Assembly: GCA_951813535.1 (NCBI GenBank)
Contig: OX638345.1
Coordinates: 3,028,608 to 3,092,607, forward strand
Direction of reading: 5' to 3'
Length of the DNA stretch: 64,000 nt
Source of the DNA: an uncultured Dehalococcoidia bacterium
GTDB taxonomy: Bacteria; Chloroflexota; Dehalococcoidia; Lucifugimonadales; UBA3495
Positions 1 through 64,000 of this stretch are shown piece after piece; within the stretch, counting starts at the first letter, position 1, and each line of letters starts with the position of its first letter. The notes under the pieces were generated by a model. It worked only from the letters and a program-made list of their open reading frames with translations, did not search any database and had not been told where the DNA came from. A program made the translations under genes and the position numbers.

Positions 1-858
1 CCGCAGGGACTCGTACATCTCCTGAACGCGCACCCAGTGCCGGTCCCAACAGTCGCCGTCCAGCCCGACTGGTACATCAAAGTCGAAACGGTCGTATACC
101 GAGTACGGTTGCGCCTTGCGGACATCGTACTCATAGCCGCAGGCACGAAGCATCGGGCCGGTCAGGCCCAGGGCAATCGCTTCATCCGCCCCGATCGGGC
201 TCACATCCTTGAGCCGGGACAGGAAGATTTCGTTGAAGGTCAATATGCGGTCGCTCTGCTCGACGTCTTCCCGCAGCAGCGGCATCAACTCATCCACCAA
301 CTGTCGGAAATTGTCCGGCACATCCTCCTTGAGACCACCGATGCGGAAATAGTTGTGCATCAGGCGGGCGCCCGACACGGCCTCGAAAAGCGCCTGCACC
401 CTCTCCCGGCCGCGAAAAGAGAACATCACCGGCGTCATGGCTCCCGCGTCCAGGCCCATGGTACCAACGTACAGCAGGTGGCTGGCGATGCGATTCAGCT
501 CGCACAGGATCACGCGGATGTATTCCGCACGTTCCGGCACCTCCAGGCCCATCAGCTTTTCCACGGCCATGCAGTACGCCATCTCGTTGTTGAAGTTCCC
601 GATGTAATCCATCCGGTCGAACAGCGTGACCACCTGGTGGTACTGCTCACCCTCGCACAGCTTCTCGGATCCCCGGTGCAGGTAGCCAATATGCGGCTCG
701 ACGTCCACCACCTTCTCGCCATCCACCCAGAGCACCATGCGAAACACGCCGTGGGTCGACGGGTGCTGCGGCCCCATGTTGAGCAGCATCTCCATCGGCT
801 GCGTCCCCTCACGGACGCCGTCGGACGCCTGGGCGGTCATGGTGTTTGGATCAGTCAT
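1..858 (-). CDS. nuoD: NADH-quinone oxidoreductase subunit D (first ~286 codons; continues past left edge)
   Basis: Absent from the ORF track because it runs off the edge. My minus-strand translation from ATG 858 (alternative in-frame ATG 840) reads MTDPNTMTAQ..MEMLLNMGPQHPSTHGVFRMVLWVDGEKVVDVEPHIGYLHRGSEKL..LTGPMLRACGYEYDVRKAQPYSVYDRFDFDVP. The frame stays open to position 1. Confidence 0.9.
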   Translation of the reverse strand, partial: MTDPNTMTAQASDGVREGTQPMEMLLNMGPQHPSTHGVFRMVLWVDGEKVVDVEPHIGYLHRGSEKLCEGEQYHQVVTLFDRMDYIGNFNNEMAYCMAVEKLMGLEVPERAEYIRVILCELNRIASHLLYVGTMGLDAGAMTPVMFSFRGRERVQALFEAVSGARLMHNYFRIGGLKEDVPDNFRQLVDELMPLLREDVEQSDRILTFNEIFLSRLKDVSPIGADEAIALGLTGPMLRACGYEYDVRKAQPYSVYDRFDFDVPVGLDGDCWDRHWVRVQEMYESLR

Positions 859-890
859 CGTTTATCAGACCGTGAACATCAATCCGACTA

Positions 891-1193
891 TCAGGCCGAC
901 GGATCGCGGGTTTCGGGAAAGGGCGAGCCGATGAAGCGCAGGCTGGGCTGCGGTGGTTCCACCCGGGCGCTCATCCAGGCTTCGCCATTGTCGTAGAACC
1001 CGGCCTCGATCAGCACCTCCTCCAAAATGCCCATTTCCTCACAATCTTCCAGGTAGTCCGAAACCTGTCTCCGGAGAGAAGTGCGGGCGTCTTCCTGGGT
1101 GTCGCCGAACGCCATCACTTCCAGTTCCGGACAGCGCGCCGACCAGCCGGCGCCCATGCGCCTTGCCTCAATTTCGTAGACGATCCGATCCAT
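891..1193 (-). CDS. HicB-fold (UPF0150-like) small protein embedded in the nuo operon
   Basis: 100-aa ORF. IVYEIEARRMGAGWSARCPELEVMAFGDTQEDARTSLRRQVSDYLEDCEEMG fits the HicB N-terminal pattern (Y.IE..dGgW.A..PEL.g....G.T.EEA). Its ATG lies 3 nt after the upstream stop. Confidence 0.55.
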   Translation of the reverse strand: MDRIVYEIEARRMGAGWSARCPELEVMAFGDTQEDARTSLRRQVSDYLEDCEEMGILEEVLIEAGFYDNGEAWMSARVEPPQPSLRFIGSPFPETRDPSA

Positions 1194-1196
1194 AGC

Positions 1197-1508
1197 CTAA
1201 CCGCTGGTGTCGTCCGCCACGGAGGAGTCTTCGGCCACGAACCGCAGCACGATTTCCGTTTCCTCAGTCAGGCGCTCAATCCCCAGAGACTGTCCCAGGC
1301 GACCACCGGTATCCTGTCGTTCCAGCCAACCTCGCATCGCCTGGACCAACCCGTCCTGGGCGGCTTCCGGCGTACGACCGCTGCCCTGTAGTTCCAGACC
1401 ATCCACCGTGGCCAAAAACTGGCCACCGCTGGGTACTACGCGCGCTATCAGTTCCACGGTCGCCGTATCGTCAGACGCGTTGGGATCGATTTCCTGCGCG
1501 GCGGTCAC
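1197..1508 (-). CDS. HicB-fold-like small protein embedded in the nuo operon
   Basis: 103-aa ORF. VELIARVVPSGGQFLATVDGLELQGSGRTPEAAQDGLVQAMRGWLE shows the same fold pattern. Its GTG start overlaps the nuoC TAG stop (TAGTG at 1506-1510). Confidence 0.5.
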   Translation of the reverse strand: MTAAQEIDPNASDDTATVELIARVVPSGGQFLATVDGLELQGSGRTPEAAQDGLVQAMRGWLERQDTGGRLGQSLGIERLTEETEIVLRFVAEDSSVADDTSG

Positions 1509-2044
1509 TAGAACTCCCGGTACTCGTAGAAATCGTAAGATCTCCGGCCGGGGTACCCGTCGAACTCGGGATACAGCAGCAACGGAGATAGATCGGGATG
1601 ATCCTCGAACGCGACCCCGAACAGGTCATGCGCTTCGCGCTCGTACCAGTCTGCAGCCGGCCAAACCACGGACACCGAAGGCAAGGCCGGGCTGTCGTAG
1701 GGCACTTCGGTCTTGACCACCAGCGACTGCTCCCTGGCCAAAGACTGGAGGAAATAGACCAGTTCGAAACGTTCCTCGTAGTCCACGCACGCCAGGCAGA
1801 GCAGCATGCGACAGTCCAACGCGTCGTCGTCCCGGCACGCCACACACGCCGACACGATATCGGCGGCCGGGACGGTGACCTGGGGAAGATCCCCCAACGC
1901 GCCGGGCACCGGGGAGTAGTCCGCTAACAGCGCGACTGCGCGATCCAGAATCTCACGCCGCGCCGGCGCCAACAGCTCGATGGGGTCTGGCGGCGGCACT
2001 GCGTCGGCCTCCGGAGCGTTACGCCGAGGTCGTGGCACTGCCAT
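1508..2044 (-). CDS. nuoC: NADH-quinone oxidoreductase subunit C
   Basis: C-terminal [50 protein letters not shown] is typical of the NuoC/30-kDa subunit. Confidence 0.9.
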
Positions 2045-2633
2045 CCCCCGCGTCGGCCATGATTTTTTCCTGGAGCTTCAGTATGCCGTACAGCAGCGCT
2101 TCAGGGCGCGGCGGGCATCCGGGCACGTACACGTCCACCGGGATGATGTGGTCGACGCCCATCACCACCGAGTAGGACCGGTAGTAAGGCCCGCCGTTGG
2201 TGGCGCAACTTCCCATGGCGATGACCCATTTCGGTTCGGGCATCTGCTCGTAGAGCAGCCGGATGGGTTCGGCCATCTTTTTGACCACGGTGCCGGCAAC
2301 GATCATGACGTCCGCCTGCCGTGGCGAAGGCCAGGTCACGACGCCGAAGCGGTCGAAATCGTGGTGGGCCATGTACGTGGAGATCATCTCGATGGCGCAG
2401 CAGGCCAGACCGAAGCTTAGCGTCCACAGCGACGACTTTCGCGCCATGGCGAACAGTTGGTCAGTCGTGGTTGTGATGACACCCGGCACCCGTCCGTCGG
2501 TTGCCTGGTTGAGCAGGCTGGGCCCGGGCCGGTTTCCAGCGCCCAGCACGATCTCCGTGCCCCGGGGCGGCATGGCCAGAGGGGACGTCGTCGGTTCCTC
2601 GGAAGGACCGGTGGCCGGATTTACTTCTGCCAA
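2019..2633 (-). CDS. nuoB: NADH-quinone oxidoreductase subunit B
   Basis: Contains [22 protein letters not shown] and [15 protein letters not shown], the Fe-S N2 ligand motifs. Confidence 0.95.
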
Positions 2634-3037
2634 TCCAGAACCCCCTTACGCCACCCGTAGATGACCGCGAAGAACAGCATGGCCAGGAACAGCAACATCG
2701 CGTAGAAAGGTATCGCGTTGCCGTTCACCGCTTTTTCCTGCAGGAACACGACGGCCCATGGGAACAGAAAAACCGCTTCAACGTCGAATATCAGGAAGAG
2801 GATCGCGAAGATGTAGAAACGGATATTGATGTTCGACCAGGCAAAGGGCGTCGGCGGTATCCCGCATTCGTAGGTGGTGAGCTTGACGGCGGACCGACGC
2901 CGGGCCGAAAGCAACTGCGAACCCGCAAACATCGCCCCGATAGCCCCCAGGGCGATGGCAATGGCGATCACCACCGCCAACCAATTTCCGGCATAGTCAG
3001 CCGGGTTGAAGGTTTGCAGCAACACTGGGTTTGGCAT
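2621..3037 (-). CDS. nuoA: NADH-quinone oxidoreductase subunit A
   Basis: [30 protein letters not shown] in a 3-TM protein, directly upstream of nuoB. Confidence 0.9.
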
Positions 3038-3103
3038 GGTCGGGCTGAGAACTGAAGGGTCGGCGTTGGGGCGGATTCATCGTAGCAACGGCCCCAACAA
3101 GTG

Positions 3104-4255
3104 TCAATTGATGCCCATGCCCTGTCGAAGCGTGGTCGAAGACACGTCGCGCCGGAAGTCGGCTTCGGATATCTCCGTGAACATCGGTCGGAATCCGTAC
3201 GGAATATTCACGTCCGACACCGACCGAAATGCCCCTCCGTCGTCGGCGCGCCCGCCCACGGCGAAGCGGCTCCCGCGTCCCCACATTTCCGCCAGGGCCC
3301 GCAGCATCGCCGTTTCGGAATCTCCGTAGTACCTGGGCTGGATCAGCCGGGTCACAGTGTCCCAACCGATCGCGAAACCGCATCCGGGGAACAGCTCCGA
3401 CTTCTTGATGAAGGTCTCCGCGCGGGTGAGCACCACCGTGCCGACCCCCCGGAACTGTTCCAGCCGACGGTGTATTTCTCCCAGGGCCAGGGGCGGTTTG
3501 TCTACGTTGGTCACCGAAAGCTCGAAGGCAACCCGGGCTCCCAACATCGCCCCAGCCACCTCTGCCAACTCGGTGTGACCGGCGTGCAAGGGGTTGAACG
3601 ATCCCGGCAGCAGGGCCCGCGGCGCGTCTCCGTCCACGACCATTCGGCCATCCGGATGGACGGTGACCCAGCTGGCGTCTCCATCCAGCAAGCGTTGCAC
3701 CGGCTCGGCATGCCGGACAGCTTCGGTTACGACACGTTCCGGAGAGGCCAGGCGCAGATCGAGTTCCGCGGACACGCCGCAGGAGCGGGCGAGGGCGGCT
3801 ATTACCAACCGGCTGACCACATCCTCTTCTCCGGCGCGGTCCCGTAATCCTTTCTCGAGGACGATTGCGTCCGTAGTGGCGCCTTGGTCGTCCCAGGTGG
3901 CTATGAAAGCGCGGTGCTCGCCGCGCTTGGTACGGTCTGTGGCAATCGTGGCGGTGCACGCCAGACCGACAATGGGCGCGTCCTGCTCTCGCAACGACAA
4001 TCCTCTCTGCCAAGCAGCCCGGGCCATGCGCCGCGCGGTGTCCGACGAGACCGTTTGCTCGGGGGCATACCCGCCCAGAAAATCAGTCATGGCCAGGTAC
4101 CCATACGGTACTCGCGTCTCCAGCACGGTGCGTGAAGCGCCCCCAACTCCCAGAAGCCAGGCCAGCGCGTAGTTGCCGGCGCCCGCCACCGCCAGCACCG
4201 ACTGCTGTGGCGTGTCGTGAATGCGGGCGACGATTTCAGAGATCGTTCCGTCCAT
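3104..4255 (-). CDS. Fusion protein: CinA-C/PncC-like domain plus cytidylyltransferase-like (HxGH) nucleotidyltransferase domain
   Basis: Start chosen at MDGTISEIVARIH (ATG 4255). The N-terminal half (AVAGAGNYALAWLLGVGGASRTVLE..YAPEQTVSSDTARRMA) is CinA-C-like. The C-terminal half has LPGSFNPLHAGHTELA, a HIGH-type motif of the NMN/NaMN adenylyltransferase superfamily. Confidence 0.55.
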   Translation of the reverse strand: MDGTISEIVARIHDTPQQSVLAVAGAGNYALAWLLGVGGASRTVLETRVPYGYLAMTDFLGGYAPEQTVSSDTARRMARAAWQRGLSLREQDAPIVGLACTATIATDRTKRGEHRAFIATWDDQGATTDAIVLEKGLRDRAGEEDVVSRLVIAALARSCGVSAELDLRLASPERVVTEAVRHAEPVQRLLDGDASWVTVHPDGRMVVDGDAPRALLPGSFNPLHAGHTELAEVAGAMLGARVAFELSVTNVDKPPLALGEIHRRLEQFRGVGTVVLTRAETFIKKSELFPGCGFAIGWDTVTRLIQPRYYGDSETAMLRALAEMWGRGSRFAVGGRADDGGAFRSVSDVNIPYGFRPMFTEISEADFRRDVSSTTLRQGMGIN

Positions 4256-4664
4256 GCAATTGCCCACTGCCTTCGCGCCGGCCCTCGAGGTATTCAATGG
4301 CTTCCTGCGGGAGAGACACACCAAGCCGCTGGAGTTCCGCGCGCATGGTTTCGCGTTCCTCTCGCCGGCCTTCGTTCCGGCCTTCGCGCCGGCCCTCGTC
4401 AAGCCACCTTTGTCTGCGTCTAGCTCTGATGTCCGACATTTTCTCAAACATTTTGCGCACTCCGTCAAACAGCCCGGCCAACGGTATTACCAAGGCCCAG
4501 TAGAGTTTGGTGACCGTAATCTCGAAGTAATTAAACGCCCGCAGTTCCGAGCCGGAAAACTCCGCGAGGACGGCGATGCTGGCGCAAGCTGTCAGCGTGA
4601 AGCCGCCAATTTGCCAATAAATACCGCGATCAACCAGTTCGCTGGTGGCATCCGACGAACGCAT
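4236..4664 (-). CDS. Hypothetical 2-TM membrane protein with an Arg/Glu-rich tail
   Basis: Two hydrophobic segments (IYWQIGGFTLTACASIAVLAEF and LYWALVIPLAGLF) are followed by RARRRQRWLDEGRREGRNEGRREERE. Same strand as its neighbours, lower GC (29/60 on line 4501), no recognisable family. Confidence 0.4.
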   Translation of the reverse strand: MRSSDATSELVDRGIYWQIGGFTLTACASIAVLAEFSGSELRAFNYFEITVTKLYWALVIPLAGLFDGVRKMFEKMSDIRARRRQRWLDEGRREGRNEGRREERETMRAELQRLGVSLPQEAIEYLEGRREGSGQLHGRNDL

Positions 4665-4682
4665 TGTAGCATCCTATCGCAT

Positions 4683-5309
4683 TCAGCCGCCCGGACGGCG
4701 AGACCACGCCCCCGGGTCAATCGCGCTCATGGTGCCCAATGACACGTCGATCTCGCCGGCGATTTTGCGGTCCCATTCGTCGGCCCATCGTTTGGGCAGC
4801 CGAGGCCGCGCCTCCCGCCAGGTCATCCGGCCACCGCCATTGGTACGGGCAGCCACGGCTTCCACCAGGAACGCGGTCATATCACCGCCGTCCATAGCGT
4901 TGACCACGCGGCAATCAAGGTACCCATAGCATCCCTCGAGCAGGGGGCTGCCCGTGGCGCCGAGGGCATGACCCACGTCCTCAAGCTTGTCGCCATCGCG
5001 CCCCGAGTGCATCCCCAACTGCCAGATCAGCGGCAATTGGCTGCTTTCCAGGAAATTGATCGCCAGCACGCCGCTGGAGGCGATCAGGCCGTGGGTGAAG
5101 TTGGTGTGGTAGATCTGGACAATCAGCCGAGGCCGCTGGGGGACTATGGAAGCGGCAGTGATCGCCACCGCGATCTGCGCGTTGCTCACGTCTCCCGCCC
5201 GGGTCGAGACTGCCGCCAACGGAGCGCTGAGCCCGCCCAACAGCGGGCCGACGTCGGCGGGGTTCACATCTGAAGCGGAGTGAGCCATCGCCCCTGAAGG
5301 TTCACTCAT
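4683..5309 (-). CDS. Flavin reductase family protein (FMN-binding split barrel)
   Basis: LAAVSTRAGD..AVAITAASIVPQRPRLIVQIYHTNFTHGLIASSGVLAINFL fits the flavin reductase-like domain pattern. Confidence 0.7.
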   Translation of the reverse strand: MSEPSGAMAHSASDVNPADVGPLLGGLSAPLAAVSTRAGDVSNAQIAVAITAASIVPQRPRLIVQIYHTNFTHGLIASSGVLAINFLESSQLPLIWQLGMHSGRDGDKLEDVGHALGATGSPLLEGCYGYLDCRVVNAMDGGDMTAFLVEAVAARTNGGGRMTWREARPRLPKRWADEWDRKIAGEIDVSLGTMSAIDPGAWSRRPGG

Positions 5310-5314
5310 CGTTC

Positions 5315-6346
5315 CTACCAGTCAGGGTGGGTGTCCATCGGATCGTTGACGGTCAAGCGCATCTGGCCCGTTCCGTCCGCGTTCATGTACAGGACCTCGG
5401 CGTTCCCGTAAGCGTACGAGACGAATGCAATCCGGTCGTCGCCCGCGGACCAGACCGGCATCAAATCGTCTTCCGCGTTTTGGGTCAACTGTCGCCGCTC
5501 GGAACCGTCCACCAACACGGAGAATATCTCGGACTGGTCGTCGAAACGCACGACGAAGGCCAACCGCCTGCCGTCGGAGGACCAGTCAACCGAGAACTCG
5601 TCATACTCGTCTTCGGACACGGCCACCTCGTCCGTGTCATCGGCCCAGTTGTCCGAGTTGGTGGGACGCAGAACGTAAACGTCGCGATTGCCATCTGCGC
5701 TGCGCAGGAAGGCTATGCGGTCGCCTTTGGGTGACCAGACCGGGTCGGAGTCCGGCCCTGAGGTCAATTCGATCCGGTTGACGCCGTTGGGATTACGCAG
5801 AAAGAGACCGTCCGTTCCGTACTCGGTGAAGACCAGCCACTCCCCATCTGGAGACCAGTCTCCCACGAGTTCCCTTTCGGGGCTGAAGGTCAGCCGCGTT
5901 TTCTGCCCTCCCTCCAGTGTCACCATGTAAATGTCGGGCTCGCCGTCTTCGTCCGACACGTACGAAATGCGATCCGATCCGGGAGCCCAGATCGGAGGCT
6001 GCTCGGCGTCTACGTTCGAAACCAGCGCGGTGACGCCTTCGCTGCCGACGTCGTAAAGCATCAACTCGGTCTTATTGCCGACCGAAATCCAGGCAATCTT
6101 GGACTGGTCGGGCGACCAGCGCGGCGTCCTGGCGTCGGCGCTCAGGGAAGATATCCGCGAAGCCTCGTCATCTCCCGGCTGCTTGATCCATACTTGGGCG
6201 CCATCTTCGTCGGACACTATGTAGGCAATGGCTGGGAGATCCCCACCGACCAGGCCCCCCGCAAAACAACCGCCCAAAGACAAGGCCACGGCTAAACAAA
6301 CAGTCAAACACAAAAACCGAATTGTTCCCGTAGCCAATATCATCAA
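5315..6346 (-). CDS. TolB-like WD40/PD40 beta-propeller lipoprotein
   Basis: Signal peptide ends in a lipobox-like SLGGC. Repeated units (P.WSPDG..IAF.S.R.G) are visible: WSPDQSKIAWIS, WAPGSDRISYVS, WSPDGEWLVFT, WSPKGDRIAFL, WSSDGRRLAFV, WSAGDDRIAFVS. Confidence 0.8.
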   Translation of the reverse strand: MMILATGTIRFLCLTVCLAVALSLGGCFAGGLVGGDLPAIAYIVSDEDGAQVWIKQPGDDEASRISSLSADARTPRWSPDQSKIAWISVGNKTELMLYDVGSEGVTALVSNVDAEQPPIWAPGSDRISYVSDEDGEPDIYMVTLEGGQKTRLTFSPERELVGDWSPDGEWLVFTEYGTDGLFLRNPNGVNRIELTSGPDSDPVWSPKGDRIAFLRSADGNRDVYVLRPTNSDNWADDTDEVAVSEDEYDEFSVDWSSDGRRLAFVVRFDDQSEIFSVLVDGSERRQLTQNAEDDLMPVWSAGDDRIAFVSYAYGNAEVLYMNADGTGQMRLTVNDPMDTHPDW

Positions 6347-6553
6347 TATTCGTTCCGACCGGAGGTGATTGCGATGCGGCGATTATATCGTAGCGAACTG
6401 CCCGGATACTCGGCGTCCGGAGACCATTTGCGCGGTTTGTGTTTCTTGACATCCGCGGGGGCCCAATTTAGCATCCCTTCATCTCAATGATATCTGGCGC
6501 CGTCGACGGGTTACCCAGTCGGCTGCGCGTTCTGCACAAATGCGAGGTCCATC

Positions 6554-7807
6554 ATGCTGGCAATAGTTGGAGGAAATCTCGTCGACGGCTCGGGCAGCCC
6601 CAGGGTGGAAAACGCCACTGTACTGATCGACGGCGACCGCATCGTGGAGGTCGGCCCGCAGGCGTCCGTTCCCGTTCCCGAGGGCGCGGAAGTACTGGAT
6701 GCCAGCGGTCACACCGTGATGCCCGGACTGATCGACGTGCACGACCACCTGGCCTCGGGAGGATACGGACTTACAGGCCGTTGGGGCATGGACGAGCCGC
6801 TGTCGCTTTTAAGCATCAGAACGGCGCAGGTCATCGAAGACACGCTGGCCGCCGGCTACACCACGGTGCGCGACGCCGGGGGCCTCGACGCCGGTTTCAA
6901 GATGGCCGTGGAGCAGGGCCTGATCAAGGGCCCGCGTCTCATCATCTCGGTCAATATCATGTCTCCCACCGGCGGGATCGAGGACAAGGTGAGCGGGAGC
7001 GGACACCGCAAGGTCATCCTGGGCCACGATCCCCTGTCCCCTGACGGTGTGGCCGACGGAGTGGACGGTGTGCGGGCCAAGGTGCGCGAGTTGGTCCGCT
7101 GTGGCGCCGACCAGATCAAGTTCGCGACCACCGGCGGCGCGTCCGGTCGCCCCGGCAACGGCCCGTTGGACCAGGCCTACACGCTGGATGAGGCAAAAGC
7201 GCTGGTTGACGAAGCCGCCGCCCTGGGCCGCAGCACTCTCTGCCACGCCGTGGGTGGCACCGGCCTGCCCATCGCCATCAGGGCCGGCGCCGGCTCCATC
7301 GAACACGGGTGCTACCTGGCCACGGACCCTGACATGCTGAAAATGATGGCCGATCAGGGCACCTTCTTCACCCCGACCTTCGAGGTCTACGACTTCCACA
7401 GCACGGTCAGCGCGCCACACATCAAGGTACGGGCGCAGGCGCTGATGGACATTCACATTCAGAGCACCGAACTCGCCATCAAGGAGGGCGTGCGCATCGT
7501 GGCGGGAACCGACGCCGGCGGTTTCGTGCACGGCGACAACGCCCGCGAACTGGAACTGATGGTTGAAAAGGGCATGAGCAACATGCTGGCCATCCAGGCC
7601 GCCACGGGTTACGCCGCCGAGTGCTGTGGCATCGGAAAAGAGGTCGGAACCATCGAGGCGGGCAAGCAGGCCGACGTGTTGGTGGTGGACGGCGACCCGT
7701 TGCAGAACATCTCGGTCCTGAGAGACCGCGAGCGCTTGCTCCTGATCATGAAGGGCGGCGAAGCCTACACCAATCGCCTGCCAGCCAGGGAGCTGCAACC
7801 CGCCTAG
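6554..7807 (+). CDS. Amidohydrolase family metal-dependent hydrolase
   Basis: GHTVMPGLIDVHDHL metal-binding HxH motif, later HA..G and AGTDAG. GAGG Shine-Dalgarno (SD) sequence upstream. Confidence 0.8.
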   Translation: MLAIVGGNLVDGSGSPRVENATVLIDGDRIVEVGPQASVPVPEGAEVLDASGHTVMPGLIDVHDHLASGGYGLTGRWGMDEPLSLLSIRTAQVIEDTLAAGYTTVRDAGGLDAGFKMAVEQGLIKGPRLIISVNIMSPTGGIEDKVSGSGHRKVILGHDPLSPDGVADGVDGVRAKVRELVRCGADQIKFATTGGASGRPGNGPLDQAYTLDEAKALVDEAAALGRSTLCHAVGGTGLPIAIRAGAGSIEHGCYLATDPDMLKMMADQGTFFTPTFEVYDFHSTVSAPHIKVRAQALMDIHIQSTELAIKEGVRIVAGTDAGGFVHGDNARELELMVEKGMSNMLAIQAATGYAAECCGIGKEVGTIEAGKQADVLVVDGDPLQNISVLRDRERLLLIMKGGEAYTNRLPARELQPA

Positions 7808-7882
7808 TCACGTTACAGGTCGGGCAAGCCCCGCCGGCAGTGCGGACAATCACCGCGGGTGGGATACTCGGTCGCCGCTGCG

Positions 7883-8638
7883 ATGCGTTTCACCATCCTT
7901 ACGCTGTTTCCGGACGCGTTCCGGTTCATGGAGGATTACAGCGTGCTGGGTCGAGCCACCCGCGGCGGACTGATCTCCCTGGAAACCGTCGATATCCGGG
8001 AGTTCGCCACTGACCGTCACAGTACCGCCGACGACTACCAGTTCGGCGGTGGACCCGGTATGGTCATGAAACCGGATCCGGTGTTTGCCGCGGTGGAAAC
8101 TGCCCTGGCAAACATTCCCGCAGAGGAACGGTCGGCAACACCCGTTGCGCTAACCTCACCGCAGGGAAACTATCTGGACCAGGACCTTGTCAACGAGTTG
8201 GCCGCCGCGCCGGGCATCATCATCATTTGCGGGCACTATGCCGGTGTTGACGAACGCATCCGGCAGGACTTGATCACCCACGAAATCTCCATCGGGGATT
8301 ATGTGCTGACGGGTGGAGAGCTAGCCGCCATGGTGATCATCGACGCAGTGTCCCGCTTTGTGCCGGAGGTAGTTGGCTCGGCGGAGAACGTGGAGCACGA
8401 CAGCATCACCTCGGGTTTGTTGCAGCACCCGTTGTACACCCGTCCCGCCGAGTTTCGCGGAATGGCCGTGCCGGAAATACTGAGATCCGGCAACCACGCC
8501 GACATTGAGCGTTGGCGACGGCAGCAGTCCCTGGAACGGACGCTGCGCCTGCGGCCCGATTTGCTGGACACCGCGCCGCTGACCAACTCCGACCGCGTCT
8601 TCCTGGCTAGCCTGGGATGGAGCGGAGCAGCAGACTGA
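7883..8638 (+). CDS. trmD: tRNA (guanine37-N1)-methyltransferase
   Basis: [13 protein letters not shown].., [14 protein letters not shown] and [10 protein letters not shown] are TrmD hallmarks. The ORF opens at 7859, but the homologous N-terminus is at ATG 7883. Confidence 0.9.
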
Positions 8639-8639
8639 C

Positions 8640-9164
8640 ATGACGCAACGGCGTTCGGACTACCCTTTCGGTCTCGACGTGCGGGTGCGCTGGCAGGAGT
8701 GCGACGCGCAGGGCATAGCTTTCAACGGCAGCTACCTGGGCTGGTTGGAAATCGCCCAGGCGGAGTATTTCCGCAACCTGGGGTTCAGCATCTACCGCGT
8801 CGCGGCCGCGGGCTATTTCGATAGCGCGGTCGCCAAGGTCACCATCGAGTACAAGGCGCCGGTCCGGGTGGACGAAATGCTGGACCTTCGAGCCAGGGTC
8901 GCTCGCATCGGCAACACCAGCCTGGCGTTGGAAGTCGCCATCTTCGCGGAGGGAGGAGCCCCCGACGACGCTCCGCTCACGACCATTGAGGCCATATACG
9001 TGGGATTCTACGCGGACACCGGGCGGACCAGGCGGGTTCCCGATTCGATCCGCGAATTGGTGGAAAGTTGGGAATCGGCCGGCGCAGTCCTGCCCCTGGC
9101 TACATTCCCGGAACTGGCGGCAGCGCAATCCGGCAGCGTCGAACCTGCGGCTCCGACGAACTGA
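8640..9164 (+). CDS. Acyl-CoA thioesterase, 4HBT/YbgC-like hotdog fold
   Basis: VRVRWQECDAQGIAFNGSYLGWLEIAQAEYFRNLG is the typical hotdog thioesterase N-terminus. Confidence 0.7.
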   Translation: MTQRRSDYPFGLDVRVRWQECDAQGIAFNGSYLGWLEIAQAEYFRNLGFSIYRVAAAGYFDSAVAKVTIEYKAPVRVDEMLDLRARVARIGNTSLALEVAIFAEGGAPDDAPLTTIEAIYVGFYADTGRTRRVPDSIRELVESWESAGAVLPLATFPELAAAQSGSVEPAAPTN

Positions 9165-9175
9165 GCTGCGGCTTT

Positions 9176-10105
9176 CTATACCATGAATACCGGGGAGTCG
9201 TCCCGGTTGATCCGGGTCTCCGCCGCAATGCCATCCCGAATATGCCTGGGCAGGGCGAACATGGCTTCGTGGCTCCGCCCATCGTAGTGTCGCAGCGGCT
9301 GGGTTACCCTTTCTCCCAGACGCCGGTCCACCTCGGAGGCAGGCAACTCTGGCAGGGGAGAGTCGGACGCGACGGTAAATCCCCAAAGCGTGATGAAGGA
9401 GGGAACGTGAACCTGGTACGGCGCGGTGTGGCTGAAAATGCTTTCCAGCGTCTTGTAGATCGTCGTGAAACACTCGTGCAAGCTCAGAAATCCTGCCGGC
9501 CCTGATTGCGTCACCAGGATCCCGCCGGGATTCAACCGCGCGCGTGCGATTTCGTAGTATTCCTCGGTATAGAGGAGGTAAGCAGGGCCGCCCTCCAAGG
9601 GGTCGACCAGGTCCATGATCATCACGTCGAAGGACTGGTCGGTGGACTGGAGATACCCGCGAGCATCGTCGAAAACCAATTCGGTTCGCGTGTCGTCAAA
9701 TGCGCCTCCATGATGCTGCGGCAGGTGCTCTCTGCACAGAGCGACCACCTGCCGGTCGAGGTCGACCATGACCGCCTTTTCCACTGAGTGGTGCGCCAGG
9801 GTCTCCCGCAATGTCCCGCCTTCGCCTCCGCCACCGATAAAGACCCGCCGCGGATCGGGATGCAAAAGCATGGCGGGATGAACCAGGGTCTCGTGGTAAA
9901 TATGCTCGTCCCGCTCGGTTGACTGGGTCTTGCCGTCCAGGAGCAGGCTGCGCCCGTACACCTCGGAATGCACCACCTCCACCCGCTGGTATCCCGTGTG
10001 ACCCGAATAGAGGACCTCGTCAACCTTGAGCATGATCGCCAGGTCGGGCATCACGGTCTCGATCACCCACTTGCCGGTGATCTCTTCCATTGGGTAGCTG
10101 GCCAT
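9176..10105 (-). CDS. speE: Spermidine synthase (polyamine aminopropyltransferase)
   Basis: GYQRVEVVHSEVYGRSLLLDGKTQSTERDEHIYHETLVHPAML..VFIGGGGEGGTLRE. Start set at ATG 10105, preceded by GAAGGAG. The longer ORF from GTG 10186 has no SD. Confidence 0.9.
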   Translation of the reverse strand: MASYPMEEITGKWVIETVMPDLAIMLKVDEVLYSGHTGYQRVEVVHSEVYGRSLLLDGKTQSTERDEHIYHETLVHPAMLLHPDPRRVFIGGGGEGGTLRETLAHHSVEKAVMVDLDRQVVALCREHLPQHHGGAFDDTRTELVFDDARGYLQSTDQSFDVMIMDLVDPLEGGPAYLLYTEEYYEIARARLNPGGILVTQSGPAGFLSLHECFTTIYKTLESIFSHTAPYQVHVPSFITLWGFTVASDSPLPELPASEVDRRLGERVTQPLRHYDGRSHEAMFALPRHIRDGIAAETRINRDDSPVFMV

Positions 10106-10204
10106 CGGGGCTCCTTCGACAAAATGCGGCCTGAGTGGAGCAGACGGCCTCGACTCAAGCGGCCGGAAAACCGACCGTCGCTTCACTTGGAGTGCGAGCC
10201 GGCG

Positions 10205-10594
10205 TCAGTTCAGGTGGTGCGCCGGTTGTAGTTCCACAACGTGCGCGCCGGTGAGCCCGCGGCGGATCTGTGTGATCTCAGGATCCCGGCAACGCAGCGC
10301 TTCAATTATCACCGCCGCTGCGCGTTCCGGCATGGTTTGGTCACCGCAGGTGAAGATGTCCGCCGCCGCGTAGCCATGCTCCGGCCAGGTATGGATGGAA
10401 ATGTGGGATTCGGCGATGGACAGAATGCCCGTTACGCCCTGAGGCGTAAATTGATGAAACGACTCCCCGACCACATGGGATTCTACCGATGCCGCCGCCC
10501 GTAACATCTCCTGCCGGATATGGGCCAAGTCGTCGAGCAGACGGGGGTCGCAATCTCTAAGTTCCAGGAGCACGTGCGTACCTAGTACATCCAA
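10205..10594 (-). CDS. speH: S-adenosylmethionine decarboxylase proenzyme (small bacterial/archaeal type)
   Basis: LGTHVLLELRDCD..GVTGILSIAESHISIHTWPEHGYAAADIFTCG includes the ES|H self-cleavage site. TTG start at 10594 after GGAGGAAAGG. Confidence 0.9.
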   Translation of the reverse strand: MDVLGTHVLLELRDCDPRLLDDLAHIRQEMLRAAASVESHVVGESFHQFTPQGVTGILSIAESHISIHTWPEHGYAAADIFTCGDQTMPERAAAVIIEALRCRDPEITQIRRGLTGAHVVELQPAHHLN

Positions 10595-10669
10595 TCACCC
10601 TTTCCTCCGTGTGGATTGGCTCCCCCGGCCGGGCGGAGCCCGCACGATCCTTGGGAACAGCAGGCGACG

Positions 10670-10698
10670 ATTTTACCCAATACGGCCCGCCGATACAA
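10670..10698 (-). promoter_or_regulatory. Candidate promoter of speH-speE
   Basis: Minus strand reads TTGTAT-17 nt-TAAAAT, about 75 nt upstream of TTG 10594. Confidence 0.35.
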
Positions 10699-10889
10699 GT
10701 ATAAACTCTTCAGCCCGGATGCGCCCGAGACCTCCCGGTTTCCTAGATGCGGGCGTAGCGCGTCCTTCCCCGCCATCCACGCCCTGATCGGCGACGCTGA
10801 ACACCCTTTTGCCGACGGGTGTCATCGGCGACCCGATGCAGCGGGCTTCGACGGTCGCCGCCCGTCGCCGGAAGTACGTGGCGGTCAAC

Positions 10890-10918
10890 TTGACCCCCCA
10901 TTTGCCCTGTGCTTTACT
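10890..10918 (+). promoter_or_regulatory. Candidate promoter of the LLM-led five-gene cluster
   Basis: TTGACC-17 nt-TTTACT, about 60 nt upstream of ATG 10979. Confidence 0.35.
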
Positions 10919-10978
10919 TTCCCAGCGGTCGCGCCGGATGCGAGCCGGTAGGCTGCGAACGTCCCCAGAGGATAGCCC

Positions 10979-12028
10979 ATGCATTTCGGCATGTTCATGC
11001 AGTTTGAAACGCGCCCGGGAGGCAGCCAGGCCGCGGCTTTCGCCGAGGGTTTCGAACTGGTGGATGCTGCCGAAGAATGCGGTCTCGACGGAGCCTGGCT
11101 GGCGGAAATGCATTTCACGCCTGACCGGTCGGTGCTCTCGTCTCCGATAACGATTGCCAGCAGCATCGCGACGCGAACGCGGCGCCTGCGCATCGGCATG
11201 GCGGTCTACGTCCTGCCCCTGAACAACCCCCTGCGGATCGCCGAGGAAGTCGCCACCGTCGACCAGATCAGCGAAGGACGGTTCGACTTCGGCATCGGCC
11301 GCAGCGGGTTTGCCCGCTCGTACGACATTTACGGCGTGCCCTACGACGAGAGCCGCGACCGCTTCCGCGAGGCCCTGGACATCATCCTGCAGGCCTGGGA
11401 GGGCGAGCCCTTTTCCTACGACGGCAGCTTCTATCAGGTGACCGACGCCACGGTGGCGCCCCTGCCCTACCAGCGTCCCCATCCGCCTTTCCGTATGGCC
11501 GCCACCACTGCCGAGACTTTCCCGCGCGCCGGAACCGACGGCTACCCAATTTTCGTCGGCCTGCGCGGCATGGACATTCCCGAACTTCGGGACAACCTCA
11601 AAGCATACCGGGCTGCGTGGAAGGCGGCCGGACATCCTGGCCAGGGAGACGTTTCTCTGCGCGTGCCGGTCTACGTTGGCCTGAGCGAAACCGGCGCCGT
11701 GGAAGAGCCCTTCGAAAGCATCCAGGCCTATTTTGGCCGCATGGGCCGCCTCTACGCCGCCGATTCCGGCTCGGCCGGCATCCAGTCGACGGAGTTGCGT
11801 GACCAACGCGGCGCCCGCCTTTCCGCTCTGTCATACGATGACATCCTTGCCACCAAGGTGGCATTTGGCACGCCCGACGGCCTGGTCGACCGTTTTACCC
11901 AACTGCGAGAAGAACTCGGGCTGGATGGCGTGGTAGCGGAGCTCAACGCCGGCGGGCTGATCCCTCACGACGTCATTGTACGCAACATCCGCCTGCTGAC
12001 CGAGAAGGTCATGCCGGCGTTCAAGTGA
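10979..12028 (+). CDS. LLM-class (luciferase-like) flavin-dependent oxidoreductase
   Basis: MHFGMFMQFE..AEECGLDGAWLAEMHF..RLRIGMAVYVLPLNNPLRIAEEVATVDQISEGRFDFGIG is the typical LLM pattern. Confidence 0.85.
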   Translation: MHFGMFMQFETRPGGSQAAAFAEGFELVDAAEECGLDGAWLAEMHFTPDRSVLSSPITIASSIATRTRRLRIGMAVYVLPLNNPLRIAEEVATVDQISEGRFDFGIGRSGFARSYDIYGVPYDESRDRFREALDIILQAWEGEPFSYDGSFYQVTDATVAPLPYQRPHPPFRMAATTAETFPRAGTDGYPIFVGLRGMDIPELRDNLKAYRAAWKAAGHPGQGDVSLRVPVYVGLSETGAVEEPFESIQAYFGRMGRLYAADSGSAGIQSTELRDQRGARLSALSYDDILATKVAFGTPDGLVDRFTQLREELGLDGVVAELNAGGLIPHDVIVRNIRLLTEKVMPAFK

Positions 12029-12068
12029 CCCTCCCCGGCGCAATCGAATTGAAGAGGTGACCGAACCC

Positions 12069-13058
12069 ATGAAAGTCGCTGTCCTCGATGACTATCAGAG
12101 CGTCGCCTCCAGTATGGCCGATTGGTCGAGCCTCCCCGACGGCACAGAGGTCGACTTCTTCAGCGATCATCTGGCCGATGAGGATGCATTGGCGGCTCGG
12201 CTGGCCGATTTTGATATCGTCATGGGCATGCGGGAACGCACCGCTTTCCCGCGCTCCCTGCTGGAACGGCTGCCCGCCCTGCGTTGCCTGATCACCACCG
12301 GAGCGCGCAACGCCTCGTTCGACATCGACGCGGCCACCGAGCTGGGAATCACCGTCTGCGGTACGCCCGGCCAGGGGGAGGGCCCCACCGAGCTGACCTG
12401 GGGTCTGATTATCGGCCTGATGCGTCGCATCTCCGAGGAGGACCGCGCCACGCGTGAACAGGGTAAATGGGGCATCCATGTGGGGTCGAGCCTGCAGGGG
12501 AAGACCCTAGCGCTGCTGGGACTCGGACATATCGGCTCGCTGGTCGCCCGCGTCGGCAACGCTTTCGATATGCGGGTCATCGCGTGGAGCCAGAACCTCA
12601 CGCCGGAGCGAGCCGCGGAGTGCCACGCCACCCTGGTCGACAGGGACACCCTGTTCGCCGAGGGCGACGTCGTTTCCGTCCACGTCCGGCTGAGCGACCG
12701 CACCCGCGGCCTGGTGGGATCCCACGAAATCGGCCTGATGAAACCGTCGGCGATCCTGGTGAACATCTCCCGTGGCCCCATCGTTGACGAAGCGGCGTTG
12801 GTTGACGCGCTCCAGCGGCACGCCATCGGTGGCGCCGCGCTGGACACCTTCGACGTGGAACCCCTGCCGGTTGACCATCCCTTCCTGACGCTGGACAACA
12901 CCCTCGTTACGCCCCACGTCGGATACGTCACCCAGGAAGGGTACCGTGCCTTCTACTCCGGCGTCGTCGAGAACATCCGGGCGTTCGCTTCCGGCGAATC
13001 GATTCGGGTCGTCAACCTCGACGTGCTCCAATCGTCCAATCTGCGCGGCCCGGCCTGA
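12069..13058 (+). CDS. D-isomer-specific 2-hydroxyacid dehydrogenase family protein
   Basis: NAD motif LGLLGLGHIGSLVARV, plus catalytic-region ILVNISRGPIVDE and TPHVGYVT. ATG 12069 follows GAAGAGG. Confidence 0.8.
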   Translation: MKVAVLDDYQSVASSMADWSSLPDGTEVDFFSDHLADEDALAARLADFDIVMGMRERTAFPRSLLERLPALRCLITTGARNASFDIDAATELGITVCGTPGQGEGPTELTWGLIIGLMRRISEEDRATREQGKWGIHVGSSLQGKTLALLGLGHIGSLVARVGNAFDMRVIAWSQNLTPERAAECHATLVDRDTLFAEGDVVSVHVRLSDRTRGLVGSHEIGLMKPSAILVNISRGPIVDEAALVDALQRHAIGGAALDTFDVEPLPVDHPFLTLDNTLVTPHVGYVTQEGYRAFYSGVVENIRAFASGESIRVVNLDVLQSSNLRGPA

Positions 13059-13087
13059 CGCCGGCCGTCCATCAGGAGACTACCCCA

Positions 13088-14059
13088 ATGAAAGCCCTGC
13101 GCATCGAGGAATACGGCAGTGTCGAGGTCCTGGAGTGGAAGGACACGCCGGAGCCCACGCCCAACCCGCACCAGGTTCTGATCAAGGTCGACGCGGCCGG
13201 CGTCAACTACGCCGACATCATGCGCCGCCAGGGTAATTACCCCGGGCCCGACCTGCCGGCCACGCTTGGGTTGGAAGCCGCGGGAACCATCGCCGCACTG
13301 GGCTCGGACGTGACCGATGGCCGGCTGGCGGTGGGCCAACGGGTCATGGCCATGGGTCCCCAGGGCCAGGCAGAGTACGTCGCGGTCAATCACAACTTCG
13401 TTTTCCCGTACCCCGAGGGCATCGATCCGATCCACGCCGGCGGCATGCCCATTACCTTCCTGACCTCTTACCATCTGCTGAAGACCCGAGGCCAGATGCA
13501 GGCCGGCAATACGGTGCTGATCCAGGCCGGCGCGTCCGGCGTGGGCACCGTGGCCATCCAGCTCGCGAAGGAATGGGGCGCGCGAGTGGTGGCGACCGCC
13601 TCCACCCAGGACAAGTTGGACCTCTGCCGCTCCCTGGGCGCGGACGTCACCATCAACTACACCGAAACCGATTTCGAGGACGAGGTCCAGGATCTGACTG
13701 ACGGTCGGGGCGTCGCCCTGGTGCTGGAGTGTGTGGGCGGGCCCGTGCTGGAAAAGTCGGTGCGCTGCGTCGCCTCCTACGGGCGGGTGATCAGCTACGG
13801 CAACGCCAGCGGACAGCCGGCCAACCTGGCGGCCGCCGACATCACCACCGTGAATCGCACCGTCATCGGCTTCAGCATGGGCCGCTCGCCCATCGGCTCC
13901 CTGGACCACCAGGGCGCGATGAATGACCTGGTCCCCATGATCATGGACGGACGGCTCAAGCTGATCGTCGACAGAGTAATCCCGATGTCGGAGGCAGGCA
14001 ACGCCCACCTGCACCTGGCCTCGCGCGGCACCCGGGGCAAGGTGATCCTGACCCCGTGA
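13088..14059 (+). CDS. NADPH:quinone oxidoreductase / zeta-crystallin-type MDR family
   Basis: MKALRIEEYG..VLIKVDAAGVNYADI..GNTVLIQAGASGVGTVAIQLAK, with no Zn-ligand Cys cluster visible. Confidence 0.8.
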   Translation: MKALRIEEYGSVEVLEWKDTPEPTPNPHQVLIKVDAAGVNYADIMRRQGNYPGPDLPATLGLEAAGTIAALGSDVTDGRLAVGQRVMAMGPQGQAEYVAVNHNFVFPYPEGIDPIHAGGMPITFLTSYHLLKTRGQMQAGNTVLIQAGASGVGTVAIQLAKEWGARVVATASTQDKLDLCRSLGADVTINYTETDFEDEVQDLTDGRGVALVLECVGGPVLEKSVRCVASYGRVISYGNASGQPANLAAADITTVNRTVIGFSMGRSPIGSLDHQGAMNDLVPMIMDGRLKLIVDRVIPMSEAGNAHLHLASRGTRGKVILTP

Positions 14060-14895
14060 GTTCCGCCGCCGAGCGATACGCTGCTGTCCACGACGCGGCC
14101 CTGGCGGCGGGGCGTTTCGCCGATCACCGCCGCCGAACCGACCACTGGGCCGACCTGGCGGATCAGTTCCGCCTGGACCCCCACCGTCCGTGGGACAAAA
14201 ACCTGCACGCCATCGCCGGCTACCTGCAGCCGACGGATGTGCTGCTCGACGTTGGGGGCGGAGCCGGTCGTGTGTCGCTGCCGCTGGCCGGCCAGGTACG
14301 AGAGGTCGTGCTGGTAGAGCCGTCCGAAAGCATGCGCGGCCAGTTTATTGCATCGCGCGACGGGGCGGGGATCACCAACGCGCGTGTGTCGCCGGACTGG
14401 TGGATGGAGTCCGACGAGACCGGCGACGTGGCCGTCACGTCGGACGTGGTCTACTTCGTGCGCGACATCGTTCCCTTTCTCGCCAAGCTGCATAATTCCG
14501 CATCCAGGCGAGTGATCATTTGCATCTGGCGACCCACGCCGGGCGATATGGACAACGAACTGCGGCGCGTCCTCTACGACGAACAACCCACGCCGTGGCC
14601 CGGTCTCCCTGAGTTGGCGGCCGTGATGTGGGAAATGGGCCTTCTGCCTGACCTGGAAGTAATCCCCCAACCGCCGTGGTGGATTCCGGAGGCGGCCGGC
14701 GGTTTGTCTGAGATCCAGGCGGTGGAGCTGACGATGGGCAGACTGGAGCACGACGACGAACCCACCCGTGCGCTCATCGAAAGCAACTTTGACCGCCTGT
14801 TCGAGCGGAGGCCGGATGGATTGAGCCCACGCTGGCTGAGCGGCGCGCGCGAGGTGATGATCACGTGGGAGACCAATGGGACGCGGCTGGATTGA
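14056..14895 (+). CDS. Class I SAM-dependent methyltransferase
   Basis: Motif I VLLDVGGGAGRVSLPLA. GTG start overlaps the upstream stop (GTGA at 14056-14059). Confidence 0.65.
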   Translation: MSSAAERYAAVHDAALAAGRFADHRRRTDHWADLADQFRLDPHRPWDKNLHAIAGYLQPTDVLLDVGGGAGRVSLPLAGQVREVVLVEPSESMRGQFIASRDGAGITNARVSPDWWMESDETGDVAVTSDVVYFVRDIVPFLAKLHNSASRRVIICIWRPTPGDMDNELRRVLYDEQPTPWPGLPELAAVMWEMGLLPDLEVIPQPPWWIPEAAGGLSEIQAVELTMGRLEHDDEPTRALIESNFDRLFERRPDGLSPRWLSGAREVMITWETNGTRLD

Positions 14896-14926
14896 ACGGG
14901 AGCTGTCGACTGGACAGGAGAACGCA

Positions 14927-15919
14927 ATGGAACGTATCGGAGTAGCCTTTGCGGGTGGCGGGATGACGCCGCCCGAGATCGTCGAGTGCGTGCGATTGGC
15001 CGAGGAACTCGGTTACGACTCAGCGTGGGTCGCCGAGGGCCACGGGGGCGACCAGTTTTCCATCCTCACCGCGTGCGCGCTGGCGACTTCGCGCATACGC
15101 CTGGGAACCAGCATCAGCAGCGTTTTCGTGCGCAGCGCCCCCACTATTGCGATGGCTGCGGCGTGCGTGGACCATTTTTCCAACGGGCGCTTCATCCTCG
15201 GGCTGGGCAGCAGCCACAGGGTGCAGGTCGAGCCCGAGCACGGCCTGGAGTTCTCGGGCCCCATCCCCAGGGTTCGTGACACCGTGGACATTGTCCGCCG
15301 ACTGTTGCGCGACGGTGCGGTAACCAACTACCGGGGCGAGGCGATCAACATCGGCGCCTTCGACCTCCACTTTCCGACCTTCCGGCCGGAGATGCCCATC
15401 TACCTGGCGGCGGTTTTTCCCAAGATGCTCGAAATCGCCGGCGAGATCAGCCAGGGGATTTTGCTCACCTGGTGCACGCCGGAACACGCGCGAACCGCCA
15501 GCGCGCGCATCGCAGCCGGCGCAGCTCGAGCCGGGGTAGCACGGGAATCGGTCGAGGTGGCGACTCTGGTGTCCGTGTCCGCGCCGGGCACGGATGATGG
15601 CGGAATGCGCCGGGTGGCCGCGACCTACGCCGGAAGGTTCCCCAGATATCGTCGGTTGATGGCGGAAGCCGGATTCCCTGACGAGGTGGACGAGGTGCGA
15701 CGGGCCTGGCGCGAGGGCAATGTGACGCTAGCCGAAAGTCTCGTTCCGGAAGGACTGATCAATCGAATGTCGCTGCCCACAGATCCGGAGGCCAGGCGCG
15801 AGCGGCTGGCCGAATACCGGGAAGCCGGGCTCACTTTGCCAATCATCGCTCCCCGCGTATCCGGCCCCGACGCCGGCGCGACCGCGAAACAGATCATCCG
15901 CGAAAACGCGCCGGCTTAG
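14927..15919 (+). CDS. LLM-class F420/flavin-dependent oxidoreductase
   Basis: MERIGVAF..AEELGYDSAWVAEGHGGDQFS..RIRLGTSISSVFVRSAPTIAMAAACVDHFSNGRFILGLGSS. ATG 14927 follows GGAGAA. Confidence 0.85.
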   Translation: MERIGVAFAGGGMTPPEIVECVRLAEELGYDSAWVAEGHGGDQFSILTACALATSRIRLGTSISSVFVRSAPTIAMAAACVDHFSNGRFILGLGSSHRVQVEPEHGLEFSGPIPRVRDTVDIVRRLLRDGAVTNYRGEAINIGAFDLHFPTFRPEMPIYLAAVFPKMLEIAGEISQGILLTWCTPEHARTASARIAAGAARAGVARESVEVATLVSVSAPGTDDGGMRRVAATYAGRFPRYRRLMAEAGFPDEVDEVRRAWREGNVTLAESLVPEGLINRMSLPTDPEARRERLAEYREAGLTLPIIAPRVSGPDAGATAKQIIRENAPA

Positions 15920-15941
15920 CGTCTAGACCGGCCGGGACGGG

Positions 15942-16310
15942 TTACTGATCCGCCGGCAGCCAGGGCGACCACAGGGTGATGGGAATGGTCACCGAGATAC
16001 GCGGCTGGTTGCCCACCACGGCGGTGGTGTGCCCCTGACCGGTGAGGTCATCAGCCATCAACACGTCTCCGGCCCCGAAACGACGCTTGGTCCCGTCGCC
16101 GATCCCGACCTCCATTTCACCGGCCAGCGTGATGACATACTGGCGCCGCGGCGCCGTATGCCAGTCGGAAAAATATCCGGGCTCGAATCTCCGGAAATTC
16201 ACGCCCGGCGTGACCTGCATCCCGCTGTGGATGGCGCGATCGGCCGGAAGGTCAAGGTCCTCAAAGTGGGTCTGGCCATCATCGCCGGTGTAAATGCGAA
16301 CAAATACCAT
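15942..16310 (-). CDS. Cupin domain protein (paralog of 60946..61314)
   Basis: MVFVRIYTGDDGQTHFEDL..WHTAPRRQYVITLAGEMEVGIGDGTKRRFGAGDVLMADDLTGQGHTT. ATG 16310 is preceded by AGGAGG. The upstream part of the 188-aa ORF looks non-coding. Confidence 0.7.
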   Translation of the reverse strand: MVFVRIYTGDDGQTHFEDLDLPADRAIHSGMQVTPGVNFRRFEPGYFSDWHTAPRRQYVITLAGEMEVGIGDGTKRRFGAGDVLMADDLTGQGHTTAVVGNQPRISVTIPITLWSPWLPADQ

Positions 16311-16583
16311 GGAAGGTGCCTCCTGGTTCAAATTCGTGCCGACGGCATGCGCTGGACAAGATCCGAGCCGGCCGTCAAACCGCCGACATTCTAGCGCATC
16401 GCGCAGTTGATGGTGACCGAATTCCCGGCCTTGCGGCCTTCCGACACGCTCATGTCGTACCGGTTGACACGGGAGGCACAGAGAAACGGAGGCGCCATAT
16501 TGCCGCAACGCGCGAGGCCAGTCCCGTTTCTTTACATCCGATCCGGGCCTATGGTACGATCATCCTAATAGGCGTAAAATCTG

Positions 16584-16658
16584 GCGGAAGTGGCTCAGTG
16601 GTAGAGCGTCTCCTTGCCAAGGAGAAGGTCGCGGGTTCGAATCCCGTCTTCCGCTCCA
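16584..16658 (+). tRNA. tRNA-Gly (anticodon GCC), CCA encoded
   Basis: Hand-folded cloverleaf: acceptor gcggaag/cttccgc, D arm gctc-agtggta-gagc, anticodon arm tctcc-ttGCCaa-ggaga, T arm gcggg-ttcgaat-cccgt, discriminator t, then cca. Confidence 0.93.
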
Positions 16659-16672
16659 CCTTTTGGAACAGT

Positions 16673-16698
16673 AACGGCTCTGTTTGGAGCCGTTTTTG
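16673..16698 (+). terminator. Intrinsic terminator after tRNA-Gly
   Basis: aacggctc-tgtttg-gagccgtt followed by tttt. Confidence 0.55.
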
Positions 16699-17073
16699 CG
16701 TGCTGAATTGCCGGGGCTGGATCGTGATCGCGCAACCGAACCTGATTTCGCGCTGTCGGATGGCGCGGCCTTGCGGCCTCGGGATACCCAACTCGGGCAA
16801 CAGCGCGTGCCGCCATACTTCGCGACGTATCCTGGACTGCCTTCAGTTCTGGCCAATCGCCCGGTTAAGACATGCAGCAATGGACAGGTGCGCGCTTGAC
16901 GGATGGAAGGCTGCAAAGCCACGCAGTCGTCGAACAGCGTCTCCTCGATGCGAAGGGCCATCGGCTCCAATCACGTACACCCGCACGACCGGGGGAGTCA
17001 GGCCACAGAATCTACCCGGTTTCCCGAAGTTTTCCGGCCAGATGCAAGGTCCCGGATTGTCAAGCGATGCCAA

Positions 17074-17826
17074 TCAGCCGAAGTATCCCTGCCCGCCATT
17101 CACGTGAATGGTCTGGCCGGTGATGAAGCCGCCATCGTCCGTGCAGAGGAACGTTACCGTCGCGGCGATCTCATCGGGCTTGCCCTGGCGTCCCAACGGA
17201 ATTCCCGAGGAGTCGGGAACCCGGCCGGCGTACCATTCCGGGTTGGCGCGGCTGGTGTCTATGCTTCCCGGCGACACGACGTTGACGCGGATGTTGCTGC
17301 CGGCGAACTCGGAGGCGAGGCTCCGGGCCATGCCCACCATTCCCATCTTGGCCGCCGAGACGTGGGCGCGCCGGGCGCTGCCCCGAAAGGCCCCGTCACC
17401 GGTGAGGAATACGATCCTGCCGAAATTGTTGTCCACCATCTGCTGGATAACGCCCTTCACGGTGTAGAAGGAACCATCCAGGATCACGCCACGAACGTAT
17501 TCCCAGTCATCCAGCGTGAGTTCGGTGAAAGGCTTATGCGGGCGAATTGCAGCATTATTCACCAGGATGTCGATGCGTCCAAACGTGGACATGGCAGCAT
17601 CGATCATGGCATCAACTTGGTCCTTCTGGGAAACGTCGGCAAGAACGGGCAGAGCCTTGACGCCCAGTTCTTCCACGGCCGCCGCAGTCGCCTCCGCCTC
17701 GTCGCGGTTGCTGCGCGCGTTTACCACAATGTTGGCCCCTTCCGCAGCCATCATCAACGCGGTGGCCCGACCGATGTTCCGACCCGAGCCGGTGATCAAT
17801 GCTACTCTGCCGTCCAGTTTGCCCAT
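17074..17826 (-). CDS. SDR family oxidoreductase (FabG-like)
   Basis: GRVALITGSGRNIGRA (TGxxxGxG), NNAA and a later S..Y...K region (MVGMARSLA). ATG 17826 follows AGGAGA. Confidence 0.85.
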   Translation of the reverse strand: MGKLDGRVALITGSGRNIGRATALMMAAEGANIVVNARSNRDEAEATAAAVEELGVKALPVLADVSQKDQVDAMIDAAMSTFGRIDILVNNAAIRPHKPFTELTLDDWEYVRGVILDGSFYTVKGVIQQMVDNNFGRIVFLTGDGAFRGSARRAHVSAAKMGMVGMARSLASEFAGSNIRVNVVSPGSIDTSRANPEWYAGRVPDSSGIPLGRQGKPDEIAATVTFLCTDDGGFITGQTIHVNGGQGYFG

Positions 17827-17929
17827 GTCTGCAAGTCTCCTGGTCGTTTTCCGTTGGTCGTTGAAGTCAGTGACCGAGATTATAGCGCACCTGCTGACGC
17901 ATAGCCGCGTTGACTCTATACTGCCGATC

Positions 17930-19780
17930 ATGCGCTACGCACCTGCCTGGTTCGTCCTCGGTTTGATGGTGGTGATCGCTGCTGTCGGTTGCTTCTTTGG
18001 CGACGAGCCTGCGCCCGACCCTCCCAGCGTCGACCTGCAGGCAACCATCGACGCGGCCCTGGCCAGAGTCGCAGCCTCCGAAGGGTCCGACGCCACACCT
18101 ACGACGATGCCATCGCCCGTTGCCAACACTCCCACCGCACAGCCGGACAATGCTCCGTCTCCTCAGGCTATTCCGACCACGGCGATGCCGACCCGGCCAC
18201 AGACAACGACCACGGCGGAGTCAGCGTTCCGCCTGTCCGACGCACGCAACTGGGAATTCGCGGAACGGGCCGATCCGGCCGTCGTAGCGCAGATACGCAG
18301 CATCAGCTGGATTGCCGACGGCCTGCAGACCTCCGACGAATTCAACGCCGCCGAGCGCATGGTCAATCTGGGCATAGACGCGCCCGAGACTTTGAACCGG
18401 ATGCTGGACTCGGACGAGTTCAAAAACGAACTGCGGCCGATGGATTTGCCAGCGCTACTCTCGCTGCAGCGAATGGCGCAGGACCGGCCGGAGCGGTTGG
18501 CACAACTCACTGACGCAGGCTGGTTCCGGGACGGGCTGACCACTAGCGAAGCGGCGATAGTTTCCGTTCTCTACGAGCGTTCCAGGTTCCGCTCTCCGGA
18601 GTTCGACGACATAGTCGCCGACCCGGGCATTCTCAACGTGGAACTGGGAGCCACCACCAACCGGAGCGGGTCAACTGTCCCGATTGCGATACTGCGCTCC
18701 GGTCCCGCCCCCGCCGGCTCTCCGGTCATGGGGGTGGCGCAAACCGCAGTGTCTGTGTTTGAGGGCATGTTCGATGCCCGATTTCCCACTCCGGCGATCG
18801 TCATACACGTCACCGACTACGTCGCCGGCGTGGCCGCAGGCACCAATTTTCAAACACACATCACTTTGCTGCCAGAGATCGACGACAACTCCAAGCCGGA
18901 ATTTGCCCCGCACGCTGTCTATCACGAGATTGCGCACTATTTTCTGTACGCGGAACCATACTGGCTTGCCGAGGGAGGAGCCGATTTAGCGGCATCTTAT
19001 GCCCGTCGGGTCACCACCGGCGCTCGCCTGGAATCGACCAACTATCCCTGCGACGGGGCATCTTCCCTCAGCGAGTTGGAACTGCGGTCACCCGACAACA
19101 CTCACGAGGCCCAGGCTGATCCCGGCCTGTGGCGGTGCAATTACTTCCTCGGCGAGAGGTTGCTGCTGGCGCTGTACCGAAAATTGGGCGAGGAACAATT
19201 TCTCCAGGGCTGGCGAGCGCTGTACGCGAAGCTGAGCGGAGATCCCTCCTATCCATCGCAACGGGAATTCACCGAGACTGACATTCGCGTGGAGTGGCTC
19301 CGGGCCGGTGGCATGTTGCTGCAGCCCGACCTCGAGCATATTTGGGACCAATGGTACCGGGGCCGGGGTAGCAGAGTGGTGCCAGGAGCGCCCGACCCGT
19401 CGCCCGTAGACGCTAACCTGCCCGGAATCAACGGCCGCATCGACCGGGCTTACGTGGCCCTGACCACCGATGGTCAGGCCGTGGACAGTTTCTCCGCGTC
19501 GGATGTTGAAGGGTGGGTGTACCTGACCCTACAGTACACCTACTCACTGTCCGGTGGCCCGCAGGGTCTCACCCTGGAGTTGGCCGAGTATTTCGAAGAC
19601 GGCTTTTCCAACGGGCGCCGTACCGTGCAGGTGACCGCGCAGCCCCAGCACATCGGGGGCACCCAATGGCTTTCGGTTGGCCCGACCGCTCCGCTCCGGT
19701 GGGCTCCTGGACGCTACTGGGTTTACGTGTACGAATCGGGCCGCAAGGTCTCCGAGGTCCAATTCGAAGTCACCCCGTAG
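17930..19780 (+). CDS. Secreted/lipoprotein gluzincin-like metallopeptidase (peptidase-MA-like)
   Basis: Real start is ATG 17930 (MRYAPAWFVLGLMVVIAAVGCFFGDE, lipobox-like). The part of the 754-aa ORF upstream of 17930 is antisense to the SDR gene. AVYHEIAHYFLYAEPYWLAEGGADL gives HExxH plus a downstream Glu, as in MA-clan peptidases. Confidence 0.6.
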   Translation: MRYAPAWFVLGLMVVIAAVGCFFGDEPAPDPPSVDLQATIDAALARVAASEGSDATPTTMPSPVANTPTAQPDNAPSPQAIPTTAMPTRPQTTTTAESAFRLSDARNWEFAERADPAVVAQIRSISWIADGLQTSDEFNAAERMVNLGIDAPETLNRMLDSDEFKNELRPMDLPALLSLQRMAQDRPERLAQLTDAGWFRDGLTTSEAAIVSVLYERSRFRSPEFDDIVADPGILNVELGATTNRSGSTVPIAILRSGPAPAGSPVMGVAQTAVSVFEGMFDARFPTPAIVIHVTDYVAGVAAGTNFQTHITLLPEIDDNSKPEFAPHAVYHEIAHYFLYAEPYWLAEGGADLAASYARRVTTGARLESTNYPCDGASSLSELELRSPDNTHEAQADPGLWRCNYFLGERLLLALYRKLGEEQFLQGWRALYAKLSGDPSYPSQREFTETDIRVEWLRAGGMLLQPDLEHIWDQWYRGRGSRVVPGAPDPSPVDANLPGINGRIDRAYVALTTDGQAVDSFSASDVEGWVYLTLQYTYSLSGGPQGLTLELAEYFEDGFSNGRRTVQVTAQPQHIGGTQWLSVGPTAPLRWAPGRYWVYVYESGRKVSEVQFEVTP

Positions 19781-19832
19781 TCCGTGCGAGCGTTCGCGCA
19801 CCTGAACCAACTGGAACAAGGAAGCAATCGGC

Positions 19833-20657
19833 ATGAACTACAAACGGTTGGGATCGTCGAGCCTGGTGGTCCCCGAGATTGGGTTGGGCACTTGGCGATA
19901 CACCGGGGGCCCCGAACCGCTCCGACGAGGCGTCGAACTGGGCGCAAACCTGATTGACACTGCGGAGATGTACCGCACCGAAGGGGCGGTAGGTGAAGCC
20001 ATAACCGGCATTCGGGACCAGGTCATCGTTGCAACCAAGGTTCTGGGTACTCATCTGCGCTACGACGAGGTGCTGAAGGCGGCCGACCAGAGCCTCCGGT
20101 TGCTGGCCGTGGAATGCATCGACCTGTACCAAATCCACTGGCCCAACCCCAGGGTGCCCATCGCCGAAACCATGCGGGCGATGGACCGGCTGGTATCCGA
20201 CGGTCTCGTGGAGCACGTGGGCGTCAGCAACTTTTCGGTGGATGAGATGCGGGAAGCGCAGGCCGCGATGCCGAACATTCCCATCGTTTCCAACCAGATC
20301 CTGTACAACCTGCGCCGGCGCAGCGCCGAGCGCGACGTCATCCCCTACTGCCGGCGTAACGACATCACGGTGATCGCGTATTCGCCTTTGCACGAAGGGG
20401 CCCTGATGGGCAACCGGGGCGGACGCCTGCGACGGGCGCTGGGCAGGAACCGTGACAGCGACGCACTGGAAGAAATTGCCGGCGAGGTCGGGAAAACGGC
20501 GGCTCAGGTCGCGCTGAACTGGGTTGCCGACCAGGCGGGGATCATCGCCATCCCGAAGTCCAACAGCGTCGAGAGGACGGAAGCCAACTGCGCGGCATCG
20601 GGCTGGAGCCTCACCGCGGAGCAGCGCCAGGCATTGGACCGGGCTTTTCCCATCTAG
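19833..20657 (+). CDS. Aldo/keto reductase
   Basis: MNYKRLGSSSLVVPEIGLGTW..IDTAEMY..IDLYQIHWP..GVSNFS are typical AKR motifs. Confidence 0.85.
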   Translation: MNYKRLGSSSLVVPEIGLGTWRYTGGPEPLRRGVELGANLIDTAEMYRTEGAVGEAITGIRDQVIVATKVLGTHLRYDEVLKAADQSLRLLAVECIDLYQIHWPNPRVPIAETMRAMDRLVSDGLVEHVGVSNFSVDEMREAQAAMPNIPIVSNQILYNLRRRSAERDVIPYCRRNDITVIAYSPLHEGALMGNRGGRLRRALGRNRDSDALEEIAGEVGKTAAQVALNWVADQAGIIAIPKSNSVERTEANCAASGWSLTAEQRQALDRAFPI

Positions 20658-20774
20658 CCCAAATCGGGCAACCCGGTGGCCGCGTACCTGACCGGGCCAT
20701 GCGCCAGGCCCCGGTATGGTACGCTTTGCGGCGCGAATCTACCGTCATCCATGCCCGACCGGAGGTGTACTGAA

Positions 20775-21662
20775 ATGTCTCTGCGTTCCGACCTGAAAAG
20801 CCGGCTGACCGCCGGGGAAACGATTCTCGCCCCGGGCGCCTACGATCCGATGTCGGCGCGAGTGGTGCAGTCTTTGGGGTTCGATACCGTGTACGTGGGC
20901 GGCTACATGAGTGGGGCCCACCTGGCCGTCACCGAGCCGCTCATGACGCTGACCGAGCAGGTCGACGTCGCCCAGCGGGTGGCGAAATCGGTGCCGCTGC
21001 CGGTGATCTGCGACGCCGGCGCCGGCTACGGGGATCCAGTCCACACCATGCACACGGTGCGCACCTTCGAGCGGGCCGGCATCTGCGGCATCCACATCGA
21101 GGACCAGGTGTTCCCCAAGCGGGCGTCATACCACGCCGGCCTGGAGCACGTCATTCCCATGGACGAGTTCCTGGAGAAGATGCGCTACGCCCTGGAAGCC
21201 CGCAGCGACCCCGACTTCCTGATCATCGGCCGCACCGACTCCTTCACCGCTGTCGAGGGCGATATGGAGGATGCGATCCGACGGGGCAATGCCCTGCGTG
21301 ATCTCGGCGTGGACGTGGTGATGCCTCGCGGCGTGCGCCAGCGGGAAGACCTGGCCACCTACCGCGCCGGCGTCCCCGACGTGCCGCTGCTGGTCATCGC
21401 CGGCACCGACGACATCACCGTGCAGGAATACGAAGAACTGGGCTACAAGGTCATCATCTATGCCACAACCCCGGCCATCGCAGCGGTGCAGGGCATCCAA
21501 CAGGCGTACACCAACCTCCGCGACACCGGCCACATCGGCATCGGAGCCGCCGAGGTGGCCCAACGCCGCGCCGAGGTGGAGGCGTTGATCAGCCTGCCCG
21601 AGTACCAGGCGGTGGAAGCGGCCACCACCGAGCGCGAATTCCAGGACCGCGCGCACCACTGA
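20775..21662 (+). CDS. Isocitrate lyase/PEP mutase family protein (methylisocitrate lyase / carboxyvinyl-carboxyphosphonate phosphorylmutase-like)
   Basis: ILAPGAYDPMSARVVQSLGFDTVYVGG..DAGAGYGD..GIHIEDQVFPKR..IIGRTDS. ATG 20775 follows GGAGG. Confidence 0.75.
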   Translation: MSLRSDLKSRLTAGETILAPGAYDPMSARVVQSLGFDTVYVGGYMSGAHLAVTEPLMTLTEQVDVAQRVAKSVPLPVICDAGAGYGDPVHTMHTVRTFERAGICGIHIEDQVFPKRASYHAGLEHVIPMDEFLEKMRYALEARSDPDFLIIGRTDSFTAVEGDMEDAIRRGNALRDLGVDVVMPRGVRQREDLATYRAGVPDVPLLVIAGTDDITVQEYEELGYKVIIYATTPAIAAVQGIQQAYTNLRDTGHIGIGAAEVAQRRAEVEALISLPEYQAVEAATTEREFQDRAHH

Positions 21663-21752
21663 TTGACCGCAGATCTTGGGATGATCGGCTCCGGCGTCGC
21701 TGCCGGGGCCGGCGACGCCGTGCCACGCCTTGATAAAGGGAAGGAGACTATC

Positions 21753-22022
21753 ATGGCTACCGAGAAACGCCGGCGCAGCGATCTGGTGACCCGCGCCCAC
21801 GCCATCTACGACACAGAGCTGCGGCGCAAGCTGGAACCGCACGAACACGGCCGCTATCTGGCCCTGGAGGTCGAGACGGGCGACTATGCGATTGGAGACC
21901 GGTTCAGAGACGCCAACGAAAAGTTGCGGGAACGGCACCCGCTGCCGACTCAGTTTTTTGTCTTTCGCATCGGTTATCCGGCAGCGGTGAAGATGGGCGG
22001 GCATTATGGGGGCAGATTGTGA
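21753..22022 (+). CDS. Small protein (89 aa), upstream partner of the retropepsin-like protease
   Basis: ATG 21753 follows AAGGGAAGGAGA. The stop overlaps the downstream GTG start (GTGA at 22019-22022). GRYLALEVETGDYAIGDRFRDANEKLRERHP..FVFRIGYPA has the look of a small DUF5678-like domain (from memory, unverified). Confidence 0.5.
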   Translation: MATEKRRRSDLVTRAHAIYDTELRRKLEPHEHGRYLALEVETGDYAIGDRFRDANEKLRERHPLPTQFFVFRIGYPAAVKMGGHYGGRL

Positions 22023-22381
22023 TTGCCGGGTTCGTCAATCAAGACTTGGAACCCATCGTGCCTGTCGCAATTTTGGATATCAACGGCTATCGGTGGCGCC
22101 GGGAAGTAATTGTCGATACCGGATTCGACAGTGACCTGACACTTGACGCCCGATTCATCGGACAACTGGGTTTCACTCCCGCCGGCCAGACTGAGATGAC
22201 GCTGGCTGACGGTCAGACAGTCAAGTGCAATTTTTACGAGGCCACAGTTATTTGGGACGGGGATCACCGTGGCGTCTACGTCATGGAATCGGAAAATCAG
22301 TTCCTGCTGGGTACAAATCTGTACAGAGGCAGCACACTGACCGTGCAAATGTGGGAAGGCGGCGACGTGTTTATTGACTAG
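22019..22381 (+). CDS. Clan AA retropepsin-like aspartic protease, DTGF type
   Basis: 120 aa. EVIVDTGFDSDLTL (DTG catalytic triplet in a DTGF context), with later FLLGTNLY. Confidence 0.65.
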   Translation: MIAGFVNQDLEPIVPVAILDINGYRWRREVIVDTGFDSDLTLDARFIGQLGFTPAGQTEMTLADGQTVKCNFYEATVIWDGDHRGVYVMESENQFLLGTNLYRGSTLTVQMWEGGDVFID

Positions 22382-23903
22382 GCGACCCATCGCGCCACGC
22401 CACCTGCCCGGCTACGATGGTCGCCACCGCACGCACGCAGGGCAAATCCCCCACCGAGATCGCAAGCGGGTCAGGTTGCACCACCGCCAGGTCGGCCGGC
22501 ATTCCGGGCGCGACGCGCCGTTGACCGGAGTGCAGGGCCAGCGCCTCGGCCACTGACCTCACCCCAACACCTCCGATATCGAACCCGCTACCAGATTGGC
22601 GGGACATGGCGGCTGCCATTGACGCCCACGGGTTCGGTTCGATAACCGGCGCGTCGGAGCCCAGGACGGTGGTGATTCCTCGGGAGACCAGCGCGCCCAC
22701 CGGGTAGAGATGCGGCAGGAGACGGGTAGTGACGGTGCTGCGGTACCGTTCGCCGTCGTAGTGCAAGAACCCGGGATTGGGAACCACCATCGCGCCGCTT
22801 TGTGCCACCAACTCGAGAACATCGGGCGGGCATTCGGCGCAGTGCTCGATGCGGTCCAGAGGCTGCCTCTCGCCCCCGGTCACGACCGGTGGGGCGTCGC
22901 CTATGGCCAGCGCCGCCGCGACGACGGCGTCCCTCTCCACGGCGTGTATAGCCACTGGAAATCCCAATTCGTGCGCGTGGGCCACCATCTCCGTTAACTG
23001 GTCCGGATCGGGGCGCAGTTGCCCGGTGGAAGCGGTGAGCATGATTTTGGCGTGGCCCACGGCGAGCAGACCCTGGTTTGCCGTGGCCCCGTAGCCCAGC
23101 CCGGCCGCCCGCATCTCCTCCAGACGGTCGAAGCCGACCATCATGGTCAGCCGCAGGGGCAATGTGCCGGCACCGGTCACCTCCTGGAAATAGCGCCAGC
23201 GATCCAGACCGTTGCTCGGGCCGGCATCGGTGCCCTGCGTTGTGCCGTAGCCCAGCATCCTCTCACCGAAATCGCCCAGGGCGTCCCTCATGACCTCAGG
23301 AGATGGGTCTTCGGATACTCCCGTCCGGTCACGCAGCCATTCGGACATTTCCAATAGCAGGCCGGTCGGTTCCCCGTCGGTATCGCGGACAATCACGCCT
23401 TCAGGTGGATCCGCTGTCTGACGGTCGATGCCCACCGATGCCAGCGCGCGGCTGTTGAGTGCGCACGCGTGGCCGGAACGATGTTCTACCCTGACCGGCC
23501 GTGTGGAGGAAACGCGATCCAGGTCGTGGCGAGTCAGATGCCGGCCCAAGCCGAGCGGGGAGTCGTCGTATCCGTAGCCACGTATCCAACCGTCTCCGGA
23601 AGCCGCAGACCTTCGCAGCGATTCAACAATCTCCTCCACATCGCGCGCCTCAGCCGGACGGCAATCCACCCGCAGGCTGGCGGCGGCGGCGGCCAGCAGG
23701 TGGCAATGGGCGTCGACGATGCCCGGTATGACCGCACGGCCGGCGCAGTCCAGCACAGCGGTGCCCGGACTCGCCAGCCGCCGGATTGCGCGGTCGTCGC
23801 CGGCCGCCAGAACCTTGCCGCCGGCCACTGCCAGCGCGGTCGGATTACCCTCGCCGGCGAGGATTTTGCCGTTGAGGAGAACGATATCTACAGGAGGCGT
23901 CAT
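22371..23903 (-). CDS. Amidohydrolase family protein (amidohydrolase_3-like, large TIM-barrel hydrolase)
   Basis: RAVIPGIVDAHCHLL metal motif, with later AIHAVE and GSDAPV. 510 aa. Confidence 0.8.
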   Translation of the reverse strand: MTPPVDIVLLNGKILAGEGNPTALAVAGGKVLAAGDDRAIRRLASPGTAVLDCAGRAVIPGIVDAHCHLLAAAAASLRVDCRPAEARDVEEIVESLRRSAASGDGWIRGYGYDDSPLGLGRHLTRHDLDRVSSTRPVRVEHRSGHACALNSRALASVGIDRQTADPPEGVIVRDTDGEPTGLLLEMSEWLRDRTGVSEDPSPEVMRDALGDFGERMLGYGTTQGTDAGPSNGLDRWRYFQEVTGAGTLPLRLTMMVGFDRLEEMRAAGLGYGATANQGLLAVGHAKIMLTASTGQLRPDPDQLTEMVAHAHELGFPVAIHAVERDAVVAAALAIGDAPPVVTGGERQPLDRIEHCAECPPDVLELVAQSGAMVVPNPGFLHYDGERYRSTVTTRLLPHLYPVGALVSRGITTVLGSDAPVIEPNPWASMAAAMSRQSGSGFDIGGVGVRSVAEALALHSGQRRVAPGMPADLAVVQPDPLAISVGDLPCVRAVATIVAGQVAWRDGSPSQ

Positions 23904-24011
23904 TAGAGATTCGGAGATCGCCCGTTGCGGAAGGATCGACCATTCACGGTGCTATAATCGCGTCCCACCAAGCCTGCAGCCACATTGAGCACATCTATCG
24001 GGAGCAACATT

Positions 24012-24815
24012 ATGCCGGAACTGGAAATCATCATGGGCGGCTACTCCATCAACACCGACCAGACGCGGTTGGGGCTCTGTACCGTCACCCTGATTCGCGG
24101 CGAAGTGCTCTCAATCGTGGACGTGGCCCACTTCGGTCGCCGCAACATGCTGGTCGATGAGCTGGCCGCCCACGGTATTTCCACCGACGACATCGGTCGG
24201 GTGATCCTGACCCACGCCCATTGGGACCACTCCCAGAATACCGATCTGTTCCCCAATGCGGAAATCGTGATCCACGCCGACGAACTGGAATACAGCCGCA
24301 ACCCTCGGGTCGGCGACCTGGCGACCGCGAGGTACTTCGCCGACACCCTGCTGAGTCAGAACGTGAACGCGGTCAGCGGTGAAACCGAGCTGGAGCCCGG
24401 CGTCAGGATTATCGAGACCCCGGGGCATACGCGCGGGCACATCAGCGTGGTGGTTGAAACGGAAGCCGGTGCGATATGCATCGGTGGAGACGCCATGTCG
24501 GATGCCGGCGCAATCGGCCGGGGTACGCCAGCGATCATCTTTTGGAGCGAGGCCGACGCCAGGGCCAGCATCCAGAAAATCGTCGCCGCCGCCAACACCA
24601 TCTATCCGGGCCACGACCGTCCCTTCCGGGTGGAGTCCAACGGCGACATCACCTACCTTGCCGATTCTCCGACTCTTGAGGTCAGCGGCGTGCTGCACTA
24701 CGCCAGCGGCGCGGTTACGGTCAAACTCGGGCGGGCCGATCACCCCGGCACCACCGTGATGCCCAGCGCCATCGACTACCAGGGCGGGGGACAGAGTCAC
24801 CCCGGTCACTGCTGA
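24012..24815 (+). CDS. MBL-fold metallo-hydrolase
   Basis: VILTHAHWDHSQN (HxHxDH) and TPGHTRGH. ATG 24012 follows GGGAG. The ORF opens at TTG 23985. Confidence 0.8.
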   Translation: MPELEIIMGGYSINTDQTRLGLCTVTLIRGEVLSIVDVAHFGRRNMLVDELAAHGISTDDIGRVILTHAHWDHSQNTDLFPNAEIVIHADELEYSRNPRVGDLATARYFADTLLSQNVNAVSGETELEPGVRIIETPGHTRGHISVVVETEAGAICIGGDAMSDAGAIGRGTPAIIFWSEADARASIQKIVAAANTIYPGHDRPFRVESNGDITYLADSPTLEVSGVLHYASGAVTVKLGRADHPGTTVMPSAIDYQGGGQSHPGHC

Positions 24816-24876
24816 AGCGCTCCCCGGCAATCGCGCTTCAGCCGAACACCGCATAGCCGAGAGGCGTCATACTGCG

Positions 24877-25788
24877 ATGCAGGCGGTCATTTTCGACTGG
24901 GATTTGACCCTTTGGAACAGTTGGGGCATCCATCTGGGCCTGATGGAGAGCACCGCGGCTGAGCTGGGCAAGGTCGCGCCCACCGCCGAAGCGGTCGCCG
25001 CCGAGTTCCATCGCCCGTTTCACCAGCATCTCCTGTGGTTCTTTGGGAGTCATCCGGACGCCGAGAACGAGTTGGACGGCATCCTCCCCATCTACCTGAG
25101 CCACTACCACGCAATTGACGGACATCGCCGTTACCTGTACCCGGGAGTTGCCACGCTGCTGAACGCCTTCCGGCGACGCGGGATACGCGTGGGCATCCTT
25201 TCCGACAAGATCCCGTACTTCGGTGAGATCGAACTGCGGGAGTCCGGTCTGTCCCCGCTTGTGGAGTACGCAAACTTCAAGACCGACGCGCGGCCCTACA
25301 AACCGGCGCCCGACGGCCTGGTGGATGTCCTCAAGAATATGGCGGTGGACCCGGCAGACGCCATGTACGTGGGCGACGGGCCGCAGGACATCGCCTGCGC
25401 CCGCAGCGTCGGGGCGACTTCAGCCGCCGCACTGTGGGCAACTATCGACAAGGACGCCATACTGGCCGAGCAGCCGACCCACCGCGTATACCGTCCCCAC
25501 CAGGTGATGGCCGTGGTCGCCGAAGCGAACGGGTACGGCGGTTCTGATCCCTGGCGGCGGCATCTTCCGTGGCCATGGCGTCCGAACCCGGACAACCCCG
25601 AAGACGACCAAGACGCAAAGAACGCCAACCTTGCCGACGCCGGCGACGACGTGGGTCAGTCGCCGTTGCTGTCCTGGCCACTGGCGGACCGTTGGCGTGG
25701 GCGCACCCAGGACCTGGCGCTGCCGCCGAGGGATGCCAACCCCATCGCCCCTCTCAGATTGCAAACCGGCGCGGACGATGGCGGTTGA
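24877..25788 (+). CDS. HAD family hydrolase (phosphoglycolate phosphatase-like) with an odd C-terminal tail
   Basis: MQAVIFDWDLTLWNS (DxD), ILSDK, and YVGDGPQDIACA. The last ~80 aa are low-complexity and may be read-through. Confidence 0.7.
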   Translation: MQAVIFDWDLTLWNSWGIHLGLMESTAAELGKVAPTAEAVAAEFHRPFHQHLLWFFGSHPDAENELDGILPIYLSHYHAIDGHRRYLYPGVATLLNAFRRRGIRVGILSDKIPYFGEIELRESGLSPLVEYANFKTDARPYKPAPDGLVDVLKNMAVDPADAMYVGDGPQDIACARSVGATSAAALWATIDKDAILAEQPTHRVYRPHQVMAVVAEANGYGGSDPWRRHLPWPWRPNPDNPEDDQDAKNANLADAGDDVGQSPLLSWPLADRWRGRTQDLALPPRDANPIAPLRLQTGADDGG

Positions 25789-25845
25789 CCGCCAGGCGTC
25801 GTGGCCGCGTATGCTTCGTCGCGAGTAGACCGCGTCTGAGGCGCG

Positions 25846-25873
25846 TTGCCAGAGGTTATGTTGCTTGTATAAT
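25846..25873 (+). promoter_or_regulatory. Candidate sigma70-type promoter for scoAB
   Basis: TTGCCA-16 nt-TATAAT, about 80 nt upstream of ATG 25955. Confidence 0.4.
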
Positions 25874-25954
25874 GGCCGCAGCCGTTGCGCCCCCGGTGAC
25901 AACGGCATCGCCGCAGGTTAGCCGCGGCGACACCAGAAATGGGAGTCCACCCCA

Positions 25955-26653
25955 ATGAAGAACAAGGTTTTTCCCGATTTCGACTCCGCCGTTGCCGACA
26001 TGAAAGACGGCATGACCTTTATGTCGCCCGGTTTTGGCAACGTGGGCCTGGCCCGCAATCTCCTCGCCGCGGTGCACCGGCTGGGCGTCAAGGATCTCAC
26101 CGGCATTTCCAACAACGCCGGCTCAATGGACGACCGGGTGGATGTCGGCACGTTGATCGAAGCCCGCCAGGTCAAGAAGATGATCTGTGCGTTCACCGCG
26201 CCGACGCATCCGTCTCAGATCACGCCCTTCGTGCAGATGTACAACGACGACGAGCTGGACGCAGAGCTGGTCCCCCAGGGCACCCTGGCCGAGCGCATGC
26301 GGGCCGCCGCGGCCGGCATCGGCGCTTTCTACACGCCGGCCAGCGTCGGCACCGAACTGGCTGAAGGCAAGGAGCACCGGGAAATCAACGGGCGCACCTA
26401 CGTGCTCGAGTATCCGTTGCCGGCCGATTTCGCCCTCATCCGCGCCTACCGGGCCGACACCTTTGGCAACCTTCAGTTCCGCCTGACCCAACGCAACTTC
26501 AACCCTATCATGGCCATGGCTGCCGACATCACCGTGGTCGAGGTGGAAGACAGCATCGTTGAACCTGGGGAGATCGACCCGGACTGCGTACACGTTCCTG
26601 GAATCTACGTTGATCGACTGGTAAAGATCCCGGAAGACGGGCTTTGGGACTGA
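25955..26653 (+). CDS. scoA: 3-oxoacid CoA-transferase subunit A
   Basis: MKNKVFPDFDSAVADMKDGMTFMSPGFG.. and GTLAERMRAAAAGIGAFYTP are typical of the family I CoA-transferase A subunit. Confidence 0.85.
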   Translation: MKNKVFPDFDSAVADMKDGMTFMSPGFGNVGLARNLLAAVHRLGVKDLTGISNNAGSMDDRVDVGTLIEARQVKKMICAFTAPTHPSQITPFVQMYNDDELDAELVPQGTLAERMRAAAAGIGAFYTPASVGTELAEGKEHREINGRTYVLEYPLPADFALIRAYRADTFGNLQFRLTQRNFNPIMAMAADITVVEVEDSIVEPGEIDPDCVHVPGIYVDRLVKIPEDGLWD

Positions 26654-26720
26654 CGACGCCGGTTCAAGTCAGCAACGGCGCCGCATCAGGCACGCGATAG
26701 AGAACACAAGGAGTACGACG

Positions 26721-27410
26721 ATGACCACTGCGGACAAGCCCCGTCTCTCTCGACAAACCATGTGTGATCGGCTGGCGATGGAATTCCAGGACGGTTGGAT
26801 CGTGAACCTCGGCGTGGGGATGCCTACGCTGTGTTCCAACTACCTGGAGTCCGAGCCCGACAAAGAGATCATTTTTCACTCCGAAAACGGAGTGATCGGA
26901 TTTGGTCCGCTGGCTCCGGCCGGGGAAGAAGACCGGCACCTGGTCAACGCCGGTGGCCAGAACGTGGTCGCCCTGCCCGGCATGGCCATAGTGCACCACG
27001 CCGATTCCTTCGGCATCATCAGGAAGGGCATGGTGGACGTGACGGTGATGGGAGCGTACGAGGTGTCCGAAAACGGCGACTTCGCCAACTGGCGCATACC
27101 GGTGCGCAAGGGCGGCGGCATCGGCGGCGCGATGGACCTGGCCGGCTGCGCCAAGCGCGTGTTCATCGCCATGGAGCACAACCAGCGCAATGGCGCGCCC
27201 CGCGTCCTCAAGCAGTGCAGCCTGCCCATAACCGCGCCGGGAGTGGTAAAGCTGCTGGCGACGGATCTAGGGCTGTTTGAAATCACCGAAGACGGCTTCG
27301 TTCTGCGCGAACACGCCCCCGGCTGGTCCCCCGAGGACATCCAGGAGCAAACCGAGGCCGAGCTGATCATCGCCGACGACCTGCGGGAGATACGGGTGCG
27401 GCCGGCGTAG
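26721..27410 (+). CDS. scoB: 3-oxoacid CoA-transferase subunit B
   Basis: IVNLGVGMP..FHSENGVIGFGP..GGAMDL (catalytic Glu in the SENG motif). Confidence 0.85.
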   Translation: MTTADKPRLSRQTMCDRLAMEFQDGWIVNLGVGMPTLCSNYLESEPDKEIIFHSENGVIGFGPLAPAGEEDRHLVNAGGQNVVALPGMAIVHHADSFGIIRKGMVDVTVMGAYEVSENGDFANWRIPVRKGGGIGGAMDLAGCAKRVFIAMEHNQRNGAPRVLKQCSLPITAPGVVKLLATDLGLFEITEDGFVLREHAPGWSPEDIQEQTEAELIIADDLREIRVRPA

Positions 27411-27424
27411 CCGCGCAGTCAACC

Positions 27425-28561
27425 ATGTACACGTCCTTCAGCATCGAAAACTTCCGCCTGTTCGACCAACTGACGGTGGACCCCCTGGCCCGCGTCAACC
27501 TGATCGCGGGCCAAAACAACGCCGGCAAGACGGCCTTGCTAGAGGCGATTTGGTTGCACTCCGGGCCGAACATTCCTGATCTAGGCATCCGGCTCGCGGG
27601 TTTTCGCGGGATCCCGACCGCGAACCCGAACAGGTTTATGCACGATCTGTTTTTTGACTTCGATCACAGCAGAGCGATAACGCTGCGAGCCAGAGGTAGT
27701 TGGAACACGCGCCCTAGGATTCTAACTGTCAAATCGCAACCTCGCGCGGAAGCGGTGATCACTACCGCCACAACTGAGCCGCCGATCATGCCTCCCAGAG
27801 GGTCACAAGAGCCGGATGTAATGACCGCTTCCGCCTCCGAGATAGTGCTCAATTACATTGATGAGCACGGCACAAGTTTCGAGTCCGCTGGATGGTGGGT
27901 CAGGTCTAACCCGCAGATGGTCAACATGGGACCTAATATCCAAATGGCGCTCGGTGGGGAAGGGATGGCTACGCGGCAAGCCAAGGTAGCGAACCATCCT
28001 TCATGCGTATTTCTTAGTGCTAGGCACCGCACCGGACCGGAAGAAGATGTCCAGCGTTTTGGAGAGGTAGAGTTAGAAGGTTACGCTGACCGGATAGTCG
28101 AAGCCTTGCAGGTCGTTGACCCAAGGATAAAACGCCTTTCGACGATTGCGACAGCGCCCATGCCAATGGTGTATGTGGACGTTGGGTTGAGTCGTTTGCT
28201 GCCCATTGGTTTTCTGGGTGACGGAATGGGCAGGTTGCTTTCCATGGCGTTGGCGTTCCACCAAGCCCGAAACGGAACCATTCTCATCGATGAGGTGGAA
28301 AACGGATTACATCACCGTACACTCGAACAGGTATGGACACGCCTCGACTGGCTGTCGCGGGAATTCAATGTGCAAGTCTTTGCAACGACGCACAGTGATG
28401 AGTGCATAGTTGCGGCAGATAATGCATTCACAACGCTTGGGTCGAACGATTTGCACCTACATCAACTCTATCGACGAACTCCTTCCGAGCCGGTAAAAGC
28501 GATGACGTACACTAAAGAAGCATTGAATACCAACGTCGCTTTTCGCTGGGAGTTGCGTTGA
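27425..28561 (+). CDS. ABC/SMC-like ATPase (AAA_15/AAA_21-type architecture), candidate defence ATPase
   Basis: Walker A NLIAGQNNAGKTALLEA at the N-terminus, then an insert of about 230 aa, then signature-like FLGDGMGRLL, Walker B GTILIDEVENGLH and H-loop VFATTHS. Confidence 0.75.
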   Translation: MYTSFSIENFRLFDQLTVDPLARVNLIAGQNNAGKTALLEAIWLHSGPNIPDLGIRLAGFRGIPTANPNRFMHDLFFDFDHSRAITLRARGSWNTRPRILTVKSQPRAEAVITTATTEPPIMPPRGSQEPDVMTASASEIVLNYIDEHGTSFESAGWWVRSNPQMVNMGPNIQMALGGEGMATRQAKVANHPSCVFLSARHRTGPEEDVQRFGEVELEGYADRIVEALQVVDPRIKRLSTIATAPMPMVYVDVGLSRLLPIGFLGDGMGRLLSMALAFHQARNGTILIDEVENGLHHRTLEQVWTRLDWLSREFNVQVFATTHSDECIVAADNAFTTLGSNDLHLHQLYRRTPSEPVKAMTYTKEALNTNVAFRWELR

Positions 28562-29220
28562 TGGTCGCCCCGCCAAGGCGGCCGGCGAATTTCCGGATCG
28601 AACAATCGCGCCTCCTGCTAGTCGAAGGCAATGATGATGCTCAGTTCTTTCGCCGAATCATCGAACGTCGCCAGAGCGAAGGGACACAGATCATCGATTT
28701 CGGCGGGAAGGATAAGTTGGGCGAGTTTTTGACAAGCGTCCTCGTCCCTCGTGTCAAGGCTACCGATATTGTCCGAATCATCGGCGTAGTAAGAGATGCC
28801 GATGAGTATCCCGACAGAGCGTTCCAAAGCGTCAGCGACTCTTTGCGACGCGCCGGATTGCCGGTCCCGAACTCACCAGCTACACCCGCTAACGGTAGTC
28901 TGGACGGGGCTGAAATTCAGATATTGATGCACATCATGCCTGACAATGTATCGACCGGTGATCTCGAAACCCTGTGCCTCACTGCCGTCCGAGACACAGT
29001 CGCCATGACTTGCGTCGACGGTTACATCGAATGCCTGCAAACGCGGGGCCAAACTGTGCAACACGAACGCAAGGCTAGGCTACACGCCTATCTGGCTTCC
29101 CATCCGGGTGACCCCACACTACAGCCTGGTCAGGCGATCGACGCAGGGATTATTCCGTGGGACAGTCCCGCCTTTGAGGCCGTCCACAGGTTCTTGGACG
29201 TGTTGGACGCCGCCTCTTAG
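28561..29220 (+). CDS. Small TOPRIM-like protein (RloB/AbiLii / DUF4276 / DUF3226 / DUF4435-like), candidate nuclease effector
   Basis: ATG overlaps the ATPase stop (TGATG). SRLLLVEGNDDAQFF supplies the conserved Glu, and IIGVVRDADEYPD about 60 aa later supplies DxD. 219 aa, lower GC. Confidence 0.6.
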   Translation: MVAPPRRPANFRIEQSRLLLVEGNDDAQFFRRIIERRQSEGTQIIDFGGKDKLGEFLTSVLVPRVKATDIVRIIGVVRDADEYPDRAFQSVSDSLRRAGLPVPNSPATPANGSLDGAEIQILMHIMPDNVSTGDLETLCLTAVRDTVAMTCVDGYIECLQTRGQTVQHERKARLHAYLASHPGDPTLQPGQAIDAGIIPWDSPAFEAVHRFLDVLDAAS

Positions 29221-29234
29221 AAACTATCTCAAAA
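29221..29234. repeat. IS left terminal inverted repeat
   Basis: AAACTATCTCAAAA is the perfect reverse complement of 30116-30129. Confidence 0.85.
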
Positions 29235-29291
29235 GGTGAACAGGCGGCGATTGAGGGGTTAGTATAAGGCAAAAGCGTGTGGAGGTGGGCT

Positions 29292-30121
29292 ATGGAGGAC
29301 GGTGCGGCATTGGCAACCATCTGGGAGGTTCCCGATCACCTTTGGGAGCAGATCCACCCGGTGATACTGGAACTGGACCCGCCCAAGCCCTCTGGCCGGA
29401 AGCGGGCCGACCCTCGGCTGATGCTCAACGGCATCATCTTCCGGCTGCGCAGCGGGTCCCAGTGGAACCACTTGCCCAGGGAATTGGGGGATGACAGCAC
29501 GATCCATCGCACCTTCCAGCGCTGGGTGGAGCGCGGGGTGTTCCAGCGCATCTGGACGGTATTGGCGGCGGACTGCGCCGAGTTGGGCGGCGTGCAGTGG
29601 GAATGGCAAGCGGCGGACTGCGCCATGGGCAAAGCGCGTTTTGGGGGGATGCGGTTGGCCCCAACCCCACGGACCGGGGCAAGGCGGGCAGCAAGCGCAG
29701 CATCCTGGTCGAAGGACAGGGCGGCCCGTTGAGCGTGGTGGTGGCCGGAGCCAACGTGCATGATACGAAGTTGTTGGCGGAAACACTGGAGCACATCGTC
29801 GCAGTGCGCCCCGCAGATTATGGAGGCGACGCCCCCAACCTGTGCCTGGACAAGGGGTACGACAATCCCACCGGTCGTAGGGCCGTTGCGGACCATGGCT
29901 ATGTTCCGCACATCCGGCGCATTGGCGAGGAGAAGCTGGCGCCCGACGGTCGGAAACGCTATCCGGCGCGACGGTGGGTGGTGGAACGAACGCTGGGCTG
30001 GCTGTCCAAGTGCCGGGGAATACTGGTGCGCTACGACAAGAAAGCATCGAACTATCTGGGGCTGCTGCAACTGGCCTGCGCATTACTCTGGTATCGCCGG
30101 CAGTGGCAACTGCTGTTTTGA
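29292..30121 (+). CDS. IS5-family DDE transposase, two frames joined by a -1 shift near 29639-29648
   Basis: Frame A reads MEDGAALATIWEVPDHLWEQI..SGSQWNHLPRE..TIHRTFQRWVERGVF..AMGKARFGG. Frame B (-1) continues DAVGPNPTDRGKAGSKRSILVEG..NVHDTKLL..LCLDKGYD..RWVVERTLGWL. The shift lies at the run TTTTGGGGGG. Confidence 0.8.
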
Positions 30122-30129
30122 GATAGTTT
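30116..30129. repeat. IS right terminal inverted repeat
   Basis: TTTTGAGATAGTTT, followed by the CTTAG duplication. Confidence 0.85.
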
Positions 30130-30161
30130 CTTAGGCACCCGGTTCACGATGGGCACTTGGA

Positions 30162-31289
30162 TTAGCGCATCACGTTGTTCAGCCCAGCGTGCCTCCCCGG
30201 ATCCAAATCCCTGCCGGCCAGCGCCGGGTGGTCGGGGCTGTAGCGGTGGCAGCGGAAGGTCGCGTTGGTGTACTCCATGCCGCCACCTCCACCCGCGGCG
30301 TCGCTGTAGAGGAAGAACGGGTTGATGTATTCCCAGACGACCTCGCTGCGGGGCGTGACCTCGAACATCCGGCCCGGCGCTCCCTCGCAGATCAGAGTGT
30401 TGCCGTTCGGCTGCCGCTCCGCGCTGCTGATGTTGTAGCTGTAGAAGGAGATAGACGGCATGCCCTGGTACTGCCAGTGGATATCGTTGGTAGTCGGGTC
30501 CACTTCCACTATGCGGGAGAAACTGGCGCCCCGCCGGTGACCGCCGTTGTCGAAGATCAGCACGCGTCCGTTGTCCAGCCAGGTGGGATGGTGCTGGTGG
30601 TAGATCTCGCCCGGTCCCCACTTCCACTTGAAGGCTCCGGTGGTCCGGTCGACGATGCCCACGGTGCTGGTGAGCCGGTAGCTGACCAGCAGGTCCCCAT
30701 CGGGCGTCACGTTCAGGCTGTTGCCGTGGGTCCATTCTCGCCGCGCCTCCAGCGGACAGATGACGTCCTCGGCGGGGTCCAGGTGCTCCCATGACCGCCA
30801 CTCCCACACGGCGGCGCCGTCCGGCGTCACTTCCCGGACCACATCGCCGAGCATGCCGGGAGCGAAATCCACATCGAATCCACCCTGAACCTGGGCCACC
30901 AGATCCGTGGGAACGGGGTCCCACATGAGCAGCAGGGTGTTTCCGTTGGGCAGCCGCTCGTAATCATGGTGGAGCGTATTGTCCCGGTAGGCCCAAACCA
31001 GGTTGCTGTCCCAGTCCAACTCGATGATGCTGGCCGACGAGCCGCCGACCGTTTCGACACCACCGGCATCCACAGGGGGCATGGTGCGGCAGAGCAGGTT
31101 ACCGTTGTCCAACAGGTAGGCGTAGTGAATGCCCTCAGGCGAATGCCAACGGTGAACCACGTTGCCTTCCATATCGATGAGGTAGGCGTCCTTGCCGCCG
31201 CGCGTGGTGGAGAAAAGCGTATAACCCCGTTGGCACGCTGCCGGAGTGTAGTGGATCAGCCCGACCGGATGGTGAATTGACCAGCCCAT
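30162..31289 (-). CDS. Arylsulfotransferase (ASST)-like beta-propeller protein
   Basis: GYTLFSTTRGGKDAYLIDMEGNVVHRWHSP..LLDNGNLL..LPNGNTLLL..WEHLD resembles the ASST_2 family. This is a call from memory of the family pattern. Confidence 0.5.
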   Translation of the reverse strand: MGWSIHHPVGLIHYTPAACQRGYTLFSTTRGGKDAYLIDMEGNVVHRWHSPEGIHYAYLLDNGNLLCRTMPPVDAGGVETVGGSSASIIELDWDSNLVWAYRDNTLHHDYERLPNGNTLLLMWDPVPTDLVAQVQGGFDVDFAPGMLGDVVREVTPDGAAVWEWRSWEHLDPAEDVICPLEARREWTHGNSLNVTPDGDLLVSYRLTSTVGIVDRTTGAFKWKWGPGEIYHQHHPTWLDNGRVLIFDNGGHRRGASFSRIVEVDPTTNDIHWQYQGMPSISFYSYNISSAERQPNGNTLICEGAPGRMFEVTPRSEVVWEYINPFFLYSDAAGGGGGMEYTNATFRCHRYSPDHPALAGRDLDPGRHAGLNNVMR

Positions 31290-31455
31290 TCGTTGCCCTC
31301 CGCAAAATCGATTCCGGCGCGATTATAGCAGGGGTCCCGCGTGAGCCCGGCGTGGACGCGAGTTATACTGCGCGGGCCATGGGCCGCAGAATGTCGCCAC
31401 GTCGAGGATCGACCCCTGGTGGCGTTGTCACGCTCCTGAGGTAATCGCCTTTCCC

Positions 31456-32352
31456 ATGTGGATTTTCCTGGCCATCTGCAGCGCCGCTTCGCTCGGCCTC
31501 GCGAACATTGCCCACAAAAGGCTGCTGGACAACTACCTCGAGGGTGTCGGAGCATTGGGCGCCGGCTCGATCGTTACGCGATCGTTTTTTGCGGCGCTGG
31601 CCCTGATCGTGGTGGGTTGGCCGGTCGGAGCGCCAGCGCTATCAATAGCCATCGGTCTGCTATCCGGCGTGAGCCTGGGCACGGGTCTTTTGCTGCTGTT
31701 CCTGGGTCTCAAGCTGGGAGAGGCCTCGAGAGCCGTTGCCGTCAGCCAGACCAATCCCATCCTGGTCGCGTTGTTGGCGCTGGTCATACTCGGGGAAACG
31801 ATCACGCCACCGCAGTGGGCCGCGATTGCCCTTGTGATCTGCGGAGTTGCGCTGGTCTCTATCGAAGGGTTCGGCAAGGGGCTGCTCAAGCTGACCCCCG
31901 GGCTGACCGCGCTGGTGGGAAGCTCAATAACGCTGGGCCTGTCGTTTTTCCTGGCCAAACTGGTGCTGGCCGACCTGACCCCTTGGGAAGTCTTCGGGCT
32001 GCAGGAGTTGGGGATGGTACCGGCGTTCGCGGTGTTCGGGCGGCCGGCAAACTGGCGGCGACTGTGGAACGGATTGCGTTCCGGTCCAGCCCTGACAACC
32101 TTCGTGATCGGTGAAGGCCTGCTGCCTCAACTGGCCATACTGCTTTTCGTCTGGTCGTTCAATCTGGGGCCAGTGTCGCTGGCGTCGGCGATCCTGGCCA
32201 CGCGTCCGTTGTTCGTTTTCGTGGTGGGCACGTTGCTGAGCTGGCGGACCTTCGGCATCATGCAGGAATCACTGCGGCCCTCGGCGTTGGCTGCCAAGGG
32301 TATCGCCATAGCGATGATCGTCGGAGGGACGACGATGCTGGCGACCCTGTGA
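31456..32352 (+). CDS. EamA/DMT-family transporter
   Basis: About 10 predicted TM segments and an internal two-fold EamA-like repeat. Starts MWIFLAICSAASLGLANIAHKRLL. Confidence 0.7.
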   Translation: MWIFLAICSAASLGLANIAHKRLLDNYLEGVGALGAGSIVTRSFFAALALIVVGWPVGAPALSIAIGLLSGVSLGTGLLLLFLGLKLGEASRAVAVSQTNPILVALLALVILGETITPPQWAAIALVICGVALVSIEGFGKGLLKLTPGLTALVGSSITLGLSFFLAKLVLADLTPWEVFGLQELGMVPAFAVFGRPANWRRLWNGLRSGPALTTFVIGEGLLPQLAILLFVWSFNLGPVSLASAILATRPLFVFVVGTLLSWRTFGIMQESLRPSALAAKGIAIAMIVGGTTMLATL

Positions 32353-32424
32353 CGTCCGCTTGACCCCGGTAGCGACCATGCCGGGTTGTCCGCCAGACTG
32401 TCCCGCCGGCATGGACGGAAACAA

Positions 32425-33072
32425 CTAGCCGGCCGGCGCGGATTCCGTAGCAGGGCTAGGGCGGTACTTCAGCGTCCAGAAGTGAACCAGTCCCACGGTG
32501 ACGATGATCGCCACGCAGTACCAGATCGGTAGCCAGGAGATGTCGAAAATCGCTTTTGCAACGATAATCGACGCGATATAGACAAAGGCGAGGGTGATCG
32601 TGGTGCTGCGTGTGGTCCACAGGATCACCAGGGCCGGCAGGGCCATGAGCAGCACCGGGCCCGTGAGCACCGCCGCAGTCACGCCCAGAGCGGTTGCCGC
32701 GCCGCGTCCGCCTCGGAAGCGAAGCCATACCGGCCAGATATGCCCGGCCATGGCGGAAGCGCCGGCCAGCATTCCGGACCCGGACAGTTCCGGCAGGGCG
32801 TCCGCCGAATCCGGCGCGTCGGTCGATATCAGGCTGACGAGGAGGTTGAGGACGAAGACCGGCGCGGCGCCCTTGGCGATGTCCACCACCCCGACGGTGA
32901 TACCCCACCGACGTCCGTAGACGCGGCCTACGTTACCGGCGCCGACGTTGCCATCGCCAAGTTCCCGAATGTCCATGGCCCCGCGGGCAGCGCGGCGGGC
33001 AACCAGATACGCCGTAGGCAGGCTGCCCACCAGATAGCCGAAAACGAGTGCTGCGCCGGACAGCCACAGCAT
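32425..33072 (-). CDS. plsY: Glycerol-3-phosphate acyltransferase PlsY
   Basis: GYLVGSLPTAYLVAR..DIRELGDGNVGAGNVGR..VDIAKGAAPV..GHIWPVWLRFRGGRGAAT. Confidence 0.9.
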   Translation of the reverse strand: MLWLSGAALVFGYLVGSLPTAYLVARRAARGAMDIRELGDGNVGAGNVGRVYGRRWGITVGVVDIAKGAAPVFVLNLLVSLISTDAPDSADALPELSGSGMLAGASAMAGHIWPVWLRFRGGRGAATALGVTAAVLTGPVLLMALPALVILWTTRSTTITLAFVYIASIIVAKAIFDISWLPIWYCVAIIVTVGLVHFWTLKYRPSPATESAPAG

Positions 33073-33114
33073 TGCACGACCTCCGACCTCGCGACGCCCG
33101 CGTCTATCGCATGA

Positions 33115-34080
33115 TCAGGTGGCTGCTACGGGCTGCCTTACCTGAGTGCACCAGTGACGGTACTTGGGATTGTTGCCGACAACGATGTCAAAGTACATGC
33201 GCTGCAATTCGGCGGTAATCGGGCCGGGCTGCCCATCGGCTATCGGTCGGCAATCCAACTCGACGACCGGGGTCAGGTGGGCGGCGGTACCGCTGAGGAA
33301 TACCTCGTCCGCAAGGTATAGCTCGCTGCGGTCGATGGTGCGCATCTGCACATTTATCCCGAGCTCAGCGCCAGCCAACTGCATGATGGTGTCGCGCGTG
33401 ATACCGCCGAGGACGTTGTCCTCCAGCGGAGGCGTGTAGATCACCCCTTTCTTCACCATGAAGATGTTCTCGCCGGACCCTTCGGACACGTGCCCGTCGT
33501 GGTTGAGCAGGATGGCCTCATCGAAGCCGGCGATGGTGGCCTCGGTCTTGGCGAGGATGCTGTTGATGTAGATGCCGCAGGCCTTGATGCGCGCCGGGAT
33601 CATCGGGTCATCGACCCGACGCCAGGACGAAGTGCAGCAACGCAGCCGATCGCTTCCCAGGTAGTTGCCGAACGGCACCGTGATCAGGGTGAAGTCCGAC
33701 GACAGTTCCTGGAGTTTCAGGTTGGCGACCAACTCCTCACTCTTGTAGGCAAGAGGTCGGATATATATGTCGGAATCGTGGCGGTTGCGCTCGACCAATT
33801 CCACAGTAATGTTGCAGAGATCGTCGGCGGAGTAGGGAATGTCCAGCATGAGGATGCGACATCCGTCCAGCAGGCGCTCGTAGTGTTCCCGCATGCGGAA
33901 GATATTGATGGCGCCCTGCTCTTCGTTCCAGTTGCCGCGGATACCCTCGAATACGCCGGTCCCGTAATGGAGGGCGTGGGTCATTACGCTTACTCTGGCC
34001 TCGCTGGCTGGTACGAACTGCCCGCGGAAAAACACTTGCAGTTGGTCGGAATTGAAGGAAGCCTGGCCATTGGTAGTCAC
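33115..34080 (-). CDS. ilvE: Branched-chain amino acid aminotransferase
   Basis: HALHYGTGVFEGIRG..YIRPLAY and the fold-type IV pattern. GTG 34080 is preceded by AAGGGGG. Confidence 0.85.
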   Translation of the reverse strand: MTTNGQASFNSDQLQVFFRGQFVPASEARVSVMTHALHYGTGVFEGIRGNWNEEQGAINIFRMREHYERLLDGCRILMLDIPYSADDLCNITVELVERNRHDSDIYIRPLAYKSEELVANLKLQELSSDFTLITVPFGNYLGSDRLRCCTSSWRRVDDPMIPARIKACGIYINSILAKTEATIAGFDEAILLNHDGHVSEGSGENIFMVKKGVIYTPPLEDNVLGGITRDTIMQLAGAELGINVQMRTIDRSELYLADEVFLSGTAAHLTPVVELDCRPIADGQPGPITAELQRMYFDIVVGNNPKYRHWCTQVRQPVAAT

Positions 34081-34113
34081 GTAATGCCCCCTTTTGAGCA
34101 AAGAATTCGGGGC

Positions 34114-34143
34114 ATTATACCGTTGACCACGTCCCGTTGCCAA
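34114..34143 (-). promoter_or_regulatory. Candidate promoter for ilvE
   Basis: Minus strand reads TTGGCA-18 nt-TATAAT, about 35 nt upstream of GTG 34080. Confidence 0.4.
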
Positions 34144-34215
34144 TCGACCCGAGTTGCGCGCTGACACAAAACCCGGGTGCGCCGGGCCGGAAACGCGTCA
34201 GCCCATTTAAGCGTT

Positions 34216-34851
34216 TCATCTCTTCTCGATACGCACGCCCGGTCCTGTCTCGGATATTAGCCGGTGGGCGAACAGGTAGTCCATGATCGCGTCGACGCAT
34301 TCGACGGGGGAGCGCCCGGTCGTGTGAATGGCGATCTCGGGCTCCTCCGGGCGTTCAAAAGGCGAGTCTATCCCCGTGAAATTGATGATTTCGCCGGCCC
34401 GGGCCCGACGGTAGAGGCCCTTGTTGTCCCGTTGTTCACAGAGCGACAGGGGCGTGTCGACAAAAACTTCGACGAACTTCTCGGCGGGAACCAGGCTCCG
34501 CGCGAAGTCCCTTTCCGCCTTGAACGGTGAGATGCAGGCCGCAAGGGTGATCAGCCCGGCGTCATACATCAGGCCGGCCACCTCCGCCATGCGCCGCACG
34601 TTTTCGTGCCGCGCTGCCACGCTAAACCCCAAATCCCGATTGAGCCCGTGGCGGAGATTGTCGCCATCCAGCACGTAGGTCGCGTAGCCGAAGTCGTACA
34701 GCCGCTTGGCCAGGCAATTGGCCAGCGTCGTCTTGCCGGCGCCCGACAACCCCGTGAACCAGAGCAGCAGCGGCTCCTGTTTGAGCAATGCGGTCCGGTC
34801 GCGGCGGGACACTGCATAGTCCTGCCAGAACACTTCTGAGTGCTCGCTCAT
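34216..34851 (-). CDS. cysC: Adenylyl-sulfate (APS) kinase
   Basis: LLWFTGLSGAGKTTLAN P-loop, then YVLDGDNLRHGLNRDLGFS. Confidence 0.9.
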   Translation of the reverse strand: MSEHSEVFWQDYAVSRRDRTALLKQEPLLLWFTGLSGAGKTTLANCLAKRLYDFGYATYVLDGDNLRHGLNRDLGFSVAARHENVRRMAEVAGLMYDAGLITLAACISPFKAERDFARSLVPAEKFVEVFVDTPLSLCEQRDNKGLYRRARAGEIINFTGIDSPFERPEEPEIAIHTTGRSPVECVDAIMDYLFAHRLISETGPGVRIEKR

Positions 34852-35126
34852 ATCGCCTACCCAGGGTCAGTTATCGCGGGCGATTATATCGCAGACCCGC
34901 CAGCAACTACCCTCCTTCGACGCCGGTGCGAATCCGCTTTTGGACCGGCCCTGCTCGTGAGCGCAGCGCTGCTATCTCTTTGGCGGATCCATCGCCAGGG
35001 CGTCCGGGTTCCGGCGCCGGCTCGTTTTTCGCGATCACAAACCCGGTTCCCAATGGCGCCATCACGAAGATGCTTTTCAACTGTTCGCCAAGCCGCCGCC
35101 ATCACAAATCGTGATAACAACCGGGT

Positions 35127-35155
35127 TGTTGGAACGGGTCTTCATTTGTGATAGA
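35127..35155 (+). promoter_or_regulatory. Candidate promoter of the SelW-like gene, with extended -10
   Basis: TTGGAA-17 nt-TAGAAT with TGa immediately upstream of the -10. About 45 nt upstream of ATG 35201. Confidence 0.45.
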
Positions 35156-35200
35156 ATTCTCAAGGCAGGCGCCAATACACGCTCCATTCGGAGGAGAAAC

Positions 35201-35488
35201 ATGGAAGGAAAGGTTCAGATCGAGATTACCTACTGCGTGCCTTGACAGCACCACGCTACCGCCACGTGGATGGCGAACGAGTTTTTCCGGGCCTACGGCG
35301 GCGACGCCGCTATCACGATCTCCCCGCGCGGACAGAGCATCATGGAAGTGTTCGTGGACGGTGAGAAGATCTTTGATCGGAAGGCCGAGGGCAACATCTA
35401 CCCCGACTTGGGCCGCGTCCGCAAGATGAAGGAAGTCATTTCCGCCAGGATCGCGAGCGCCGACCTCGCCGTGGCCGCCGACAACTAG
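35201..35488 (+). CDS. Rdx/SelW-like thioredoxin-fold selenoprotein (in-frame TGA = Sec at 35243-35245)
   Basis: The ORF track only calls 35270..35488. From ATG 35201 (GGAGGAG 4 nt upstream) the same frame reads MEGKVQIEITYCVP-TGA-QHHATATWMANEFF.., which matches the bacterial Rdx pattern IEYC..C....AAWMA.EL with CxxC replaced by CxxU. Confidence 0.7.
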
Positions 35489-35510
35489 TCGAGCACACCA
35501 AACGGAATTG

Positions 35511-35546
35511 AAAGCCGCCGCCCTCACGGGCGGCGGCTTTATTTGG
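35511..35546. terminator. Bidirectional intrinsic terminator between the SelW-like gene and tmk
   Basis: aaagccgccgccc-tcac-gggcggcggcttt followed by atttgg. A/T runs on both sides between convergent genes. Confidence 0.7.
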
Positions 35547-35571
35547 TTGCGCGGAGCTGTTGATAACGCGA

Positions 35572-36240
35572 TTATGAAACAGACCCTGCCATGTTTTTCG
35601 ACATCACTAGCGGCTCAGTAACTGCCCTCACTACGGCAGATACCTGCGAAATCGAACGGTGACCATCGACGATGTGCCAGTGATCAGGGTCAGATTCGGC
35701 CTGCTTTAGGAACCCGCGCCGGACATCGTCATGAAAAGACAAGATTTCTTCTTCGAACCTGTCTGGCGTATCGCCAATGGGCAGAGCGAGTTGCAACTGC
35801 CGACTGTTCACCCGCTCCAGTCCTACCAATGGATCAATATTCAGCAAGATGGTGAGGTCGGGATACAATTCGCCAGTGGCAAAATCGTTGAGCCATCGGA
35901 TTTGGTCCAATTCGATACCGCGCCCATACCCTTGGTATGCGATTGTTGATCCCGCGAAACGGTCTGCTACAACGATCGCCCCCTCTGACAAATGCGGCCG
36001 CACTTGTTCAGAAATGAGCTCCGCTCGCGAGGCTTCAAACATCAGCAACTCCGCCAAAATTGTGACTGGACGATCGCTGACCAAGTATTCCCTCAAGTAG
36101 TTGCCCAATTCCGTAGAACCGGGCTCGCGCACTGGCACCGCGTGATAACCCAGTGCGCTCAAATGTGACACGAGCAAGCGCGCTTGCGTGGACTTGCCCG
36201 CCCCTTCACCGCCTTCAAAAGCTATGAAAACCCCCGACAT
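35572..36240 (-). CDS. tmk: Thymidylate kinase
   Basis: GVFIAFEGGEGAGKSTQ P-loop, then DRF..S..AYQG. Confidence 0.9.
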   Translation of the reverse strand: MSGVFIAFEGGEGAGKSTQARLLVSHLSALGYHAVPVREPGSTELGNYLREYLVSDRPVTILAELLMFEASRAELISEQVRPHLSEGAIVVADRFAGSTIAYQGYGRGIELDQIRWLNDFATGELYPDLTILLNIDPLVGLERVNSRQLQLALPIGDTPDRFEEEILSFHDDVRRGFLKQAESDPDHWHIVDGHRSISQVSAVVRAVTEPLVMSKNMAGSVS

Positions 36241-36341
36241 CGTCGCGACCCCCGGTTGCCTGTCAACTATCCGGCATCAGGCTAGCAGATGTGGGGCCCG
36301 CGCCATTCGTGGCTCGGCTCCCCATTTCGGCCAACGCGAGG

Positions 36342-38012
36342 CTACGGACGGTAAATCAGCACGCCGCGCTGAGGGTCGCGCCCGCGGCTGGTCGACGCCA
36401 GGTTGAATTCTTCGACCAGCATATGCTGCAGGCGGCGGATGTAGGGACGCTGCGGTTCAAGTTGGACGCTGAATTCGCCGTCCAGCACCCGACGGGCCGC
36501 GTCTTCAACCTCAGCGCGCGCGGCGGCCATGGCATCGGCGCTGGCTTCCTCTCCATCCGCAGAACGGCCGCGAGCGGGAGCCAGGTCTATGCCCTGATCG
36601 CGGGCGAGGGAGGTCAGGAATTCTGACACCTGGGGCACAGTGTTCTTGCGGAGGACGTACACGGGCACGTTGTTGCTCTCAGCGATCCGTACCAACTGGC
36701 TGCCGCGTCGGTAGTGGTTCTTGGTGGTGAGCAACACGCTGGCGCGGCGCAGTTCGCTGACAATCTCAGCGGTGGCCTCGCGTTCGGACAGGGCGGCCTC
36801 GACCTTGTCGCGGCTGACGCCGAAGAGGAAGATCCTGGCATCGAGGCGGCGGCCGCCCGAACCGTTGGCATCGGGTTCGTCGCGGAAGGTCTCGGGCGGA
36901 TACTGGTCGTACTCGGTTTCGCCATTGTTCGACCGTTTGCGACCACGCCGGCTGCGGATGTCGTTGGCCGACCACGGGGTCTGCCCAACTTCGCTGGGCC
37001 GGGAAGCGGCGGTGCGCGACACGTTGCCATCGCCGTCCATGCGCCGCACTTCGGGCTCCACCGGGTAGCCGCGCAGCCACTGGTCAACCACCTGAGCCAC
37101 GTCCTCGTGGACCAGGACCTCGTCCCAATCGCGGATTTCGACCACCACGTCGAAGGTGGGAGGAGCTTTGCGCTCCAAAACCGTTTTCTGCGTGCCCCGG
37201 AACCGGGCTTCCTGGTCTCCCAGGGTGACGGTCTGCACGCCGCCGACCAGGTCCGACAGCGTGGGGTTCATGATCAGGTTGTCGAGAGTGTTGCCGTGGG
37301 CGGTGGCTACCAACTGGACGCCGCGCTCGGCGATGGTACGAGCGGCGGCGGCTTCCTGGGTGGTGCCCATCTCGTCGATGATGATGACCTGGGGCATGTG
37401 GTTTTCCACCGCCTCGATCATCACGCCATGCTGTTCAGTGGGCGTCGGGACCTGCATGCGGCGGGAATGGCCGATGGCGGGGTGCGGAATGTCGCCGTCG
37501 CCGGCAATCTCATTGGAAGTGTCGACGATGATGACCCGCTTGCGGGCTTCGTCCGCCAGGACGCGGGCCACCTCGCGGAGCATGGTGGTCTTGCCGACGC
37601 CGGGCCGACCCAGGAGGAGAATGTTCTGGCCGCCGTAGGCCAGGTCCTCAATGATCTTGATGGTGCCGAAAACGGCGCGCCCCACGCGACAGGTTATGCC
37701 AACCACGTTTCCGCTGCGGTTGCGGATTGCGGAGATCCGGTGCAGGGTCCGCTCCATCCCGGCGCGGTTGTCACCGCCGAAATTGCCGATGCCGGATACG
37801 ACGTACTCCAGGTCCTCCCGGCTCACCGGTTCCTCGCCCAGCAATGCATCGCCGTGGGAGAAACGGGCTTCCGGCAGGCGGCCCAAATCGAGGATAACTT
37901 CCAACAGGTCATCAAGCTCTTCCTGCTCCCGGAGTTGCTGAGTGATGCGCTCCGGGAGGACCGCCAGCAGTTGCTGCAATTCATCCTGGGCCAGCTGTTC
38001 GACCGTTACCAA
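36342..38012 (-). CDS. R3H-domain AAA ATPase (Ycf45/SpoIIIAA-like)
   Basis: ILLLGRPGVGKTTMLRE Walker A, RVIIVDTSNEI Walker B, and a C-terminal R3H-like LEPQRPYIRRLQHMLVEEF. TTG start follows GGAGG. Confidence 0.75.
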   Translation of the reverse strand: MVTVEQLAQDELQQLLAVLPERITQQLREQEELDDLLEVILDLGRLPEARFSHGDALLGEEPVSREDLEYVVSGIGNFGGDNRAGMERTLHRISAIRNRSGNVVGITCRVGRAVFGTIKIIEDLAYGGQNILLLGRPGVGKTTMLREVARVLADEARKRVIIVDTSNEIAGDGDIPHPAIGHSRRMQVPTPTEQHGVMIEAVENHMPQVIIIDEMGTTQEAAAARTIAERGVQLVATAHGNTLDNLIMNPTLSDLVGGVQTVTLGDQEARFRGTQKTVLERKAPPTFDVVVEIRDWDEVLVHEDVAQVVDQWLRGYPVEPEVRRMDGDGNVSRTAASRPSEVGQTPWSANDIRSRRGRKRSNNGETEYDQYPPETFRDEPDANGSGGRRLDARIFLFGVSRDKVEAALSEREATAEIVSELRRASVLLTTKNHYRRGSQLVRIAESNNVPVYVLRKNTVPQVSEFLTSLARDQGIDLAPARGRSADGEEASADAMAAARAEVEDAARRVLDGEFSVQLEPQRPYIRRLQHMLVEEFNLASTSRGRDPQRGVLIYRP

Positions 38013-38095
38013 CTATGCCTCCCGGTGGAGCTGAGTATTTCTGCGCTTTCGTGGCCAGCGCTTCGGCAATGATAGGTTATGGGCGGGGCACGCGG

Positions 38096-38716
38096 CTAGC
38101 GGACACGAGGCGCGTCGATGAGGGGGGCCTCCGGGTCAAAGGGAGGTCCGCCAGCCAGGGAGACGAAGTAGCGGTGAATGCGGGCGTCGGCGGTGAGTTC
38201 AGGGTGGAAAGACGTAGCCATCATGTTGCCTTGCTGCACGGCTACGGGCCGGCCGTCGGCCAACGCGGCGAGTACTTCAACCTCCTCGCCGACCCGGATG
38301 ATCACCGGGGCGCGGATGAAGATGGCATGATATTCGCGGTCACCCAGCCCACGGATGAGCAGATCCTGCTCGAAGGAATCGACCTGACGTCCGAAGGCGT
38401 TGCGCTGCACACCCACGTCCATGAGGCCCATCGGCACCGGGTCTTCCTCGGTGATTTCATTCGCCAGCATGATCATGCCGGCGCACGTACCCCATACGGC
38501 TTTGCCGCGGGCTACCATGTCCGCTACCGGGTCGCGGAGATCGTACAATGACATGAGGCGGCTCAGTGCGGTGCTCTCCCCGCCCGGAATGATGAGGCCG
38601 TCCAGCGTTTCGAGATGCTTTGGCAAACGCACCTCCATGGCTGCAACACCCACGCTACGGAGCACGTGGCAGTGCTCCGCAAAGTCACCCTGAACTGCCA
38701 AGACGCCGATGTTCAA
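38096..38716 (-). CDS. pdxT: Pyridoxal 5'-phosphate synthase glutaminase subunit
   Basis: MNIGVLAVQGDFAEH.., GLIIPGGEST, GTCAGMI, FHPELT. Confidence 0.9.
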   Translation of the reverse strand: MNIGVLAVQGDFAEHCHVLRSVGVAAMEVRLPKHLETLDGLIIPGGESTALSRLMSLYDLRDPVADMVARGKAVWGTCAGMIMLANEITEEDPVPMGLMDVGVQRNAFGRQVDSFEQDLLIRGLGDREYHAIFIRAPVIIRVGEEVEVLAALADGRPVAVQQGNMMATSFHPELTADARIHRYFVSLAGGPPFDPEAPLIDAPRVR

Positions 38717-38773
38717 CTAAACGAACAGCCTCTCTGCCGTAAGCTCGATGCTATTGTCGCGACAACAACCCGA

Positions 38774-39673
38774 TCAGACGCTGCGGGTGGCGAGGAGTTC
38801 CTGATCGGACAGTTCGCGGACGCTGCGGCCGACCATGGGCTCGCCCAGATCCTTGGACACGTCGGCGAGGATGTGGGGATCATTGTAGTGAGTGACGGCC
38901 TGAACGATGGCGTGACCGCGGCGGACCGGGTCGCCGGATTTGAAGATGCCGGAGCCCACGAAAACGCCATCGGCTCCCAACTGCATCATGAGAGCGGCGT
39001 CGGCGGGTGTGGCCACGCCACCGGCGGCAAAGTTCACCACGGGCATGCGGCCTTCTTCGCGAGTCTGCATCAGGAGGTCAAGGCTTACGCGCATATCCCG
39101 CGCCTCGACCACCAGCTCGTCGTCGGGCAGATTGCGCAACTTGCGGATGGCATCCTGCACGGCCCGCATGTGGCGCACGGCCTCAACCACGTCGCCGGTG
39201 CCGGCCTCGCCCTTGGTGCGGATCATGGCAGCGCCTTCGGAAACGCGCCGCAGGGCTTCACCCAAGTCCCGGCAACCGCAGACGAAGGGGACGGTGAAGT
39301 CGTGCTTCCAGACATGGTGCTGTTCGTCGGCGGGGGTCAGAACCTCCGACTCGTCCACGTAGTCGACCCCCATGGCTTCCAGGATCTGAGCTTCGACGAA
39401 GTGTCCGATACGGCACTTGGCCATCACCGGTATCGAGACGGCGTTGATAATCGCAGCGATCATCGACGGATCGCTCATCCGCGCAACGCCGCCATCCGCC
39501 CGGATGTCCGCGGGCACCCTTTCCAGGGCCATCACGGCGACGGCGCCCGCTTCCTGGGCGATACGGGCCTGATCAGCGGTGACGACATCCATGATGACGC
39601 CGCCCTTGAGCATCTGCGCGTGGCCGGATTTGACGGTAAAAGTACCAGTTAGGACGTCAGCAACCATGTGCAC
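38774..39673 (-). CDS. pdxS: Pyridoxal 5'-phosphate synthase lyase subunit
   Basis: [43 protein letters not shown].. Confidence 0.95.
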
Positions 39674-39857
39674 GCCTCCTCAATGACAAAACGAATGCTT
39701 CAGCCCATTATAGCCGTCGCCGCCGGGCCAATCAAATGGCGCGAAACGCTGCGATGGAGCAGAGTTGGTCGTTCCCCCAGACAGGGTGGCGCTTCTACAC
39801 CATGACGAATTCGGAGTCGCGTTGGCATCTCCACGCTGCATCGGCCAGGAAGCAGTC

Positions 39858-40571
39858 TCAATCCAGCGCCAGCGCCGCCAATGCAGCGCGAGCCGCGGCA
39901 ACTTCGGCGGCGTTCTTGCTCGAACCGACGCCGGTGCCGAGAACCTGCTCGCCAGCGGAGACCTCGACGTCGAAACTGGGCCGGTGAGATGGACCGGCGG
40001 AGCCTACCACGCGGTAAACCGGGGTAGGTTTGCCCTGACCCTGGAGAAGTTCCTGCAGTTCGGCTTTGGGATTGTCAGGGCGCCAGCCGGGTTGGCAAGC
40101 CGATGCGATCGGTTCGGCCAGGGCGCGCAGGACGAAATCGTGGGTGGCTCCGTAGCCCTGGTCCAGGTAGATTGCCGCGATAACCGATTCCATGACGTCG
40201 CCCAGCACGGCGTCGCCGTCTCGCCCGCCGGACGCCTCGAAACCGCGGCCCAGCAGGACATACTCGGCCAACCCCAGTTCTCGGGCGGCGGCGGCCAGGG
40301 CGCGTTGGCTGAGCAGGGCGGTCCAGCGCCGGGTCAGGCCGCCTTCGTCGCATTCGGGCAGTCGGCGGAACAGTTCTTCACTCACGATGAGCCGGACCAC
40401 GACGTCTCCAAGGAACTCCAGGCGTTCGTAGGAATCGGTGTCCGAGCCGCCAGTCTCGTTGACATACGACCGGTGGGTGAGCGCCTGAATGAGCAAGCCC
40501 CGGTCCTGAAAACTCAGGCCCAGGGCTTGTTCCAGTTCGGCGACGGCGCAATGTCCGCCAAACGAACTCAA
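39858..40571 (-). CDS. rnc: Ribonuclease III
   Basis: LIQALTHRSY..ERLEFLGDVVV signature plus a C-terminal dsRBD (GPSHRPSFDVEV..G.GSSKN.AE..AA). Confidence 0.9.
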   Translation of the reverse strand: MSSFGGHCAVAELEQALGLSFQDRGLLIQALTHRSYVNETGGSDTDSYERLEFLGDVVVRLIVSEELFRRLPECDEGGLTRRWTALLSQRALAAAARELGLAEYVLLGRGFEASGGRDGDAVLGDVMESVIAAIYLDQGYGATHDFVLRALAEPIASACQPGWRPDNPKAELQELLQGQGKPTPVYRVVGSAGPSHRPSFDVEVSAGEQVLGTGVGSSKNAAEVAAARAALAALALD

Positions 40572-40589
40572 TGGAGTAAGCGGTGCGCT

Positions 40590-41222
40590 TTAGCTGCGCA
40601 CGCCTTCATAGGGCCACGGCGGGGACGGGCGCTTGACCTCGCCCACGTGCCTGTGGTCAGCCATCATTTCGACCAGGTTGTCGTAGATGGGTCCGGACTC
40701 GTCTTCCGACGGGATAAACATCTTGACGAAGGCGGAGTTGCCGTTCGGGAAGACGTAGAGCGGCACCCCGAAGGCGCCGTGGACTTCGACGGCCTCGGTG
40801 TGGCTCTCGCCGATTTCGCGAAGAACGTCAGGGTCGGCCAGGTCTTCGGCAAACCGGCCCATGTCGACGCCCGAGGCCTCGGCCACGGCATTGATGGCGT
40901 CCGCGTCGGTCAGGTCGATGCGATCTTCGTGTCGAGCCCTCAGCAGGTTGATGAAGAAACGATCAAAGATCTCCTCACCCTGGCGCTGGGCGGCGATGCC
41001 GGCGCGCAACTCGAGCAGCGTGTTGTCCGAGTCGTCCTGCTCCCAGAACTTGAAGCCGTCGTCGTTGTTGTTGTCGTGATTTACCTGAACCAGCGAGAAC
41101 GGCTTCAGATCCACGGCGATTTCGTGGTCAGTGTTCTCGCGTACTTTCGCCCACCACATGGCAGCGTTGTACACGAAGGGTCAACGAAAGTCGTAATAAA
41201 CGGTGAAATCAGATTCGGCCAT
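40590..41222 (-). CDS. DsbA-like (Rv2466c-type) thioredoxin-fold protein with in-frame TGA (candidate Sec) at the active site
   Basis: The ORF track calls only 40590..41174. ATG 41222 (GGAGG 7 nt upstream) opens the same frame: MAESDFTVYYDFR-TGA(41183-41181)-PFVYNAAMWWAKV... This aligns with FWFDPLCPWCW of DsbA-like reductases, with the TGA at the first Cys. Confidence 0.65.
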
Positions 41223-41295
41223 AGTGGCACCTCCTGAGGGCGGGTTTTCCGACGTGCTCAAACATCTGGTTCGAGGTCGCCAGTTTGTTGGGCCG

Positions 41296-41326
41296 ATTGT
41301 AGCACAGAGCTATCCGGGCTGGGCAA
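41296..41326 (-). promoter_or_regulatory. Candidate promoter for the DsbA-like gene (extended -10)
   Basis: Minus strand reads TTGCCC-19 nt-TGcTACAAT, about 70 nt upstream of ATG 41222. Confidence 0.35.
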
Positions 41327-41542
41327 GCAGCGAGCCGGCGACTGGGGCTTGAAGAACCAGCCACAATTAAATAAACGCGCTTGGCCGTCATCATAAACGC
41401 GCTGGGTCCTCATCGGTCGCAGCGGCCATCAACGGAAATCAACCGCGTCCTGGCAATCCCCTATCGGCGTGAATCCGCTGAATCCAGTATCGTTGCATTC
41501 GTCATAGCAATGCAAACGCGGCGGTGTTATGCCCGATTCGTA

Positions 41543-41571
41543 ATTGACCAAAAATATGTCGATTGTTACAA
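41543..41571 (+). promoter_or_regulatory. Candidate promoter of P450-1 with an overlapping palindromic operator
   Basis: TTGACC-17 nt-TACAAT. The perfect 10-bp palindrome ATTGCGCAAT (41570-41579) overlaps the -10/+1 region. Confidence 0.5.
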
Positions 41572-41655
41572 TTGCGCAATCGCGGCGACTATTGCCGCTG
41601 GTCATTGTATGTCCGGCGGTGAGTTTGACCATGAAAAGTCAACGGGAGGGACTTT

Positions 41656-42942
41656 ATGGTTACCACCTTTAATGAAAATCTGTTTTCCCCTGAGGTGATT
41701 CAGGACCCGTATTCGTACTTCGGGCGGATGCGCGAGGAAGATCCGGTTCACTGGAATGACCCCTACAAGCTGTGGGTCATTACCAAGTACAAGGACTTGG
41801 TCTGGGTCACCCGACGCCCCGAGGCGTTCTCGTCCGAAGTGTTCACCCGGGACCCGCTGCCTCCGTATCCCTCGATCGACGAGTCGGACATGGGCCTCTA
41901 CGAGGACGTGCGGAACTTCTTCAGCCAGTGGTTCATCCAGACCGACCGGCGAGCGGTGAGCACCCACGAGGAGATCCGTGAGCACGGCGGCCCTGACCAC
42001 ACCGACATGCGCAAGGTCATCCACGGCTACTTCACGCCGAAGGCCATGGAACTGTGGCGGCCGCTGGTTCAGTCTGCCATCAAGCAGTTGCTGGACGAGG
42101 CGGAAGAGCGCGGCAGCATGGACGTGATGCGCGACTACGCCACCCCGTTGCCCCTGCTGGTGATCGCCGCCATGATGGGCATCGAGACCTATGACCGGCA
42201 GTTCATCCGCTCCCTGGCCGAGAAACTGCTGTTCATCGGGCGCGGCAATGCCGACCGGATGCAGCCATTGTCCGAGGGCATCACCGAACTGCAGGAGTAC
42301 CTGCGGCCGATGGTGAAGGACCGCCTGAAGAACTCCAACGGCGACCTGCTGGACAAGATGACCGACGCCGCCCGCATGACCAACGCGGCCGGCAAGCAGA
42401 TCATGGACGAAGAGCAGGTGGTAGCCAACGCGATCCTGCTGCTGTTGGCCGGTCACGAGACCACCATCAACCTGATCTGCAACGGCACCCGGGCGTTCAT
42501 GACGCACCCGGACCAGTGGGATCTGTTCAAGTCCGATCCGGCCGGCCGCATGATCCGGGCCACCGAGGAATGCCTCCGGTACGACGCCCCGGTCAAGTCC
42601 ATCACCCGCATCGCCGGCGAGGACGTTGAACTGGGTGGCAAGACCATCCAGAAGGACGAGCGGATGCGCTGGTTCGTTACCTCCGCTAACCGCGACCCTG
42701 AGGTCTTCGACCGACCCGACGACTTTGACATCGAGCGGTACCCGAACCCTCACGTGGCCTTCGGCAGCGGCATCCACCACTGCCTGGGTGCGACCCTGGC
42801 GCGGCTCGAAGGGCAGGAAGCGTTCAAGGCTCTGGCCGAAAGGTTCCCGAACCTGAACATGGACTGCAACCCGGACGACCTGACCTATACCTCCAGCATC
42901 ACTTTCCGGACGCTGGAAAAGTTGCCGGTCAGCCTGTCGTAA
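41656..42942 (+). CDS. Cytochrome P450 (copy 1 of 4)
   Basis: I-helix LLLAGHETT, K-helix ECLRYDAP, heme loop FGSGIHHCLGATLAR. Confidence 0.92.
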   Translation: MVTTFNENLFSPEVIQDPYSYFGRMREEDPVHWNDPYKLWVITKYKDLVWVTRRPEAFSSEVFTRDPLPPYPSIDESDMGLYEDVRNFFSQWFIQTDRRAVSTHEEIREHGGPDHTDMRKVIHGYFTPKAMELWRPLVQSAIKQLLDEAEERGSMDVMRDYATPLPLLVIAAMMGIETYDRQFIRSLAEKLLFIGRGNADRMQPLSEGITELQEYLRPMVKDRLKNSNGDLLDKMTDAARMTNAAGKQIMDEEQVVANAILLLLAGHETTINLICNGTRAFMTHPDQWDLFKSDPAGRMIRATEECLRYDAPVKSITRIAGEDVELGGKTIQKDERMRWFVTSANRDPEVFDRPDDFDIERYPNPHVAFGSGIHHCLGATLARLEGQEAFKALAERFPNLNMDCNPDDLTYTSSITFRTLEKLPVSLS

Positions 42943-42969
42943 TCGCCGCGAACCACCCCCTGGGGTTAC

Positions 42970-43005
42970 GAGGCCCGGCGAACATTCGCCGGGCCTCATC
43001 GTTTT
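42970..43005 (+). terminator. Intrinsic terminator after P450-1
   Basis: gaggcccggcg-aacat-tcgccgggcctc followed by atcgtttt. Confidence 0.65.
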
Positions 43006-43010
43006 ACCGC

Positions 43011-43039
43011 TTGCGTGGCAAGCATCCTGAGCCTATAAT
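43011..43039 (+). promoter_or_regulatory. Candidate promoter of P450-2
   Basis: TTGCGT-17 nt-TATAAT. TATAATCGGC recurs upstream of P450-3 (44512-44521). Confidence 0.5.
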
Positions 43040-43111
43040 CGGCGCATCACAGCAGTTTGTGCTGCGCAATTCGTCGGCAAATCGCGTGTCGCACACCGGA
43101 GGTCGCAGGAA

Positions 43112-44371
43112 ATGGTTAGCACGATCAACGACAACCCGTTCTCCCTGGAAGCAATGTACCAGCCCTACGAATTCTTCGCGCGCCTGCGCGAATGGGAGCC
43201 GGTCCATTACAACGAGGAATTTGAAGTCTGGATGGTCACTGACTGGGAGCACCTCGTATGGGTGACCCGGCATCCGGAGGTCTTCTCGTCCAGCGTGTTC
43301 GCCCGGGACCCCCGGCCGCCGAACCCGCCCATCGACGAAGACGACATGGAGATCTACAACTACATCAAGAAGTGGCAGGTCTCCCGGTTCATCCAGCACG
43401 ACCAGAAGCGGTACAACCCCGGGGTCAGCGGGCCCGATCACGTGGACATGCGCCGGGTGATGCACGGCTACTTCACGCCCAAGTCCATGGAGATGTGGCG
43501 ACCGCTGGTGCAGTCGGCCATCGACGAGTTGCTGGACGCGGTGCAGGAAAAGGGCCGCATGGACGTGATGGCCGACCTGGCGACGCCACTGCCTCTGCTG
43601 GTGATCGCGCGGATGCTGGGCATCCCGGACAGCGACCGGCCCATTATGCGCCGGCTGGCCAAGGACTTGCGTCACCTGAACCGGACGGGACCGGACCGGA
43701 TGGGTCCGCTGTCGGAATCAGTGCAGAACCTGCAGGACTACCTGGGCCCGTTGGTCGACGAACGCATCGCCAGCCCCAAGGACGATCTGATTTCGGTCGT
43801 TGCCGAGGGTGCGCGTCGGGGCATCTTCGACCGCGACATGGTGGTCAACAACGTGATGCTGCTGCTGTCGGCCGGTCACGAGACCACCATCAACCTGATC
43901 TGCAACGGCACGCTGGCGTTCACGCAGCATCCGGACCAGTGGGCGATCCTGAAGTCAGATCCCGAGGGCAAGACGGTGCGGGCCACCGAGGAGGCCCTGC
44001 GCTACGACTCGCCGGTGAAGTCCATCCAGCGGATCGCGATGGAGGATATGGAGTTGAACGGGCAGCCCATCAAGAAGAACGACCGGGTGCGGTGGTTCAT
44101 CTCCGGGGCCAACCGGGACCCCAAGGTATTCGACCGGGCGGACGATTTCGACGTCGAACGCTACCCCAACATGCACGTGGCATTTGGCAGCGGTATCCAT
44201 CACTGCCTGGGCGCGACCCTGGCACGGCTGGAGGGGCAGGAGATCTTCCGCAACCTGGCCAACCGGTTCGAGAGCCTGGAGCTGGAGATCCCGGCAGACC
44301 AGGTCGAATATGACCAGTTGATCGGCTTGCGGGCAGTTGAGGGCCTGCCGGTCACAGTGACCAACGCCTGA
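43112..44371 (+). CDS. Cytochrome P450 (copy 2 of 4)
   Basis: LLSAGHETT, EALRYDSP, FGSGIHHCLGATLAR. Confidence 0.92.
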   Translation: MVSTINDNPFSLEAMYQPYEFFARLREWEPVHYNEEFEVWMVTDWEHLVWVTRHPEVFSSSVFARDPRPPNPPIDEDDMEIYNYIKKWQVSRFIQHDQKRYNPGVSGPDHVDMRRVMHGYFTPKSMEMWRPLVQSAIDELLDAVQEKGRMDVMADLATPLPLLVIARMLGIPDSDRPIMRRLAKDLRHLNRTGPDRMGPLSESVQNLQDYLGPLVDERIASPKDDLISVVAEGARRGIFDRDMVVNNVMLLLSAGHETTINLICNGTLAFTQHPDQWAILKSDPEGKTVRATEEALRYDSPVKSIQRIAMEDMELNGQPIKKNDRVRWFISGANRDPKVFDRADDFDVERYPNMHVAFGSGIHHCLGATLARLEGQEIFRNLANRFESLELEIPADQVEYDQLIGLRAVEGLPVTVTNA

Positions 44372-44398
44372 CGGCGCGCCGGTCATTCGGCTTTTTCA

Positions 44399-44440
44399 GC
44401 GACAGGGATGGGTGTCATGCCCATCCCTGTCGCCTTTTAT
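44399..44440 (+). terminator. Intrinsic terminator after P450-2
   Basis: gcgacagggatgggt-gtcat-gcccatccctgtcgc followed by cttttat. Confidence 0.7.
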
Positions 44441-44588
44441 GCGTCATGCTCGATACGGGCGGTACGCGGCGGAATGGTACGCGAACGTGTCCAAACGGTG
44501 CGAAAATCGGTTATAATCGGCCAATCCGCAGGGTTCGCGGGCTGTTCAGCCGGCGACCGAGTCAACGTACCACCGGAGGTTCCAACCA

Positions 44589-45860
44589 ATGGTCACCACC
44601 TTCAACGACAATCCGTTTTCGCCGGAAGCGATTTACAAGCCTTACGACTTTTACAACCGGCTGCGAGAGCACGAGCCGGTGTATTACAACGAGCAGTTCG
44701 AGGTGTGGATGATCACCTCGTGGGAACACCTGGTCTGGGTGACCCGGCATCCTGAGGCGTTCTCCTCCAGCGTATACGCGCGGGATACCCGCGCCCCCAA
44801 CCCGCCCATTGATGAGGATGACCTGGAGCTGTACAACTTCATCAAGAAGTGGCAGGTTTCCCGGTTCATCCAGCACGACCAGCGCCGGTATAACCCCGAC
44901 GTCAGCGGCTCCGACCATGTTGATATGCGCCGGGTCATGCACGGATATTTCACGCCCAAGTCCATCGAAATGTGGCGCCCCCTGGTGCAGTCGGCCATTG
45001 ACGAATTGCTCGACGCCGTAGAAGCGAAAGGCCGCATGGACGTGATGGCCGACCTGGCCACCCCGCTGCCTCTCCTGGTCATCGCTCGGATGCTTGGCAT
45101 CCCGGACAGCGAGCGGGAGCGCCTTCGTGAACTGGCCAAGGACCTGCGGTTCCTCAACCGCGAGGGTCCCGACCGCATGAAGCCGCTGACCCAGGCGGTG
45201 CGAAACCTGCAGGACTTCATCGCGCCCATGGTCGAGGATCGGGTCAACAGCCCCGAGAATTTCGATGCCACCGACCTGATGTCCGTGGTCTGCGAAGGCG
45301 AACGGCAGGGCGTGTTCAACCGGGACATGACTGTCAACAACATCATGCTGTTGCTGTCTGCCGGCCACGAGACCACCATCAACCTGATCTGCAACGGCAC
45401 GCTGGCATTTACGCAGCACCCGGAACAGTGGGCCATTCTGAAGTCCGATCCCGAAGGGAAGACCGTTCGCGCCACCGAAGAAGCCCTCCGGTATGACTCG
45501 CCGGTCCGGTCCATCCAGCGCATCGCAATGGATGACATCGAAATGAACGGCCAGTTGATCAAGAAGAACGATCGGGTCCGCTGGTTCATTCCTGGCGCCA
45601 ACCGTGACCCCAAGGTGTTCGACCGTGCCGATGACTTTGACATCGAGCGGTACCCGAACCAGCACGTCGCCTTTGGCAGCGGTGTCCATCACTGCCTGGG
45701 CGCCACGCTGGCTCGTCTGGAAGGACAGGAAATCTTCCGCAACCTGGCCAACCGGTTCGAAAACGTCGAACTGGAAATCCCGGTGGAACAGGTCGAATAC
45801 GACCATGTGCTCACCTTCCGCGCGGTGGAGAGCCTCCCGGTGAAGGTCACCAGCGTGTAG
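44589..45860 (+). CDS. Cytochrome P450 (copy 3 of 4; close paralog of copy 2)
   Basis: LLSAGHETT, EALRYDSP, FGSGVHHCLGATLAR. 46 of the first 60 residues are identical to copy 2 by hand alignment. Confidence 0.92.
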   Translation: MVTTFNDNPFSPEAIYKPYDFYNRLREHEPVYYNEQFEVWMITSWEHLVWVTRHPEAFSSSVYARDTRAPNPPIDEDDLELYNFIKKWQVSRFIQHDQRRYNPDVSGSDHVDMRRVMHGYFTPKSIEMWRPLVQSAIDELLDAVEAKGRMDVMADLATPLPLLVIARMLGIPDSERERLRELAKDLRFLNREGPDRMKPLTQAVRNLQDFIAPMVEDRVNSPENFDATDLMSVVCEGERQGVFNRDMTVNNIMLLLSAGHETTINLICNGTLAFTQHPEQWAILKSDPEGKTVRATEEALRYDSPVRSIQRIAMDDIEMNGQLIKKNDRVRWFIPGANRDPKVFDRADDFDIERYPNQHVAFGSGVHHCLGATLARLEGQEIFRNLANRFENVELEIPVEQVEYDHVLTFRAVESLPVKVTSV

Positions 45861-45892
45861 CAGCCGTCACTCTCAATACTGGATGCGCAAAC

Positions 45893-45930
45893 GGCCGACA
45901 GCCCCGGATGGTGCTGTCGGCCAACTTTAT
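45893..45930. terminator. Intrinsic terminator between P450-3 and the convergent HicA-like gene
   Basis: ggccgacagc-(10 nt)-gctgtcggcc followed by aactttatt. Confidence 0.6.
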
Positions 45931-45942
45931 TCTGCCTGCCAG

Positions 45943-46188
45943 CTAATGGTCGCTGTAAAGAGATTCCAATGCCGCTTCTATCTCAAATCTGCTAATGCCA
46001 ATTTTGGAAAGGTTGTAAACAAGGTCCTCAAACGGTATGTCCCACCCATCGACTACTACGGTTATCAGGTCATCAAGGTGCCTGCCGACGTAAACCGCAT
46101 AGCTTCCAAATCGCTCGACTTGATGGATGTCCAGCCGCGCCAGGATCCCGGAAACTTCTAACCAGCTCAGTTGCCGGTCGTCAGGCAA
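45943..46188 (-). CDS. Degenerate HicA-like (YcfA/dsRBD-like) small protein
   Basis: TTG 46188 overlaps the upstream TGA. EVSGILARLDIHQVERFGSYAVYVGR..ITVVVDG..EDLVYNLSKIGISRFEI lines up with the HicA pattern l..lGf..vrqkGSH.....vtvp.H...l..gtl..ilkqagls, but has GSY instead of GSH. Confidence 0.45.
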   Translation of the reverse strand: MPDDRQLSWLEVSGILARLDIHQVERFGSYAVYVGRHLDDLITVVVDGWDIPFEDLVYNLSKIGISRFEIEAALESLYSDH

Positions 46189-46528
46189 CGAGCACTTCCT
46201 CGATCCTCGTTTCCATAGACCCGTCGCATTGTCCAATGCGTGGTTCTCCGTCGTAACCCGTCCCAAGCAGATTGCCTTCCGCCTGAGCGTCCTGGTCGTC
46301 GGGAACGACGCTGAAGTGCTTTACCCCGCGCTTTTGCAGGAAGCGCTCGATGCCTTCCAAGTCTCCGTGAAAACTCCCGAGCAACGCTGTAAGGGCCTTG
46401 TTGACTTCCGATTTGGCGGATTCACGGGTGGCGCCGTACACGGTAAATCCGAACTCGGGTGATCGACAGGCCCAGTGATCCGATCTGTTTTCGGTTAGAA
46501 CAGCAATTTGTAGCAACACTTTAACCAT
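46181..46528 (-). CDS. HicB-like antitoxin-fold protein
   Basis: LQIAVLTENRSDHWACRSPEFGFTVYGATRESAKSEVNKALTALL fits the HicB N-terminal fold pattern. Very low GC neighbourhood (23/60 on line 45961). Confidence 0.5.
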   Translation of the reverse strand: MVKVLLQIAVLTENRSDHWACRSPEFGFTVYGATRESAKSEVNKALTALLGSFHGDLEGIERFLQKRGVKHFSVVPDDQDAQAEGNLLGTGYDGEPRIGQCDGSMETRIEEVLVA

Positions 46529-46666
46529 GGTTGTGAGCCTGGCCCACCACTAGGCGGGTTGCGTCCGTGCGATCGCGGGCCACGCGACGGATGTCCACGG
46601 TTTGAATTGTAACATCGCTTGTGATAATTTTGACGCCAGCCAGGCCTGCATACCGAGGGGTTCACC

Positions 46667-47896
46667 ATGCCCGCAAACATCCACGACGACCTGTTCGCCG
46701 CCGAGGCCATCCGTGATCCGTACGGCTATTTCGGGGCGTTGCGGTCGGAGGCGCCGGTACACTGGAACGAGCAATACCAGATGTGGGTGGTGACCAGCTA
46801 CGAACGGCTGGTTTGGACCGCCCGACATCCAGAATATTTCTCCTCGGAGGTGGCGCTGCGGGACAACAAGCCGCCTTCACCTACGATCCCTGAAGAAGAC
46901 ATGGAGCTTTTCGGCGCGGTGCGGAATTGGATGTCCGCCCGGTTCACCCAGAACGACGGCGCCAAGCACAAGGAAAAGCGCAAGATCGTGCATGGATTCT
47001 TCACTCCCAAGGCGATGGAAACCTGGCGTCCGCTGGTCCGCCAAACGGTGAACGACCTGCTGGACGATCTGCAGGGCGCCGGCAGAATGGACGTGATGCA
47101 CGACTTCGCTACGCCGCTCACCTATAGCATCATCGCCGGCCTGATGGACATACCGCCCAGCGACCGGGCTTTCGTCAAGGAGCTGTGCGGCAGCATGTGC
47201 GGGTTCGACGGAAACCAGCCGGACCGGATCCGGATGTATGCCGAAGGGGTACAGGCGGTGACCGATTACCTAGCGCCCATAGTGGCGGAGCGGGTTCGGG
47301 ACCCGGGCGATGACCTGCTGTCCGTGATCTGCAAAGGCGAGATCATGGGCGCCTACACCCGGGACGAGGTGTTGGCCAATGCCCTGCTGCTGCTCGTCGC
47401 CGGCCACGAGACTACCAATGACCTGATTTCCAACGGAGTGCTGGCGTTTGCGCACCACTCCGATCAGTTCGACCTGCTTCGAACCGACCCTGACGCCCAC
47501 ATTGTCAATGCAGTCGAGGAAGTGTTGCGTTACGATTCGCCGCTCAAGTCGGTACAGCGAATCGCGACCCAGGACGTGGACATGGGCGACGGCCAGAGAG
47601 TGGGCAAGGACGACCGCGTGCGCTGGGTTATCTCATCGGCCAATCGGGATCCGGGAGTTTTCGAGGAACCGGATGGCCTGGACATCACGCGAAACCCGAA
47701 CCCGCACGTGTCCTTCGGAAGCGGCGTGCACCACTGCCTGGGCGCGACCCTGGCGCGCCTGGAGGGACAGGAAGCGTTTGCGGAACTGGCCCGCCGGTTC
47801 GAAGGGTTTGAACTGGAAACGGATCCGAACGAGCTCGAATACCTGCCCAGCGTCGGGCAACGCACTTTGCTGAACCTGCCGGTTGCGACACGCTAG
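46667..47896 (+). CDS. Cytochrome P450 (copy 4 of 4)
   Basis: LLVAGHETT, EVLRYDSP, FGSGVHHCLGATLAR. Confidence 0.92.
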   Translation: MPANIHDDLFAAEAIRDPYGYFGALRSEAPVHWNEQYQMWVVTSYERLVWTARHPEYFSSEVALRDNKPPSPTIPEEDMELFGAVRNWMSARFTQNDGAKHKEKRKIVHGFFTPKAMETWRPLVRQTVNDLLDDLQGAGRMDVMHDFATPLTYSIIAGLMDIPPSDRAFVKELCGSMCGFDGNQPDRIRMYAEGVQAVTDYLAPIVAERVRDPGDDLLSVICKGEIMGAYTRDEVLANALLLLVAGHETTNDLISNGVLAFAHHSDQFDLLRTDPDAHIVNAVEEVLRYDSPLKSVQRIATQDVDMGDGQRVGKDDRVRWVISSANRDPGVFEEPDGLDITRNPNPHVSFGSGVHHCLGATLARLEGQEAFAELARRFEGFELETDPNELEYLPSVGQRTLLNLPVATR

Positions 47897-47965
47897 CGAC
47901 CGGTCGCCGCTATCAAACTGGCGAACACCCCCGATTAGCCTGAACATCACGAGGAGGTTACCCCG

Positions 47966-48190
47966 ATGCCCCGACAGTTGAAAATCACCGTGGACTACAA
48001 CGTGTGCGTAGGCAACGCCATGTGCGAGACCTTCGCAGAAAACACGTTCGGCTTGAACGAAGACCGCCAAAGCTACGTAAAGGACGCCGCGGGGGACCCT
48101 GAGGACACGATCATCGAGGCCGCCGAGAACTGCCCGGTTACGGCGATCACGGTCGAAGACGCTGAAACGGGTGAGATCCTTTTCCCGTAG
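47966..48190 (+). CDS. Small single-cluster ferredoxin (3Fe-4S type, P450 redox partner-like)
   Basis: 74 aa with Cys pattern CVGNAMC ... CP, as in the ferredoxins that sit next to bacterial class I P450s. Confidence 0.8.
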   Translation: MPRQLKITVDYNVCVGNAMCETFAENTFGLNEDRQSYVKDAAGDPEDTIIEAAENCPVTAITVEDAETGEILFP

Positions 48191-48216
48191 CGACGTCCGA
48201 AATCGATTTTAAAGCG

Positions 48217-48247
48217 GGGGCGAATCATTGTTCGCCCCTATCTTTTT
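48217..48247. terminator. Hairpin/terminator between the ferredoxin and the convergent LLM gene
   Basis: ggggcgaa-tcattg-ttcgcccc followed by tatcttttt. Overlaps the last codons of the minus-strand gene. Confidence 0.55.
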
Positions 48248-49239
48248 GCGATGACTTCCTCGCCGAAACGACGGATGATGTCCGCCGGGTCCTGGCTGAT
48301 GGCGGTAATCTGCAGCACGTCGGCGCCGGATTCGGCGATCTGACCGACCTTGGCGCGACATTCCTCGGGAGTACCGACCACGGCGAACCGATCAGCCAGG
48401 TAATCGGTCACGCCTAGCTCGTCGGACAACGCTGCGTTGCGGGTTTCTCCGACCTGCTCGTGCTCGGCTGGGACATATTCCCCCTGGATGATCTGCATGG
48501 CCTCGTGCAGTTCAGGCGGCACGTGCTTGCCTTCCAGGGTGAAACGGAACGCGTGGTGCGCGCTGGCGGCCAGGGCCATCCGGATTTCGTCGATTGCCTC
48601 GGCGTGGTCATCGGCGATGTTGCACTTGGCGAAAGCCCAGACTTCAGCGGACCCGGCTGCCTTGCCCGCGTCGGTTTCGCCTTCCCGGATGCGCGATACG
48701 GTGTCGGCCAATATTTCCGGCGTGAGCCCGGTGTGGACCATGACCCGGTCGGCGATTTCTCCAGCCATGTGCAGGGTTCGTGGACCCTCGGCGGACATCA
48801 TGATTGGCACCGGGTCGCTGCTCCAGCGCACATGGCCCTCGCGACCCAAGTATTCCGAAGTTTCACCAGCGAGGAAAGCGCGGACAGCGGCAACGTACTC
48901 GCGAAGCGCGCGCATCCGCGCCGGCCGGAGTCCAAGGTTCAAGATGGCGCTGTCGCCAGTGCCAACGCCGAGGAAGGCTCTGCCCTCGGACAGTTCCTGC
49001 AACGAGGCGATAGCCGAGGCCGTGACCGCGGGATGACGGGTCAGCGGATTGGTGACCGACGGCCCCAGATGCACACGGGATGACTCGGTGGCTGCCACGG
49101 CCAGCGAGACAAATAGCTCGCGAAAGAGCGATTGGGAATCGGCGACCCCTATGTAGTCGAAACCGACCGCCTCGGCGAGGCGAACGTGGCGCCGGAAAGA
49201 TTCGTAGGAATTGGGTAGGAGGGTTACACCGTACTTCAT
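48238..49239 (-). CDS. LLM-class F420/flavin-dependent oxidoreductase
   Basis: MKYGVTLLPN..AEAVGFDYIGVADSQSLFRELF..RVHLGPSVTNPLTRHPAVTASAIASLQELSEGRAFLGVGTG. Confidence 0.85.
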   Translation of the reverse strand: MKYGVTLLPNSYESFRRHVRLAEAVGFDYIGVADSQSLFRELFVSLAVAATESSRVHLGPSVTNPLTRHPAVTASAIASLQELSEGRAFLGVGTGDSAILNLGLRPARMRALREYVAAVRAFLAGETSEYLGREGHVRWSSDPVPIMMSAEGPRTLHMAGEIADRVMVHTGLTPEILADTVSRIREGETDAGKAAGSAEVWAFAKCNIADDHAEAIDEIRMALAASAHHAFRFTLEGKHVPPELHEAMQIIQGEYVPAEHEQVGETRNAALSDELGVTDYLADRFAVVGTPEECRAKVGQIAESGADVLQITAISQDPADIIRRFGEEVIAKR

Positions 49240-49275
49240 GGCTCTTGAGGACCACTTGCCAAGTCTCTGACGCAG

Positions 49276-50463
49276 TCAACTATAGCGCAGGCGGGGGCCG
49301 ACCGTGGCCTGGTAGCCCTCGAAGTTACGGCGGGTTTCAGAGATGCTGTCGCCGCCGAACTTTTCCATGAAGGCATCGGCCAGGACCAGGGCGACCATGG
49401 CCTCGCCGATGACGCCGGCGGGTGGAGCCTGGCAGACGTCGCTGCGCTCGAAATGGGCCTGGACAGGTTCCCCGGTATCCAGATCTACCGAGGGCAGCGG
49501 GTTGTGTAGAGTCGCGATGGGCTTGATGCCGAAGCGAGCCACGAGTGGCGGACCGCTGGTCATGCCGCCCTCGGTCCCACCGGCACGATTGGTCTTACGC
49601 TGCCAGGGATTGTCGGGATCGGTGACGGGCTCGATGACATCCTGGAATTCGGACCCCCAGGAATCCATCAGTTCCCAGCCCGGTCCGATGCTGACGGCCT
49701 TGACCGCATTGATGCTCATCAGGGCCTGGGCGATCTTCGCGTCGATCTTGCGGTCCCAATGGACATGAGACCCGAGGCCAATGGGCACGTTTTCAGCGAT
49801 GACTTCCACCGTACCGCCAACAGTGTCGCCAGCCTCGCGGGCAGCGTCCACCTCGGCCATCATCTTCTCCGCTGCGGCGTTGTCCGCACAGTGGACGGGG
49901 GATTCCTCCACGGCCTCCCAATCGATGGCGTCGTGGTCCGGCGGGTCGGCGTGGATGCGGCCAATGGAGATCACGTGGCTGTGCAGCTTGATGCCGAACT
50001 CCTCAAGGAGACGCATCGCCACAGCGCCGGCGGCCACGCGGCCGGCGGTCTCGCGGGCGGAAGCGCGCTCCAACGAGTTGCGCACATCGTGAAAGCCGTA
50101 TTTCATTGCTCCGGGCAGGTCGGCATGACCGGGGCGGATCCGGGTGACGCGCTGGTTGCGACCTTCCTGGGACGGATTTTCGACGTACTCGACGGCCATG
50201 GCGTCCTGCCAGTTGACCCAGTCCCGGTTTTCCAGAAGCATCCCGATCGGGCTGCCCAGCGTGTATCCGTGGCGAACGCCGGTCTGAATGTGGGCATGGT
50301 CGCGCTCGATCTGTTGACGGCCGCCGCGACCGTAACCCCGTTGCCGACGACCAAGGTGATGGGCAATGTAATCCTCATCGAGGGGCAGGTAGGCGGGAAC
50401 GCCTTCGACGATAATCATGAGGCCCTGACCGTGGGATTCGCCCGCCGTGAACCAACGTATCAT
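49276..50463 (-). CDS. aroC: Chorismate synthase
   Basis: MIRWFTAGESHGQGL..LGRRQRGYGRGGRQ..RPGHAD..RSDVC. Confidence 0.95.
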   Translation of the reverse strand: MIRWFTAGESHGQGLMIIVEGVPAYLPLDEDYIAHHLGRRQRGYGRGGRQQIERDHAHIQTGVRHGYTLGSPIGMLLENRDWVNWQDAMAVEYVENPSQEGRNQRVTRIRPGHADLPGAMKYGFHDVRNSLERASARETAGRVAAGAVAMRLLEEFGIKLHSHVISIGRIHADPPDHDAIDWEAVEESPVHCADNAAAEKMMAEVDAAREAGDTVGGTVEVIAENVPIGLGSHVHWDRKIDAKIAQALMSINAVKAVSIGPGWELMDSWGSEFQDVIEPVTDPDNPWQRKTNRAGGTEGGMTSGPPLVARFGIKPIATLHNPLPSVDLDTGEPVQAHFERSDVCQAPPAGVIGEAMVALVLADAFMEKFGGDSISETRRNFEGYQATVGPRLRYS

Positions 50464-50491
50464 TGAGTGTCAGCCTCCTGAAATGGGGTCA

Positions 50492-51361
50492 TCATGCTTC
50501 GGCTTCGCGTTCGCGCATGGCGGACATCGCGGCGTCCATCATGACCGAAACGGGCGCTGGTCTTTCCAGCCATAGTTCGAAAGACGCTGCGCCCTGGTAC
50601 ACCAGCATTGAAATGCCGCCCAGGGTCGAGGCTCCCACCGTGCGCGCCTCTCTGAGCAGCGGGGTCAGCATGGGATTATACACGAGGTCATAGACCAGGG
50701 CCGATGGCGGTATCTGCGACGCCGGCAGTGGCGAAGCGGTCTCATCAGGCCCGTGATGCATACCCAGCGACGTACAGTTGACGATCAGATCGGTCTGATC
50801 AGGAACGCCGTCGGGCGGTATGGAGTTCAGTTCGATAGCCCGGGCGGGCACGTCGCGTCGGGCAGCCAGGTCGGCTAACGCTTCCGCGCGCTCCAGGGTC
50901 CGGTTCGCGATCACCAACTCGGCCACGCCGGCTCGCAGGAGGGCCTGCACCACACCGCGCGCCGATCCGCCCGCTCCCAGGATCAGAGCGCGCTTGCCGG
51001 CGGGTTCAAGTCCGCCCGACTCGCGAAGAGCGCGGAGAAAGCCGTAGCCGTCGGTGTTATAACCGATGAGGCGTCCACCGCGATTGACTATGGTGTTGAC
51101 GGCTCCCGCCTCCGCCGCCCATTCGTCGATCTCATCCAGGAAGGGCATGACCGCTTCCTTGTGCGGGACGGTGACGTTGATGCCGCGCACGGCGTCGGAG
51201 CGCAGGGACGCGACGAAATCACCGACCCGGTCGGGATGCACTTCGTAGGGCAGATAACGGTGATCCACCGTGATGTGGTCAAGCCCGGCCTGCTGAAACC
51301 GCGGCGATACAGAGTGGCCGATGGGATATCCGATAATGCCGAGAGCCGAGTTGATCATCAT
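50492..51361 (-). CDS. aroE: Shikimate dehydrogenase
   Basis: GIIGYPIGHSVSPRFQQAG..NVTVPHKE..NT..ILGAGGSARGV..DLVYNP. The start is uncertain: ATG 51361/51358 or ATG 51409. Confidence 0.85.
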   Translation of the reverse strand: MMINSALGIIGYPIGHSVSPRFQQAGLDHITVDHRYLPYEVHPDRVGDFVASLRSDAVRGINVTVPHKEAVMPFLDEIDEWAAEAGAVNTIVNRGGRLIGYNTDGYGFLRALRESGGLEPAGKRALILGAGGSARGVVQALLRAGVAELVIANRTLERAEALADLAARRDVPARAIELNSIPPDGVPDQTDLIVNCTSLGMHHGPDETASPLPASQIPPSALVYDLVYNPMLTPLLREARTVGASTLGGISMLVYQGAASFELWLERPAPVSVMMDAAMSAMREREAEA

Positions 51362-51417
51362 GCCAAACAGTGGGACGGGCGCGAGGCCAGCGGTCAGGGT
51401 GGGCGCCATTCTACCAG

Positions 51418-51454
51418 ACAGCAGAAAGCCCCGGAGGCGCATAACCTCCGGGGC
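51418..51454 (-). terminator. Intrinsic terminator after the 51475..52131 lipoprotein gene
   Basis: Minus strand reads GCCCCGGAGG-ttatgcg-CCTCCGGGGC followed by TTTCTGCT, 20 nt after the stop. Confidence 0.6.
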
Positions 51455-51474
51455 CTGGTGAGCATCGCTGAGCG

Positions 51475-52131
51475 CTAGTTCGGCGCCCTCAAGTCGCGGA
51501 TTTCGCGGCAACCGGTGGAGGTCCTCGGCGTATCCACTCCGGTGTCGTCCGCGCCGATGAATATGTCAAAAAACTGGTCGAACTCGGTGATTGAAAGCTG
51601 GTACCTGCCATCCCGGTCGGATCTGGCCTCCGCAACGATCCGGCTGTTGCCGTCTTTGCTGACCGCGCGAACCGGCGCATTGTTGACCGGCGTCCCGCCG
51701 TCGGTGACGATGCCAACCACGATGCACGGTATCTGGCTGGCCGGGTTGCCGATGGGCGTAGCCGTGGGAACCGCGGTCGGAGCGGGCGTGGCCGCCGGCT
51801 CTGGAGTGTTGGTGGGGAGAGGCATCGGCGTCGGCGTCGGTTCCGGAATGGCAGTGGGACGCGCCGCCTCTGCGGCCGCGAGCATGGCAATCACGGTCGC
51901 CTGCAGATCAGGCGTCGGTTCAGGAGTCGGGGGCTCCGGCGTATCGGTGGGAGGTATTGGGGTCTCGGTGGGCACCGCGGCTGCAACGGCAGCGGCGATG
52001 GTAGCGGCGAGGTCGGGCGTCGGAGTGGGTTCGGGTTCTTCCCCGCCTCCGAAGAAACAGCCGGTGGTGGCGGCAAGGACAAGTACGGCGATTACACCTA
52101 TTATCGAAAAACGGGCGACGTGGCGCGACAT
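51475..52131 (-). CDS. Pro/Thr-rich lipoprotein with a CarboxypepD_reg-like beta-sandwich C-terminus
   Basis: Signal peptide plus lipobox-like ATTGCFFGG, then a repeated TPxPDL(A/Q)AT(I/V).A motif. C-terminal IVVGIVTDGGTPVNNAPVRAV..RSDRDGRYQL. Confidence 0.6.
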   Translation of the reverse strand: MSRHVARFSIIGVIAVLVLAATTGCFFGGGEEPEPTPTPDLAATIAAAVAAAVPTETPIPPTDTPEPPTPEPTPDLQATVIAMLAAAEAARPTAIPEPTPTPMPLPTNTPEPAATPAPTAVPTATPIGNPASQIPCIVVGIVTDGGTPVNNAPVRAVSKDGNSRIVAEARSDRDGRYQLSITEFDQFFDIFIGADDTGVDTPRTSTGCREIRDLRAPN

Positions 52132-52235
52132 CTAGGGTCTCCTGATCGGGTGCTATGAAGGTCAACGGGGGTTATTCTGACAGTTTGGGATTCCGGATGC
52201 TCCAAGCGTCGCGTGCAGATTATGGCAATCTTGGG

Positions 52236-54968
52236 CTACGCATCCAGCTGAGCGATGATGTCCTCAATGCGCTGGCGCTCTTCGGTCAGCGAACGCAAAC
52301 GTTGGCGCTCATTCTCTACTACCTCAGGGCGGGCTTTGGAAACGAAGTTCGGGTTTGCCAGGAGCTGTTCCTTGCGCGTTTCATCCTGACGCCTGGAATC
52401 CAGCTCACGGCGCAAACGGTCAGACTCCGCCTGCAGGTCCACCCCCTCAAGGGGCAGGCGCACGACCAACGGATTGACCACCAGGCTGATGCCCGACATT
52501 GCCTCCGATTCTCCTGCATCCAGCACTCGCAAGGGCTCCACACGGGCCAGGACGCTGATTACCTCCTTCGCCTCCTCTACGACCGCCCCCATGCCATTGG
52601 TTTCAATCGCAGCCTCCAATTTCTGACCTGCTGGGATGCGCAACTGGGCGCGCATGTTTCGCACCGCTCGGACAGTCTGCATCACGACCTCCACATCGGA
52701 CTCGGCATCCGGCGCCGAGCGCGGAGTGTCGACCACGGGATACGAAGACACCATGATGGACGCCGGCAGGCCGACGCCGGTGGCGGAAATCCTGGCGGTC
52801 AGGTTTTGCCAGATTTCCTCGGTGACAAAGGGCATGAATGGGTGCAGGAGGCGCAGCGAACGCTCCAAAACGTGCACCAGGGTCGTCGCGGCAACGCCGG
52901 CGTCGGCGGAAGCGGCGTCGCGCAGCCGGACCTTGGCCATCTCGATATACCAGTCGCAGAAGTCGTTCCACGCGAAGTCATATATCTTCTGTTGAGCTTC
53001 GCCGAGTTCAAAGGCGGACAACGCCTGATTCACGGCGGCGGTCAGACCATCGAGCCGGCTGACGATCCAGCGGTCTTCGCGGTTCGCGGGAGCGGGAAGG
53101 TGGTACCAATCGCCCAACTCATCGTTGCCCGAAGCAGCCCTGGTTTCAACCACGCTGATCACGTACCGCGCGGCGTTCCAGATCTTGTTGGCAAAATTGC
53201 GGGCCGATTCCAGCTTTTCGTCGCTGAGCCGAAGGTTGTTTCCCGGAGCGGTGCCGGTAGTCAGCGCAAACCGCAGCGCGTCCGTGCCGTACTGTTCGAG
53301 CAGGTCCAGCGGGTCCAGCGTATTGCCGCGGGTCTTGCTCATCTTCTGGCCCTGGGCGTCAAGGACCATGCCGTGCAGGTAGACCGAACGGAATGGGACA
53401 TCACCGGTGTTTTCGATACCCAGCATGATCATGCGGGCAACCCAGAAGAACAGGATGTCGTAGCCCGTTTCCAGGACCGAGTTGGGGTAAAAGTATTCCA
53501 GGTCGGCCGATTGCGCGTCGGGCCATCCCAGGGTCGAATGGGGCCAGAGGCCGCTGCTGAACCATGTATCAAGAACATCGCTTTCCTGCTCGATATCCGC
53601 GCTGCCGCATTGGGAGCAGGCCGCGGGATCGTCGACGTGGGCGGAGTGACCGCCGCAGGCAGCGCAGTACCAGACCGGGATGCGATGGCCCCACCAGAGC
53701 TGCCGGCTGATGCACCAGTCCCGGATGTTCTCCAGCCAATTGAGATAAACACGCGAGAACCGGTCGGGCACGATCTCGATGTCCCGGTTAACCACAGCTC
53801 CGTAGGCGTTGCCGGCAATGGTGCCCGGTTGGTCGTGCTTGCCGACGTTCAGGAACCACTGGAGGCTGATGAGCGGTTCCACAACCTCATTGCAGCGTTG
53901 GCAGTGCCCCACGGAGTGGTGGTAGTCTTCCACGCCTTCAAGTACCCCGATGGCTTCGAGCTCGGCGACCACGGCGTCGCGAGCGGCGAAACGCTCCATG
54001 CCGGAGTACCTTGGACCGGCGGCGTCCGTCATGCACCCATCAAATCCGATGACGGTGAGTATGGGCAGGTTATGTCGCTCTCCGATTTCGAAGTCCACGA
54101 TATCGTGTCCGGGGGTGACCTTCAGCGCGCCGGTCCCGAACTCCATCTCAATGGCAGTGTCTCCAACCACCGGAATCTGACGGCCCGCAATGGGGAGGGT
54201 GACCATACCGCCGATCTTGTCAGCGTACCGCTCGTCTTCGGGATGAACCGCGACGCCGGTATCTCCCAGCATGGACTCGGGACGGGTGGTGGCTACAGTC
54301 ACCCCGTCGTCGGGATTGTCTGCGGAGGGATAGCGGATATGGTAGAGCTTGCCGTCCTGCTCCTCGTACTCGACTTCCAGATCGGACAGAGCCGTGGCGC
54401 AACGAGGGCACCAGTTGATGATGCGTTCGTGGCGATAGATGAGGCCCTTGTCGAACAGGTTCACAAAGGTGGTGCGGACGGCGTGGACTGGGCCAGGATC
54501 CAGGGTGAATCGCAGTCGCGACCAGTCGCAGGAGGCGCCCAGGCGGCGGTGCTGCTCGTCAATGGTGTTCCCATAGAGACGCACCCATTCCCAGACCCGT
54601 TCCTCGAACTTCTCGCGGCCAAGATCGTGCCGGCTGGTTCCTTCGGCGGCCAGGGCACGCTCGACCACCCACTGGGTCGCGATTCCGGCGTGATCCTTGC
54701 CGGGCAGCCAGAGGGTAGGGTCACCGCACATACGATGCCAGCGGGCGAGGGCGTCCTGAAGGCTGGCGGTAAGGGCATGCCCCAGGTGCAATTCCCCGGT
54801 GACGTTGGGCGGAGGCATCACGACGCAAAAGGGCTGTCTATCCGGGTCCGTGCGCGGTACGAAGTAACCGGCGTCCCACCAGGTCTGATAGATGCGCTGT
54901 TCGACCGAGGCGGCATCATAAGCACGGGGCATGGCGGAGGCAGAAGCAATCATCGTACCGTCCCACAA
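52236..54968 (-). CDS. valS: Valine--tRNA ligase
   Basis: PPPNVTGELHLGHAL (HIGH) and GQKMSKTRGN (KMSKS), with a C-terminal coiled coil. Start ambiguous: TTG 54968, ATG 54953 or ATG 54932. Confidence 0.95.
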   Translation of the reverse strand: MWDGTMIASASAMPRAYDAASVEQRIYQTWWDAGYFVPRTDPDRQPFCVVMPPPNVTGELHLGHALTASLQDALARWHRMCGDPTLWLPGKDHAGIATQWVVERALAAEGTSRHDLGREKFEERVWEWVRLYGNTIDEQHRRLGASCDWSRLRFTLDPGPVHAVRTTFVNLFDKGLIYRHERIINWCPRCATALSDLEVEYEEQDGKLYHIRYPSADNPDDGVTVATTRPESMLGDTGVAVHPEDERYADKIGGMVTLPIAGRQIPVVGDTAIEMEFGTGALKVTPGHDIVDFEIGERHNLPILTVIGFDGCMTDAAGPRYSGMERFAARDAVVAELEAIGVLEGVEDYHHSVGHCQRCNEVVEPLISLQWFLNVGKHDQPGTIAGNAYGAVVNRDIEIVPDRFSRVYLNWLENIRDWCISRQLWWGHRIPVWYCAACGGHSAHVDDPAACSQCGSADIEQESDVLDTWFSSGLWPHSTLGWPDAQSADLEYFYPNSVLETGYDILFFWVARMIMLGIENTGDVPFRSVYLHGMVLDAQGQKMSKTRGNTLDPLDLLEQYGTDALRFALTTGTAPGNNLRLSDEKLESARNFANKIWNAARYVISVVETRAASGNDELGDWYHLPAPANREDRWIVSRLDGLTAAVNQALSAFELGEAQQKIYDFAWNDFCDWYIEMAKVRLRDAASADAGVAATTLVHVLERSLRLLHPFMPFVTEEIWQNLTARISATGVGLPASIMVSSYPVVDTPRSAPDAESDVEVVMQTVRAVRNMRAQLRIPAGQKLEAAIETNGMGAVVEEAKEVISVLARVEPLRVLDAGESEAMSGISLVVNPLVVRLPLEGVDLQAESDRLRRELDSRRQDETRKEQLLANPNFVSKARPEVVENERQRLRSLTEERQRIEDIIAQLDA

Positions 54969-55133
54969 ATGAGCGCCAGCGAGGAGGCTTGCCCTACCTC
55001 ATCCGGCGACACGTCGACTATTGGAATTCTTTCAAAAAATGGTAGCACCGGGCAATCCGGCTTGTCCACACGAAGACCCCGCTTGCCGCATTGTCTGGTG
55101 GGTTGCCGTGCCTCTCCATCGACCGGGCCCTAA

Positions 55134-56447
55134 CAGGGTGTTGAAATGGGGCGTTGTCGGGTGGGGTGCAGGTGATGAAGGGTCGTGCGGCTCGGTGTGG
55201 ACGTATAGTTCGTTGGGGCGGCGGGCTGGTTGACGCTGGTTGCGGGGCGTTTGGTGGGCCCCGGTGGTTGAATGGGGGCGGTCGGGACAGACCTGTCCCA
55301 GGTTTTACGCTGACGCCGGCGTGAGTTTGGAAAGCCTGACCAGGTTGTAGCTGGCGGTGGTCAGCTCCATCCAGAACCGGTTGCGTTCCAATCCGCAGTA
55401 GCGCAGTTTCCGGCCGCCGCCCACCGTCTTCACCCAGCCAAAGACCTCCTCAACCCGTTTCCTGGCACGCTGGCTGAGGCGATACCCCTCGTGTCGGGTG
55501 GTGCGCCGGTCGATGGCCGAGCGCTGCTTCTGGGCCACATGCGGCGTTACCCGAGACTTTCTACTTCCCCTGACGAAACCCCGGGTGTCATAGCCGCGGT
55601 CAGCGCCCACGGTGATCCGTCCGGCGCCGGGCACCGCCTCCAGCATCTCCAACGCCGCGTCCCGTTCCGACGCGCCGCCAGCGGGCGTGAGACGCACGTC
55701 CACCACCAGTCCCTCCCGATTGTCCATCAGCACGTGAGCCCCAAAGCACAGCTTCGCTTCCTTCCCCTTGCCCTTCCTGGCCAGCCTGGCCTCCGGATCA
55801 GTGGTGGACCGGTGGGTATCGTTGCTGCGCCGCTCACCCCGAAAGTCCACCTCCGGATTGCGTCCACCATCAGATGGTGGCTCATCCTCGTCTCTGGGTC
55901 GGAAACTCTTCACCGACGCCCAGGCCTCCAACAGCGTCCCATCCACGCTGAAGTGTTCCTCAGAGAGCAACCTCTGCTCCCTGGCCTGCCCCACGATCTC
56001 CAGCAGAAACTCCCGCGCCACCTCGGCATCCAGCAACCGCTGCCGGTTCTTGGCAAACACCGAGTGGTCGAAACTGTGGTCCATGATGTTCAGGTCCAGA
56101 AACCACTTGAACAGCAGGTCGTACTCCAGCCGTTCGCAGAACTGCCGCTCGCTGCGCACCGAGAACAGCGCCATCAACAGACAGGCTTTCAGCAGGTGCT
56201 CCGGTGGGATCGACGCTCGGCCATTGGCCGCGTACATTCGGTCAAAGGTGGGTGAGAGCTGAGCCAGGGCCCGATCCACCATGGGCTTGATGCGCCGGAT
56301 GGGATGATGTTGGGGCACCAGGGCATCCGGCGTAACCGCCGTCAGCATCGTTGCCTGTCGAGCCGCTTTGCCTCTCATGGAAACCCTCACTACCGGGGAT
56401 GGCCCATCCTACCACCCGGCATTCACGCCCCAATTTTCAACACCCTG
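55134..56447 (-). mobile_element. IS5-family insertion sequence (single-ORF type, 1314 bp)
   Basis: Imperfect terminal inverted repeats CAGGGTGTTGAAATGGGGCG (55134-55153) and CGCCCCAATTTTCAACACCCTG (56426-56447). CTAA target-site duplication at 55130-55133 and 56448-56451. Confidence 0.9.
55305..56390 (-). CDS. IS5-family DDE transposase (InsH-like N-terminal domain)
   Basis: IPPEHLLKACLLMALFSVRSERQFCERLEYDLLFKWFL.. (DUF772-like N-terminus), ..VDGTLLEAWAS.., ..ITVGADRGYD.., RVEEVFGWVK. Confidence 0.9.
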   Translation of the reverse strand: MRVSMRGKAARQATMLTAVTPDALVPQHHPIRRIKPMVDRALAQLSPTFDRMYAANGRASIPPEHLLKACLLMALFSVRSERQFCERLEYDLLFKWFLDLNIMDHSFDHSVFAKNRQRLLDAEVAREFLLEIVGQAREQRLLSEEHFSVDGTLLEAWASVKSFRPRDEDEPPSDGGRNPEVDFRGERRSNDTHRSTTDPEARLARKGKGKEAKLCFGAHVLMDNREGLVVDVRLTPAGGASERDAALEMLEAVPGAGRITVGADRGYDTRGFVRGSRKSRVTPHVAQKQRSAIDRRTTRHEGYRLSQRARKRVEEVFGWVKTVGGGRKLRYCGLERNRFWMELTTASYNLVRLSKLTPASA

Positions 56448-56560
56448 CTAAAGCCCGTGTCGTGCCGACGCTGGGGCCAACCAACCCGGTCCCAGCCCCG
56501 GGCGCTCCACAACCGAAGACAGGGGGAGTCGAAACCACCGCCTGTCAATGGGTAGACTGT

Positions 56561-57445
56561 TTAGCCGGCCCGCCGCAGCCTGGGATCCAGGTAGTCCCGC
56601 AGCCAGTCGCCGAAGAAGTTGAACGCCATCACCACCACGGTGATCACCAGGCCGGGGAATAGCGCGATCCACCACGCCTGGGTCAGGAATTCGCGTCCTT
56701 CTGCCACCAGGATCCCCCACGCCGGATCGCCGGGGGCGAGGCCCAGACCCAGGAAACTGAGGGAAGCTTCCAGCAGAATGACCTGACCGACGCTCACACT
56801 GGTCAGCACCATGAGGGTGTTGATGACGTTGGGGAACAGGTGACGCCAGACTATCATGCCGGGCGAGACGCCGTAGATCTGCGCCAGAACGACGAAATCG
56901 CGGTCGCGAATGGCCAGGACTTCGCCGCGGATCATGCGGGCGAACCGAGCCCACTGCGTCGCGGCAATGGCAATCATCACGTTCCATACGCCGGTGCCCA
57001 GATACGTGACGATTAACAGAGCCACCAGGATTGACGGAAACCCCAGGACCGCGTCGGTAATACGCATCAACACGGAGTCGGCCCAGCGGCCCGAGTAACC
57101 GGATACCAACCCAACTATGGTTCCGGCCAGAATGGCGACGATCATGGACGGCGCCGTCACCTGCAACATGGTGCGGGCGCCGAATATCAGGCGGCTGAGC
57201 ATGTCCTTGCCCAGCCGGTCGGTGCCAAGGACGTGCTCGGAACTGGCGAACGGCGGCTGCAACTTGTTGCGCACGTCGTTGGCGCGCGGGTCGTGGGGAG
57301 CAACCAGGTTGGCGAAGGCAGCGCAGAAGATGATGATCAGCAGGATCGCGATTGGAACCCAGGGCAGCCGTGCGTCCTTGATGCGCTGCGCCATGGAGAC
57401 GGGAGCGCGCTCTTCAAGAACCAGCGCTGGAGTTTCTGCAGCCAA
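56561..57445 (-). CDS. ABC transporter permease (DppC/OppC-like)
   Basis: 6-TM BPD_transp_1 type with the EAA-like region SLSFLGLGLAPGDPAWG. Confidence 0.85.
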   Translation of the reverse strand: MAAETPALVLEERAPVSMAQRIKDARLPWVPIAILLIIIFCAAFANLVAPHDPRANDVRNKLQPPFASSEHVLGTDRLGKDMLSRLIFGARTMLQVTAPSMIVAILAGTIVGLVSGYSGRWADSVLMRITDAVLGFPSILVALLIVTYLGTGVWNVMIAIAATQWARFARMIRGEVLAIRDRDFVVLAQIYGVSPGMIVWRHLFPNVINTLMVLTSVSVGQVILLEASLSFLGLGLAPGDPAWGILVAEGREFLTQAWWIALFPGLVITVVVMAFNFFGDWLRDYLDPRLRRAG

Positions 57446-57468
57446 GGTTGCCCTCCCGGTGGAGATCG

Positions 57469-58434
57469 CTAGTTCATCCGAACCCGAGGGTCGGCGTAAC
57501 CGTAGAGAATGTCGACGACGAGGGCGGTCAGAATGTAGGCCGCGCCCGAGACCATGATTGCTCCCTCAACCTGAGGGAAGTTGTTGGAAAGCACGCCCTC
57601 CAGGAGCATGAGGCCCACGCCGGGCCAGGCAAACACCACCTCAACGACGACCGATCCGTTGAGAAGACCGGCGAGGCTGATCCCGCCAAAGGTGATGACC
57701 GGTATCAGCGCGTTCCGCGCGGCGTGCTTCCAGATGACGACCCGGTCGCTCATGCCCTTGACCTGGGCGAACTTGACGTAGTCGCTGTCCAGCACTTCAA
57801 GCATCGCCGATCTGGCCAGCCGCATGATCGCGGCGATGATAGCCAGAGCGAGAACGAATGCCGGCAAAACCAGATGAGCCAGCATATTGGGAATTTGCGA
57901 CCATGAGGGGAACCATCCGGTCATATCGCCTCTGCCGAATGCCGGGAGCCACCCCCAATAGCCGGCAAAAACAATGATCAGCATGATCGCTACCCAGAAT
58001 TGGGGCGCAGCCATGCCAAAGACGGCGAAGATCTTGCAAACCTTGTCGAGTACGGTGTCGCGCCTCACCGCCGAGATGATCCCTAACGGCACTCCGATGC
58101 CAATGGCCAGCACGGTTCCGGCGATGGCCAGATGCACCGTGGCCGGGATTCGCTCCAGCAGTATTTCCTGCACCGGCCGGCGGGCCGTAAACGACTGTCC
58201 GAAGTCCAGGCGGACCGCCTTGATCAGGAAGTTCCAGTACTGGACGATGAACGGCTTATCCAGGCCGTAGGCGGCCTTCTGTGCTTCGTACACCGACTCA
58301 TCGTGCTCCGCGGAGATGGGCAGCAGGAACCGGGCCGGATCACCGGTCAGATGCACACTGCCGAAAACGACAAAGCTGAGGGCAATCAGGGTGAGCAATC
58401 CCTCGCCAATGCGTCGCACGATGTATGTGGTCAT
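57469..58434 (-). CDS. ABC transporter permease (DppB/OppB-like)
   Basis: MTTYIVRRIGEGLLTLIALSFVVF.. is the typical DppB N-terminus. Contains SDYVKFAQVKGMS. Confidence 0.85.
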   Translation of the reverse strand: MTTYIVRRIGEGLLTLIALSFVVFGSVHLTGDPARFLLPISAEHDESVYEAQKAAYGLDKPFIVQYWNFLIKAVRLDFGQSFTARRPVQEILLERIPATVHLAIAGTVLAIGIGVPLGIISAVRRDTVLDKVCKIFAVFGMAAPQFWVAIMLIIVFAGYWGWLPAFGRGDMTGWFPSWSQIPNMLAHLVLPAFVLALAIIAAIMRLARSAMLEVLDSDYVKFAQVKGMSDRVVIWKHAARNALIPVITFGGISLAGLLNGSVVVEVVFAWPGVGLMLLEGVLSNNFPQVEGAIMVSGAAYILTALVVDILYGYADPRVRMN

Positions 58435-58539
58435 AACCCTAACCCAACAAACGATACAAACGATTTACTAGTCTTTGAGCGGTCGACGCCTGTCCGTGCT
58501 TTGGGATGGCGCCGACCGCTCGGGTACACCGGATATCGC

Positions 58540-60345
58540 CTACTTCAGTTTCAGCGTCCAGATCGCGGTGACGTACGGAACCAGGCTCCAGGGCTCGTAG
58601 GAGGCCACGTCGGCGCCCAGACCCCACGGAACGTTGGTGTTGAACCCGTCGCCCCAGTAGGTCTGGTCCTTCAGGTATGCGTACATCTCCGCATACGAGG
58701 CGGCCCGCGTGTCGGGATTGAGGTCCGACAGACCCTTTTGCACGACCGGAGTGGTGGTGCTGGCCCAGGGCTCGTTCTCGAAGTTGTCCACCGCACGCCA
58801 GGCGATTTCGGGGTTGAGGAACCCGCCCTGGGTGATGGAGGTGCCGTCGAACCGGCCTTCGTTGGTGCGCACCAGCACGTCGCCGGGGTATTCCCGGTTA
58901 TTCCACTGCTGTCGGGTTGATGCCGCGTCGCCTACCTTCACCTGAACGTCCCACCCGAGTCCTTCCGTCCAGAAGTCCTTGTAGAGCTGGGCCAGGTCGG
59001 GCAGCAAGGGCAGGTCCCCGGCTTCCCAGGTGTAGATGGTGAAGGAGATCTGCTCGCCATTGGCGTCGGTGCCGTCGCTGCCGTCGGCTCCGCCATACCC
59101 GATGGACATGAGCAGTTCGCGGGCCCGGTCAACATCGTAGGCTCGCGGCCGCAGGTCCTCGCTCCACCCCAGAGAGTTGGGGGTGACGTGGGCCCAGCTG
59201 TCGGCGTTCACCGACTCCGGCGTGTACAGGCCGTTGACGATGGCGTCCTTGTCAATGGCGTGTTCGGCGGCCTGGCGGGCTTCAACCGGGAAGCACCACA
59301 GCTCCTCGACCCAACAGTCCACGTACACCACCCAGTTGTAGGACGACTCCTTCTGCCAGGCAATGGACGCCCCATCGATGCTCTGGAGGTCGGGGATCAT
59401 GTTGATATTCGATTCGATCAGCTGGGCCTGCCCATTGCGGAGCGCAGCCAACCGACCAGCCGGCTCCGGTACGACCTCGATTGTCAGAGTGTCGAAGGTG
59501 ACGCTGCGGTCTTCTGAGAAGCCATTTGCGGTGGTCCAGAAGAAGTCGTCAAACTTCTCGAAGGAGTACTTCTGCTCCAGCACGAAATCGGTCACGCTCA
59601 TGGGCCCGATTCCGATGGGGTCGCTTTCGTAGCCTTCGAAGCCGGTGGCGCCGGCGCGTTCACGCATGGTGGCTTCGGGGACGATCATCGGGCTGGCGCC
59701 CTGGGAGTTCTCGGACCAGTTGAAGGCGAAGTCCAGGCGCACGGTCTTGAAGGTGACCTGTACCTGGTCGTCCCCTGGGCCCTTGCTCACGCCCTCAATG
59801 AGGTTTGCCAGGGCCACGTCGCGCGGCTCATAGTACGCCGTGTCCAGCAGTTCAAAGGCTTCCGCTCCGACCCGGCTGTTCAGGTTGAAGTACACGTCGT
59901 CGCGGGTGATGACGTTGCCGTCGTGGGCGGTGATGAACCCGTCGTTAACGGAGAATGTCCAGACCTTCCCGTCGTCGCTGACCGACCAGTCCTTGGCGAC
60001 GGCCGGGGTGAGTTCACTGCCGCCGGCTCCGCCCACCAGCGCGGTCTGGAAGATGCGCTGGAACTTGAGGTCTTCGCCTTCAGTCAGCAGCGGGTCGAAT
60101 TTGCCGTTTCCGATGTTGGTGACCAGCAAAGTGACGTGGCCGCCGGCTTCCTCGGCCATCATGGCCGCGGTGGCCTCGGGCATGGCCGTCGGGGCCGCCT
60201 CACCGGAACTGGCCGGGGCTGCCGTGGGCGCGGCCGAAGCAGCCGGCTCGTCGGACGCGCCGCCGCAGGCAACTGCGGCGATCAGACTTGCTCCCAAGCC
60301 GAACGCGGCCAGCAGCCGCAGGTTAATGTACCGTTTCAATCCCAT
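58540..60345 (-). CDS. ABC transporter substrate-binding lipoprotein, family 5 (peptide/nickel type)
   Basis: ATG 60345 follows AGGAGGGGAG. Signal peptide with AAVACGG lipobox. Size and pattern fit the SBP_bac_5 family. Confidence 0.8.
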   Translation of the reverse strand: MGLKRYINLRLLAAFGLGASLIAAVACGGASDEPAASAAPTAAPASSGEAAPTAMPEATAAMMAEEAGGHVTLLVTNIGNGKFDPLLTEGEDLKFQRIFQTALVGGAGGSELTPAVAKDWSVSDDGKVWTFSVNDGFITAHDGNVITRDDVYFNLNSRVGAEAFELLDTAYYEPRDVALANLIEGVSKGPGDDQVQVTFKTVRLDFAFNWSENSQGASPMIVPEATMRERAGATGFEGYESDPIGIGPMSVTDFVLEQKYSFEKFDDFFWTTANGFSEDRSVTFDTLTIEVVPEPAGRLAALRNGQAQLIESNINMIPDLQSIDGASIAWQKESSYNWVVYVDCWVEELWCFPVEARQAAEHAIDKDAIVNGLYTPESVNADSWAHVTPNSLGWSEDLRPRAYDVDRARELLMSIGYGGADGSDGTDANGEQISFTIYTWEAGDLPLLPDLAQLYKDFWTEGLGWDVQVKVGDAASTRQQWNNREYPGDVLVRTNEGRFDGTSITQGGFLNPEIAWRAVDNFENEPWASTTTPVVQKGLSDLNPDTRAASYAEMYAYLKDQTYWGDGFNTNVPWGLGADVASYEPWSLVPYVTAIWTLKLK

Positions 60346-60424
60346 TGTTTGGTCTCCCCTCCTGCTTTTCTTGGGTGACGGACAGCGCATGGCGCTATCA
60401 TGCCCACTTTACGGATGCCGAACG

Positions 60425-60453
60425 ATTAAACGAGGATGTCGCCTAGTTGTCAA
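60425..60453 (-). promoter_or_regulatory. Candidate promoter of the ABC importer operon
   Basis: Minus strand reads TTGACA-17 nt-TTTAAT in an AT-rich intergenic region, about 80 nt upstream of ATG 60345. Confidence 0.5.
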
Positions 60454-60567
60454 GTTATGATTACGAATTCATCCAACTAGCCAGCGAATTCGATTAACAA
60501 TTGTGCTAGCATAGCTACCGTAAACTTCTGCCATCGAGACCACAAGAACGCGGGCGGGAAAGCAGTC

Positions 60568-60900
60568 ATGTTCACTGCCACCAAACTGTTTTACATCATC
60601 AGCGCGGCTATAGTTGGCGCCGCTGCCGGCGGGTACGTGGCGTGGGCCATAGCCTCTCGATTCGCCAGGGTCGCCGAACTGAACGACCGGGCCATCGTGG
60701 AGCCGCACGTGCTGGTCGTGCTCTGCGTGGCGGGGGCCCTGATCGCTTTCCCGCTGGGAGCGGCGGCAGGACTATTCGGAGCCGTCGTGGTCAACCGCGT
60801 GGTCGACTACCTGCGCCGCTCCCAGGGCAGCGGAGGCAAGGCCGACAACGTCTCGTGGGTGACCCAACGTCCGGCCGGCGAAGACCGGCCCGGCGAGTAA
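60568..60900 (+). CDS. Hypothetical small membrane protein
   Basis: Two hydrophobic segments (LFYIISAAIVGAAAGGYVAWAI and VLVVLCVAGALIAFPLGAAAGLFGAVVV). No recognisable family. Confidence 0.4.
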   Translation: MFTATKLFYIISAAIVGAAAGGYVAWAIASRFARVAELNDRAIVEPHVLVVLCVAGALIAFPLGAAAGLFGAVVVNRVVDYLRRSQGSGGKADNVSWVTQRPAGEDRPGE

Positions 60901-60945
60901 GCCCGGTATAATTGGCGCCAATCCGCATCACCCAGGAGTTGTCTC

Positions 60946-61314
60946 ATGCCCCAGTTCGTGCGTGTTTTCACCGGCCCGGACGGCCAGTCCCGTCTCGAGC
61001 ATTACGAACCACCCTTCGAGGATTTCCTCGACACCGAAGGATCCTACGGCCGGGGCACCCCCATGCAGGCAACCAGCGGCATGACGATCCGCATCTCGCC
61101 CCCCGACTACTTCCTGGACTTCCACTGCGCCCCCCGGCGGCAGTACACCGTGACTTTGGCCGGGCAGGCGGAGATCGGGCTCAGCGACGGCAGCACCTAT
61201 CGCGTGGGCCCCGGGGACGTCCTGCTGGCTGAAGATTTGACTGGAGAGGGCCACACGACCCGCGTGGTCGGCGAAGAGCAGCGGGTCTACCTGGTTATCC
61301 CCCTGGCGGACTAA
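60946..61314 (+). CDS. Cupin domain protein (paralog of 15942..16310)
   Basis: MPQFVRVFTGPDGQSRLEH..FHCAPRRQYTVTLAGQAEIGLSDGSTYRVGPGDVLLAEDLTGEGHTT is collinear with the 16310 cupin. Confidence 0.7.
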   Translation: MPQFVRVFTGPDGQSRLEHYEPPFEDFLDTEGSYGRGTPMQATSGMTIRISPPDYFLDFHCAPRRQYTVTLAGQAEIGLSDGSTYRVGPGDVLLAEDLTGEGHTTRVVGEEQRVYLVIPLAD

Positions 61315-61399
61315 CGAGCAGGTTCCGTCGCTGGCGCCGGAACGGCAATCCGGGAGCGGCCCGCGCCTGTCGTTTGCGGCATGACATTGGAATAGCCCC

Positions 61400-62716
61400 G
61401 TGCGCGGGTTCTCGCACCGCCTGAACTTCGCCGGCGGTTCCTACAGCCGGGGCCGGGTCTTCTACGGGTGGTGGGTGCTGACCGCCGCCGTCGTTCTGGG
61501 TTTCTTTGCCTTTGGGGTGGTGATCCCGGGGTACCTGGCTTTTTCGGTCCTCATCCGAAATGAGCTCGGCCTGACATCCGGTCAATCGGCCTTTGTGGTC
61601 GGGGCAGCGTGGGGTGTGGGTGACGTAACGTCGCTGGTGGCCGGGTGGCTGGCCGACCGTTACGGCGCTCGCCGTTTGATCCTGGCCGGAGGCCTGCTGT
61701 CGGGACTCGGGTTCGCTGCGCTGGGATTTGCCGAGTCATTCTGGGCCATCGTCGCCGTCTACTCGGTGGCCGCTTCGGTGGGGCGGGGCCTCGGGATTTT
61801 CCCGACCCTGATGACAGTGGTCAACCAGTGGTTCGAGCATCGCAAGGCCTTTGCCCTGGCGGTGATCAACACCGCAGTCGTGGCCGGAGCGGCGGCGCTC
61901 CTTCCGGCGCTGAACCTCGCCGCGGACCAGATCGGATGGAGGATCACGGCGATCATCGCCGGCGTCCTGGTGTGCGTCCTCACATTGCCCGCCACGGCGG
62001 TCATCCGCAGCCGGCCCGAGGATATGTGCCTGCAACCCCTCGGCGCGGGTAGCATTGATCGGAGACCCTCGGGCCGGAGGTGGGGGCGCATCGACTCCGC
62101 CGCCGACTTCCCGCGAAGGGATTACTCAGTGACCCAGGCGCTGGCCACCCTGTCCTTTTGGGCGCTTACCATCGGGGCTGCCCTGCGCACCGTTCCGTCT
62201 GATGTGCTGGTCATCAACCAAATCCCGATTCTGATCTGGAAGGACGTGGCCCGGGAGCGTACCGCCTTCTACCTGTCGGTCACCTATTTTGCCACCATTC
62301 CCGCCCGCTTCGGCATGGGTTTGGCCGCCATGTGGGTCTCGCCCCGCTGGCTGCTGAGCGGAGCCATGGCGTTGGTCGCCCTGTGCACCGTTGCCGCTCT
62401 GCTGATGGACGGTGACGCAGTGGCTTGGTTGCTGATTGTTTCTGCGGCAGCCGGGCAGGGCGTTAGCTCCCTGGCCTGGATCACCGTGGGCGAATACTTC
62501 GGCCGCCGCAGCTTCGGCACGCTGGTGGGGATCATGATCCTGTTCTACGGCATCTGCGGACCGGTGGTGCCGGGGGCGGCCGGATGGGTGTTCGACCGCA
62601 CGGGGAGTTTCGTTCCGGTGCTGGTGGCAGTTGGCGTGCTTCAGGCGGTGTCCGCCGCGTCGTTCCTGTTGGCGCGGCGTCCCACAAGTGCCCATGCCAG
62701 CAGCGTCGCGCCGTAG
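61400..62716 (+). CDS. MFS transporter
   Basis: 12-TM profile with GWLADRYGARRL (MFS motif A-like) after TM2. Confidence 0.8.
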   Translation: MRGFSHRLNFAGGSYSRGRVFYGWWVLTAAVVLGFFAFGVVIPGYLAFSVLIRNELGLTSGQSAFVVGAAWGVGDVTSLVAGWLADRYGARRLILAGGLLSGLGFAALGFAESFWAIVAVYSVAASVGRGLGIFPTLMTVVNQWFEHRKAFALAVINTAVVAGAAALLPALNLAADQIGWRITAIIAGVLVCVLTLPATAVIRSRPEDMCLQPLGAGSIDRRPSGRRWGRIDSAADFPRRDYSVTQALATLSFWALTIGAALRTVPSDVLVINQIPILIWKDVARERTAFYLSVTYFATIPARFGMGLAAMWVSPRWLLSGAMALVALCTVAALLMDGDAVAWLLIVSAAAGQGVSSLAWITVGEYFGRRSFGTLVGIMILFYGICGPVVPGAAGWVFDRTGSFVPVLVAVGVLQAVSAASFLLARRPTSAHASSVAP

Positions 62717-62734
62717 TATTCCGGCCTGTTGCGG

Positions 62735-64000
62735 ATGGCACGTGCGCGCCAGACGATGCCGCGTCGTGGGCGCGGCATCTACTACGGCTGGTGGGTGCTG
62801 GCGGCCGCGGCAGCGACCGGCTTCCTTGGATTCGGCGCGATGATTCCCGGGTTCCTGGTGTTTGCGGCGCCCATCGAAGAAGAGCTGGGCATCGACCAGT
62901 CACAATTTGCGTTCGTGGTTGGCGCCGCCTGGGCGGTCGGCAACCTCGCGGCCCTGGGGGCGGGATGGCTGGCAGACCGGTACGGGGGACGACGGCTGGT
63001 CCTGATCGGCGGGGTGCTGAGCTGTGCGGGGTTCGCGGCAGTGGCTGGCGTGAACTCTTATTGGCAACTGGTGCTGGCCTATTCCGGGATCGCGGCCATC
63101 GGCCGGGGCATCGGAATCGTCCCCAACCTGATGACCATCGCCAACCAGTGGTTCGTGCGGCGGAAGGCGCTGACGATGACGCTGCTGAACACCGCCTTCG
63201 CGGGCGGAGCGGCGGTGATGGTCCCGTTGCTGGCCTGGTGCGAGGGCGAGTTCGGATGGCGGGCGACCGTCCTGTGGGCGGCTGCATTGTCCGGGCTGCT
63301 GGTTATCGCAGCGGCCACGGTGATCAGAAGCCGGCCGGAAGACGTCGGGCTACTGCCGGACGGCGCGCGCCCACCGCCAACCGGCGCGGGCACAGCGCCC
63401 AACCGGCGGATCGAGCCGGTCTATTCAGACTCGGACTTCACTCTGAGGCAGGCGGTGTCTACGCCAGCATTCTGGCTGATGACGGCCGCGGTTACGCTGC
63501 GCATCGCGTCGGCGGACGCCCTGGTTATCAACCAGATACCGATGCTGGTCTGGAAGGGCATCCCGCAGGAGCAGGCGGCCTTCTACCTGTCGTCAACCTT
63601 CCTTGCCATCATACCCATCAGGATCGCCATGGGGTTAGCCGTCACCTGGATCCCCTCACGATGGCTGCTCATCGGCGGAATGTCGGTTGGCGCAGTTGGA
63701 ACCGCGGCGTTCATCCCGGGATCCGGTTACGGCGCGGCGGCGATGTTCGTGCTGTCCATCGCCGCCACCGAGGGGGTAGCCACGCTGGGATGGCTTGCCG
63801 TTGGCGAGTACTTTGGCCGGCGCAGCTTCGGGTCCCTGGTGGGCATCATGACGGTGAGCTTCGGCCTCGGATCGCTGGTCGCTCCGGCGGCGGCGGGATG
63901 GATCTTCGTGCAGACCGACACGTACTCGTCAGCGCTTGTGGCGGCGGCCGCGCTTCAGTTGGCATCGGGCCTGTGCTACTTCCTGGCCCGAAAGCCGGTA
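62735..64000 (+). CDS. MFS transporter, tandem paralog (runs to the right edge)
   Basis: Not in the ORF track because there is no stop in the window. ATG 62735 opens MARARQTMPRRGRGIYYGWWVLAAAA..GWLADRYGGRRLVLIGG.., collinear with the upstream MFS. The frame is open for 422 codons to position 64000. Confidence 0.8.
   Translation, partial: MARARQTMPRRGRGIYYGWWVLAAAAATGFLGFGAMIPGFLVFAAPIEEELGIDQSQFAFVVGAAWAVGNLAALGAGWLADRYGGRRLVLIGGVLSCAGFAAVAGVNSYWQLVLAYSGIAAIGRGIGIVPNLMTIANQWFVRRKALTMTLLNTAFAGGAAVMVPLLAWCEGEFGWRATVLWAAALSGLLVIAAATVIRSRPEDVGLLPDGARPPPTGAGTAPNRRIEPVYSDSDFTLRQAVSTPAFWLMTAAVTLRIASADALVINQIPMLVWKGIPQEQAAFYLSSTFLAIIPIRIAMGLAVTWIPSRWLLIGGMSVGAVGTAAFIPGSGYGAAAMFVLSIAATEGVATLGWLAVGEYFGRRSFGSLVGIMTVSFGLGSLVAPAAAGWIFVQTDTYSSALVAAAALQLASGLCYFLARKPV

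Follow-up and report, generated by a model that had tools for sequence, protein, structure and literature searches.

The window analysed here, a stretch of 64,000 nt, carries a two-gene module of SAR202 Chloroflexota that consists of an ABC-type ATPase and a small, putative OLD-like TOPRIM nuclease of the DUF3226 family. Gene A (27425-28561, forward strand) is an ORF of 378 aa and gene B (28561-29220, forward strand) an ORF of 219 aa counted from the ATG at 28561. The stop of A and the start of B share a single base (TGATG at 28559-28563), an overlap kept in 19/21 syntenic loci. The two genes are adjacent in all relatives examined and translationally coupled. In the mechanical ORF list gene B starts one codon earlier, at a TTG (28558). 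Upstream on the same strand lie scoA (25955-26653) and scoB (26721-27410), which encode the subunits of a CoA-transferase (Pfam CoA_trans, 1e-35) and are 94-99% identical at the amino acid level in related genomes. The spacer between scoB and gene A (27411-27424, forward strand) is only 14 nt long (ccgcgcagtcaacc), contains no terminator hairpin and, when searched for a Shine-Dalgarno-like purine run, yielded none. Downstream, an arylsulfotransferase-like (ASST) gene (30162-31289, reverse strand; Pfam Arylsulfotrans, 8.8e-25) converges on gene B and shares 90-95% identity with its counterparts in the closest relatives. Together, scoA and scoB (25955-27410) form the conserved left flank of a variable slot, and the ASST-like gene its conserved right flank.

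The module stands out by composition. Its GC content is 0.53-0.58, against 0.62-0.68 in most of the flanking intervals, and its GC3 is 0.61 (gene A) and 0.63 (gene B), compared with 0.82 for scoB. The same holds in every genome compared, with GC3 of 0.52-0.65 for the module and 0.80-0.88 for scoB. No other recognised defence gene adjoins the pair within the window. Such a solo setting is typical of embedded/solo candidates, yet it weakens guilt by association here. An earlier note, made from the letters of this DNA, had described both ORFs, the TGATG overlap, the 14-nt spacer devoid of a Shine-Dalgarno sequence, the lower GC, the catalytic motifs of both proteins and the absence of an adjacent helicase, HNH or retron partner, and on all of these points it agrees with what we find in the sequence and its translation.

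Between gene B and the ASST-like gene lies an IS5-family insertion sequence (29220-30130, forward strand; Pfam DUF4096 6.3e-23, DDE_Tnp_1 3.7e-17). Two transposase ORFs, at 29277-29732 and 29597-30121, overlap within it. The element is bounded by 15-bp inverted repeats (GAAACTATCTCAAAA, 29220-29234 and 30116-30130), of which the window holds only these two copies, and by a target duplication, TTA, at 29217-29219 and 30131-33. As the earlier note stated, the pair ends exactly at this element, whose first base, 29220, is the last base of the TAG stop of gene B. The ORF of gene B is nevertheless intact, and removal of the element restores ...TCT TAG G... at the junction. None of the 19 related module-bearing species genomes has an insert of this length at the end of gene B, and the distance from B to the ASST-like gene in relatives, approximately 29 nt, is that of the window once the element is taken out. 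The element is a strain-specific insertion onto the stop of gene B and lies outside the module. The description of the pair as flanked by IS elements does not hold, as there is one copy, on the right side only, and it is missing from 19/19 related genomes that carry the module. A composite-transposon reading was likewise ruled out by the single IS copy.

Upstream of scoA we found a promoter-like site (25846-25873, forward strand; TTGCCA-16-TATAAT, 11/12 positions) that probably drives a transcript of scoA, scoB, A and B, although promoter-like sites are overall no more numerous in this region than expected from shuffling. No such site was seen between scoB and gene A. The spacing of 14-19 nt between scoB and A recurs in 17/19 related genomes with the module. 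A terminator after scoB is missing in 17/19 of the module genomes, while most other genomes have a strong hairpin there; this survey was carried out by direct folding. Since the terminator is missing and gene A starts 14 nt after scoB, expression of the module is most likely by read-through from the scoAB operon.

The translation of gene A contains a Walker A motif (GQNNAGKT, 27509-27532), a signature motif (LGDGMGRLL, 28214-28240), a Walker B motif (ILIDEVENGLH, 28280-28312) and an H-loop (ATTHS, 28382-28396), all on the forward strand. The proposal that this is an ATPase of the AAA_15/AAA_21 kind is borne out by matches to both Pfam families (AAA_15, PF13175, 2.7e-18; AAA_21, PF13304, 5.2e-18) and by defence-type structural neighbours. 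Searches with PADLOC models gave matches over practically the full length, to AbiLi (PDLC02336, 1.3e-54, residues 1-374 against positions 1-336 of 340) and to PDC-M38A (PDLC04611, 2e-52, residues 1-378 against positions 1-383 of 383), as well as to four further PDC-M38A models. The best Foldseek matches of the AF2 model (pLDDT 81.9) were PtuA, TsOLD (6p74), SMC/Rad50 heads, GajA and retron effectors. A single-sequence search of the PDB found no match at E up to 0.001, and nothing exceeded the cut-off in NCBIfam, where MAD3 requires 420 bits and gene A reached 43. Gene A is thus a defence-clade AAA_15/AAA_21 ABC ATPase in which the catalytic motifs are all conserved.

Walker A is separated from the signature motif by an insert (27602-28204, forward strand; residues ~60-260), for which the AF2 model predicts a beta-rich structure and, at residues 110-133, a disordered loop. 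The allele families of gene A differ from one another in this insert. Its nucleotide identity to syntenic alleles is 0.35-0.55, compared with 0.85-0.95 in the flanks, and its per-residue conservation is 0.16-0.47. We regard it as a putative sensor region. Pervasive diversifying selection on gene A was ruled out by a dN/dS of 0.05-0.15 within allele families, and the source of its diversity is therefore a set of discrete allele families and mosaics, not continuous hypervariation. For gene B, dN/dS is 0.11-0.25, with one near-identical pair at 0.64. Both genes are under purifying selection.

Gene B matches Pfam DUF3226 (PF11536) at 2.3e-31, with 109.7 bits where the cut-off is 27, and residues 17-213 align to positions 2-204 of the 208 in the profile. 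DUF3226 is matched by 63/63 aligned homologues of gene B and the OLD-like_TOPRIM profile by 27/63; gene B itself reaches only 20.8 bits (5.8e-4) with the latter, under the Pfam cut-off of 23.2. It also matches four PADLOC models of PDC-M38B, with PDLC04624 the best (4.3e-15) and PDLC04623 at 1.2e-10, whilst a search of NCBIfam gave no match at all. The DUF3226 family is large, with approximately 7,100 clusters at 50% identity. The earlier note had listed DUF3226 as one of four families to which gene B might belong and had allowed for a new branch and an undescribed system. That novelty does not survive, with gene B a full-length DUF3226 protein and the pair matching PDC-M38. Profiles of two of the other families it named, RloB (PF13707) and PF14491, have no match in gene B.

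The TOPRIM-like fold with a Glu...DxD layout, in contrast, was correctly foreseen. The AF2 model of gene B (pLDDT 93.5) consists of an OLD-like TOPRIM domain and a helical domain, and its top eight Foldseek matches in the PDB comprise C-terminal regions of OLD proteins (6njw, 6njv, 6njx, 6nk8), TsOLD (6p74) and retron Eco2, at probabilities of 0.95-1.0 with modest E values (1e-3 to 2e-2) and TM scores of 0.36-0.50. The putative catalytic residues are E22 (28624-28626) and D26, which belong to the motif LLLVEGNDD (28612-28638), D79 and D81 of a DAD motif (28795-28803), E136 (28966-28968) and K171 (29071-29073), all on the forward strand. We measured conservation over 138 sequences, namely gene B and 137 divergent cluster representatives. 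Each of the six residues is conserved in 114-138 of them: E22 in 136, D79 in all 138, an acidic residue at position 81 in 129, E136 in 136 and K171 in 135. The active site of BpOLD includes E400, E404, D455, D457, E508 and K562 (PMC6755086), and the six residues of gene B appear to mirror these in turn, in a correspondence drawn from order, spacing and predicted secondary structure rather than from superposition. By this alignment of patterns gene B would hold 6/7 OLD active-site residues, that is 5/6 of the metal site and the catalytic lysine; no counterpart of BpOLD T506 was identified in gene B. Moreover, the cysteines C151 and C158 (29011-29013 and 29032-29034, forward strand) are invariant in the family, with C139 as an additional cysteine.

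We then turn to the distribution of the module, for which a census was taken of 48 related species genomes whose ScoB is at least 90% identical. Directly after scoB, 19 carry this module and another 19 an ATPase pair resembling HEC-01 on the opposite strand. One genome has a type II restriction-modification system at this position, one is empty up to the ASST-like gene, seven have no such module and in one the contig ends there. When placed on a tree built from the flanking genes, these occupants are interleaved. Because they alternate between sister species, we conclude that the slot behind scoB is a swap-prone defence hotspot. The accessory status claimed for the pair is upheld by the same comparison, since in sister species the site between scoB and the ASST-like gene is vacant or taken up by other defence systems. 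The HEC-01-like occupant matches HEC-01A at 2.8e-41, and its ATPase shares with gene A only the nucleotide-binding motifs. That the two pairs might be alleles of one system was rejected, as hhalign gave a probability of 0.5% for their small proteins, between which no homology is detectable. Away from this slot, an AAA_15/21 ATPase also directly precedes DUF3226 in neighbourhoods that are unrelated. A tblastn search with gene B against phage and plasmid collections gave no match, and hence no direct link to mobile elements.

Taken together, these data make it probable that the pair is an anti-phage or anti-mobile-element module of the kind that joins an ABC ATPase to an OLD-like TOPRIM nuclease. 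A selfish addiction module of the toxin-antitoxin type, in which A acts as the ATPase antitoxin to a toxic nuclease B and the pair is retained because cells that lose it die, with no role against viruses, would also account for the tight coupling of A and B, for a patchy distribution with allele swapping and for the occurrence of the pair on its own amid housekeeping genes; PARIS, moreover, formally acts as a type II toxin-antitoxin pair (PMC13064643). However, the alternative occupants of the slot are a bona fide restriction-modification system and another candidate defence pair, which is better explained by a defence hotspot, and the family matches models derived from defence systems in PADLOC. 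We consider addiction without defence unlikely. Both readings may hold at once.

It is far less probable that A and B are a housekeeping pair for DNA repair or nucleic-acid processing, with a RecF/Rad50-like ATPase and a TOPRIM nuclease that are functionally part of the scoAB operon and core to the lineage. The close, terminator-free spacing behind scoB (17/19 genomes), a position conserved in many species, the SMC/Rad50 heads among the Foldseek matches and weak N-terminal matches of gene A to RecF, RecN and Rad50 would fit such a role, but the RecF and Rad50 matches cover the Walker A region only and fall far below cut-offs. Furthermore, the GC3 of the pair is far under that of core genes, distant homologous pairs sit in unrelated neighbourhoods and sister species differ in what occupies the slot. 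The pattern of presence and absence, with the module in only 19/48 genomes, an unrelated opposite-strand pair in as many, restriction-modification in one and nothing in another, largely refutes it. The notion that the pair is cargo of a mobile unit moving with the adjacent IS5-family element, prompted by the exact abutment on the stop of gene B and by the low GC, can be given hardly any credence, given a single copy on one side only, with its own 3-bp TTA duplication as expected of a simple insertion, and related loci that lack an insert of that length and have the same ~29-nt spacing to the ASST-like gene.

For the defence module we propose a mechanism by analogy: most likely, the pair defends the cell by an abortive-infection-type response in which the ATPase gates the nuclease, as in PARIS and AbiL. 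As in PARIS and OLD, A would bind B and keep it inactive. The variable beta-rich insert of A may sense a phage-derived trigger or a perturbation brought about by infection, upon which binding or hydrolysis of ATP would release or activate B. Freed B might then cut nucleic acid, either host tRNA or DNA, and so abort the infection. A more elaborate combined reading is possible, though we hold it only tentatively and think it rather less likely to be right than wrong. According to this, DUF3226 effectors would carry a cysteine pair invariant in and specific to the family (C151/C158, plus C139) beside a two-metal site, the beta-rich insert of the ATPase would be an exchangeable specificity cassette, and the SAR202 module would have replaced the terminator of the scoAB transcript and taken that transcript over, such that immunity is co-expressed with a catabolic operon.

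If validated, DUF3226 and its partner ATPase would advance from mere candidates to a functioning type of immunity built on split OLD proteins. The SAR202 slot amounts to a clean natural experiment, holding in turn the module, a HEC-01-like pair, restriction-modification or nothing, and gives matched genomes in which to study the turnover of defence in an uncultured marine lineage. Some of the relatives are presumably sponge-associated, judging by isolate names. The finding overturns nothing alone; it bears out an earlier bioinformatic prediction in a further lineage.

That prediction is PDC-M38, to which the pair is equivalent, and ours is accordingly a sound but not a new prediction. PDC-M38 is among 145 PDC candidates, and was predicted through guilt-by-embedding from RefSeq genomes (bioRxiv 10.1101/2024.01.29.577857, Payne et al.). 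Both proteins match, gene order and adjacency agree and there is no structural difference; however, the SAR202 copies are solo rather than embedded in BREX, DISARM or restriction-modification loci. Neither PDC-M38 nor DUF3226 is mentioned in any paper of the library searched. HEC-01 and MADS3-4 are not the best match, with gene A at 9.7e-11 to HEC-01A and 2e-12 to mad3, and gene B at 0.052 to HEC-01B and 0.002 to mad4. The related HEC-01 system gave no protection in the one published test (bioRxiv 10.1101/2024.01.29.577857). The one solved DUF3226 structure in our comparison is PH0156 of Pyrococcus horikoshii (PDB 2P62), whose VEG...D and RDxDE motifs align with gene B. Among PDB sequences PH0156 is the sole relative, found at 1.1e-4 with the family profile and non-significant as a single-sequence match; it is a very distant archaeal protein and is absent from the top 50 Foldseek matches of gene B.

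OLD proteins of class 1 (P2 Old, TsOLD) and class 2 (BpOLD, XccOLD, GajA) include the best structural matches of B and are among the best of A, with the same pattern of active-site residues as in gene B. They differ in that a single polypeptide carries both the N-terminal ABC ATPase and the C-terminal TOPRIM domain, whereas here the two are separate ORFs. Gabija, within class 2, further has a UvrD-like helicase partner, GajB, which the pair lacks, no such helicase being present near it in this region of the window or in related loci.

Lactococcus AbiL (AbiLi/AbiLii) and RloAB have the same two-gene layout of an ABC ATPase and an OLD-like TOPRIM effector, and gene A matches AbiLi over its full length. 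AbiLii is predicted to resemble the OLD structure 6NJV (PMC13064643). Gene B, by contrast, has no match to AbiLii or RloB at E up to 1 and is of the DUF3226 family instead. In PARIS, an ATPase scaffold sequesters the nuclease, which is freed by a phage trigger and cleaves tRNA (PMC11464382). PARIS (AriA/AriB, class 4 OLD-like) likewise splits the ABC ATPase from the TOPRIM nuclease and is our mechanistic template. Models of AriA match gene A only in parts (9.3e-24 over residues 205-328, and 3.2e-18 with the best stretch at residues 1-44). Gene B, however, is not a DUF4435 protein, as Pfam gave no match to PF14491 and AriB matched at 0.0068 over only 37 residues (17-53), and at 219 aa it compares with 35 kDa for AriB. 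Gene A, at 378 aa, has a predicted beta-rich insert where AriA has helical coiled-coil insertions, IS1 and IS2, through which it assembles into a hexameric scaffold. In architecture the pair is closest to AbiL and PARIS, and it is in effect a split OLD nuclease.

The survey of the position directly after scoB took in 48 species-representative genomes whose ScoB is at least 90% identical. The module of this window, an ABC-type ATPase gene (A) followed by a TOPRIM-like gene (B), occupies this slot on the plus strand in 19 of the 48. Another 19 carry a different, HEC-01-like pair on the opposite strand (one of them without a detectable small-protein gene), whilst one contains a type II restriction-modification system (L028, 8752-10808; restriction endonuclease 8.7e-138, N6_N4 methyltransferase 1.2e-117). 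In L059 the slot is empty, with nothing before the arylsulfotransferase-like (ASST) gene and a scoB-ASST gap of 167 nt; seven genomes have no such module there and in one the slot lies at a contig end. The HEC-01-like pair comprises a 425-aa AAA_21 ATPase (PADLOC HEC-01A 2.8e-41, mad3 1.9e-32) and a small protein (about 210-250 aa) that has no Pfam match and resembles HEC-01B/mad4 only weakly. It lies at about 8690-10700 in L013, L014, L017, L029 and others, equivalent to 27411-30161 of the window, and its GC3 is low too. The idea that the two pairs are homologous systems was rejected on direct comparison. A neighbour-joining tree of four flanking genes revealed that sister species alternate in occupant (L026/L029, L010/L014, L016/L017, L012/L013). 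The earlier note had called the pair accessory, the alternative being a core pair syntenic with scoAB in all relatives. With this module in only 19 of the 48 genomes, the alternation between sister species refutes the core alternative and lends support to a role in accessory defence. The slot after scoB is a defence hotspot.

Several other loci deserve mention. L090 has an A allele of 73% identity behind scoB and, some 3 kb downstream, genes for a SacI-type restriction enzyme and a D12 methyltransferase (10561-12527); the neighbourhood therefore gathers more than one defence system. Three loci are decayed copies: in L091 (7143-7809) B is broken into fragments of 124 and 95 aa, in one contig variant with transposases nearby; in L048 (9386-12827) transposase genes interrupt the HEC-01-like ATPase; and in L051 (9909-10737), a locus of this module, A and B are separated by 141 nt and B matches poorly. 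The sole tRNA gene in the window, tRNA-Gly(GCC) at 16584-16658, stands apart from the module and gives no sign of tRNA-targeted integration.

Both genes are real in ORF calls: A spans 27425-28561 (plus strand, 378 aa) and B runs from its ATG at 28561 to 29220 (plus strand, 219 aa). The translational coupling reported earlier was borne out, one base of TGATG being common to the TGA stop of A and the ATG start of B, as were all of the motifs quoted for the two proteins, upon translation. Low GC was likewise recovered, at 0.53-0.58 against 0.62-0.68 in most flanking windows, with GC3 of 0.61 in A and 0.63 in B against 0.82 in scoB. The description of the pair as IS-flanked needs correcting, since there is just one IS5-family element (29220-30130), to the right of the pair, bounded by perfect 15-bp inverted repeats and a TTA target duplication and carrying transposase ORFs. 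The pair does end exactly at this element, which inserted at a TTA overlapping the B stop codon and left an in-frame TAG, keeping B intact. The two transposase ORFs, matching DUF4096 and DDE_Tnp_1 in Pfam, overlap, suggesting frameshift-dependent expression. The 64-kb window has no second copy, and none of the related loci showed a comparable insert.

A begins 14 nt past the scoB stop without an SD-like sequence, as claimed. In genomes with the HEC-01-like pair, other occupants or an empty slot, scoB usually has a strong GC-rich hairpin behind it (-13 to -31 kcal/mol), and a U-run often accompanies this. This hairpin is absent from 17 of the 19 genomes carrying A and B, where A starts 14-19 nt past scoB. 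Of the promoter-like sites in the vicinity, the sole strong one precedes scoA. Given the missing hairpin, the short gap and the position of this site, A and B are probably expressed by read-through from scoAB. L045 and L051 keep strong hairpins, of -27 and -20 kcal/mol, in a scoB-A gap of 94-96 nt, and the module there may need its own promoter.

In relatives, ScoA/ScoB are 94-99% and ASST 90-95% identical to the window, against 39-66% for A and 33-76% for B in syntenic alleles. Nucleotide identity is about 0.9 across scoB and the first ~100 nt of A, falls to 0.35-0.55 in the A insert, is 0.6-0.8 across the A 3′ end and B, and is about 0.9 in ASST. The histories of A and B are mosaic: L011 and L015 share 66% identity in A and 57% in B with the window, L009 and L012 47-48% and 74-76%. 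Moreover, the window A allele is nearer to many non-syntenic homologues (50-89%) than to sister-species alleles. Within allele families A has a dN/dS of 0.05-0.15 and B one of 0.11-0.25, apart from 0.64 for B in one near-identical pair, values indicative of purifying selection on both genes. For the same genome pairs, dS of B (0.9-1.5) exceeds that of scoB (0.3-0.6). The picture is one of discrete allele families being swapped by recombination rather than of in-place hypermutation. Because the 5′ end of A (27425-27530, roughly the first 35 codons) retains about 90% nucleotide identity in all alleles of the module, the level of the flanks, between a variable 14-nt spacer and a remainder diverged to saturation, a recombination breakpoint inside A, just past Walker A, is suggested.

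A matched AAA_15 and AAA_21 in Pfam (about 1e-18) and, end to end, the PADLOC models AbiLi (PDLC02336, 1.3e-54) and PDC-M38A (2e-52). The Gabija, Old, Septu, PARIS, MADS and HEC models scored far below these, and NCBIfam returned only sub-threshold P-loop matches. B is a full-length DUF3226 protein (2.3e-31; 109.7 bits, cut-off 27) with a sub-threshold match to OLD-like_TOPRIM (5.8e-4) and matches to four PDC-M38B models (best 4.3e-15). PDC-M38 is one of 145 phage defence candidates found by guilt-by-embedding and added to PADLOC by Payne et al. (bioRxiv 10.1101/2024.01.29.577857); our literature search for PDC-M38 or DUF3226 found no mention. The family-level reading of an ATPase plus TOPRIM-like candidate defence pair is correct by Pfam, PADLOC and structure matches, and the proposal of an undescribed branch gives way to DUF3226/PDC-M38 membership: by its sequence, the pair is a further member of this catalogued candidate kind.

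An exhaustive profile search recovered 7,099 B-family clusters (50% identity) at E <= 1e-3 and 1,503 at 1e-30; most of the best 150 are stand-alone proteins of about 200-220 aa. Directly upstream of the B homologue lies an AAA_15/21 ATPase of 348-380 aa in every context examined, including homologues of 36-37% identity in unrelated neighbourhoods. No match to B was found by tblastn against phage and plasmid collections. Four cluster representatives (P0264, 443 aa; P0266, P0267 and P0275, 253-273 aa) have two matched stretches or N-terminal extensions, and could be tandem or fused DUF3226 forms or gene-call artefacts.

The AlphaFold2 model of B, a confident one (63 homologues; pLDDT 93.5, pTM 0.88), had OLD-type TOPRIM proteins as all eight of its best PDB matches (probability 0.95-1.0, E-values 1e-3 to 2e-2, TM-scores 0.36-0.50), namely class 2 OLD C-terminal regions (Xanthomonas, Burkholderia), Thermus OLD and retron Eco2. 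Against PDB sequences the family profile found one relative, PH0156 (2P62, 1.1e-4). DUF3226 was detected in 63/63 homologues and OLD-like_TOPRIM also in 27/63 (best 6.4e-8). Among 138 sequences, namely B and 137 divergent cluster representatives with a median identity of 36% to B, E22 is conserved in 136/138, D79 in 138/138, E136 in 136/138 and K171 in 135/138, and positions 26 and 81 are acidic in 114/138 and 129/138. In the predicted secondary structure E22 follows strand 1, D79/D81 end strand 3, E136 lies in the first post-sheet helix and K171 in a later helix. The model of A (pLDDT 81.9) has an ABC ATPase head, a beta-rich insert (~85-197) and a disordered loop (110-133), with PtuA, TsOLD, SMC/Rad50 heads, GajA and retron effectors as best structural matches; its nucleotide-binding motifs are all invariant or nearly so (68 homologues).

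By analogy with PARIS and OLD, A would restrain B, the exchangeable insert of A would sense a phage cue, and ATP-dependent release or activation of B would let its putative two-metal TOPRIM site cut nucleic acid and abort the infection. The most interesting extras are the alternating-occupant hotspot and the apparent terminator-replacing fusion to scoAB.

Lastly, likeness to AbiL lies on the ATPase side, B having no match to RloB/AbiLii, DUF4276 or DUF4435 in Pfam and PADLOC searches. E22, D26, D79, D81, E136 and K171 of B appear to fit the OLD site by order, spacing and predicted secondary structure, paralleling the two-metal site of BpOLD (E400, E404, D455, D457, E508, K562; PMC6755086); a counterpart of BpOLD T506 was not identified. 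C151 (29011-29013) and C158 (29032-29034), seven residues apart in one predicted helix, are invariant in 138/138 divergent DUF3226 sequences and C139 (28975-28977) is kept in 122/138. This arrangement, which is not described for OLD nucleases, may form a structural metal or redox site.

Follow-up and report, generated by a model that had tools for sequence, protein, structure and literature searches.

Selenoprotein W-like (SelW-like) proteins with a CxxU motif in the Rdx domain (PF10262) have been known as a family of bacterial selenoproteins since 2006, and they are listed among the families "predicted with high confidence" (PMC13188914, PMC1794560; the family of Zhang and Gladyshev). Bacterial members have about 90-100 residues and a single selenocysteine (Sec), which occupies the second redox position of the motif, and a SECIS element is predicted immediately downstream of the Sec codon within the coding sequence. 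Cysteine-containing relatives, in which the motif is CxxC, include the solved structures 2fa8 (Atu0228), 2oka, 2obk, 2ojl and 2p0g. Mouse SelW (2npb) shares the Rdx fold and has CxxU with Sec at the same position, although its SECIS is of the eukaryotic type, which differs in architecture and resides in the 3' UTR. The bacterial SECIS (bSECIS), as exemplified by the E. coli fdhF type and the bSECISearch consensus, is a hairpin within the coding sequence 3' of the UGA that exposes G-U in a small apical loop. The bSECIS model specifies an apical loop of 3-9 nt, an upper stem with a minimum of 4 bp and a distance of 16-37 nt from UGA to loop, with a G at the first or second loop position that is usually followed by G or U (PMC13188914).

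A gene of this kind lies in the window, by which we mean the whole 64-kb stretch of Dehalococcoidia DNA that was analysed. The ORF listing calls only 35270 to 35488 on the forward strand, 72 residues in length, in agreement with the preliminary description of this locus, and translation from the ATG at 35201 likewise bears out its statements that the same frame is open upstream save for one TGA and that it begins behind a strong GGAGGAG Shine-Dalgarno sequence. Read from that ATG, the frame has 95 codons and ends at a TAG (35486-35488), the TGA at codon 15 being the sole in-frame stop before the end; the base that follows it is C, giving a UGA-C context. From comparative sequence analysis we conclude, with a probability of about 0.9, that 35201-35488 is a genuine CxxU SelW-like (Rdx) selenoprotein gene in which the UGA specifies Sec at residue 15. 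The preliminary description had also read the TGA as selenocysteine, and that reading is now supported by the alignment of the TGA with a cysteine column, by its presence in all aligned orthologs, by a constrained hairpin just past it, and by a second TGA-containing gene nearby. The features of the locus are listed in Table 1. One promoter-like site was found upstream, against 0.2 expected in shuffled sequences; together with a predicted terminator-like site downstream it brackets the gene and gives it the look of a monocistronic unit.

Table 1. Coordinates of predicted features in the 64-kb window, with the details and basis of each.
Feature	Position	Strand	Details and basis
SelW-like (Rdx) selenoprotein coding sequence, predicted	35201-35488	+	Product MEGKVQIEITYCVP-U-QHHATATWMANEFF...AADN; reading frame, Pfam, alignments, conservation
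In-frame TGA, predicted Sec codon	35243-35245	+	Second CxxU position (C-V-P-U); conserved in 162/162; alignment with Cys column
Shine-Dalgarno sequence GGAGGAG	35190-35196	+	4 nt 5' of ATG 35201
Promoter-like site	35129-35157	+	TTGGAA-17 nt-TAGAAT, TG preceding the -10 hexamer; consensus match alone
Strong intrinsic-terminator-like hairpin and T-rich tail	35511-35547	+	Hairpin 35511-35540; 13 pairs, 10 of them G-C; 23 nt past the stop codon; consensus match alone
Frozen synonymous block	35240-35275	+	Codons 14-25, overlapping the Sec codon and the hairpin; entropy of 4-fold sites
Predicted SECIS core hairpin	35260-35275	+	Stem 35260-35264 CGCCA / 35271-35275 UGGCG; loop 35265-35270 CGUGGA; covariation
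Alternative hairpin of the preliminary description, not favoured	35251-35269	+	CCACG/CGUGG; mutually exclusive with 35260-35275
DsbA-like gene with in-frame TGA	41222-40590	-	TGA at 41183-41181; reads MAESDFTVYYDFR-U-PFVYN, motif DxxUP; 5.1 kb downstream of the Rdx gene

Membership in the Rdx family depends on the upstream part of the frame. With U written as C, the full product of 95 residues has a Pfam Rdx score of 48.9 bits (cut-off 22.6), residues 6-72 aligning with positions 1-61 of the 74-position profile so that the match starts at the first profile position, whereas the 72-residue ORF alone scores 19.5 bits and falls under the cut-off. The rise from 19.5 to 48.9 bits is contributed by the 23 upstream codons, and this arrangement of extension and TGA is far more than would be expected by chance. 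Neither of two NCBIfam models is matched above its cut-off, with scores of 27.8 against 34.2 for TIGR02174 (CXXU_selWTH) and 32.9 against 88 for NF041051 (SelTWH_Campy), and the protein is therefore outside both of these models and inside Pfam Rdx. In its domain, its length, its single predicted Sec at the second CxxU position and its predicted SECIS, situated in the coding sequence right after the Sec codon, the gene resembles the described bacterial SelW-like genes; the SAR202/Dehalococcoidia clade to which it belongs differs from them in having its own conserved U-QHHATATW segment, in scoring under the two NCBIfam cut-offs, and in a very short predicted SECIS core of 5-6 bp.

All five solved bacterial SelW-related proteins align without gaps to residues 2-72 and across the TGA (ITYCVPUQ against ITYCTQCQ), albeit at an identity of only about 25-30%; identity to mouse SelW is 16%. 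In these proteins, as here, the redox motif lies where beta1 ends and alpha1 begins, although it reads CxxC in them (CTQC in 2oka, 2obk and 2fa8) and CVPU in the window, and the TGA occupies the column of the second cysteine. When 1.84 billion representative proteins were searched exhaustively, the nearest Cys forms were found to have CVPC; one of them (P0137) has 53% identity and reads IVYCVPCGHH, and CVPC is also present in four distant Cys homologs (P0139, P0150, P0154 and P0168). The preliminary description had placed the TGA on the second redox position and had suggested aligning it with cysteine-containing homologs; that alignment has now been made, and it confirms the column.

An AlphaFold2 model was obtained for an ortholog (P0001) that is 83% identical to the window protein, which was itself not the one modelled, with a pLDDT of 83.3 and a pTM of 0.75. 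Its elements follow the order beta1-alpha1-beta2-beta3-beta4-alpha2, with beta1 ending at the Cys and alpha1 opening at the Sec position. When this model was compared to the PDB with Foldseek, the top 22 matches were all SelW-related or Rdx proteins, mouse SelW among them, and the best of these have TM scores of 0.80-0.87 (by target) and rmsd values of 1.5-2.1 Å. The predicted thioredoxin-like beta-alpha-beta-beta-beta-alpha fold fits the Rdx family and matches that of the Cys-form structures.

Orthologous sequences were collected from two sources. A scan of related genomes, using one genome per GTDB species, yielded 80 loci with protein identities of 82-98%, all of them in Dehalococcoidia, SAR202 or sponge-associated Chloroflexota MAGs. 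The ATG, the Shine-Dalgarno sequence and the TGA at codon 15 are present in each of these species-level genomes (80/80), and the Shine-Dalgarno sequence is invariably purine-rich, of the GGAG type (or AGGAG); the rest of the leader 5' of the ATG has diverged, each position having an entropy of about 1.8 bits. A second scan, run on metagenomes and starting from P0083, a relative with 67% identity, yielded 80 contigs, and these together with L083 make 81 more distant sequences (L083 and L085-L164), all 81 of which keep the TGA. Combined with the window, the two collections give 162 aligned orthologous sequences from at least 80 species, and the TGA is found in every one of them.

The nucleotides that follow the TGA are conserved beyond what they encode. 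Among the 81 marine and sponge sequences the 4-fold degenerate sites of codons 14-25 have a mean entropy of 0.065 bits, compared to 1.14 bits outside this block (Mann-Whitney p = 2.8e-4), and the codons at its two ends are fixed (CCT at codon 14 and GCG at codon 25, both 81/81). The block contains a hairpin that starts 14 nt past the UGA and whose apical loop starts 19 nt past it. Numbering from the U of UGA as position 1, positions 19-27 and 29-32 are invariant in the 162 sequences and position 15 is free, while positions 18 and 33, both of them 4-fold synonymous, covary, being C-G in 154 sequences, G-C in eight and unpaired in none. The same closing pair is U-A in two AT-rich pelagic sequences (L167 and L168), which keep the GC-ending codons GCC and ACG within the hairpin despite their drift towards A and T. 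The covariation concerns one base pair, and the independent events behind it probably number only two or three. Together with the frozen block, this pattern of substitution shows that there is RNA-level constraint just past the UGA, acting on a short predicted hairpin with a compensatory base-pair change.

We favour this hairpin as the candidate SECIS core. Its loop of 6 nt, its stem of 5 bp (6 bp in relatives), the G at the second loop position followed by U, and the spacing of 19 nt all lie within the ranges of the bSECIS model. The folding energy is borderline, at -7.4 kcal/mol against the bSECISearch threshold of -7.5, and the local folding energy in the window is no better than that of shuffled sequence; in relatives with a G at position 28 a sixth pair forms, the loop is reduced to the tetraloop GUGG, and the energy is -11.7 to -12.6 kcal/mol. 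The candidate thus resembles the fdhF type in being an in-frame hairpin 3' of the UGA with G-U exposed in a small apical loop, but it differs in its shorter stem, in its borderline energy and in that no bulged U was identified. The preliminary description had called for a search for a SECIS-like structure past the TGA, and this hairpin, with its covariation and its frozen synonymous sites, is what the search returned.

Three other structures were considered for this region. The weak hairpin noted in the preliminary description (CCACG at 35251-35255 paired with CGTGG at 35265-35269) does exist, with an energy of -5.8 kcal/mol, and 98.6% of its alignment cells are paired, albeit only by way of His codons where C and U replace each other opposite a G, and with no double changes. 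As a SECIS it is tolerated but unsupported, leaving the frozen C at 35263 and the covariation of 35260 with 35275 unexplained, and the covarying hairpin takes its place. A pseudoknot combining the two hairpins would have a connecting loop of 1 nt, which we judge to be too short. The minimum-energy hairpin given by RNAfold (35254-35275, -10.2 kcal/mol) was rejected, as the sequence variation contradicts it: of 73 distinct sequences, 36 cannot form one of its pairs, and two other pairs are disrupted by the covarying sites.

A second gene with an in-frame TGA, likewise unannotated in the window, encodes a DsbA-like protein on the opposite strand. The Pfam DSBA match (56.6 bits) spans the TGA, which aligns with the catalytic Cys of PDB entry 7dk9 (7dka being the Cys-to-Ser mutant) and is kept in 18 of 18 syntenic copies, and DxxUP is the motif of the published selenoprotein family 'DsbA-like protein form 2'. 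Third positions just downstream, in codons 15-30, are frozen here too (0.058 against 0.487 bits), and the sequence 41177-41136, which starts 6 nt past the UGA, folds into a hairpin of -18.4 kcal/mol. When the window was scanned for coding potential, only the Rdx and DsbA-like genes had an in-frame TGA with coding sequence on both sides, and the same scan over the 80 related loci gave nothing convincing beyond these two. The region 20676-22022, which appeared as a TGA-bridged frame, consists of two adjacent genes in the same frame.

The window and the 80 related loci (80 x 20 kb, 1.6 Mb) were also searched for the Sec machinery, by tblastn with E. coli SelA, SelB and SelD and with ARAGORN, and no selA, selB, selD or tRNA-Sec gene was found in either; Rfam and ARAGORN report tRNA-Gly only in the window. 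A SelD-like match in one related locus (L018) is a ThiL-type kinase adjoining tsaE. SelA, SelB and SelD are listed for the SAR202 bins bin87 and bin22 (Slaby et al. 2017, Table S4), both of which are among our related genomes (L014 and L064, respectively) and carry the Rdx gene with its TGA. SelA and SelB are furthermore enriched in sponge symbionts (Slaby et al. 2017), and two Dehalococcoidia MAGs are among the top ten bacteria by selenoprotein gene number in BSepDB. We infer from these relatives that the organism of the window has the machinery as well.

That this machinery is known through relatives only is one of two points in favour of a different decoding of the UGA, in which it would be read through as Cys or Trp by a near-cognate or suppressor tRNA, or would have been reassigned in the lineage. 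The other is a set of full-length metagenome calls that read CVPW or CVAW (P0001-P0007, P0083, P0121, P0138 and P0140; for example L165 250-561). The DNA has TGA at this position, as checked for P0001 and P0083, and the calls are therefore the result of applying a TGA=Trp code to short contigs; they constitute a second kind of mis-annotation beside the truncated one described below. Since TGA ends 16 of the 37 long gene-like ORFs in the window, it has not been reassigned. Moreover, in each of two unrelated genes for thioredoxin-fold proteins the TGA coincides exactly with a redox Cys, the hairpin that comes after it is under constraint and conforms to the bSECIS model, and relatives that have the same gene have SelA, SelB and SelD, all of which makes read-through as another amino acid very unlikely.

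Alternatively, the TGA could be a true stop that separates a 14-residue leader peptide from an independent 72-residue protein starting at ATG 35270, with the hairpin serving coupling or regulation. This is in effect the model used by the ORF callers and by hundreds of database entries, which are fragments of 71-73 residues without the active site (labelled 'predicted Rdx family selenoprotein' by JGI), and codon 24 is ATG, GTG or TTG, all of them possible starts, in 162 of 162 sequences. However, the residues that these codons specify, M, V and L, are those expected at this helix position in the Cys-form homologs, which read AAWLAQE or AGWMAQE there. No Shine-Dalgarno sequence precedes codon 24 in the window, where the ATG itself falls within the 35260-35275 hairpin, and the 72-residue product would lack beta1 and the redox motif and stays under the Pfam threshold. 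The two parts that a true stop would separate (codons 1-14 and 16-23) instead evolve as one coding frame, without gaps relative to the CxxC homologs. Only one first or second position varies in codons 2-14, compared to 11 of 13 third positions, and codons 16-18 in the metagenome clade show conservative changes only (Q/K/R and H/Y/F/M), with no stops and no frameshifts, which is the pattern expected of translation running through the UGA. The substitutions thus show purifying selection at the protein level on both sides of the UGA, and we regard termination at this codon as extremely unlikely.

That the locus is a pseudogene or what is left of a truncated Cys-form Rdx gene, or that the TGA is a sequencing error, is vanishingly unlikely, since the one database sequence with CGA (Arg) at codon 15 (P0008; L084 404-682) is a singleton with several odd substitutions inside a TGA-bearing cluster, whereas 162 independent sequences, representing at least 80 species, all have the TGA, which lies between stretches under strong purifying selection.

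The other listed members of the 90% cluster of P0008 are either full-length calls with TGA read as W (P0121, P0125 and P0127) or truncated calls of 69 residues, three of which were fetched; the TGA was confirmed in the DNA for two such calls, P0123 (L167) and P0133 (L168). The CGA probably arose in sequencing or assembly, or else by recent mutation. We considered P0008 as a natural control in which Sec is lost and constraint is relaxed, and rejected it because its cluster carries TGA and its changes at positions 18 and 33 form a compensatory U-A pair.

If the UGA is decoded as Sec, as we propose, the product would be a 95-residue thioredoxin-fold Rdx (SelW/SelT/SelH) protein with the redox centre C12-V-P-U15. 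With the ribosome at the UGA, a SelB-type factor carrying Sec-tRNA(Sec) would bind the hairpin at 35260-35275, the loop of which exposes G-U, and Sec would be inserted in place of termination. The finished protein may act as a small thiol oxidoreductase that cycles between a selenol/thiol and a selenenylsulfide form. Gene callers end the upstream frame at the TGA and take ATG 35270 as a new start, and for this reason the gene appears as a truncated 72-residue 'hypothetical protein'. Correcting the gene model recovers a CxxU redox protein, and this protein is conserved in soil, pelagic and sponge-associated relatives alike. Its practical value lies in annotation, the family being already known and the understanding of Sec decoding unchanged, and the covarying hairpin provides a concrete candidate example of a SECIS for this lineage. 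The presence of two predicted selenoprotein genes within 6 kb fits the published selenoprotein richness of sponge symbionts and of Dehalococcoidia MAGs.

The two TGA-containing genes also have a short sequence in common. The motif GCCAYGUGGNNGGCG follows both predicted Sec codons, at 35261-35275 on the forward strand and at 41162-41148 on the reverse strand, in the same reading frame (A-x-W-x-A), and in 1.6 Mb of SAR202 sequence, searched on both strands, it is found in these two genes only. The match extends to 12 of 15 positions, a level that random coding pairs reach at P about 0.024, and this is too weak for us to claim a common SECIS element. The shared motif may represent a core for SelB recognition that is specific to the lineage, or it may merely reflect similar coding for helix 1. 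SAR202-type Dehalococcoidia are largely aerobic marine and sponge-associated heterotrophs, and they are among the most abundant bacterial groups in the ocean. We suggest very tentatively, and with the odds against it, that they may use an unusually minimal, lineage-specific SECIS core, consisting of a GCCA/UGGC stem of 5-6 bp that presents YGUGG. If this were so, the GCCA/UGGC-YGUGG core would, as a SelB recognition element, be a probe for a large and mostly unannotated SAR202 selenoproteome. Run on the window, a covariance model built on the Rdx hairpin failed to recover the element of the DsbA-like gene. Besides the Rdx hairpin itself, the model matched 49164-49186 on the forward strand (CGACCGCC-7 nt-GGCGAACG; 20.1 bits, E about 1e-4), which we judge to be a chance match, as it is antisense to a gene at 48238-49239 and is not associated with an in-frame TGA.

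The 81 metagenome sequences form a sister clade to the sponge and marine sequences, reading MASEWKVLVDIVYCVA-U-KHHATATWVANEFF, that is common in JGI metagenomes and apparently not associated with sponges. All of its members have TGA, many of them in a UGA-A instead of a UGA-C context, and their hairpin has the sixth pair and the GUGG tetraloop. The same gene with its TGA is also present in an AT-rich and apparently free-living lineage (L167 1125-1401, and L168 933-1210 from TARA Oceans), the codon usage of which has drifted towards A and T; in L167, tmk occupies the same downstream position.

Follow-up and report, generated by a model that had tools for sequence, protein, structure and literature searches.

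The Sargasso Sea was the source of the DsbA-like selenoproteins with a U-x-x-C motif reported in 2005. In the GOS selenoproteome (Zhang & Gladyshev 2008, PMC2398784), DsbA 1 (UxxC), DsbA 2 (UxxC) and DsbA 3 (UxxV) were listed, and the last of them, belonging to pfam01323, had 5 sequences and 72 Cys homologues. One of the DsbA 3 sequences given in the supplement of the same paper reads MTTDTKTYNFSIYFDFRUPFVYNVAVWLTQVR.... A prokaryotic selenoprotein catalogue of 2026 (PMC13188914) contained a DsbA-like form 1 (UxxC) and a DsbA-like form 2 (DxxUP), both of which were assigned to PF01323.

Among the proteins with Cys, DR_2335 of Deinococcus radiodurans (7DK9/7DKA) is described as DsbA-like, is predicted to be cytoplasmic and has one conserved Cys, and Rv2466c of Mycobacterium tuberculosis (PF22234; 4NXI, 4ZIL) is a mycothiol-dependent reductase with a dithiol C-P-W-C motif.

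The gene studied here, from a SAR202/Dehalococcoidia bacterium, belongs to a family that is already known, the U-x-x-V motif having been published in 2008. The original prediction mentioned DsbA-like selenoproteins from marine metagenomes in general, and this very subfamily could be found in the GOS paper, where it is listed as 'DsbA 3'. When aligned over 202 aa with the GOS DsbA 3 sequence JCVI_READ_1592875, the protein was 50% identical (E 3e-73). Judged from sequence comparison, the gene very probably encodes a 210-residue cytoplasmic DsbA-fold selenoprotein of the 'DsbA 3 (UxxV)' type, in which a UGA codon would be recoded as Sec and a monoselenol mechanism would be used.

Gene layout and neighbourhood

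An interrupted DsbA-like gene with an in-frame TGA was confirmed on the minus strand of the window (the whole 64-kb stretch of DNA analysed). Translation, Pfam and tblastn gave a CDS of 210 codons including the putative Sec14 (40590..41222, minus strand), which started with ATG (41222-41220) and ended with TAA (40592-40590). A Shine-Dalgarno (SD) sequence GGAGG (41230..41234, minus strand) could be read upstream, with a 7 nt spacer to the ATG. The in-frame TGA (41181..41183, minus strand) was codon 14, giving the motif D-F-R-U-P-F-V if it is decoded as Sec. The read-through product was composed of 13 codons, MAESDFTVYYDFR, then the TGA, then PFVYNAAMWWAKV...; the context of the site was ...YYDFR-U-PFVYNAAMWWAK, and ...FGVPLYVFPNG... 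was also included. The GTG (41172..41174, minus strand) chosen as start by the ORF tool was not the real start; it had no SD, and no purine-rich stretch was seen ahead of it by direct reading of the sequence. The layout noted in the original prediction (GGAGG, 7 nt, ATG 41222, TGA 41183-41181 and the SD-less GTG 41174) was the same at every position when read again.

No cysteine existed in the 210-residue read-through product. Its N-terminus had no hydrophobic leader, and led directly into strand beta1.

An RNase III gene (39858..40571, minus strand), with the ERLEFLGD signature in its ORF, was located 18 nt downstream of the DsbA-like CDS, and the two genes are probably co-transcribed. The same signature was present downstream in 55 of the 82 TGA-form loci, while Ribonuclease_3 Pfam matches adjoined the Cys forms at L081 and L084. 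The functional reason for the linkage between RNase III and a selenoprotein gene was not obvious.

On the plus strand, divergent from the DsbA-like gene, four paralogous ORFs in tandem, each 409-428 aa long, were found (41656-42942, 43112-44371, 44589-45860 and 46667-47896), with the common motif FGSG(I/V)HHCLGATLARLE, and these appeared cytochrome P450-like by eye. Another ORF of 361 aa, rich in Arg and Lys (55305-56390, minus strand), was transposase-like by eye.

Protein fold and active site

The read-through product matched Pfam DSBA (PF01323) with an E value of 3.9e-15 over residues 8-162, and the match thus began upstream of the TGA. No NCBIfam model matched the DsbA-like protein. It had been named 'Rv2466c/DsbA-like' in the original prediction; the DsbA-like part was borne out by the PF01323 match, but the Rv2466c type was not, as no PF22234 match was obtained at E<=1. 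Membership of the Rv2466c type was also rejected in view of the E value of 0.0017 for PDB 4NXI and of U-P-F-V in place of C-P-W-C. The relationship to Rv2466c is thus a distant one. With PF22234, one of the Cys homologues, P0023, lay at the borderline with 27.8 bits (cut-off 27), and 13.7 bits were obtained for the GOS member. Apart from this over-specific label, the core of the earlier interpretation was supported. The best PDB sequence match was DR2335 (7DK9, E 1.6e-15), in which the sole Cys of the DFLCPYAW motif aligned with position 14; it is the C24 named in the title of the 7DKA mutant (C24S).

A structural model was made with AlphaFold for P0023 (pLDDT 84.7, pTM 0.84). In this model strand beta1 was formed by residues 6-10 and helix alpha1 by residues 15-31, so that residue 14 lies immediately ahead of the N-terminal end of alpha1, at the canonical position of the thioredoxin-fold nucleophile. 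When the model was compared with known structures by Foldseek, the best match was DR2335 (TM 0.78, 28% identity), then Rv2466c (TM 0.62-0.69) and YjbH (TM 0.57-0.59), and classical DsbA gave a TM of about 0.40-0.55 with E around 1e-3. An identity as classical periplasmic DsbA was rejected, with no signal peptide, no second Cys and the weak structural match.

The gene could also encode a real selenoprotein which is not a reductase, and which takes part in small-molecule isomerisation or conjugation like kappa-GST and 2-hydroxychromene-2-carboxylate (HCCA) isomerase, with Sec replacing the Ser that activates a bound thiol cofactor. The D-x-x-U-P-x-x-Y of the window protein resembles D-x-x-S-P-x-x-Y, which we take to be the motif of the kappa-GST/HCCA isomerase branch; both kappa-GST and HCCA isomerase were among the Foldseek matches of the P0023 model (TM 0.52-0.58), and genes judged P450-like by eye were abundant beside the locus. 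However, the sequence similarity to GST kappa was insignificant (E 0.1, partial), and the structural similarity was below that to DR2335 and Rv2466c. Furthermore, it is typically in redox nucleophiles that Sec takes the place of Cys, and some Cys forms were placed among peroxiredoxin, OsmC and glutaredoxin genes. Such a function is considered unlikely, and a selenium-dependent redox enzyme is the preferred reading.

Conservation, hairpin and decoding of the TGA codon

One genome per species was used in the genome scan, and the best-matching 80 loci were from Dehalococcoidia, SAR202 or sponge-associated Chloroflexota. Their tblastn matches spanned residues 1-210 with protein identities of 57-98%, and in the window as well as in the best-matching 80 species-level genomes codon 14 was TGA (81 of 81). 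All the TGA-form sequences (82/82) had an SD and a start codon located 13-15 codons upstream of the TGA. In the same 82 sequences the five codons preceding the TGA occurred in 15 nucleotide variants, every one encoding [Y/F]YDFR; since these codons varied synonymously while [Y/F]YDFR was constant, the N-terminus is translated and under purifying selection. On the evidence of these sequences, the TGA arrangement is far beyond chance. The second position of CxxC, which had been noted as Val in the window, was Val across all relatives.

In one subclade (L033-L038, L041, L043, L045 and L046) a Cys was present six residues before Sec, reading ...DF[LT]C[YF]YDFRU.... This codon-8 Cys was absent from the window and most relatives, and could either serve as a resolving residue specific to this lineage or be incidental.

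A protein search with the DsbA-like protein gave 72 homologue clusters. Twelve of them were full-length (~210 residues), and in these Cys took the place of the TGA within the stretch ...FYDFR-C-PFVYN...; another 59 were shortened to ~189-197 residues and started just past the TGA position, the gene callers in relatives having started at the GTG codon or at Met22. In six Cys-form loci (L081 and L083-L087) the codon at the site was TGT or TGC. Two of these, L081 and L084, were followed by RNase III like the window gene, and were therefore regarded as positional orthologues. The TGA had been proposed to align with the nucleophilic Cys, and it did fall on the sole active-site Cys of the full-length homologues.

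Some metagenome Cys forms were part of a conserved series of redox genes, encoding AhpC/Redoxin peroxiredoxin, the DsbA-like protein, OsmC, glutaredoxin and a short-chain dehydrogenase (L085 4-1729, L086 127-2759 and L087 56-3264), a setting different from that in the window with its RNase III gene.

Trp was present at the site in one cluster (P0019, L082 313-945), and this was rejected as a gene-caller artefact because the DNA is TGA and the call is not translatable under table 11. The call, apparently made with a non-standard code, has put a spurious 'W-P-F-V' homologue into the protein database.

If the existing annotation were right, a 13-residue peptide would end at the TGA and the DsbA-like protein would be made separately from GTG 41174 or ATG 41159. 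The ORF tool and the public callers agreed on this, and the 59 shortened clusters begin accordingly. But neither GTG 41174 nor ATG 41159 was preceded by an SD, and the 13 upstream codons, the SD and the ATG were conserved in all TGA forms with variation at synonymous sites; the orthologues do not start at the downstream GTG, a start which the original prediction had named as grounds for refutation. The PF01323 match also started before the TGA, at residue 8, the Cys homologues were each one continuous ORF, and in the shortened product both strand beta1 and the residue for catalysis would be missing from the fold. A separate start is thus highly improbable, and read-through from ATG 41222 is preferred.

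In essentially every public SAR202/Dehalococcoidia genome, the product called for this gene was 189-194 residues long, had lost its N-terminus and was named 'hypothetical' or 'DsbA family'. With 59 of the 72 clusters truncated and one mistranslated, the first beta-strand is missing from the databases together with the catalytic residue, and the practical value of the DsbA-like selenoprotein finding lies in annotation.

A putative bSECIS element was found downstream of the TGA. RNAalifold gave an apical hairpin (41148..41166, minus strand) with the stems CGCUGCC and GGU(G)GGCG and the apical loop AUGU (41159-41156, minus strand), which is separated from the UGA by 21 nt. In the MFE fold of the window sequence, the apical hairpin was extended by a 9-bp lower stem (41136..41177, minus strand), and this stem-loop, which began 3 nt past the TGA, had a free energy of -18.4 kcal/mol over 57 nt. 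The AUG of the loop (41156-41159, minus strand) is the codon of Met22, the false start in most public gene calls.

In an alignment of 43 distinct orthologues, RNAalifold retained the apical hairpin (columns 18-24 and 29-36), with 94% of its cells paired. Pair 18-36 changed from C-G to U-A in 4 sequences, through third-position synonymous changes in Asn and Ala codons, and pair 22-31 changed from G-C to A-U in 2 sequences and to G-U in 18. When the 3' partners were shifted by 1-3 columns, the pairing decreased from 91% to 31-52%. For the lower stem, 88% of the cells were paired across relatives, with little covariation and mostly one-sided variation, so it was weakly supported; the lower stem (41177-41136) was rejected as a conserved element and the apical hairpin alone is claimed.

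According to the published bSECIS criteria (PMC13188914), the apical loop has 3-9 nt, the upper stem 4-16 bp, the spacing is 16-37 nt, and the MFE is -7.5 kcal/mol or lower. The window hairpin, with a loop of 4 nt, an upper stem of 7 bp with one bulge, a spacing of 21 nt and -18.4 kcal/mol, was inside all these ranges. In its loop A-U-G-U the G is the third base, and G27 and U28 were invariant across relatives; only variants in which G is the first loop base (G-U-G-U; G at column 25) agree with the loop-G rule of bSECIS. Over the hairpin stretch the four distinct Cys sequences folded weaker, their energies lying between -6.6 and -12.8 kcal/mol compared with a mean of -16.9 kcal/mol.

As for selenocysteine use by the organism, no tRNA-Sec and no SECIS family was found in the 64-kb window by Rfam and ARAGORN, which gave only a tRNA-Gly, and no SelA, SelB or SelD was seen by inspection among the window ORFs of >=300 aa. 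A 96% identical orthologue with the TGA was present in L015 (MPNC01000001.1, SAR202 bin87). MPNC00000000 is bin87 of Slaby et al. 2017, in whose Table S4 the COG matches of this bin include SelA (3), SelB (1) and SelD (1). The Sec trait was reported for many cultured Chloroflexi, and one partial SAR202 single-cell genome was negative (Peng et al. 2016).

A second Sec candidate, a SelW-like gene nearby, had been proposed as well and proved real. This SelW/Rdx-like gene (35201-35488, plus strand), located ~6 kb from the DsbA-like gene, reads MEGKVQIEITYCVP-TGA-QHHATATWMANEFF..., with QHHATATW... after the TGA (35243-35245), which gives the motif C-V-P-U (C-x-x-U). When U was replaced by C, the product matched Pfam Rdx (PF10262, SelW/SelT family) with an E value of 1.2e-10. 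Taken together, the DsbA-like and the SelW-like genes point to an organism that decodes UGA as Sec, and the rest of its proteome is therefore worth screening for more selenoproteins.

One of the standard amino acids, Trp, Cys or Gly, might be inserted at the UGA through reassignment or near-cognate suppression. This would agree with the public call P0019, which translates the codon as W, and with the lack of Sec machinery in the 64-kb window. Against this, the W of P0019 was an artefact, and TGA was the ordinary stop of 7 of the 20 long window ORFs taken as genes, so the codon has not been reassigned. The homologues carry a catalytic Cys at the site, a classic Sec/Cys pair, a conserved hairpin lies downstream of the TGA, and the genome of the near-identical orthologue has SelA, SelB and SelD. 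Decoding as a standard amino acid is hardly to be expected, and Sec is the preferred reading of the codon. A pseudogene or a sequencing error, with the TGA as a recent nonsense mutation, had nothing beyond the presence of the stop codon in its favour, and its probability is practically negligible, being already refuted by the comparative data, in which the position of the TGA was shared by all 81 independent assemblies, of 57-98% protein identity, and purifying selection acted on either side of it.

Proposed mechanism and comparison with known systems

Judging from the comparative evidence, translation would start at ATG 41222, and the UGA of codon 14 would be decoded as Sec by SelB and Sec-tRNA(Sec). 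These would be recruited by the hairpin within the CDS, with its apical loop 21 nt past the UGA. Sec14 would then be placed at the N-terminal end of alpha1, at the site of the nucleophilic Cys in CxxC proteins. Because the second CxxC position is Val and cysteines are completely absent, the selenolate would have to use a monothiol-type cycle; with one selenol and no cysteine, the protein has no internal resolving residue. An Se-S intermediate may be formed when the selenolate attacks its substrate, which could be a sulfenic acid, a disulfide or an S-thiolated protein. This intermediate would then be resolved by a thiol from outside, supplied by glutaredoxin or a similar partner or by a compound of low molecular weight.

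The peroxiredoxin - DsbA-like - OsmC - glutaredoxin row of some Cys forms would fit with an antioxidant or de-thiolating role. A wider proposal is that the Sec form, found in the best-matching 80 of 80 genomes, is fixed across most SAR202/Dehalococcoidia and is a lineage-wide selenium-dependent component of the defence against organic peroxides or S-thiolation; as a whole this is doubtful. The hosts would be oxygenase-rich marine heterotrophs, the gene would often be co-transcribed with RNase III, and a thiol partner would take part. If it is true, it would offer a tractable entry point to the function of the DR2335 / 'DsbA 3' family.

No paper on this protein was found in the literature on structure 7DK9 or on SAR202 selenocysteine, and neither DsbA nor Chloroflexi was mentioned in the deep-Sep paper.

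Compared with the known systems, the window protein was DR2335-like, with a single nucleophile in D-F-x-C-P (here Sec) at the start of alpha1, no resolving Cys and a cytoplasmic location. DR2335 differs in its size (232 aa, with extra insertions) and in having Cys instead of Sec, with C-P-Y-A against U-P-F-V in the window. Rv2466c shares with the window protein the cytoplasmic location, the DsbA fold, the length of ~200 residues and the nucleophile starting alpha1, but it is distinguished by the dithiol motif. Judged by eye, GOS 'DsbA 2' (...DPIUPWCW...) looks like a true Rv2466c-type selenoprotein.

In the 2026 catalogue (PMC13188914), form 1 (UxxC) has a resolving Cys while the window protein has none. 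At the level of the motif, the D-F-R-U-P of the window fits the 'DxxUP' pattern of form 2.

The closest system was GOS 'DsbA 3', which belongs to PF01323 and is U-x-x-V like the window protein, and the active-site decapeptide, FDFRUPFVYN in the GOS form, is common to them. Since the DsbA 3 family was catalogued in 2008, the present finding is correct but ordinary, and the knowledge of selenoproteins is unchanged by the window gene. The additions are modest: the family was assigned to SAR202/Dehalococcoidia, the best-matching 80 species-level genomes all had the Sec form, covariation was found in a defined hairpin, and a link to the DR2335 structure was made. GOS DsbA 3 consists of five unassigned surface-ocean reads, whereas the window gene stands in a genomic context of 64 kb, and its orthologues, unlike the GOS reads, were placed in at least 80 species-level Dehalococcoidia/SAR202 genomes.

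Follow-up and report, generated by a model that had tools for sequence, protein, structure and literature searches.

A genus-wide block of cytochrome P450 paralogs and a ferredoxin gene in SAR202-type Chloroflexota

The four cytochrome P450 genes (c1 to c4) and the ferredoxin gene (fdx) described here, which lie in a 64,000-nt stretch of DNA from an uncultured Dehalococcoidia bacterium (the window), probably form an old, genus-wide block of class I P450 genes that originated by tandem duplication, is transcribed as separate units and acts on divergent substrates. SAR202-type Chloroflexota, abundant both in sponges and in deep-ocean water, are credited with oxidising organic matter that resists degradation, and we know of no SAR202-type enzyme with a known substrate. 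The block is a defined set of four P450s with their own ferredoxin, conserved across some 50 species; expression within sponges appears to be strong, and production in E. coli would open the set to screening. It would also be a clean example of tandem paralogs long kept as separate, insulated transcription units. The block is of an ordinary, known kind, namely class I P450s with a CXXNXXC(X)nCP ferredoxin, and the finding adds a member to a well-known kind of system, not a mechanism.

Gene content and closest known P450s

The original prediction of four co-directional P450 genes with shared motifs holds for all the reading frames concerned (Table 1), which score 77.6-90.7 bits against Pfam PF00067 (gathering cut-off 22.8). 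The motifs AGHETT, EExLRYDxP and FGSG(I/V)HHCLGATLAR are invariant throughout c1-c4, and their cores (FGSGxHHCLG, EExLR, AGHETT) remain so when 113 sequences from the genus are added; the three hallmarks that define a P450, that is the haem-thiolate loop FxxGxxxCxG, the K-helix ExxR and the I-helix (A/G)Gx(D/E)T(T/S), are therefore present in every copy. At the protein level the copies are 47-58% identical in pairs, with c2 and c3 reaching 81%, so that these adjacent, co-directional genes all lie above the 40% mutual identity expected of one CYP family formed by tandem duplication. The possibility, raised earlier, that they belong to unrelated CYP families can be set aside.

Table 1. Features of the P450 block and its surroundings (positions in the window).
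Feature	Position	Strand	Details
c1, P450 copy 1	41656..42942	+	428 aa; conservative; the copy nearest to homologs from other phyla
c2, P450 copy 2	43112..44371	+	419 aa
c3, P450 copy 3	44589..45860	+	423 aa; 81% identical to c2
c4, P450 copy 4	46667..47896	+	409 aa; joined to ferredoxin gene
Ferredoxin gene (fdx)	47966..48190	+	74 aa; CVGNAMC...CP; three Cys; predicted [3Fe-4S]
LLM gene, luciferase-like (Mer/F420-type) oxidoreductase	48238..49239	-	Convergent; conserved neighbour in genus
Insert, two overlapping ORFs	45943..46528	-	115 aa at 46181-46528; 81-107 aa at 45943-46266
c1 promoter-like site	41544..41572	+	TTGACC, 17 nt, TG-extended TACAAT; found by scan
Hairpin + T-run after c1, terminator-like	42970..42997	+	12 pairs, 10 G-C
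c2 promoter-like site	43011..43039	+	TTGCGT, 17 nt, TATAAT
Hairpin + T-run after c2, terminator-like	44399..44433	+	16 pairs
c3 promoter-like site	44488..44517	+	Weak -35; TATAAT at 44512-44517
Hairpin after c3	45893..45922	+	10-bp stem, weak T-run
c4 promoter-like site	46602..46628	+	TTGAAT box + TG-extended GATAAT
Hairpin between ferredoxin gene and convergent LLM gene	48216..48239	.	Shared terminator-like site

The best relatives of solved structure are PksS (PDB 4yzr; E 1.5e-68) and BioI (PDB 3ejb; E 2e-62). Identity between c1 and PksS is 37% over 386 aligned positions, which, in a comparison covering solved structures only, falls short of the customary line of at least 40% to a named member for inclusion in CYP107. 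The CYP107-type enzymes PksS (CYP107K1), BioI (CYP107H1) and EryF (CYP107A1) nevertheless have the same length and fold as the block P450s and share with them the acid-alcohol pair, the ExxR motif and the Cys loop, whereas the block is set in neither a polyketide nor a biotin gene context.

Age, copy number and selection

The gene order c1-(c1')-c2-c3-c4-fdx, where c1' is an extra c1-like copy present in some arrays, followed by the convergent luciferase-like (LLM) gene, recurs in 24/24 species of the same genus; orthologs of c4 occur in about 52 related MAGs and the ferredoxin gene is present at all 55 related loci, while the block was not found in 16 other sampled families of the order. Across the genus, orthologs are 82-99% identical, and each of the four P450s as well as the ferredoxin has a dN/dS of 0.02-0.08, which for the P450s means strong purifying selection. 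The tree gives a separate clade (SH-aLRT 99-100; long stem, short tips) to c1, to c2 plus c3, to c4 and to c5, a dispersed fifth copy.

It had been proposed that c2 and c3 are recent duplicates within a locally expanding family, which would make them fresh copies caught in the act of diversifying. They are indeed the closest pair: a recount agrees with the 46/60 identical N-terminal residues reported for them, TATAATCGG is present upstream of both as part of a common promoter context, the ribosome-binding-site context (ACCGGAGGT) is common to both as well, and array copy number ranges from 3 to 5 among species. The age of the pair nonetheless makes active expansion extremely improbable. At 81% protein and 79% DNA identity, c2 and c3 have a dS of about 1.0 (dN/dS 0.115), and no near-identical P450 copies were found in any of the 24 species. 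Since the c3 clade includes a member from every genome examined, those with three copies among them, the c2-c3 split is older than the genus radiation, and arrays of three copies arose by loss. Changes in copy number are mostly losses, either of c2, which has gone from 5/24 species, or of c1'.

P450-ferredoxin pairs of this type and two-copy arrays occur in other lineages. Within this wider family, c1 nests in a broad multi-phylum clade; c2/3, c4 and c5 form long genus-specific branches, for which no closer relatives were found outside the genus. The block probably arose when whole units of such a widespread P450-ferredoxin pair were duplicated in tandem, ahead of the radiation of the genus, c1 staying conservative and c2/3, c4 and c5 diverging fast and then becoming frozen.

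Transcription signals

Near-consensus promoters had been claimed for c1 and c2, and both are borne out, the second with a perfect -10 box and a -35 box matching at 3/6 positions. The c1 boxes ATTGACC and TGnTAnAAT are invariant in 25/25 species; at c2, TATAAT is invariant in 14/14 aligned species and TTGC mostly kept. The conserved promoter-like boxes of c3 and c4 had been overlooked: TTATAAT before c3 is invariant in 16/16 aligned species, and GTTTGAAT and TGTGATAAT at the c4 promoter are kept in 22/22, with or without the insert described below. Taken over all four P450 genes, the -35 and -10 boxes and GGAGG are invariant (14-25 species) in spacers that otherwise drift. The three hairpins reported after c1, c2 and c3 are all there, although the T-run described for each is weak after c3, where the hairpin failed the tail rule of the terminator scan. 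Every species has a hairpin at this position after c1, its stem sequence differing among them, that after c2 is found in 16/16 aligned species with varying sequence, and relatives carry hairpins at the position matching that after c3; a hairpin between the ferredoxin and LLM genes is found in nearly all species. Hairpins of changing sequence thus follow c1, c1', c2, c3 and fdx, and the claim that the early copies have transcription signals of their own is supported, the promoters and terminators being inferred from conservation rather than from mapped RNA ends. The c4-fdx spacer contains a conserved ribosome-binding site only, with no stable fold and no promoter or terminator signals. Because this is the only junction without signals, the layout of units is c1 / c2 / c3 / c4-fdx.

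According to this model, four paralogs of one CYP family would be transcribed as separate units, each from a sigma-70-type promoter; c1, c2 and c3 would each end at an intrinsic terminator, c4 and fdx would make up a bicistronic last unit, and the separate promoters would give each copy its own expression level. The alternative is one polycistronic operon read mainly from the c1 promoter, in which the hairpins would attenuate transcription or stabilise the RNA and the TATAAT boxes within the array would be minor. The genes are all co-directional, with spacers of 150-220 nt between them (806 bp for c3-c4 in this genome), and contigs of relatives in sponge metatranscriptomes span two of the junctions: c1-c2 in three runs (X19, 42760-43755; X33, 42762-43929; X34, 42892-43755) and c2-c3 in two (X33 and X34, with a 129-nt skip). 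From these bridging contigs it follows that the terminators leak or that transcripts overlap, and some read-through may occur; their support for an operon is ambiguous, as overlapping transcripts cannot be separated in assembled contigs. A single operon should also be free of internal promoters and terminators, which is the case between c4 and fdx only and not at c1-c2, c2-c3 or c3-c4. The invariance of the boxes before each gene, the retention of strong hairpins with T-runs through sequence turnover, a roughly tenfold fall in depth from c3 to c4/fdx, and the tolerance of spacer insertions of 0.7-1.4 kb, which fits autonomous units, together make the operon quite unlikely.

The block appears to be strongly expressed in relatives, whose contigs over c1-c3 in four sponge metatranscriptomes have a word depth of 300-1280 vs 1-20 over rnc, aroC and LLM (summed GroEL depth being 1600-9000), word depth being a poor measure of expression that sums relatives and possibly includes cross-matches between paralogs.

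Ferredoxin and electron supply

As in class I systems, a cognate iron-sulfur ferredoxin is encoded with the P450s. Its gene had been placed about 70 nt after copy 4 and assigned to the 3Fe-4S type; it starts 69 nt after c4 and encodes exactly three cysteines, at positions 14, 20 and 56, and its motif is identical in 25/25 genus members and at 53/55 loci. Ferredoxins of the CXX?XXC(X)nCP class are CYP-associated and carry a [3Fe-4S] cluster, the class being defined by three cysteines and no more, a residue other than Cys in the variable place, a length of about 60-100 aa and an adjoining CYP gene (PMC6237146). The block ferredoxin has all of these features at 74 aa, and its cluster is accordingly predicted to be [3Fe-4S].

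The view that a single ferredoxin stands behind the whole P450 family agrees with the gene content, and it presumably serves all four P450s as well as the dispersed fifth paralog. It is, however, co-transcribed with the least represented P450, and may therefore not supply c1-c3. No ferredoxin reductase or regulator had been noticed nearby, and none is present among the ORFs scanned at 17.5-64 kb of the window. No PdR-type reductase is linked to the block, no Reductase_C domain (FdR-type reductase) occurs anywhere in the genome, and a genome search identified no dedicated ferredoxin reductase: the seven Pyr_redox_2 proteins are two Lpd, a NirB-like protein, GltD and three thioredoxin reductases (all with CxxC). 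The remaining candidates are two FNR-fold proteins and 2-3 alpha subunits of 2-oxoacid:ferredoxin oxidoreductases, and one of these unlinked enzymes would be expected to reduce the ferredoxin.

Comparable class I systems with CYP-adjacent [3Fe-4S] ferredoxins are known from Mycobacterium, where Fdx4, Fdx7 and Fdx11 of M. marinum have Asn at the variable position and Rv0763c and Rv1786 of M. tuberculosis belong to the same CYP-adjacent group (Child et al. 2018, PMC6237146). The block ferredoxin resembles these in being small (74 aa) and acidic, with three Cys and Asn at the variable position, and in both systems the ferredoxin gene lies directly downstream of a CYP gene and P450s outnumber ferredoxins, which outnumber reductases. 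Unlike the mycobacterial one-to-one pairs, one ferredoxin here follows an array of four paralogs, in a sponge-associated host of SAR202-type from the phylum Chloroflexota whose genome contains no FdR-type reductase, and the cluster type is a prediction.

Substrates and genomic context

Where the paralog-specific residues fall lends moderate support to the idea that the substrate range has diversified. Such conserved columns make up 21/107 positions in substrate-recognition regions vs 32/321 elsewhere (Fisher p = 0.009), an enrichment of only about twofold over regions that were drawn on a medium-confidence model (pLDDT 74) after the divergence pattern had been seen. Given this preference, c1-c4 most likely oxidise different lipophilic substrates.

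Alternatively, the P450s might carry out successive steps on a single molecule, endogenous or derived from the host, in tailoring or stepwise degradation, possibly together with the LLM oxidoreductase. Natural-product and steroid pathways commonly use several P450s for successive oxidations, all copies are strongly constrained, and the whole set, LLM neighbour included, stays together throughout the genus. Such a dedicated pathway is very unlikely, since the conserved block includes no core synthase, transporter or further pathway enzyme and is flanked by the housekeeping genes rnc, pdxST, aroC and aroE, nor did the scan at 17.5-64 kb of the window turn up any such gene; c2 or c1' can be dispensed with without loss of the rest, and the units differ strongly in expression level. 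Adjacency to the LLM gene is weak evidence because such genes are so frequent (88 in this genome), and those found close to distant P450-ferredoxin pairs belong to other subtypes. The earlier judgement that this is not a biosynthetic cluster is upheld by the same flanks and by the ORFs scanned at 17.5-64 kb of the window, among which there was no PKS, NRPS, terpene synthase, RiPP precursor or maturase, and neither a core synthase nor a regulator.

P450 paralogs in SAR202 genomes were noted by Landry et al. 2017 (PMC5395668) and counted there among the oxidative enzymes for recalcitrant organic matter; that paper gives P450 presence only. Like those genomes, the present one is of a SAR202-type Dehalococcoidia with several P450s, a very large luciferase-like monooxygenase family (88 members) and CoA-transferases; it differs in that the P450 genes are arranged in a defined array, accompanied by a cognate ferredoxin and with signals of their own. 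In contrast to dark-ocean SAR202, the genus appears to live in sponges. It is possible, though doubtful, that the P450s are a symbiosis-specific, very highly expressed set that oxidises lipophilic metabolites derived from the host or co-symbionts (sterols, terpenoids, halogenated aromatics), each unit being induced by its own substrate via an unlinked regulator. In that case the array would be a main point of chemical contact within the holobiont, not a tool for general scavenging.

Small mobile cassettes also settle in the spacers of the block. Between c3 and c4, on the minus strand, lies a two-gene insert that the original prediction overlooked; it is toxin-antitoxin-like and not part of the P450 system, and its ORFs have no match in Pfam, NCBIfam or PDB. 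The insert is found at this site in 18/55 related loci, the spacer being about 150 bp elsewhere. In several species, spacers have taken up 0.7-1.4 kb of extra DNA, which in some cases includes opposite-strand genes or an IS.

Composition of the array

The window spans positions 3028608-3092607 of a genome assembled as one contig (4.38 Mb, 62.7% G+C). The four plus-strand P450 genes of the array (c1-c4) and the small ferredoxin gene behind them (fdx) are real as originally observed: all are open reading frames (Table), the four P450 products score above the Pfam p450 cut-off, and the I-helix AGHETT, the K-helix EExLRYDxP and the haem loop FGSG(I/V)HHCLGATLAR are invariant across them. The fdx product matches the single-cluster ferredoxin models Fer4_13 and Fer4_15 (Pfam). 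The lineage is little studied, and the array itself is a well-known type of class I P450 system. Pairwise protein identity between the copies is 47-58%, rising to 81% for c2/c3, and by the customary 40% and 55% identity rules c1-c4 are assigned to one CYP family. The closest solved relatives are PksS (CYP107K1) and BioI (CYP107H1); c1 is only 37% identical to PksS, and membership of CYP107 is therefore not established.

Table. Features of the array and related loci (positions in the window unless marked otherwise; boxes are those conserved in the spacer alignments)
Feature	Position	Strand	Description	Promoter-like boxes upstream
c1	41656-42942	+	P450 ORF, 428 aa	ATTGACC, 17 nt, TGnTAnAAT
c2	43112-44371	+	P450 ORF, 419 aa	TTGC(G), 17 nt, TATAAT
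c3	44589-45860	+	P450 ORF, 423 aa	TTATAAT
c4	46667-47896	+	P450 ORF, 409 aa	GTTTGAAT and TGTGATAAT
fdx	47966-48190	+	74-aa ORF after c4	
c3-c4 insert	45943-46528	-	two overlapping ORFs	
c1 leader	41573-41655		~85 nt	
Inverted repeat	41493-41515		upstream of c1	
DsbA-like gene	40304-41631		beside the array	
Transcribed stretch	34992-35655			
c5	genome 2227314-2228543		fifth paralog, same family	
Distant P450 (L076)	genome 2187764-2189164		466 aa	
Distant P450 (L077)	genome 97637-99079		480 aa	
ORF after ferredoxin gene	L083 9595-9831		78 aa	

The whole genome encodes seven P450s, namely the array, the dispersed paralog c5 and two distant proteins. c5 is neighboured by CoA-transferases and a response regulator, and its surroundings contained no ferredoxin gene and no hint of a substrate. 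The two distant P450s are of a different class, with strong full-length Pfam matches and a pentalenene-oxygenase model as the nearest in NCBIfam, far under its cut-off; neither is linked to any ferredoxin gene examined. The large paralog expansion of this genome is that of the luciferase-like (LLM) monooxygenases/oxidoreductases, with 88 genes versus only 7 P450s.

The array forms a plus-strand island amid minus-strand housekeeping genes, with a DsbA-like gene, rnc, pdxS, pdxT, an R3H ATPase gene and tmk upstream, and a convergent LLM gene (Mer/F420-type), aroC and aroE downstream. Among the ORFs scanned at 17.5-64 kb of the window there is no core synthase, regulator or reductase, in agreement with the original reading that the locus does not resemble a biosynthetic cluster and with the original remark that the window has no ferredoxin reductase or regulator gene. 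A functional link between the array and the adjoining LLM gene was rejected as unsupported in a genome with 88 such genes; LLM genes adjoining distant P450-ferredoxin pairs belong to another subtype, with an identity of only ~23-26%.

Age and origin of the copies

The array had been read as a locally expanding family with c2 and c3 as recent duplicates. Phylogeny and dN/dS leave the local paralogy standing (one CYP family, 47-81% identity) and overturn the recency. A profile of the four copies detected the array in 24/24 other species of the genus, and not in 16 other families of the order sampled, one of which gave a single weak match. In all 24 retrieved arrays the genes run c1-(c1')-c2-c3-c4-fdx, where c1' is an extra c1-like copy, and the convergent LLM gene comes next; five species have three copies and three species have five. 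Orthologs of c4 (81-97% identity) occur in ~52 species-level MAGs titled Dehalococcoidia, Chloroflexota or SAR202 bacterium. Sponge holobionts are suggested as the habitat by the source names, among them a Geodia barretti protein entry, coded host organisms and sponge metagenomes. Literature searches on SAR202 and sponge Chloroflexi yielded no description of this array, P450s being mentioned there only in general terms.

In a genus tree of 113 sequences, c1, c2+c3, c4 and c5 are each monophyletic (SH-aLRT 99-100), with long stems (0.6-2.8) and short tips; c1', found in three species, branches off basally within the c1 clade. Every genome, three-copy genomes included, is represented in the c3 clade (support 99); therefore the c2/c3 split is older than the sampled genus, and the three-copy arrays have lost c2. 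Searches of the c1-c3 spacers of three-copy species by tblastn found no c2 remnants at E 1e-3 or better, and we thus infer this loss from the tree alone. Between c2 and c3, dN is 0.11 and dS ~1.0, and orthologs are 82-99% identical between species, with dN/dS of 0.02-0.08 for every P450 and fdx. Given this old split, the high dS and the conservation of orthologs, both 'recent' and 'expanding' are wrong: these comparisons point to an old, stable block that changes mainly through loss.

Synonymous divergence between species is lower for c1-c3 (0.36-0.8) than for c4 and fdx (0.65-1.3) in the same species pairs; selection on the codons of highly expressed genes and interspecies exchange are possible causes.

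Outside the genus, a P450 gene directly followed by a ferredoxin gene (product 62-78% identical to that of fdx) is found in several lineages; other Dehalococcoidia have two tandem P450s with a ferredoxin, and the pair also occurs in a Nitrospinota MAG and in a genome of ~8 Mb. In a wider tree, whose rooting is uncertain, c1 is nested in a broad, short-branched clade of outside homologs, and c2/3, c4 and c5 are long branches without closer relatives outside the genus. In the simplest history a widespread P450-ferredoxin module would have been duplicated in tandem, after which the new copies would have diverged fast and then been conserved for long. The upstream sequence that had been noted as common to c2 and c3 is indeed shared. 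The two genes have in common a -10 context TATAATCGG and a ribosome-binding-site context ACCGGAGGT, which fits duplication of a whole unit. In a distant ~8 Mb genome (locus L083), the ferredoxin gene is immediately followed by an ORF of 78 aa that is 41-45% identical to the first 64 residues of the array P450s and looks like a remnant of a further tandem copy.

Transcription of the array

In alignments of 14-25 species the spacers drift apart except for a few invariant blocks. Promoter-like boxes are conserved upstream of each P450 gene (Table), each start codon has a ribosome-binding site of the GGAGG type in front of it, and a G+C-rich hairpin, with a stem sequence that varies by species, follows c1, c1', c2, c3 and fdx in every species. 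The c4-fdx spacer (63-98 nt) keeps the ribosome-binding site only and does not surpass shuffled sequence in fold energy. The predicted layout is c1 / c2 / c3 / c4-fdx, and the proposal of separate transcription units is supported by these conserved signals in drifting spacers, with some read-through in relatives.

RNA evidence comes from assembled sponge-metatranscriptome contigs of relatives (85-95% identity; no run with the strain of the window itself), with depth taken as summed word depth across 20 kb in four runs, a rough measure. Depth is 300-1280 for c1-c3, 25-100 for c4 and fdx, 30-200 for pdxS and 1-20 for rnc, aroC, aroE and LLM; GroEL, which draws many more taxa, reaches 1600-9000 in the deepest run. 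The unevenness of the depth profile speaks against DNA carry-over. Contigs bridge c1-c2 in three runs and c2-c3 in two, and one contig bridges c4-fdx; therefore some read-through or transcript overlap occurs in relatives. The tenfold depth step between c3 and c4 argues against a single uniform transcript, the depth data being rough and hence supporting evidence only. In the same metatranscriptomes the DsbA-like gene and the stretch at 34992-35655 have a depth of 550-800, equal to the P450 level, with other neighbours at 1-70.

A search of 41150-48400 against Rfam (E up to 1) gave no match. The c1 leader contains a short stem, GCCGCTGG / CCGGCGG, with a few compensatory changes, and is unconvincing as a structured RNA, the consensus fold of 20 species being a 5-pair stem of -1.5 kcal/mol. 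An inverted repeat, TTGCATTC-N7-AATGCAA, precedes the c1 -35 box by some 30-50 bp; the closest clade (G000, the source genome, with G005, G009, G010, G014 and G015) retains it and others do so in part, and it is possibly a site at which an unlinked regulator binds.

Redox partners

The fdx product has three Cys in the motif CVGNAMC...CP, invariant in 25/25 genus members and in 53/55 loci. The reading of one ferredoxin for the array is upheld. The fdx product fits the CXX?XXC(X)nCP pattern of CYP-associated [3Fe-4S] ferredoxins, for which Asn at the variable position has been described (PMC6237146), and is predicted to carry a [3Fe-4S] cluster.

For a PdR/FdR-type reductase, the Reductase_C domain was found nowhere in the genome. 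Of the seven Pyr_redox_2 proteins, two are of the lipoamide-dehydrogenase type, one is NirB-like, one is GltD and three are thioredoxin reductases; the last three were rejected as thioredoxin-reductase-like ferredoxin reductases since the CxxC disulfide is intact in all three. Domain searches of the genome identified no reductase with confidence; candidates are two FNR-fold proteins, encoded at genome positions 558363 and 2873653, and two to three 2-oxoacid:ferredoxin oxidoreductase alpha subunits.

Substrate recognition

Six substrate-recognition regions were placed with an AlphaFold model of c1 (pLDDT 74, pTM 0.75), and columns were counted that are conserved inside each paralog group with at least three different residues between groups. 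Such columns make up 21/107 in these regions versus 32/321 elsewhere (Fisher one-sided p = 0.009, with region boundaries drawn after the pattern was seen). They are densest in the C-terminal beta-turn (c1 residues 412-417) and the F-G loop (192-196); insertions and deletions in the B-C region differ between copies, and of the 17 differences fixed between c2 and c3, 8 are located in substrate-recognition regions. That the paralogs act on different substrates is thus moderately supported.

Insertions in the spacers

Two overlapping ORFs, overlooked originally, occupy part of the c3-c4 spacer (806 bp), downstream of the c3 hairpin and ahead of the c4 promoter-like boxes. Their products (115 aa and 81-107 aa) had no match in Pfam, NCBIfam or PDB sequence searches. 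The insert occupies exactly the same site in 18/55 related loci, and close sisters lack it. Identity among its copies is only 40-88%, as against 90-97% for the flanking P450s, with a conserved C-terminus ...EVEAALESLY(S/T)DH. The insert looks like a toxin-antitoxin pair.

In other species, too, the spacers are landing sites, and the P450 genes there remain intact. Inserts lie between c1 and c2 (L047, L051), c2 and c3 (L045, L043), c1' and c2 (L050) and c1 and c3 (L034, L040), with L041, L052, L035 and L048 among the further loci. They comprise nuclease-like ORFs of 380-389 aa (G019, G023), a transposase-like ORF of 378 aa (G017), a minus-strand ORF of 229 aa (G015), a pair of 232 and 121 aa (G022), ORFs of 140-147 aa (G006, G012) and short repeat-like inserts with ...RLPRCARNDK... 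in translation (G007, G013, G020, G024).
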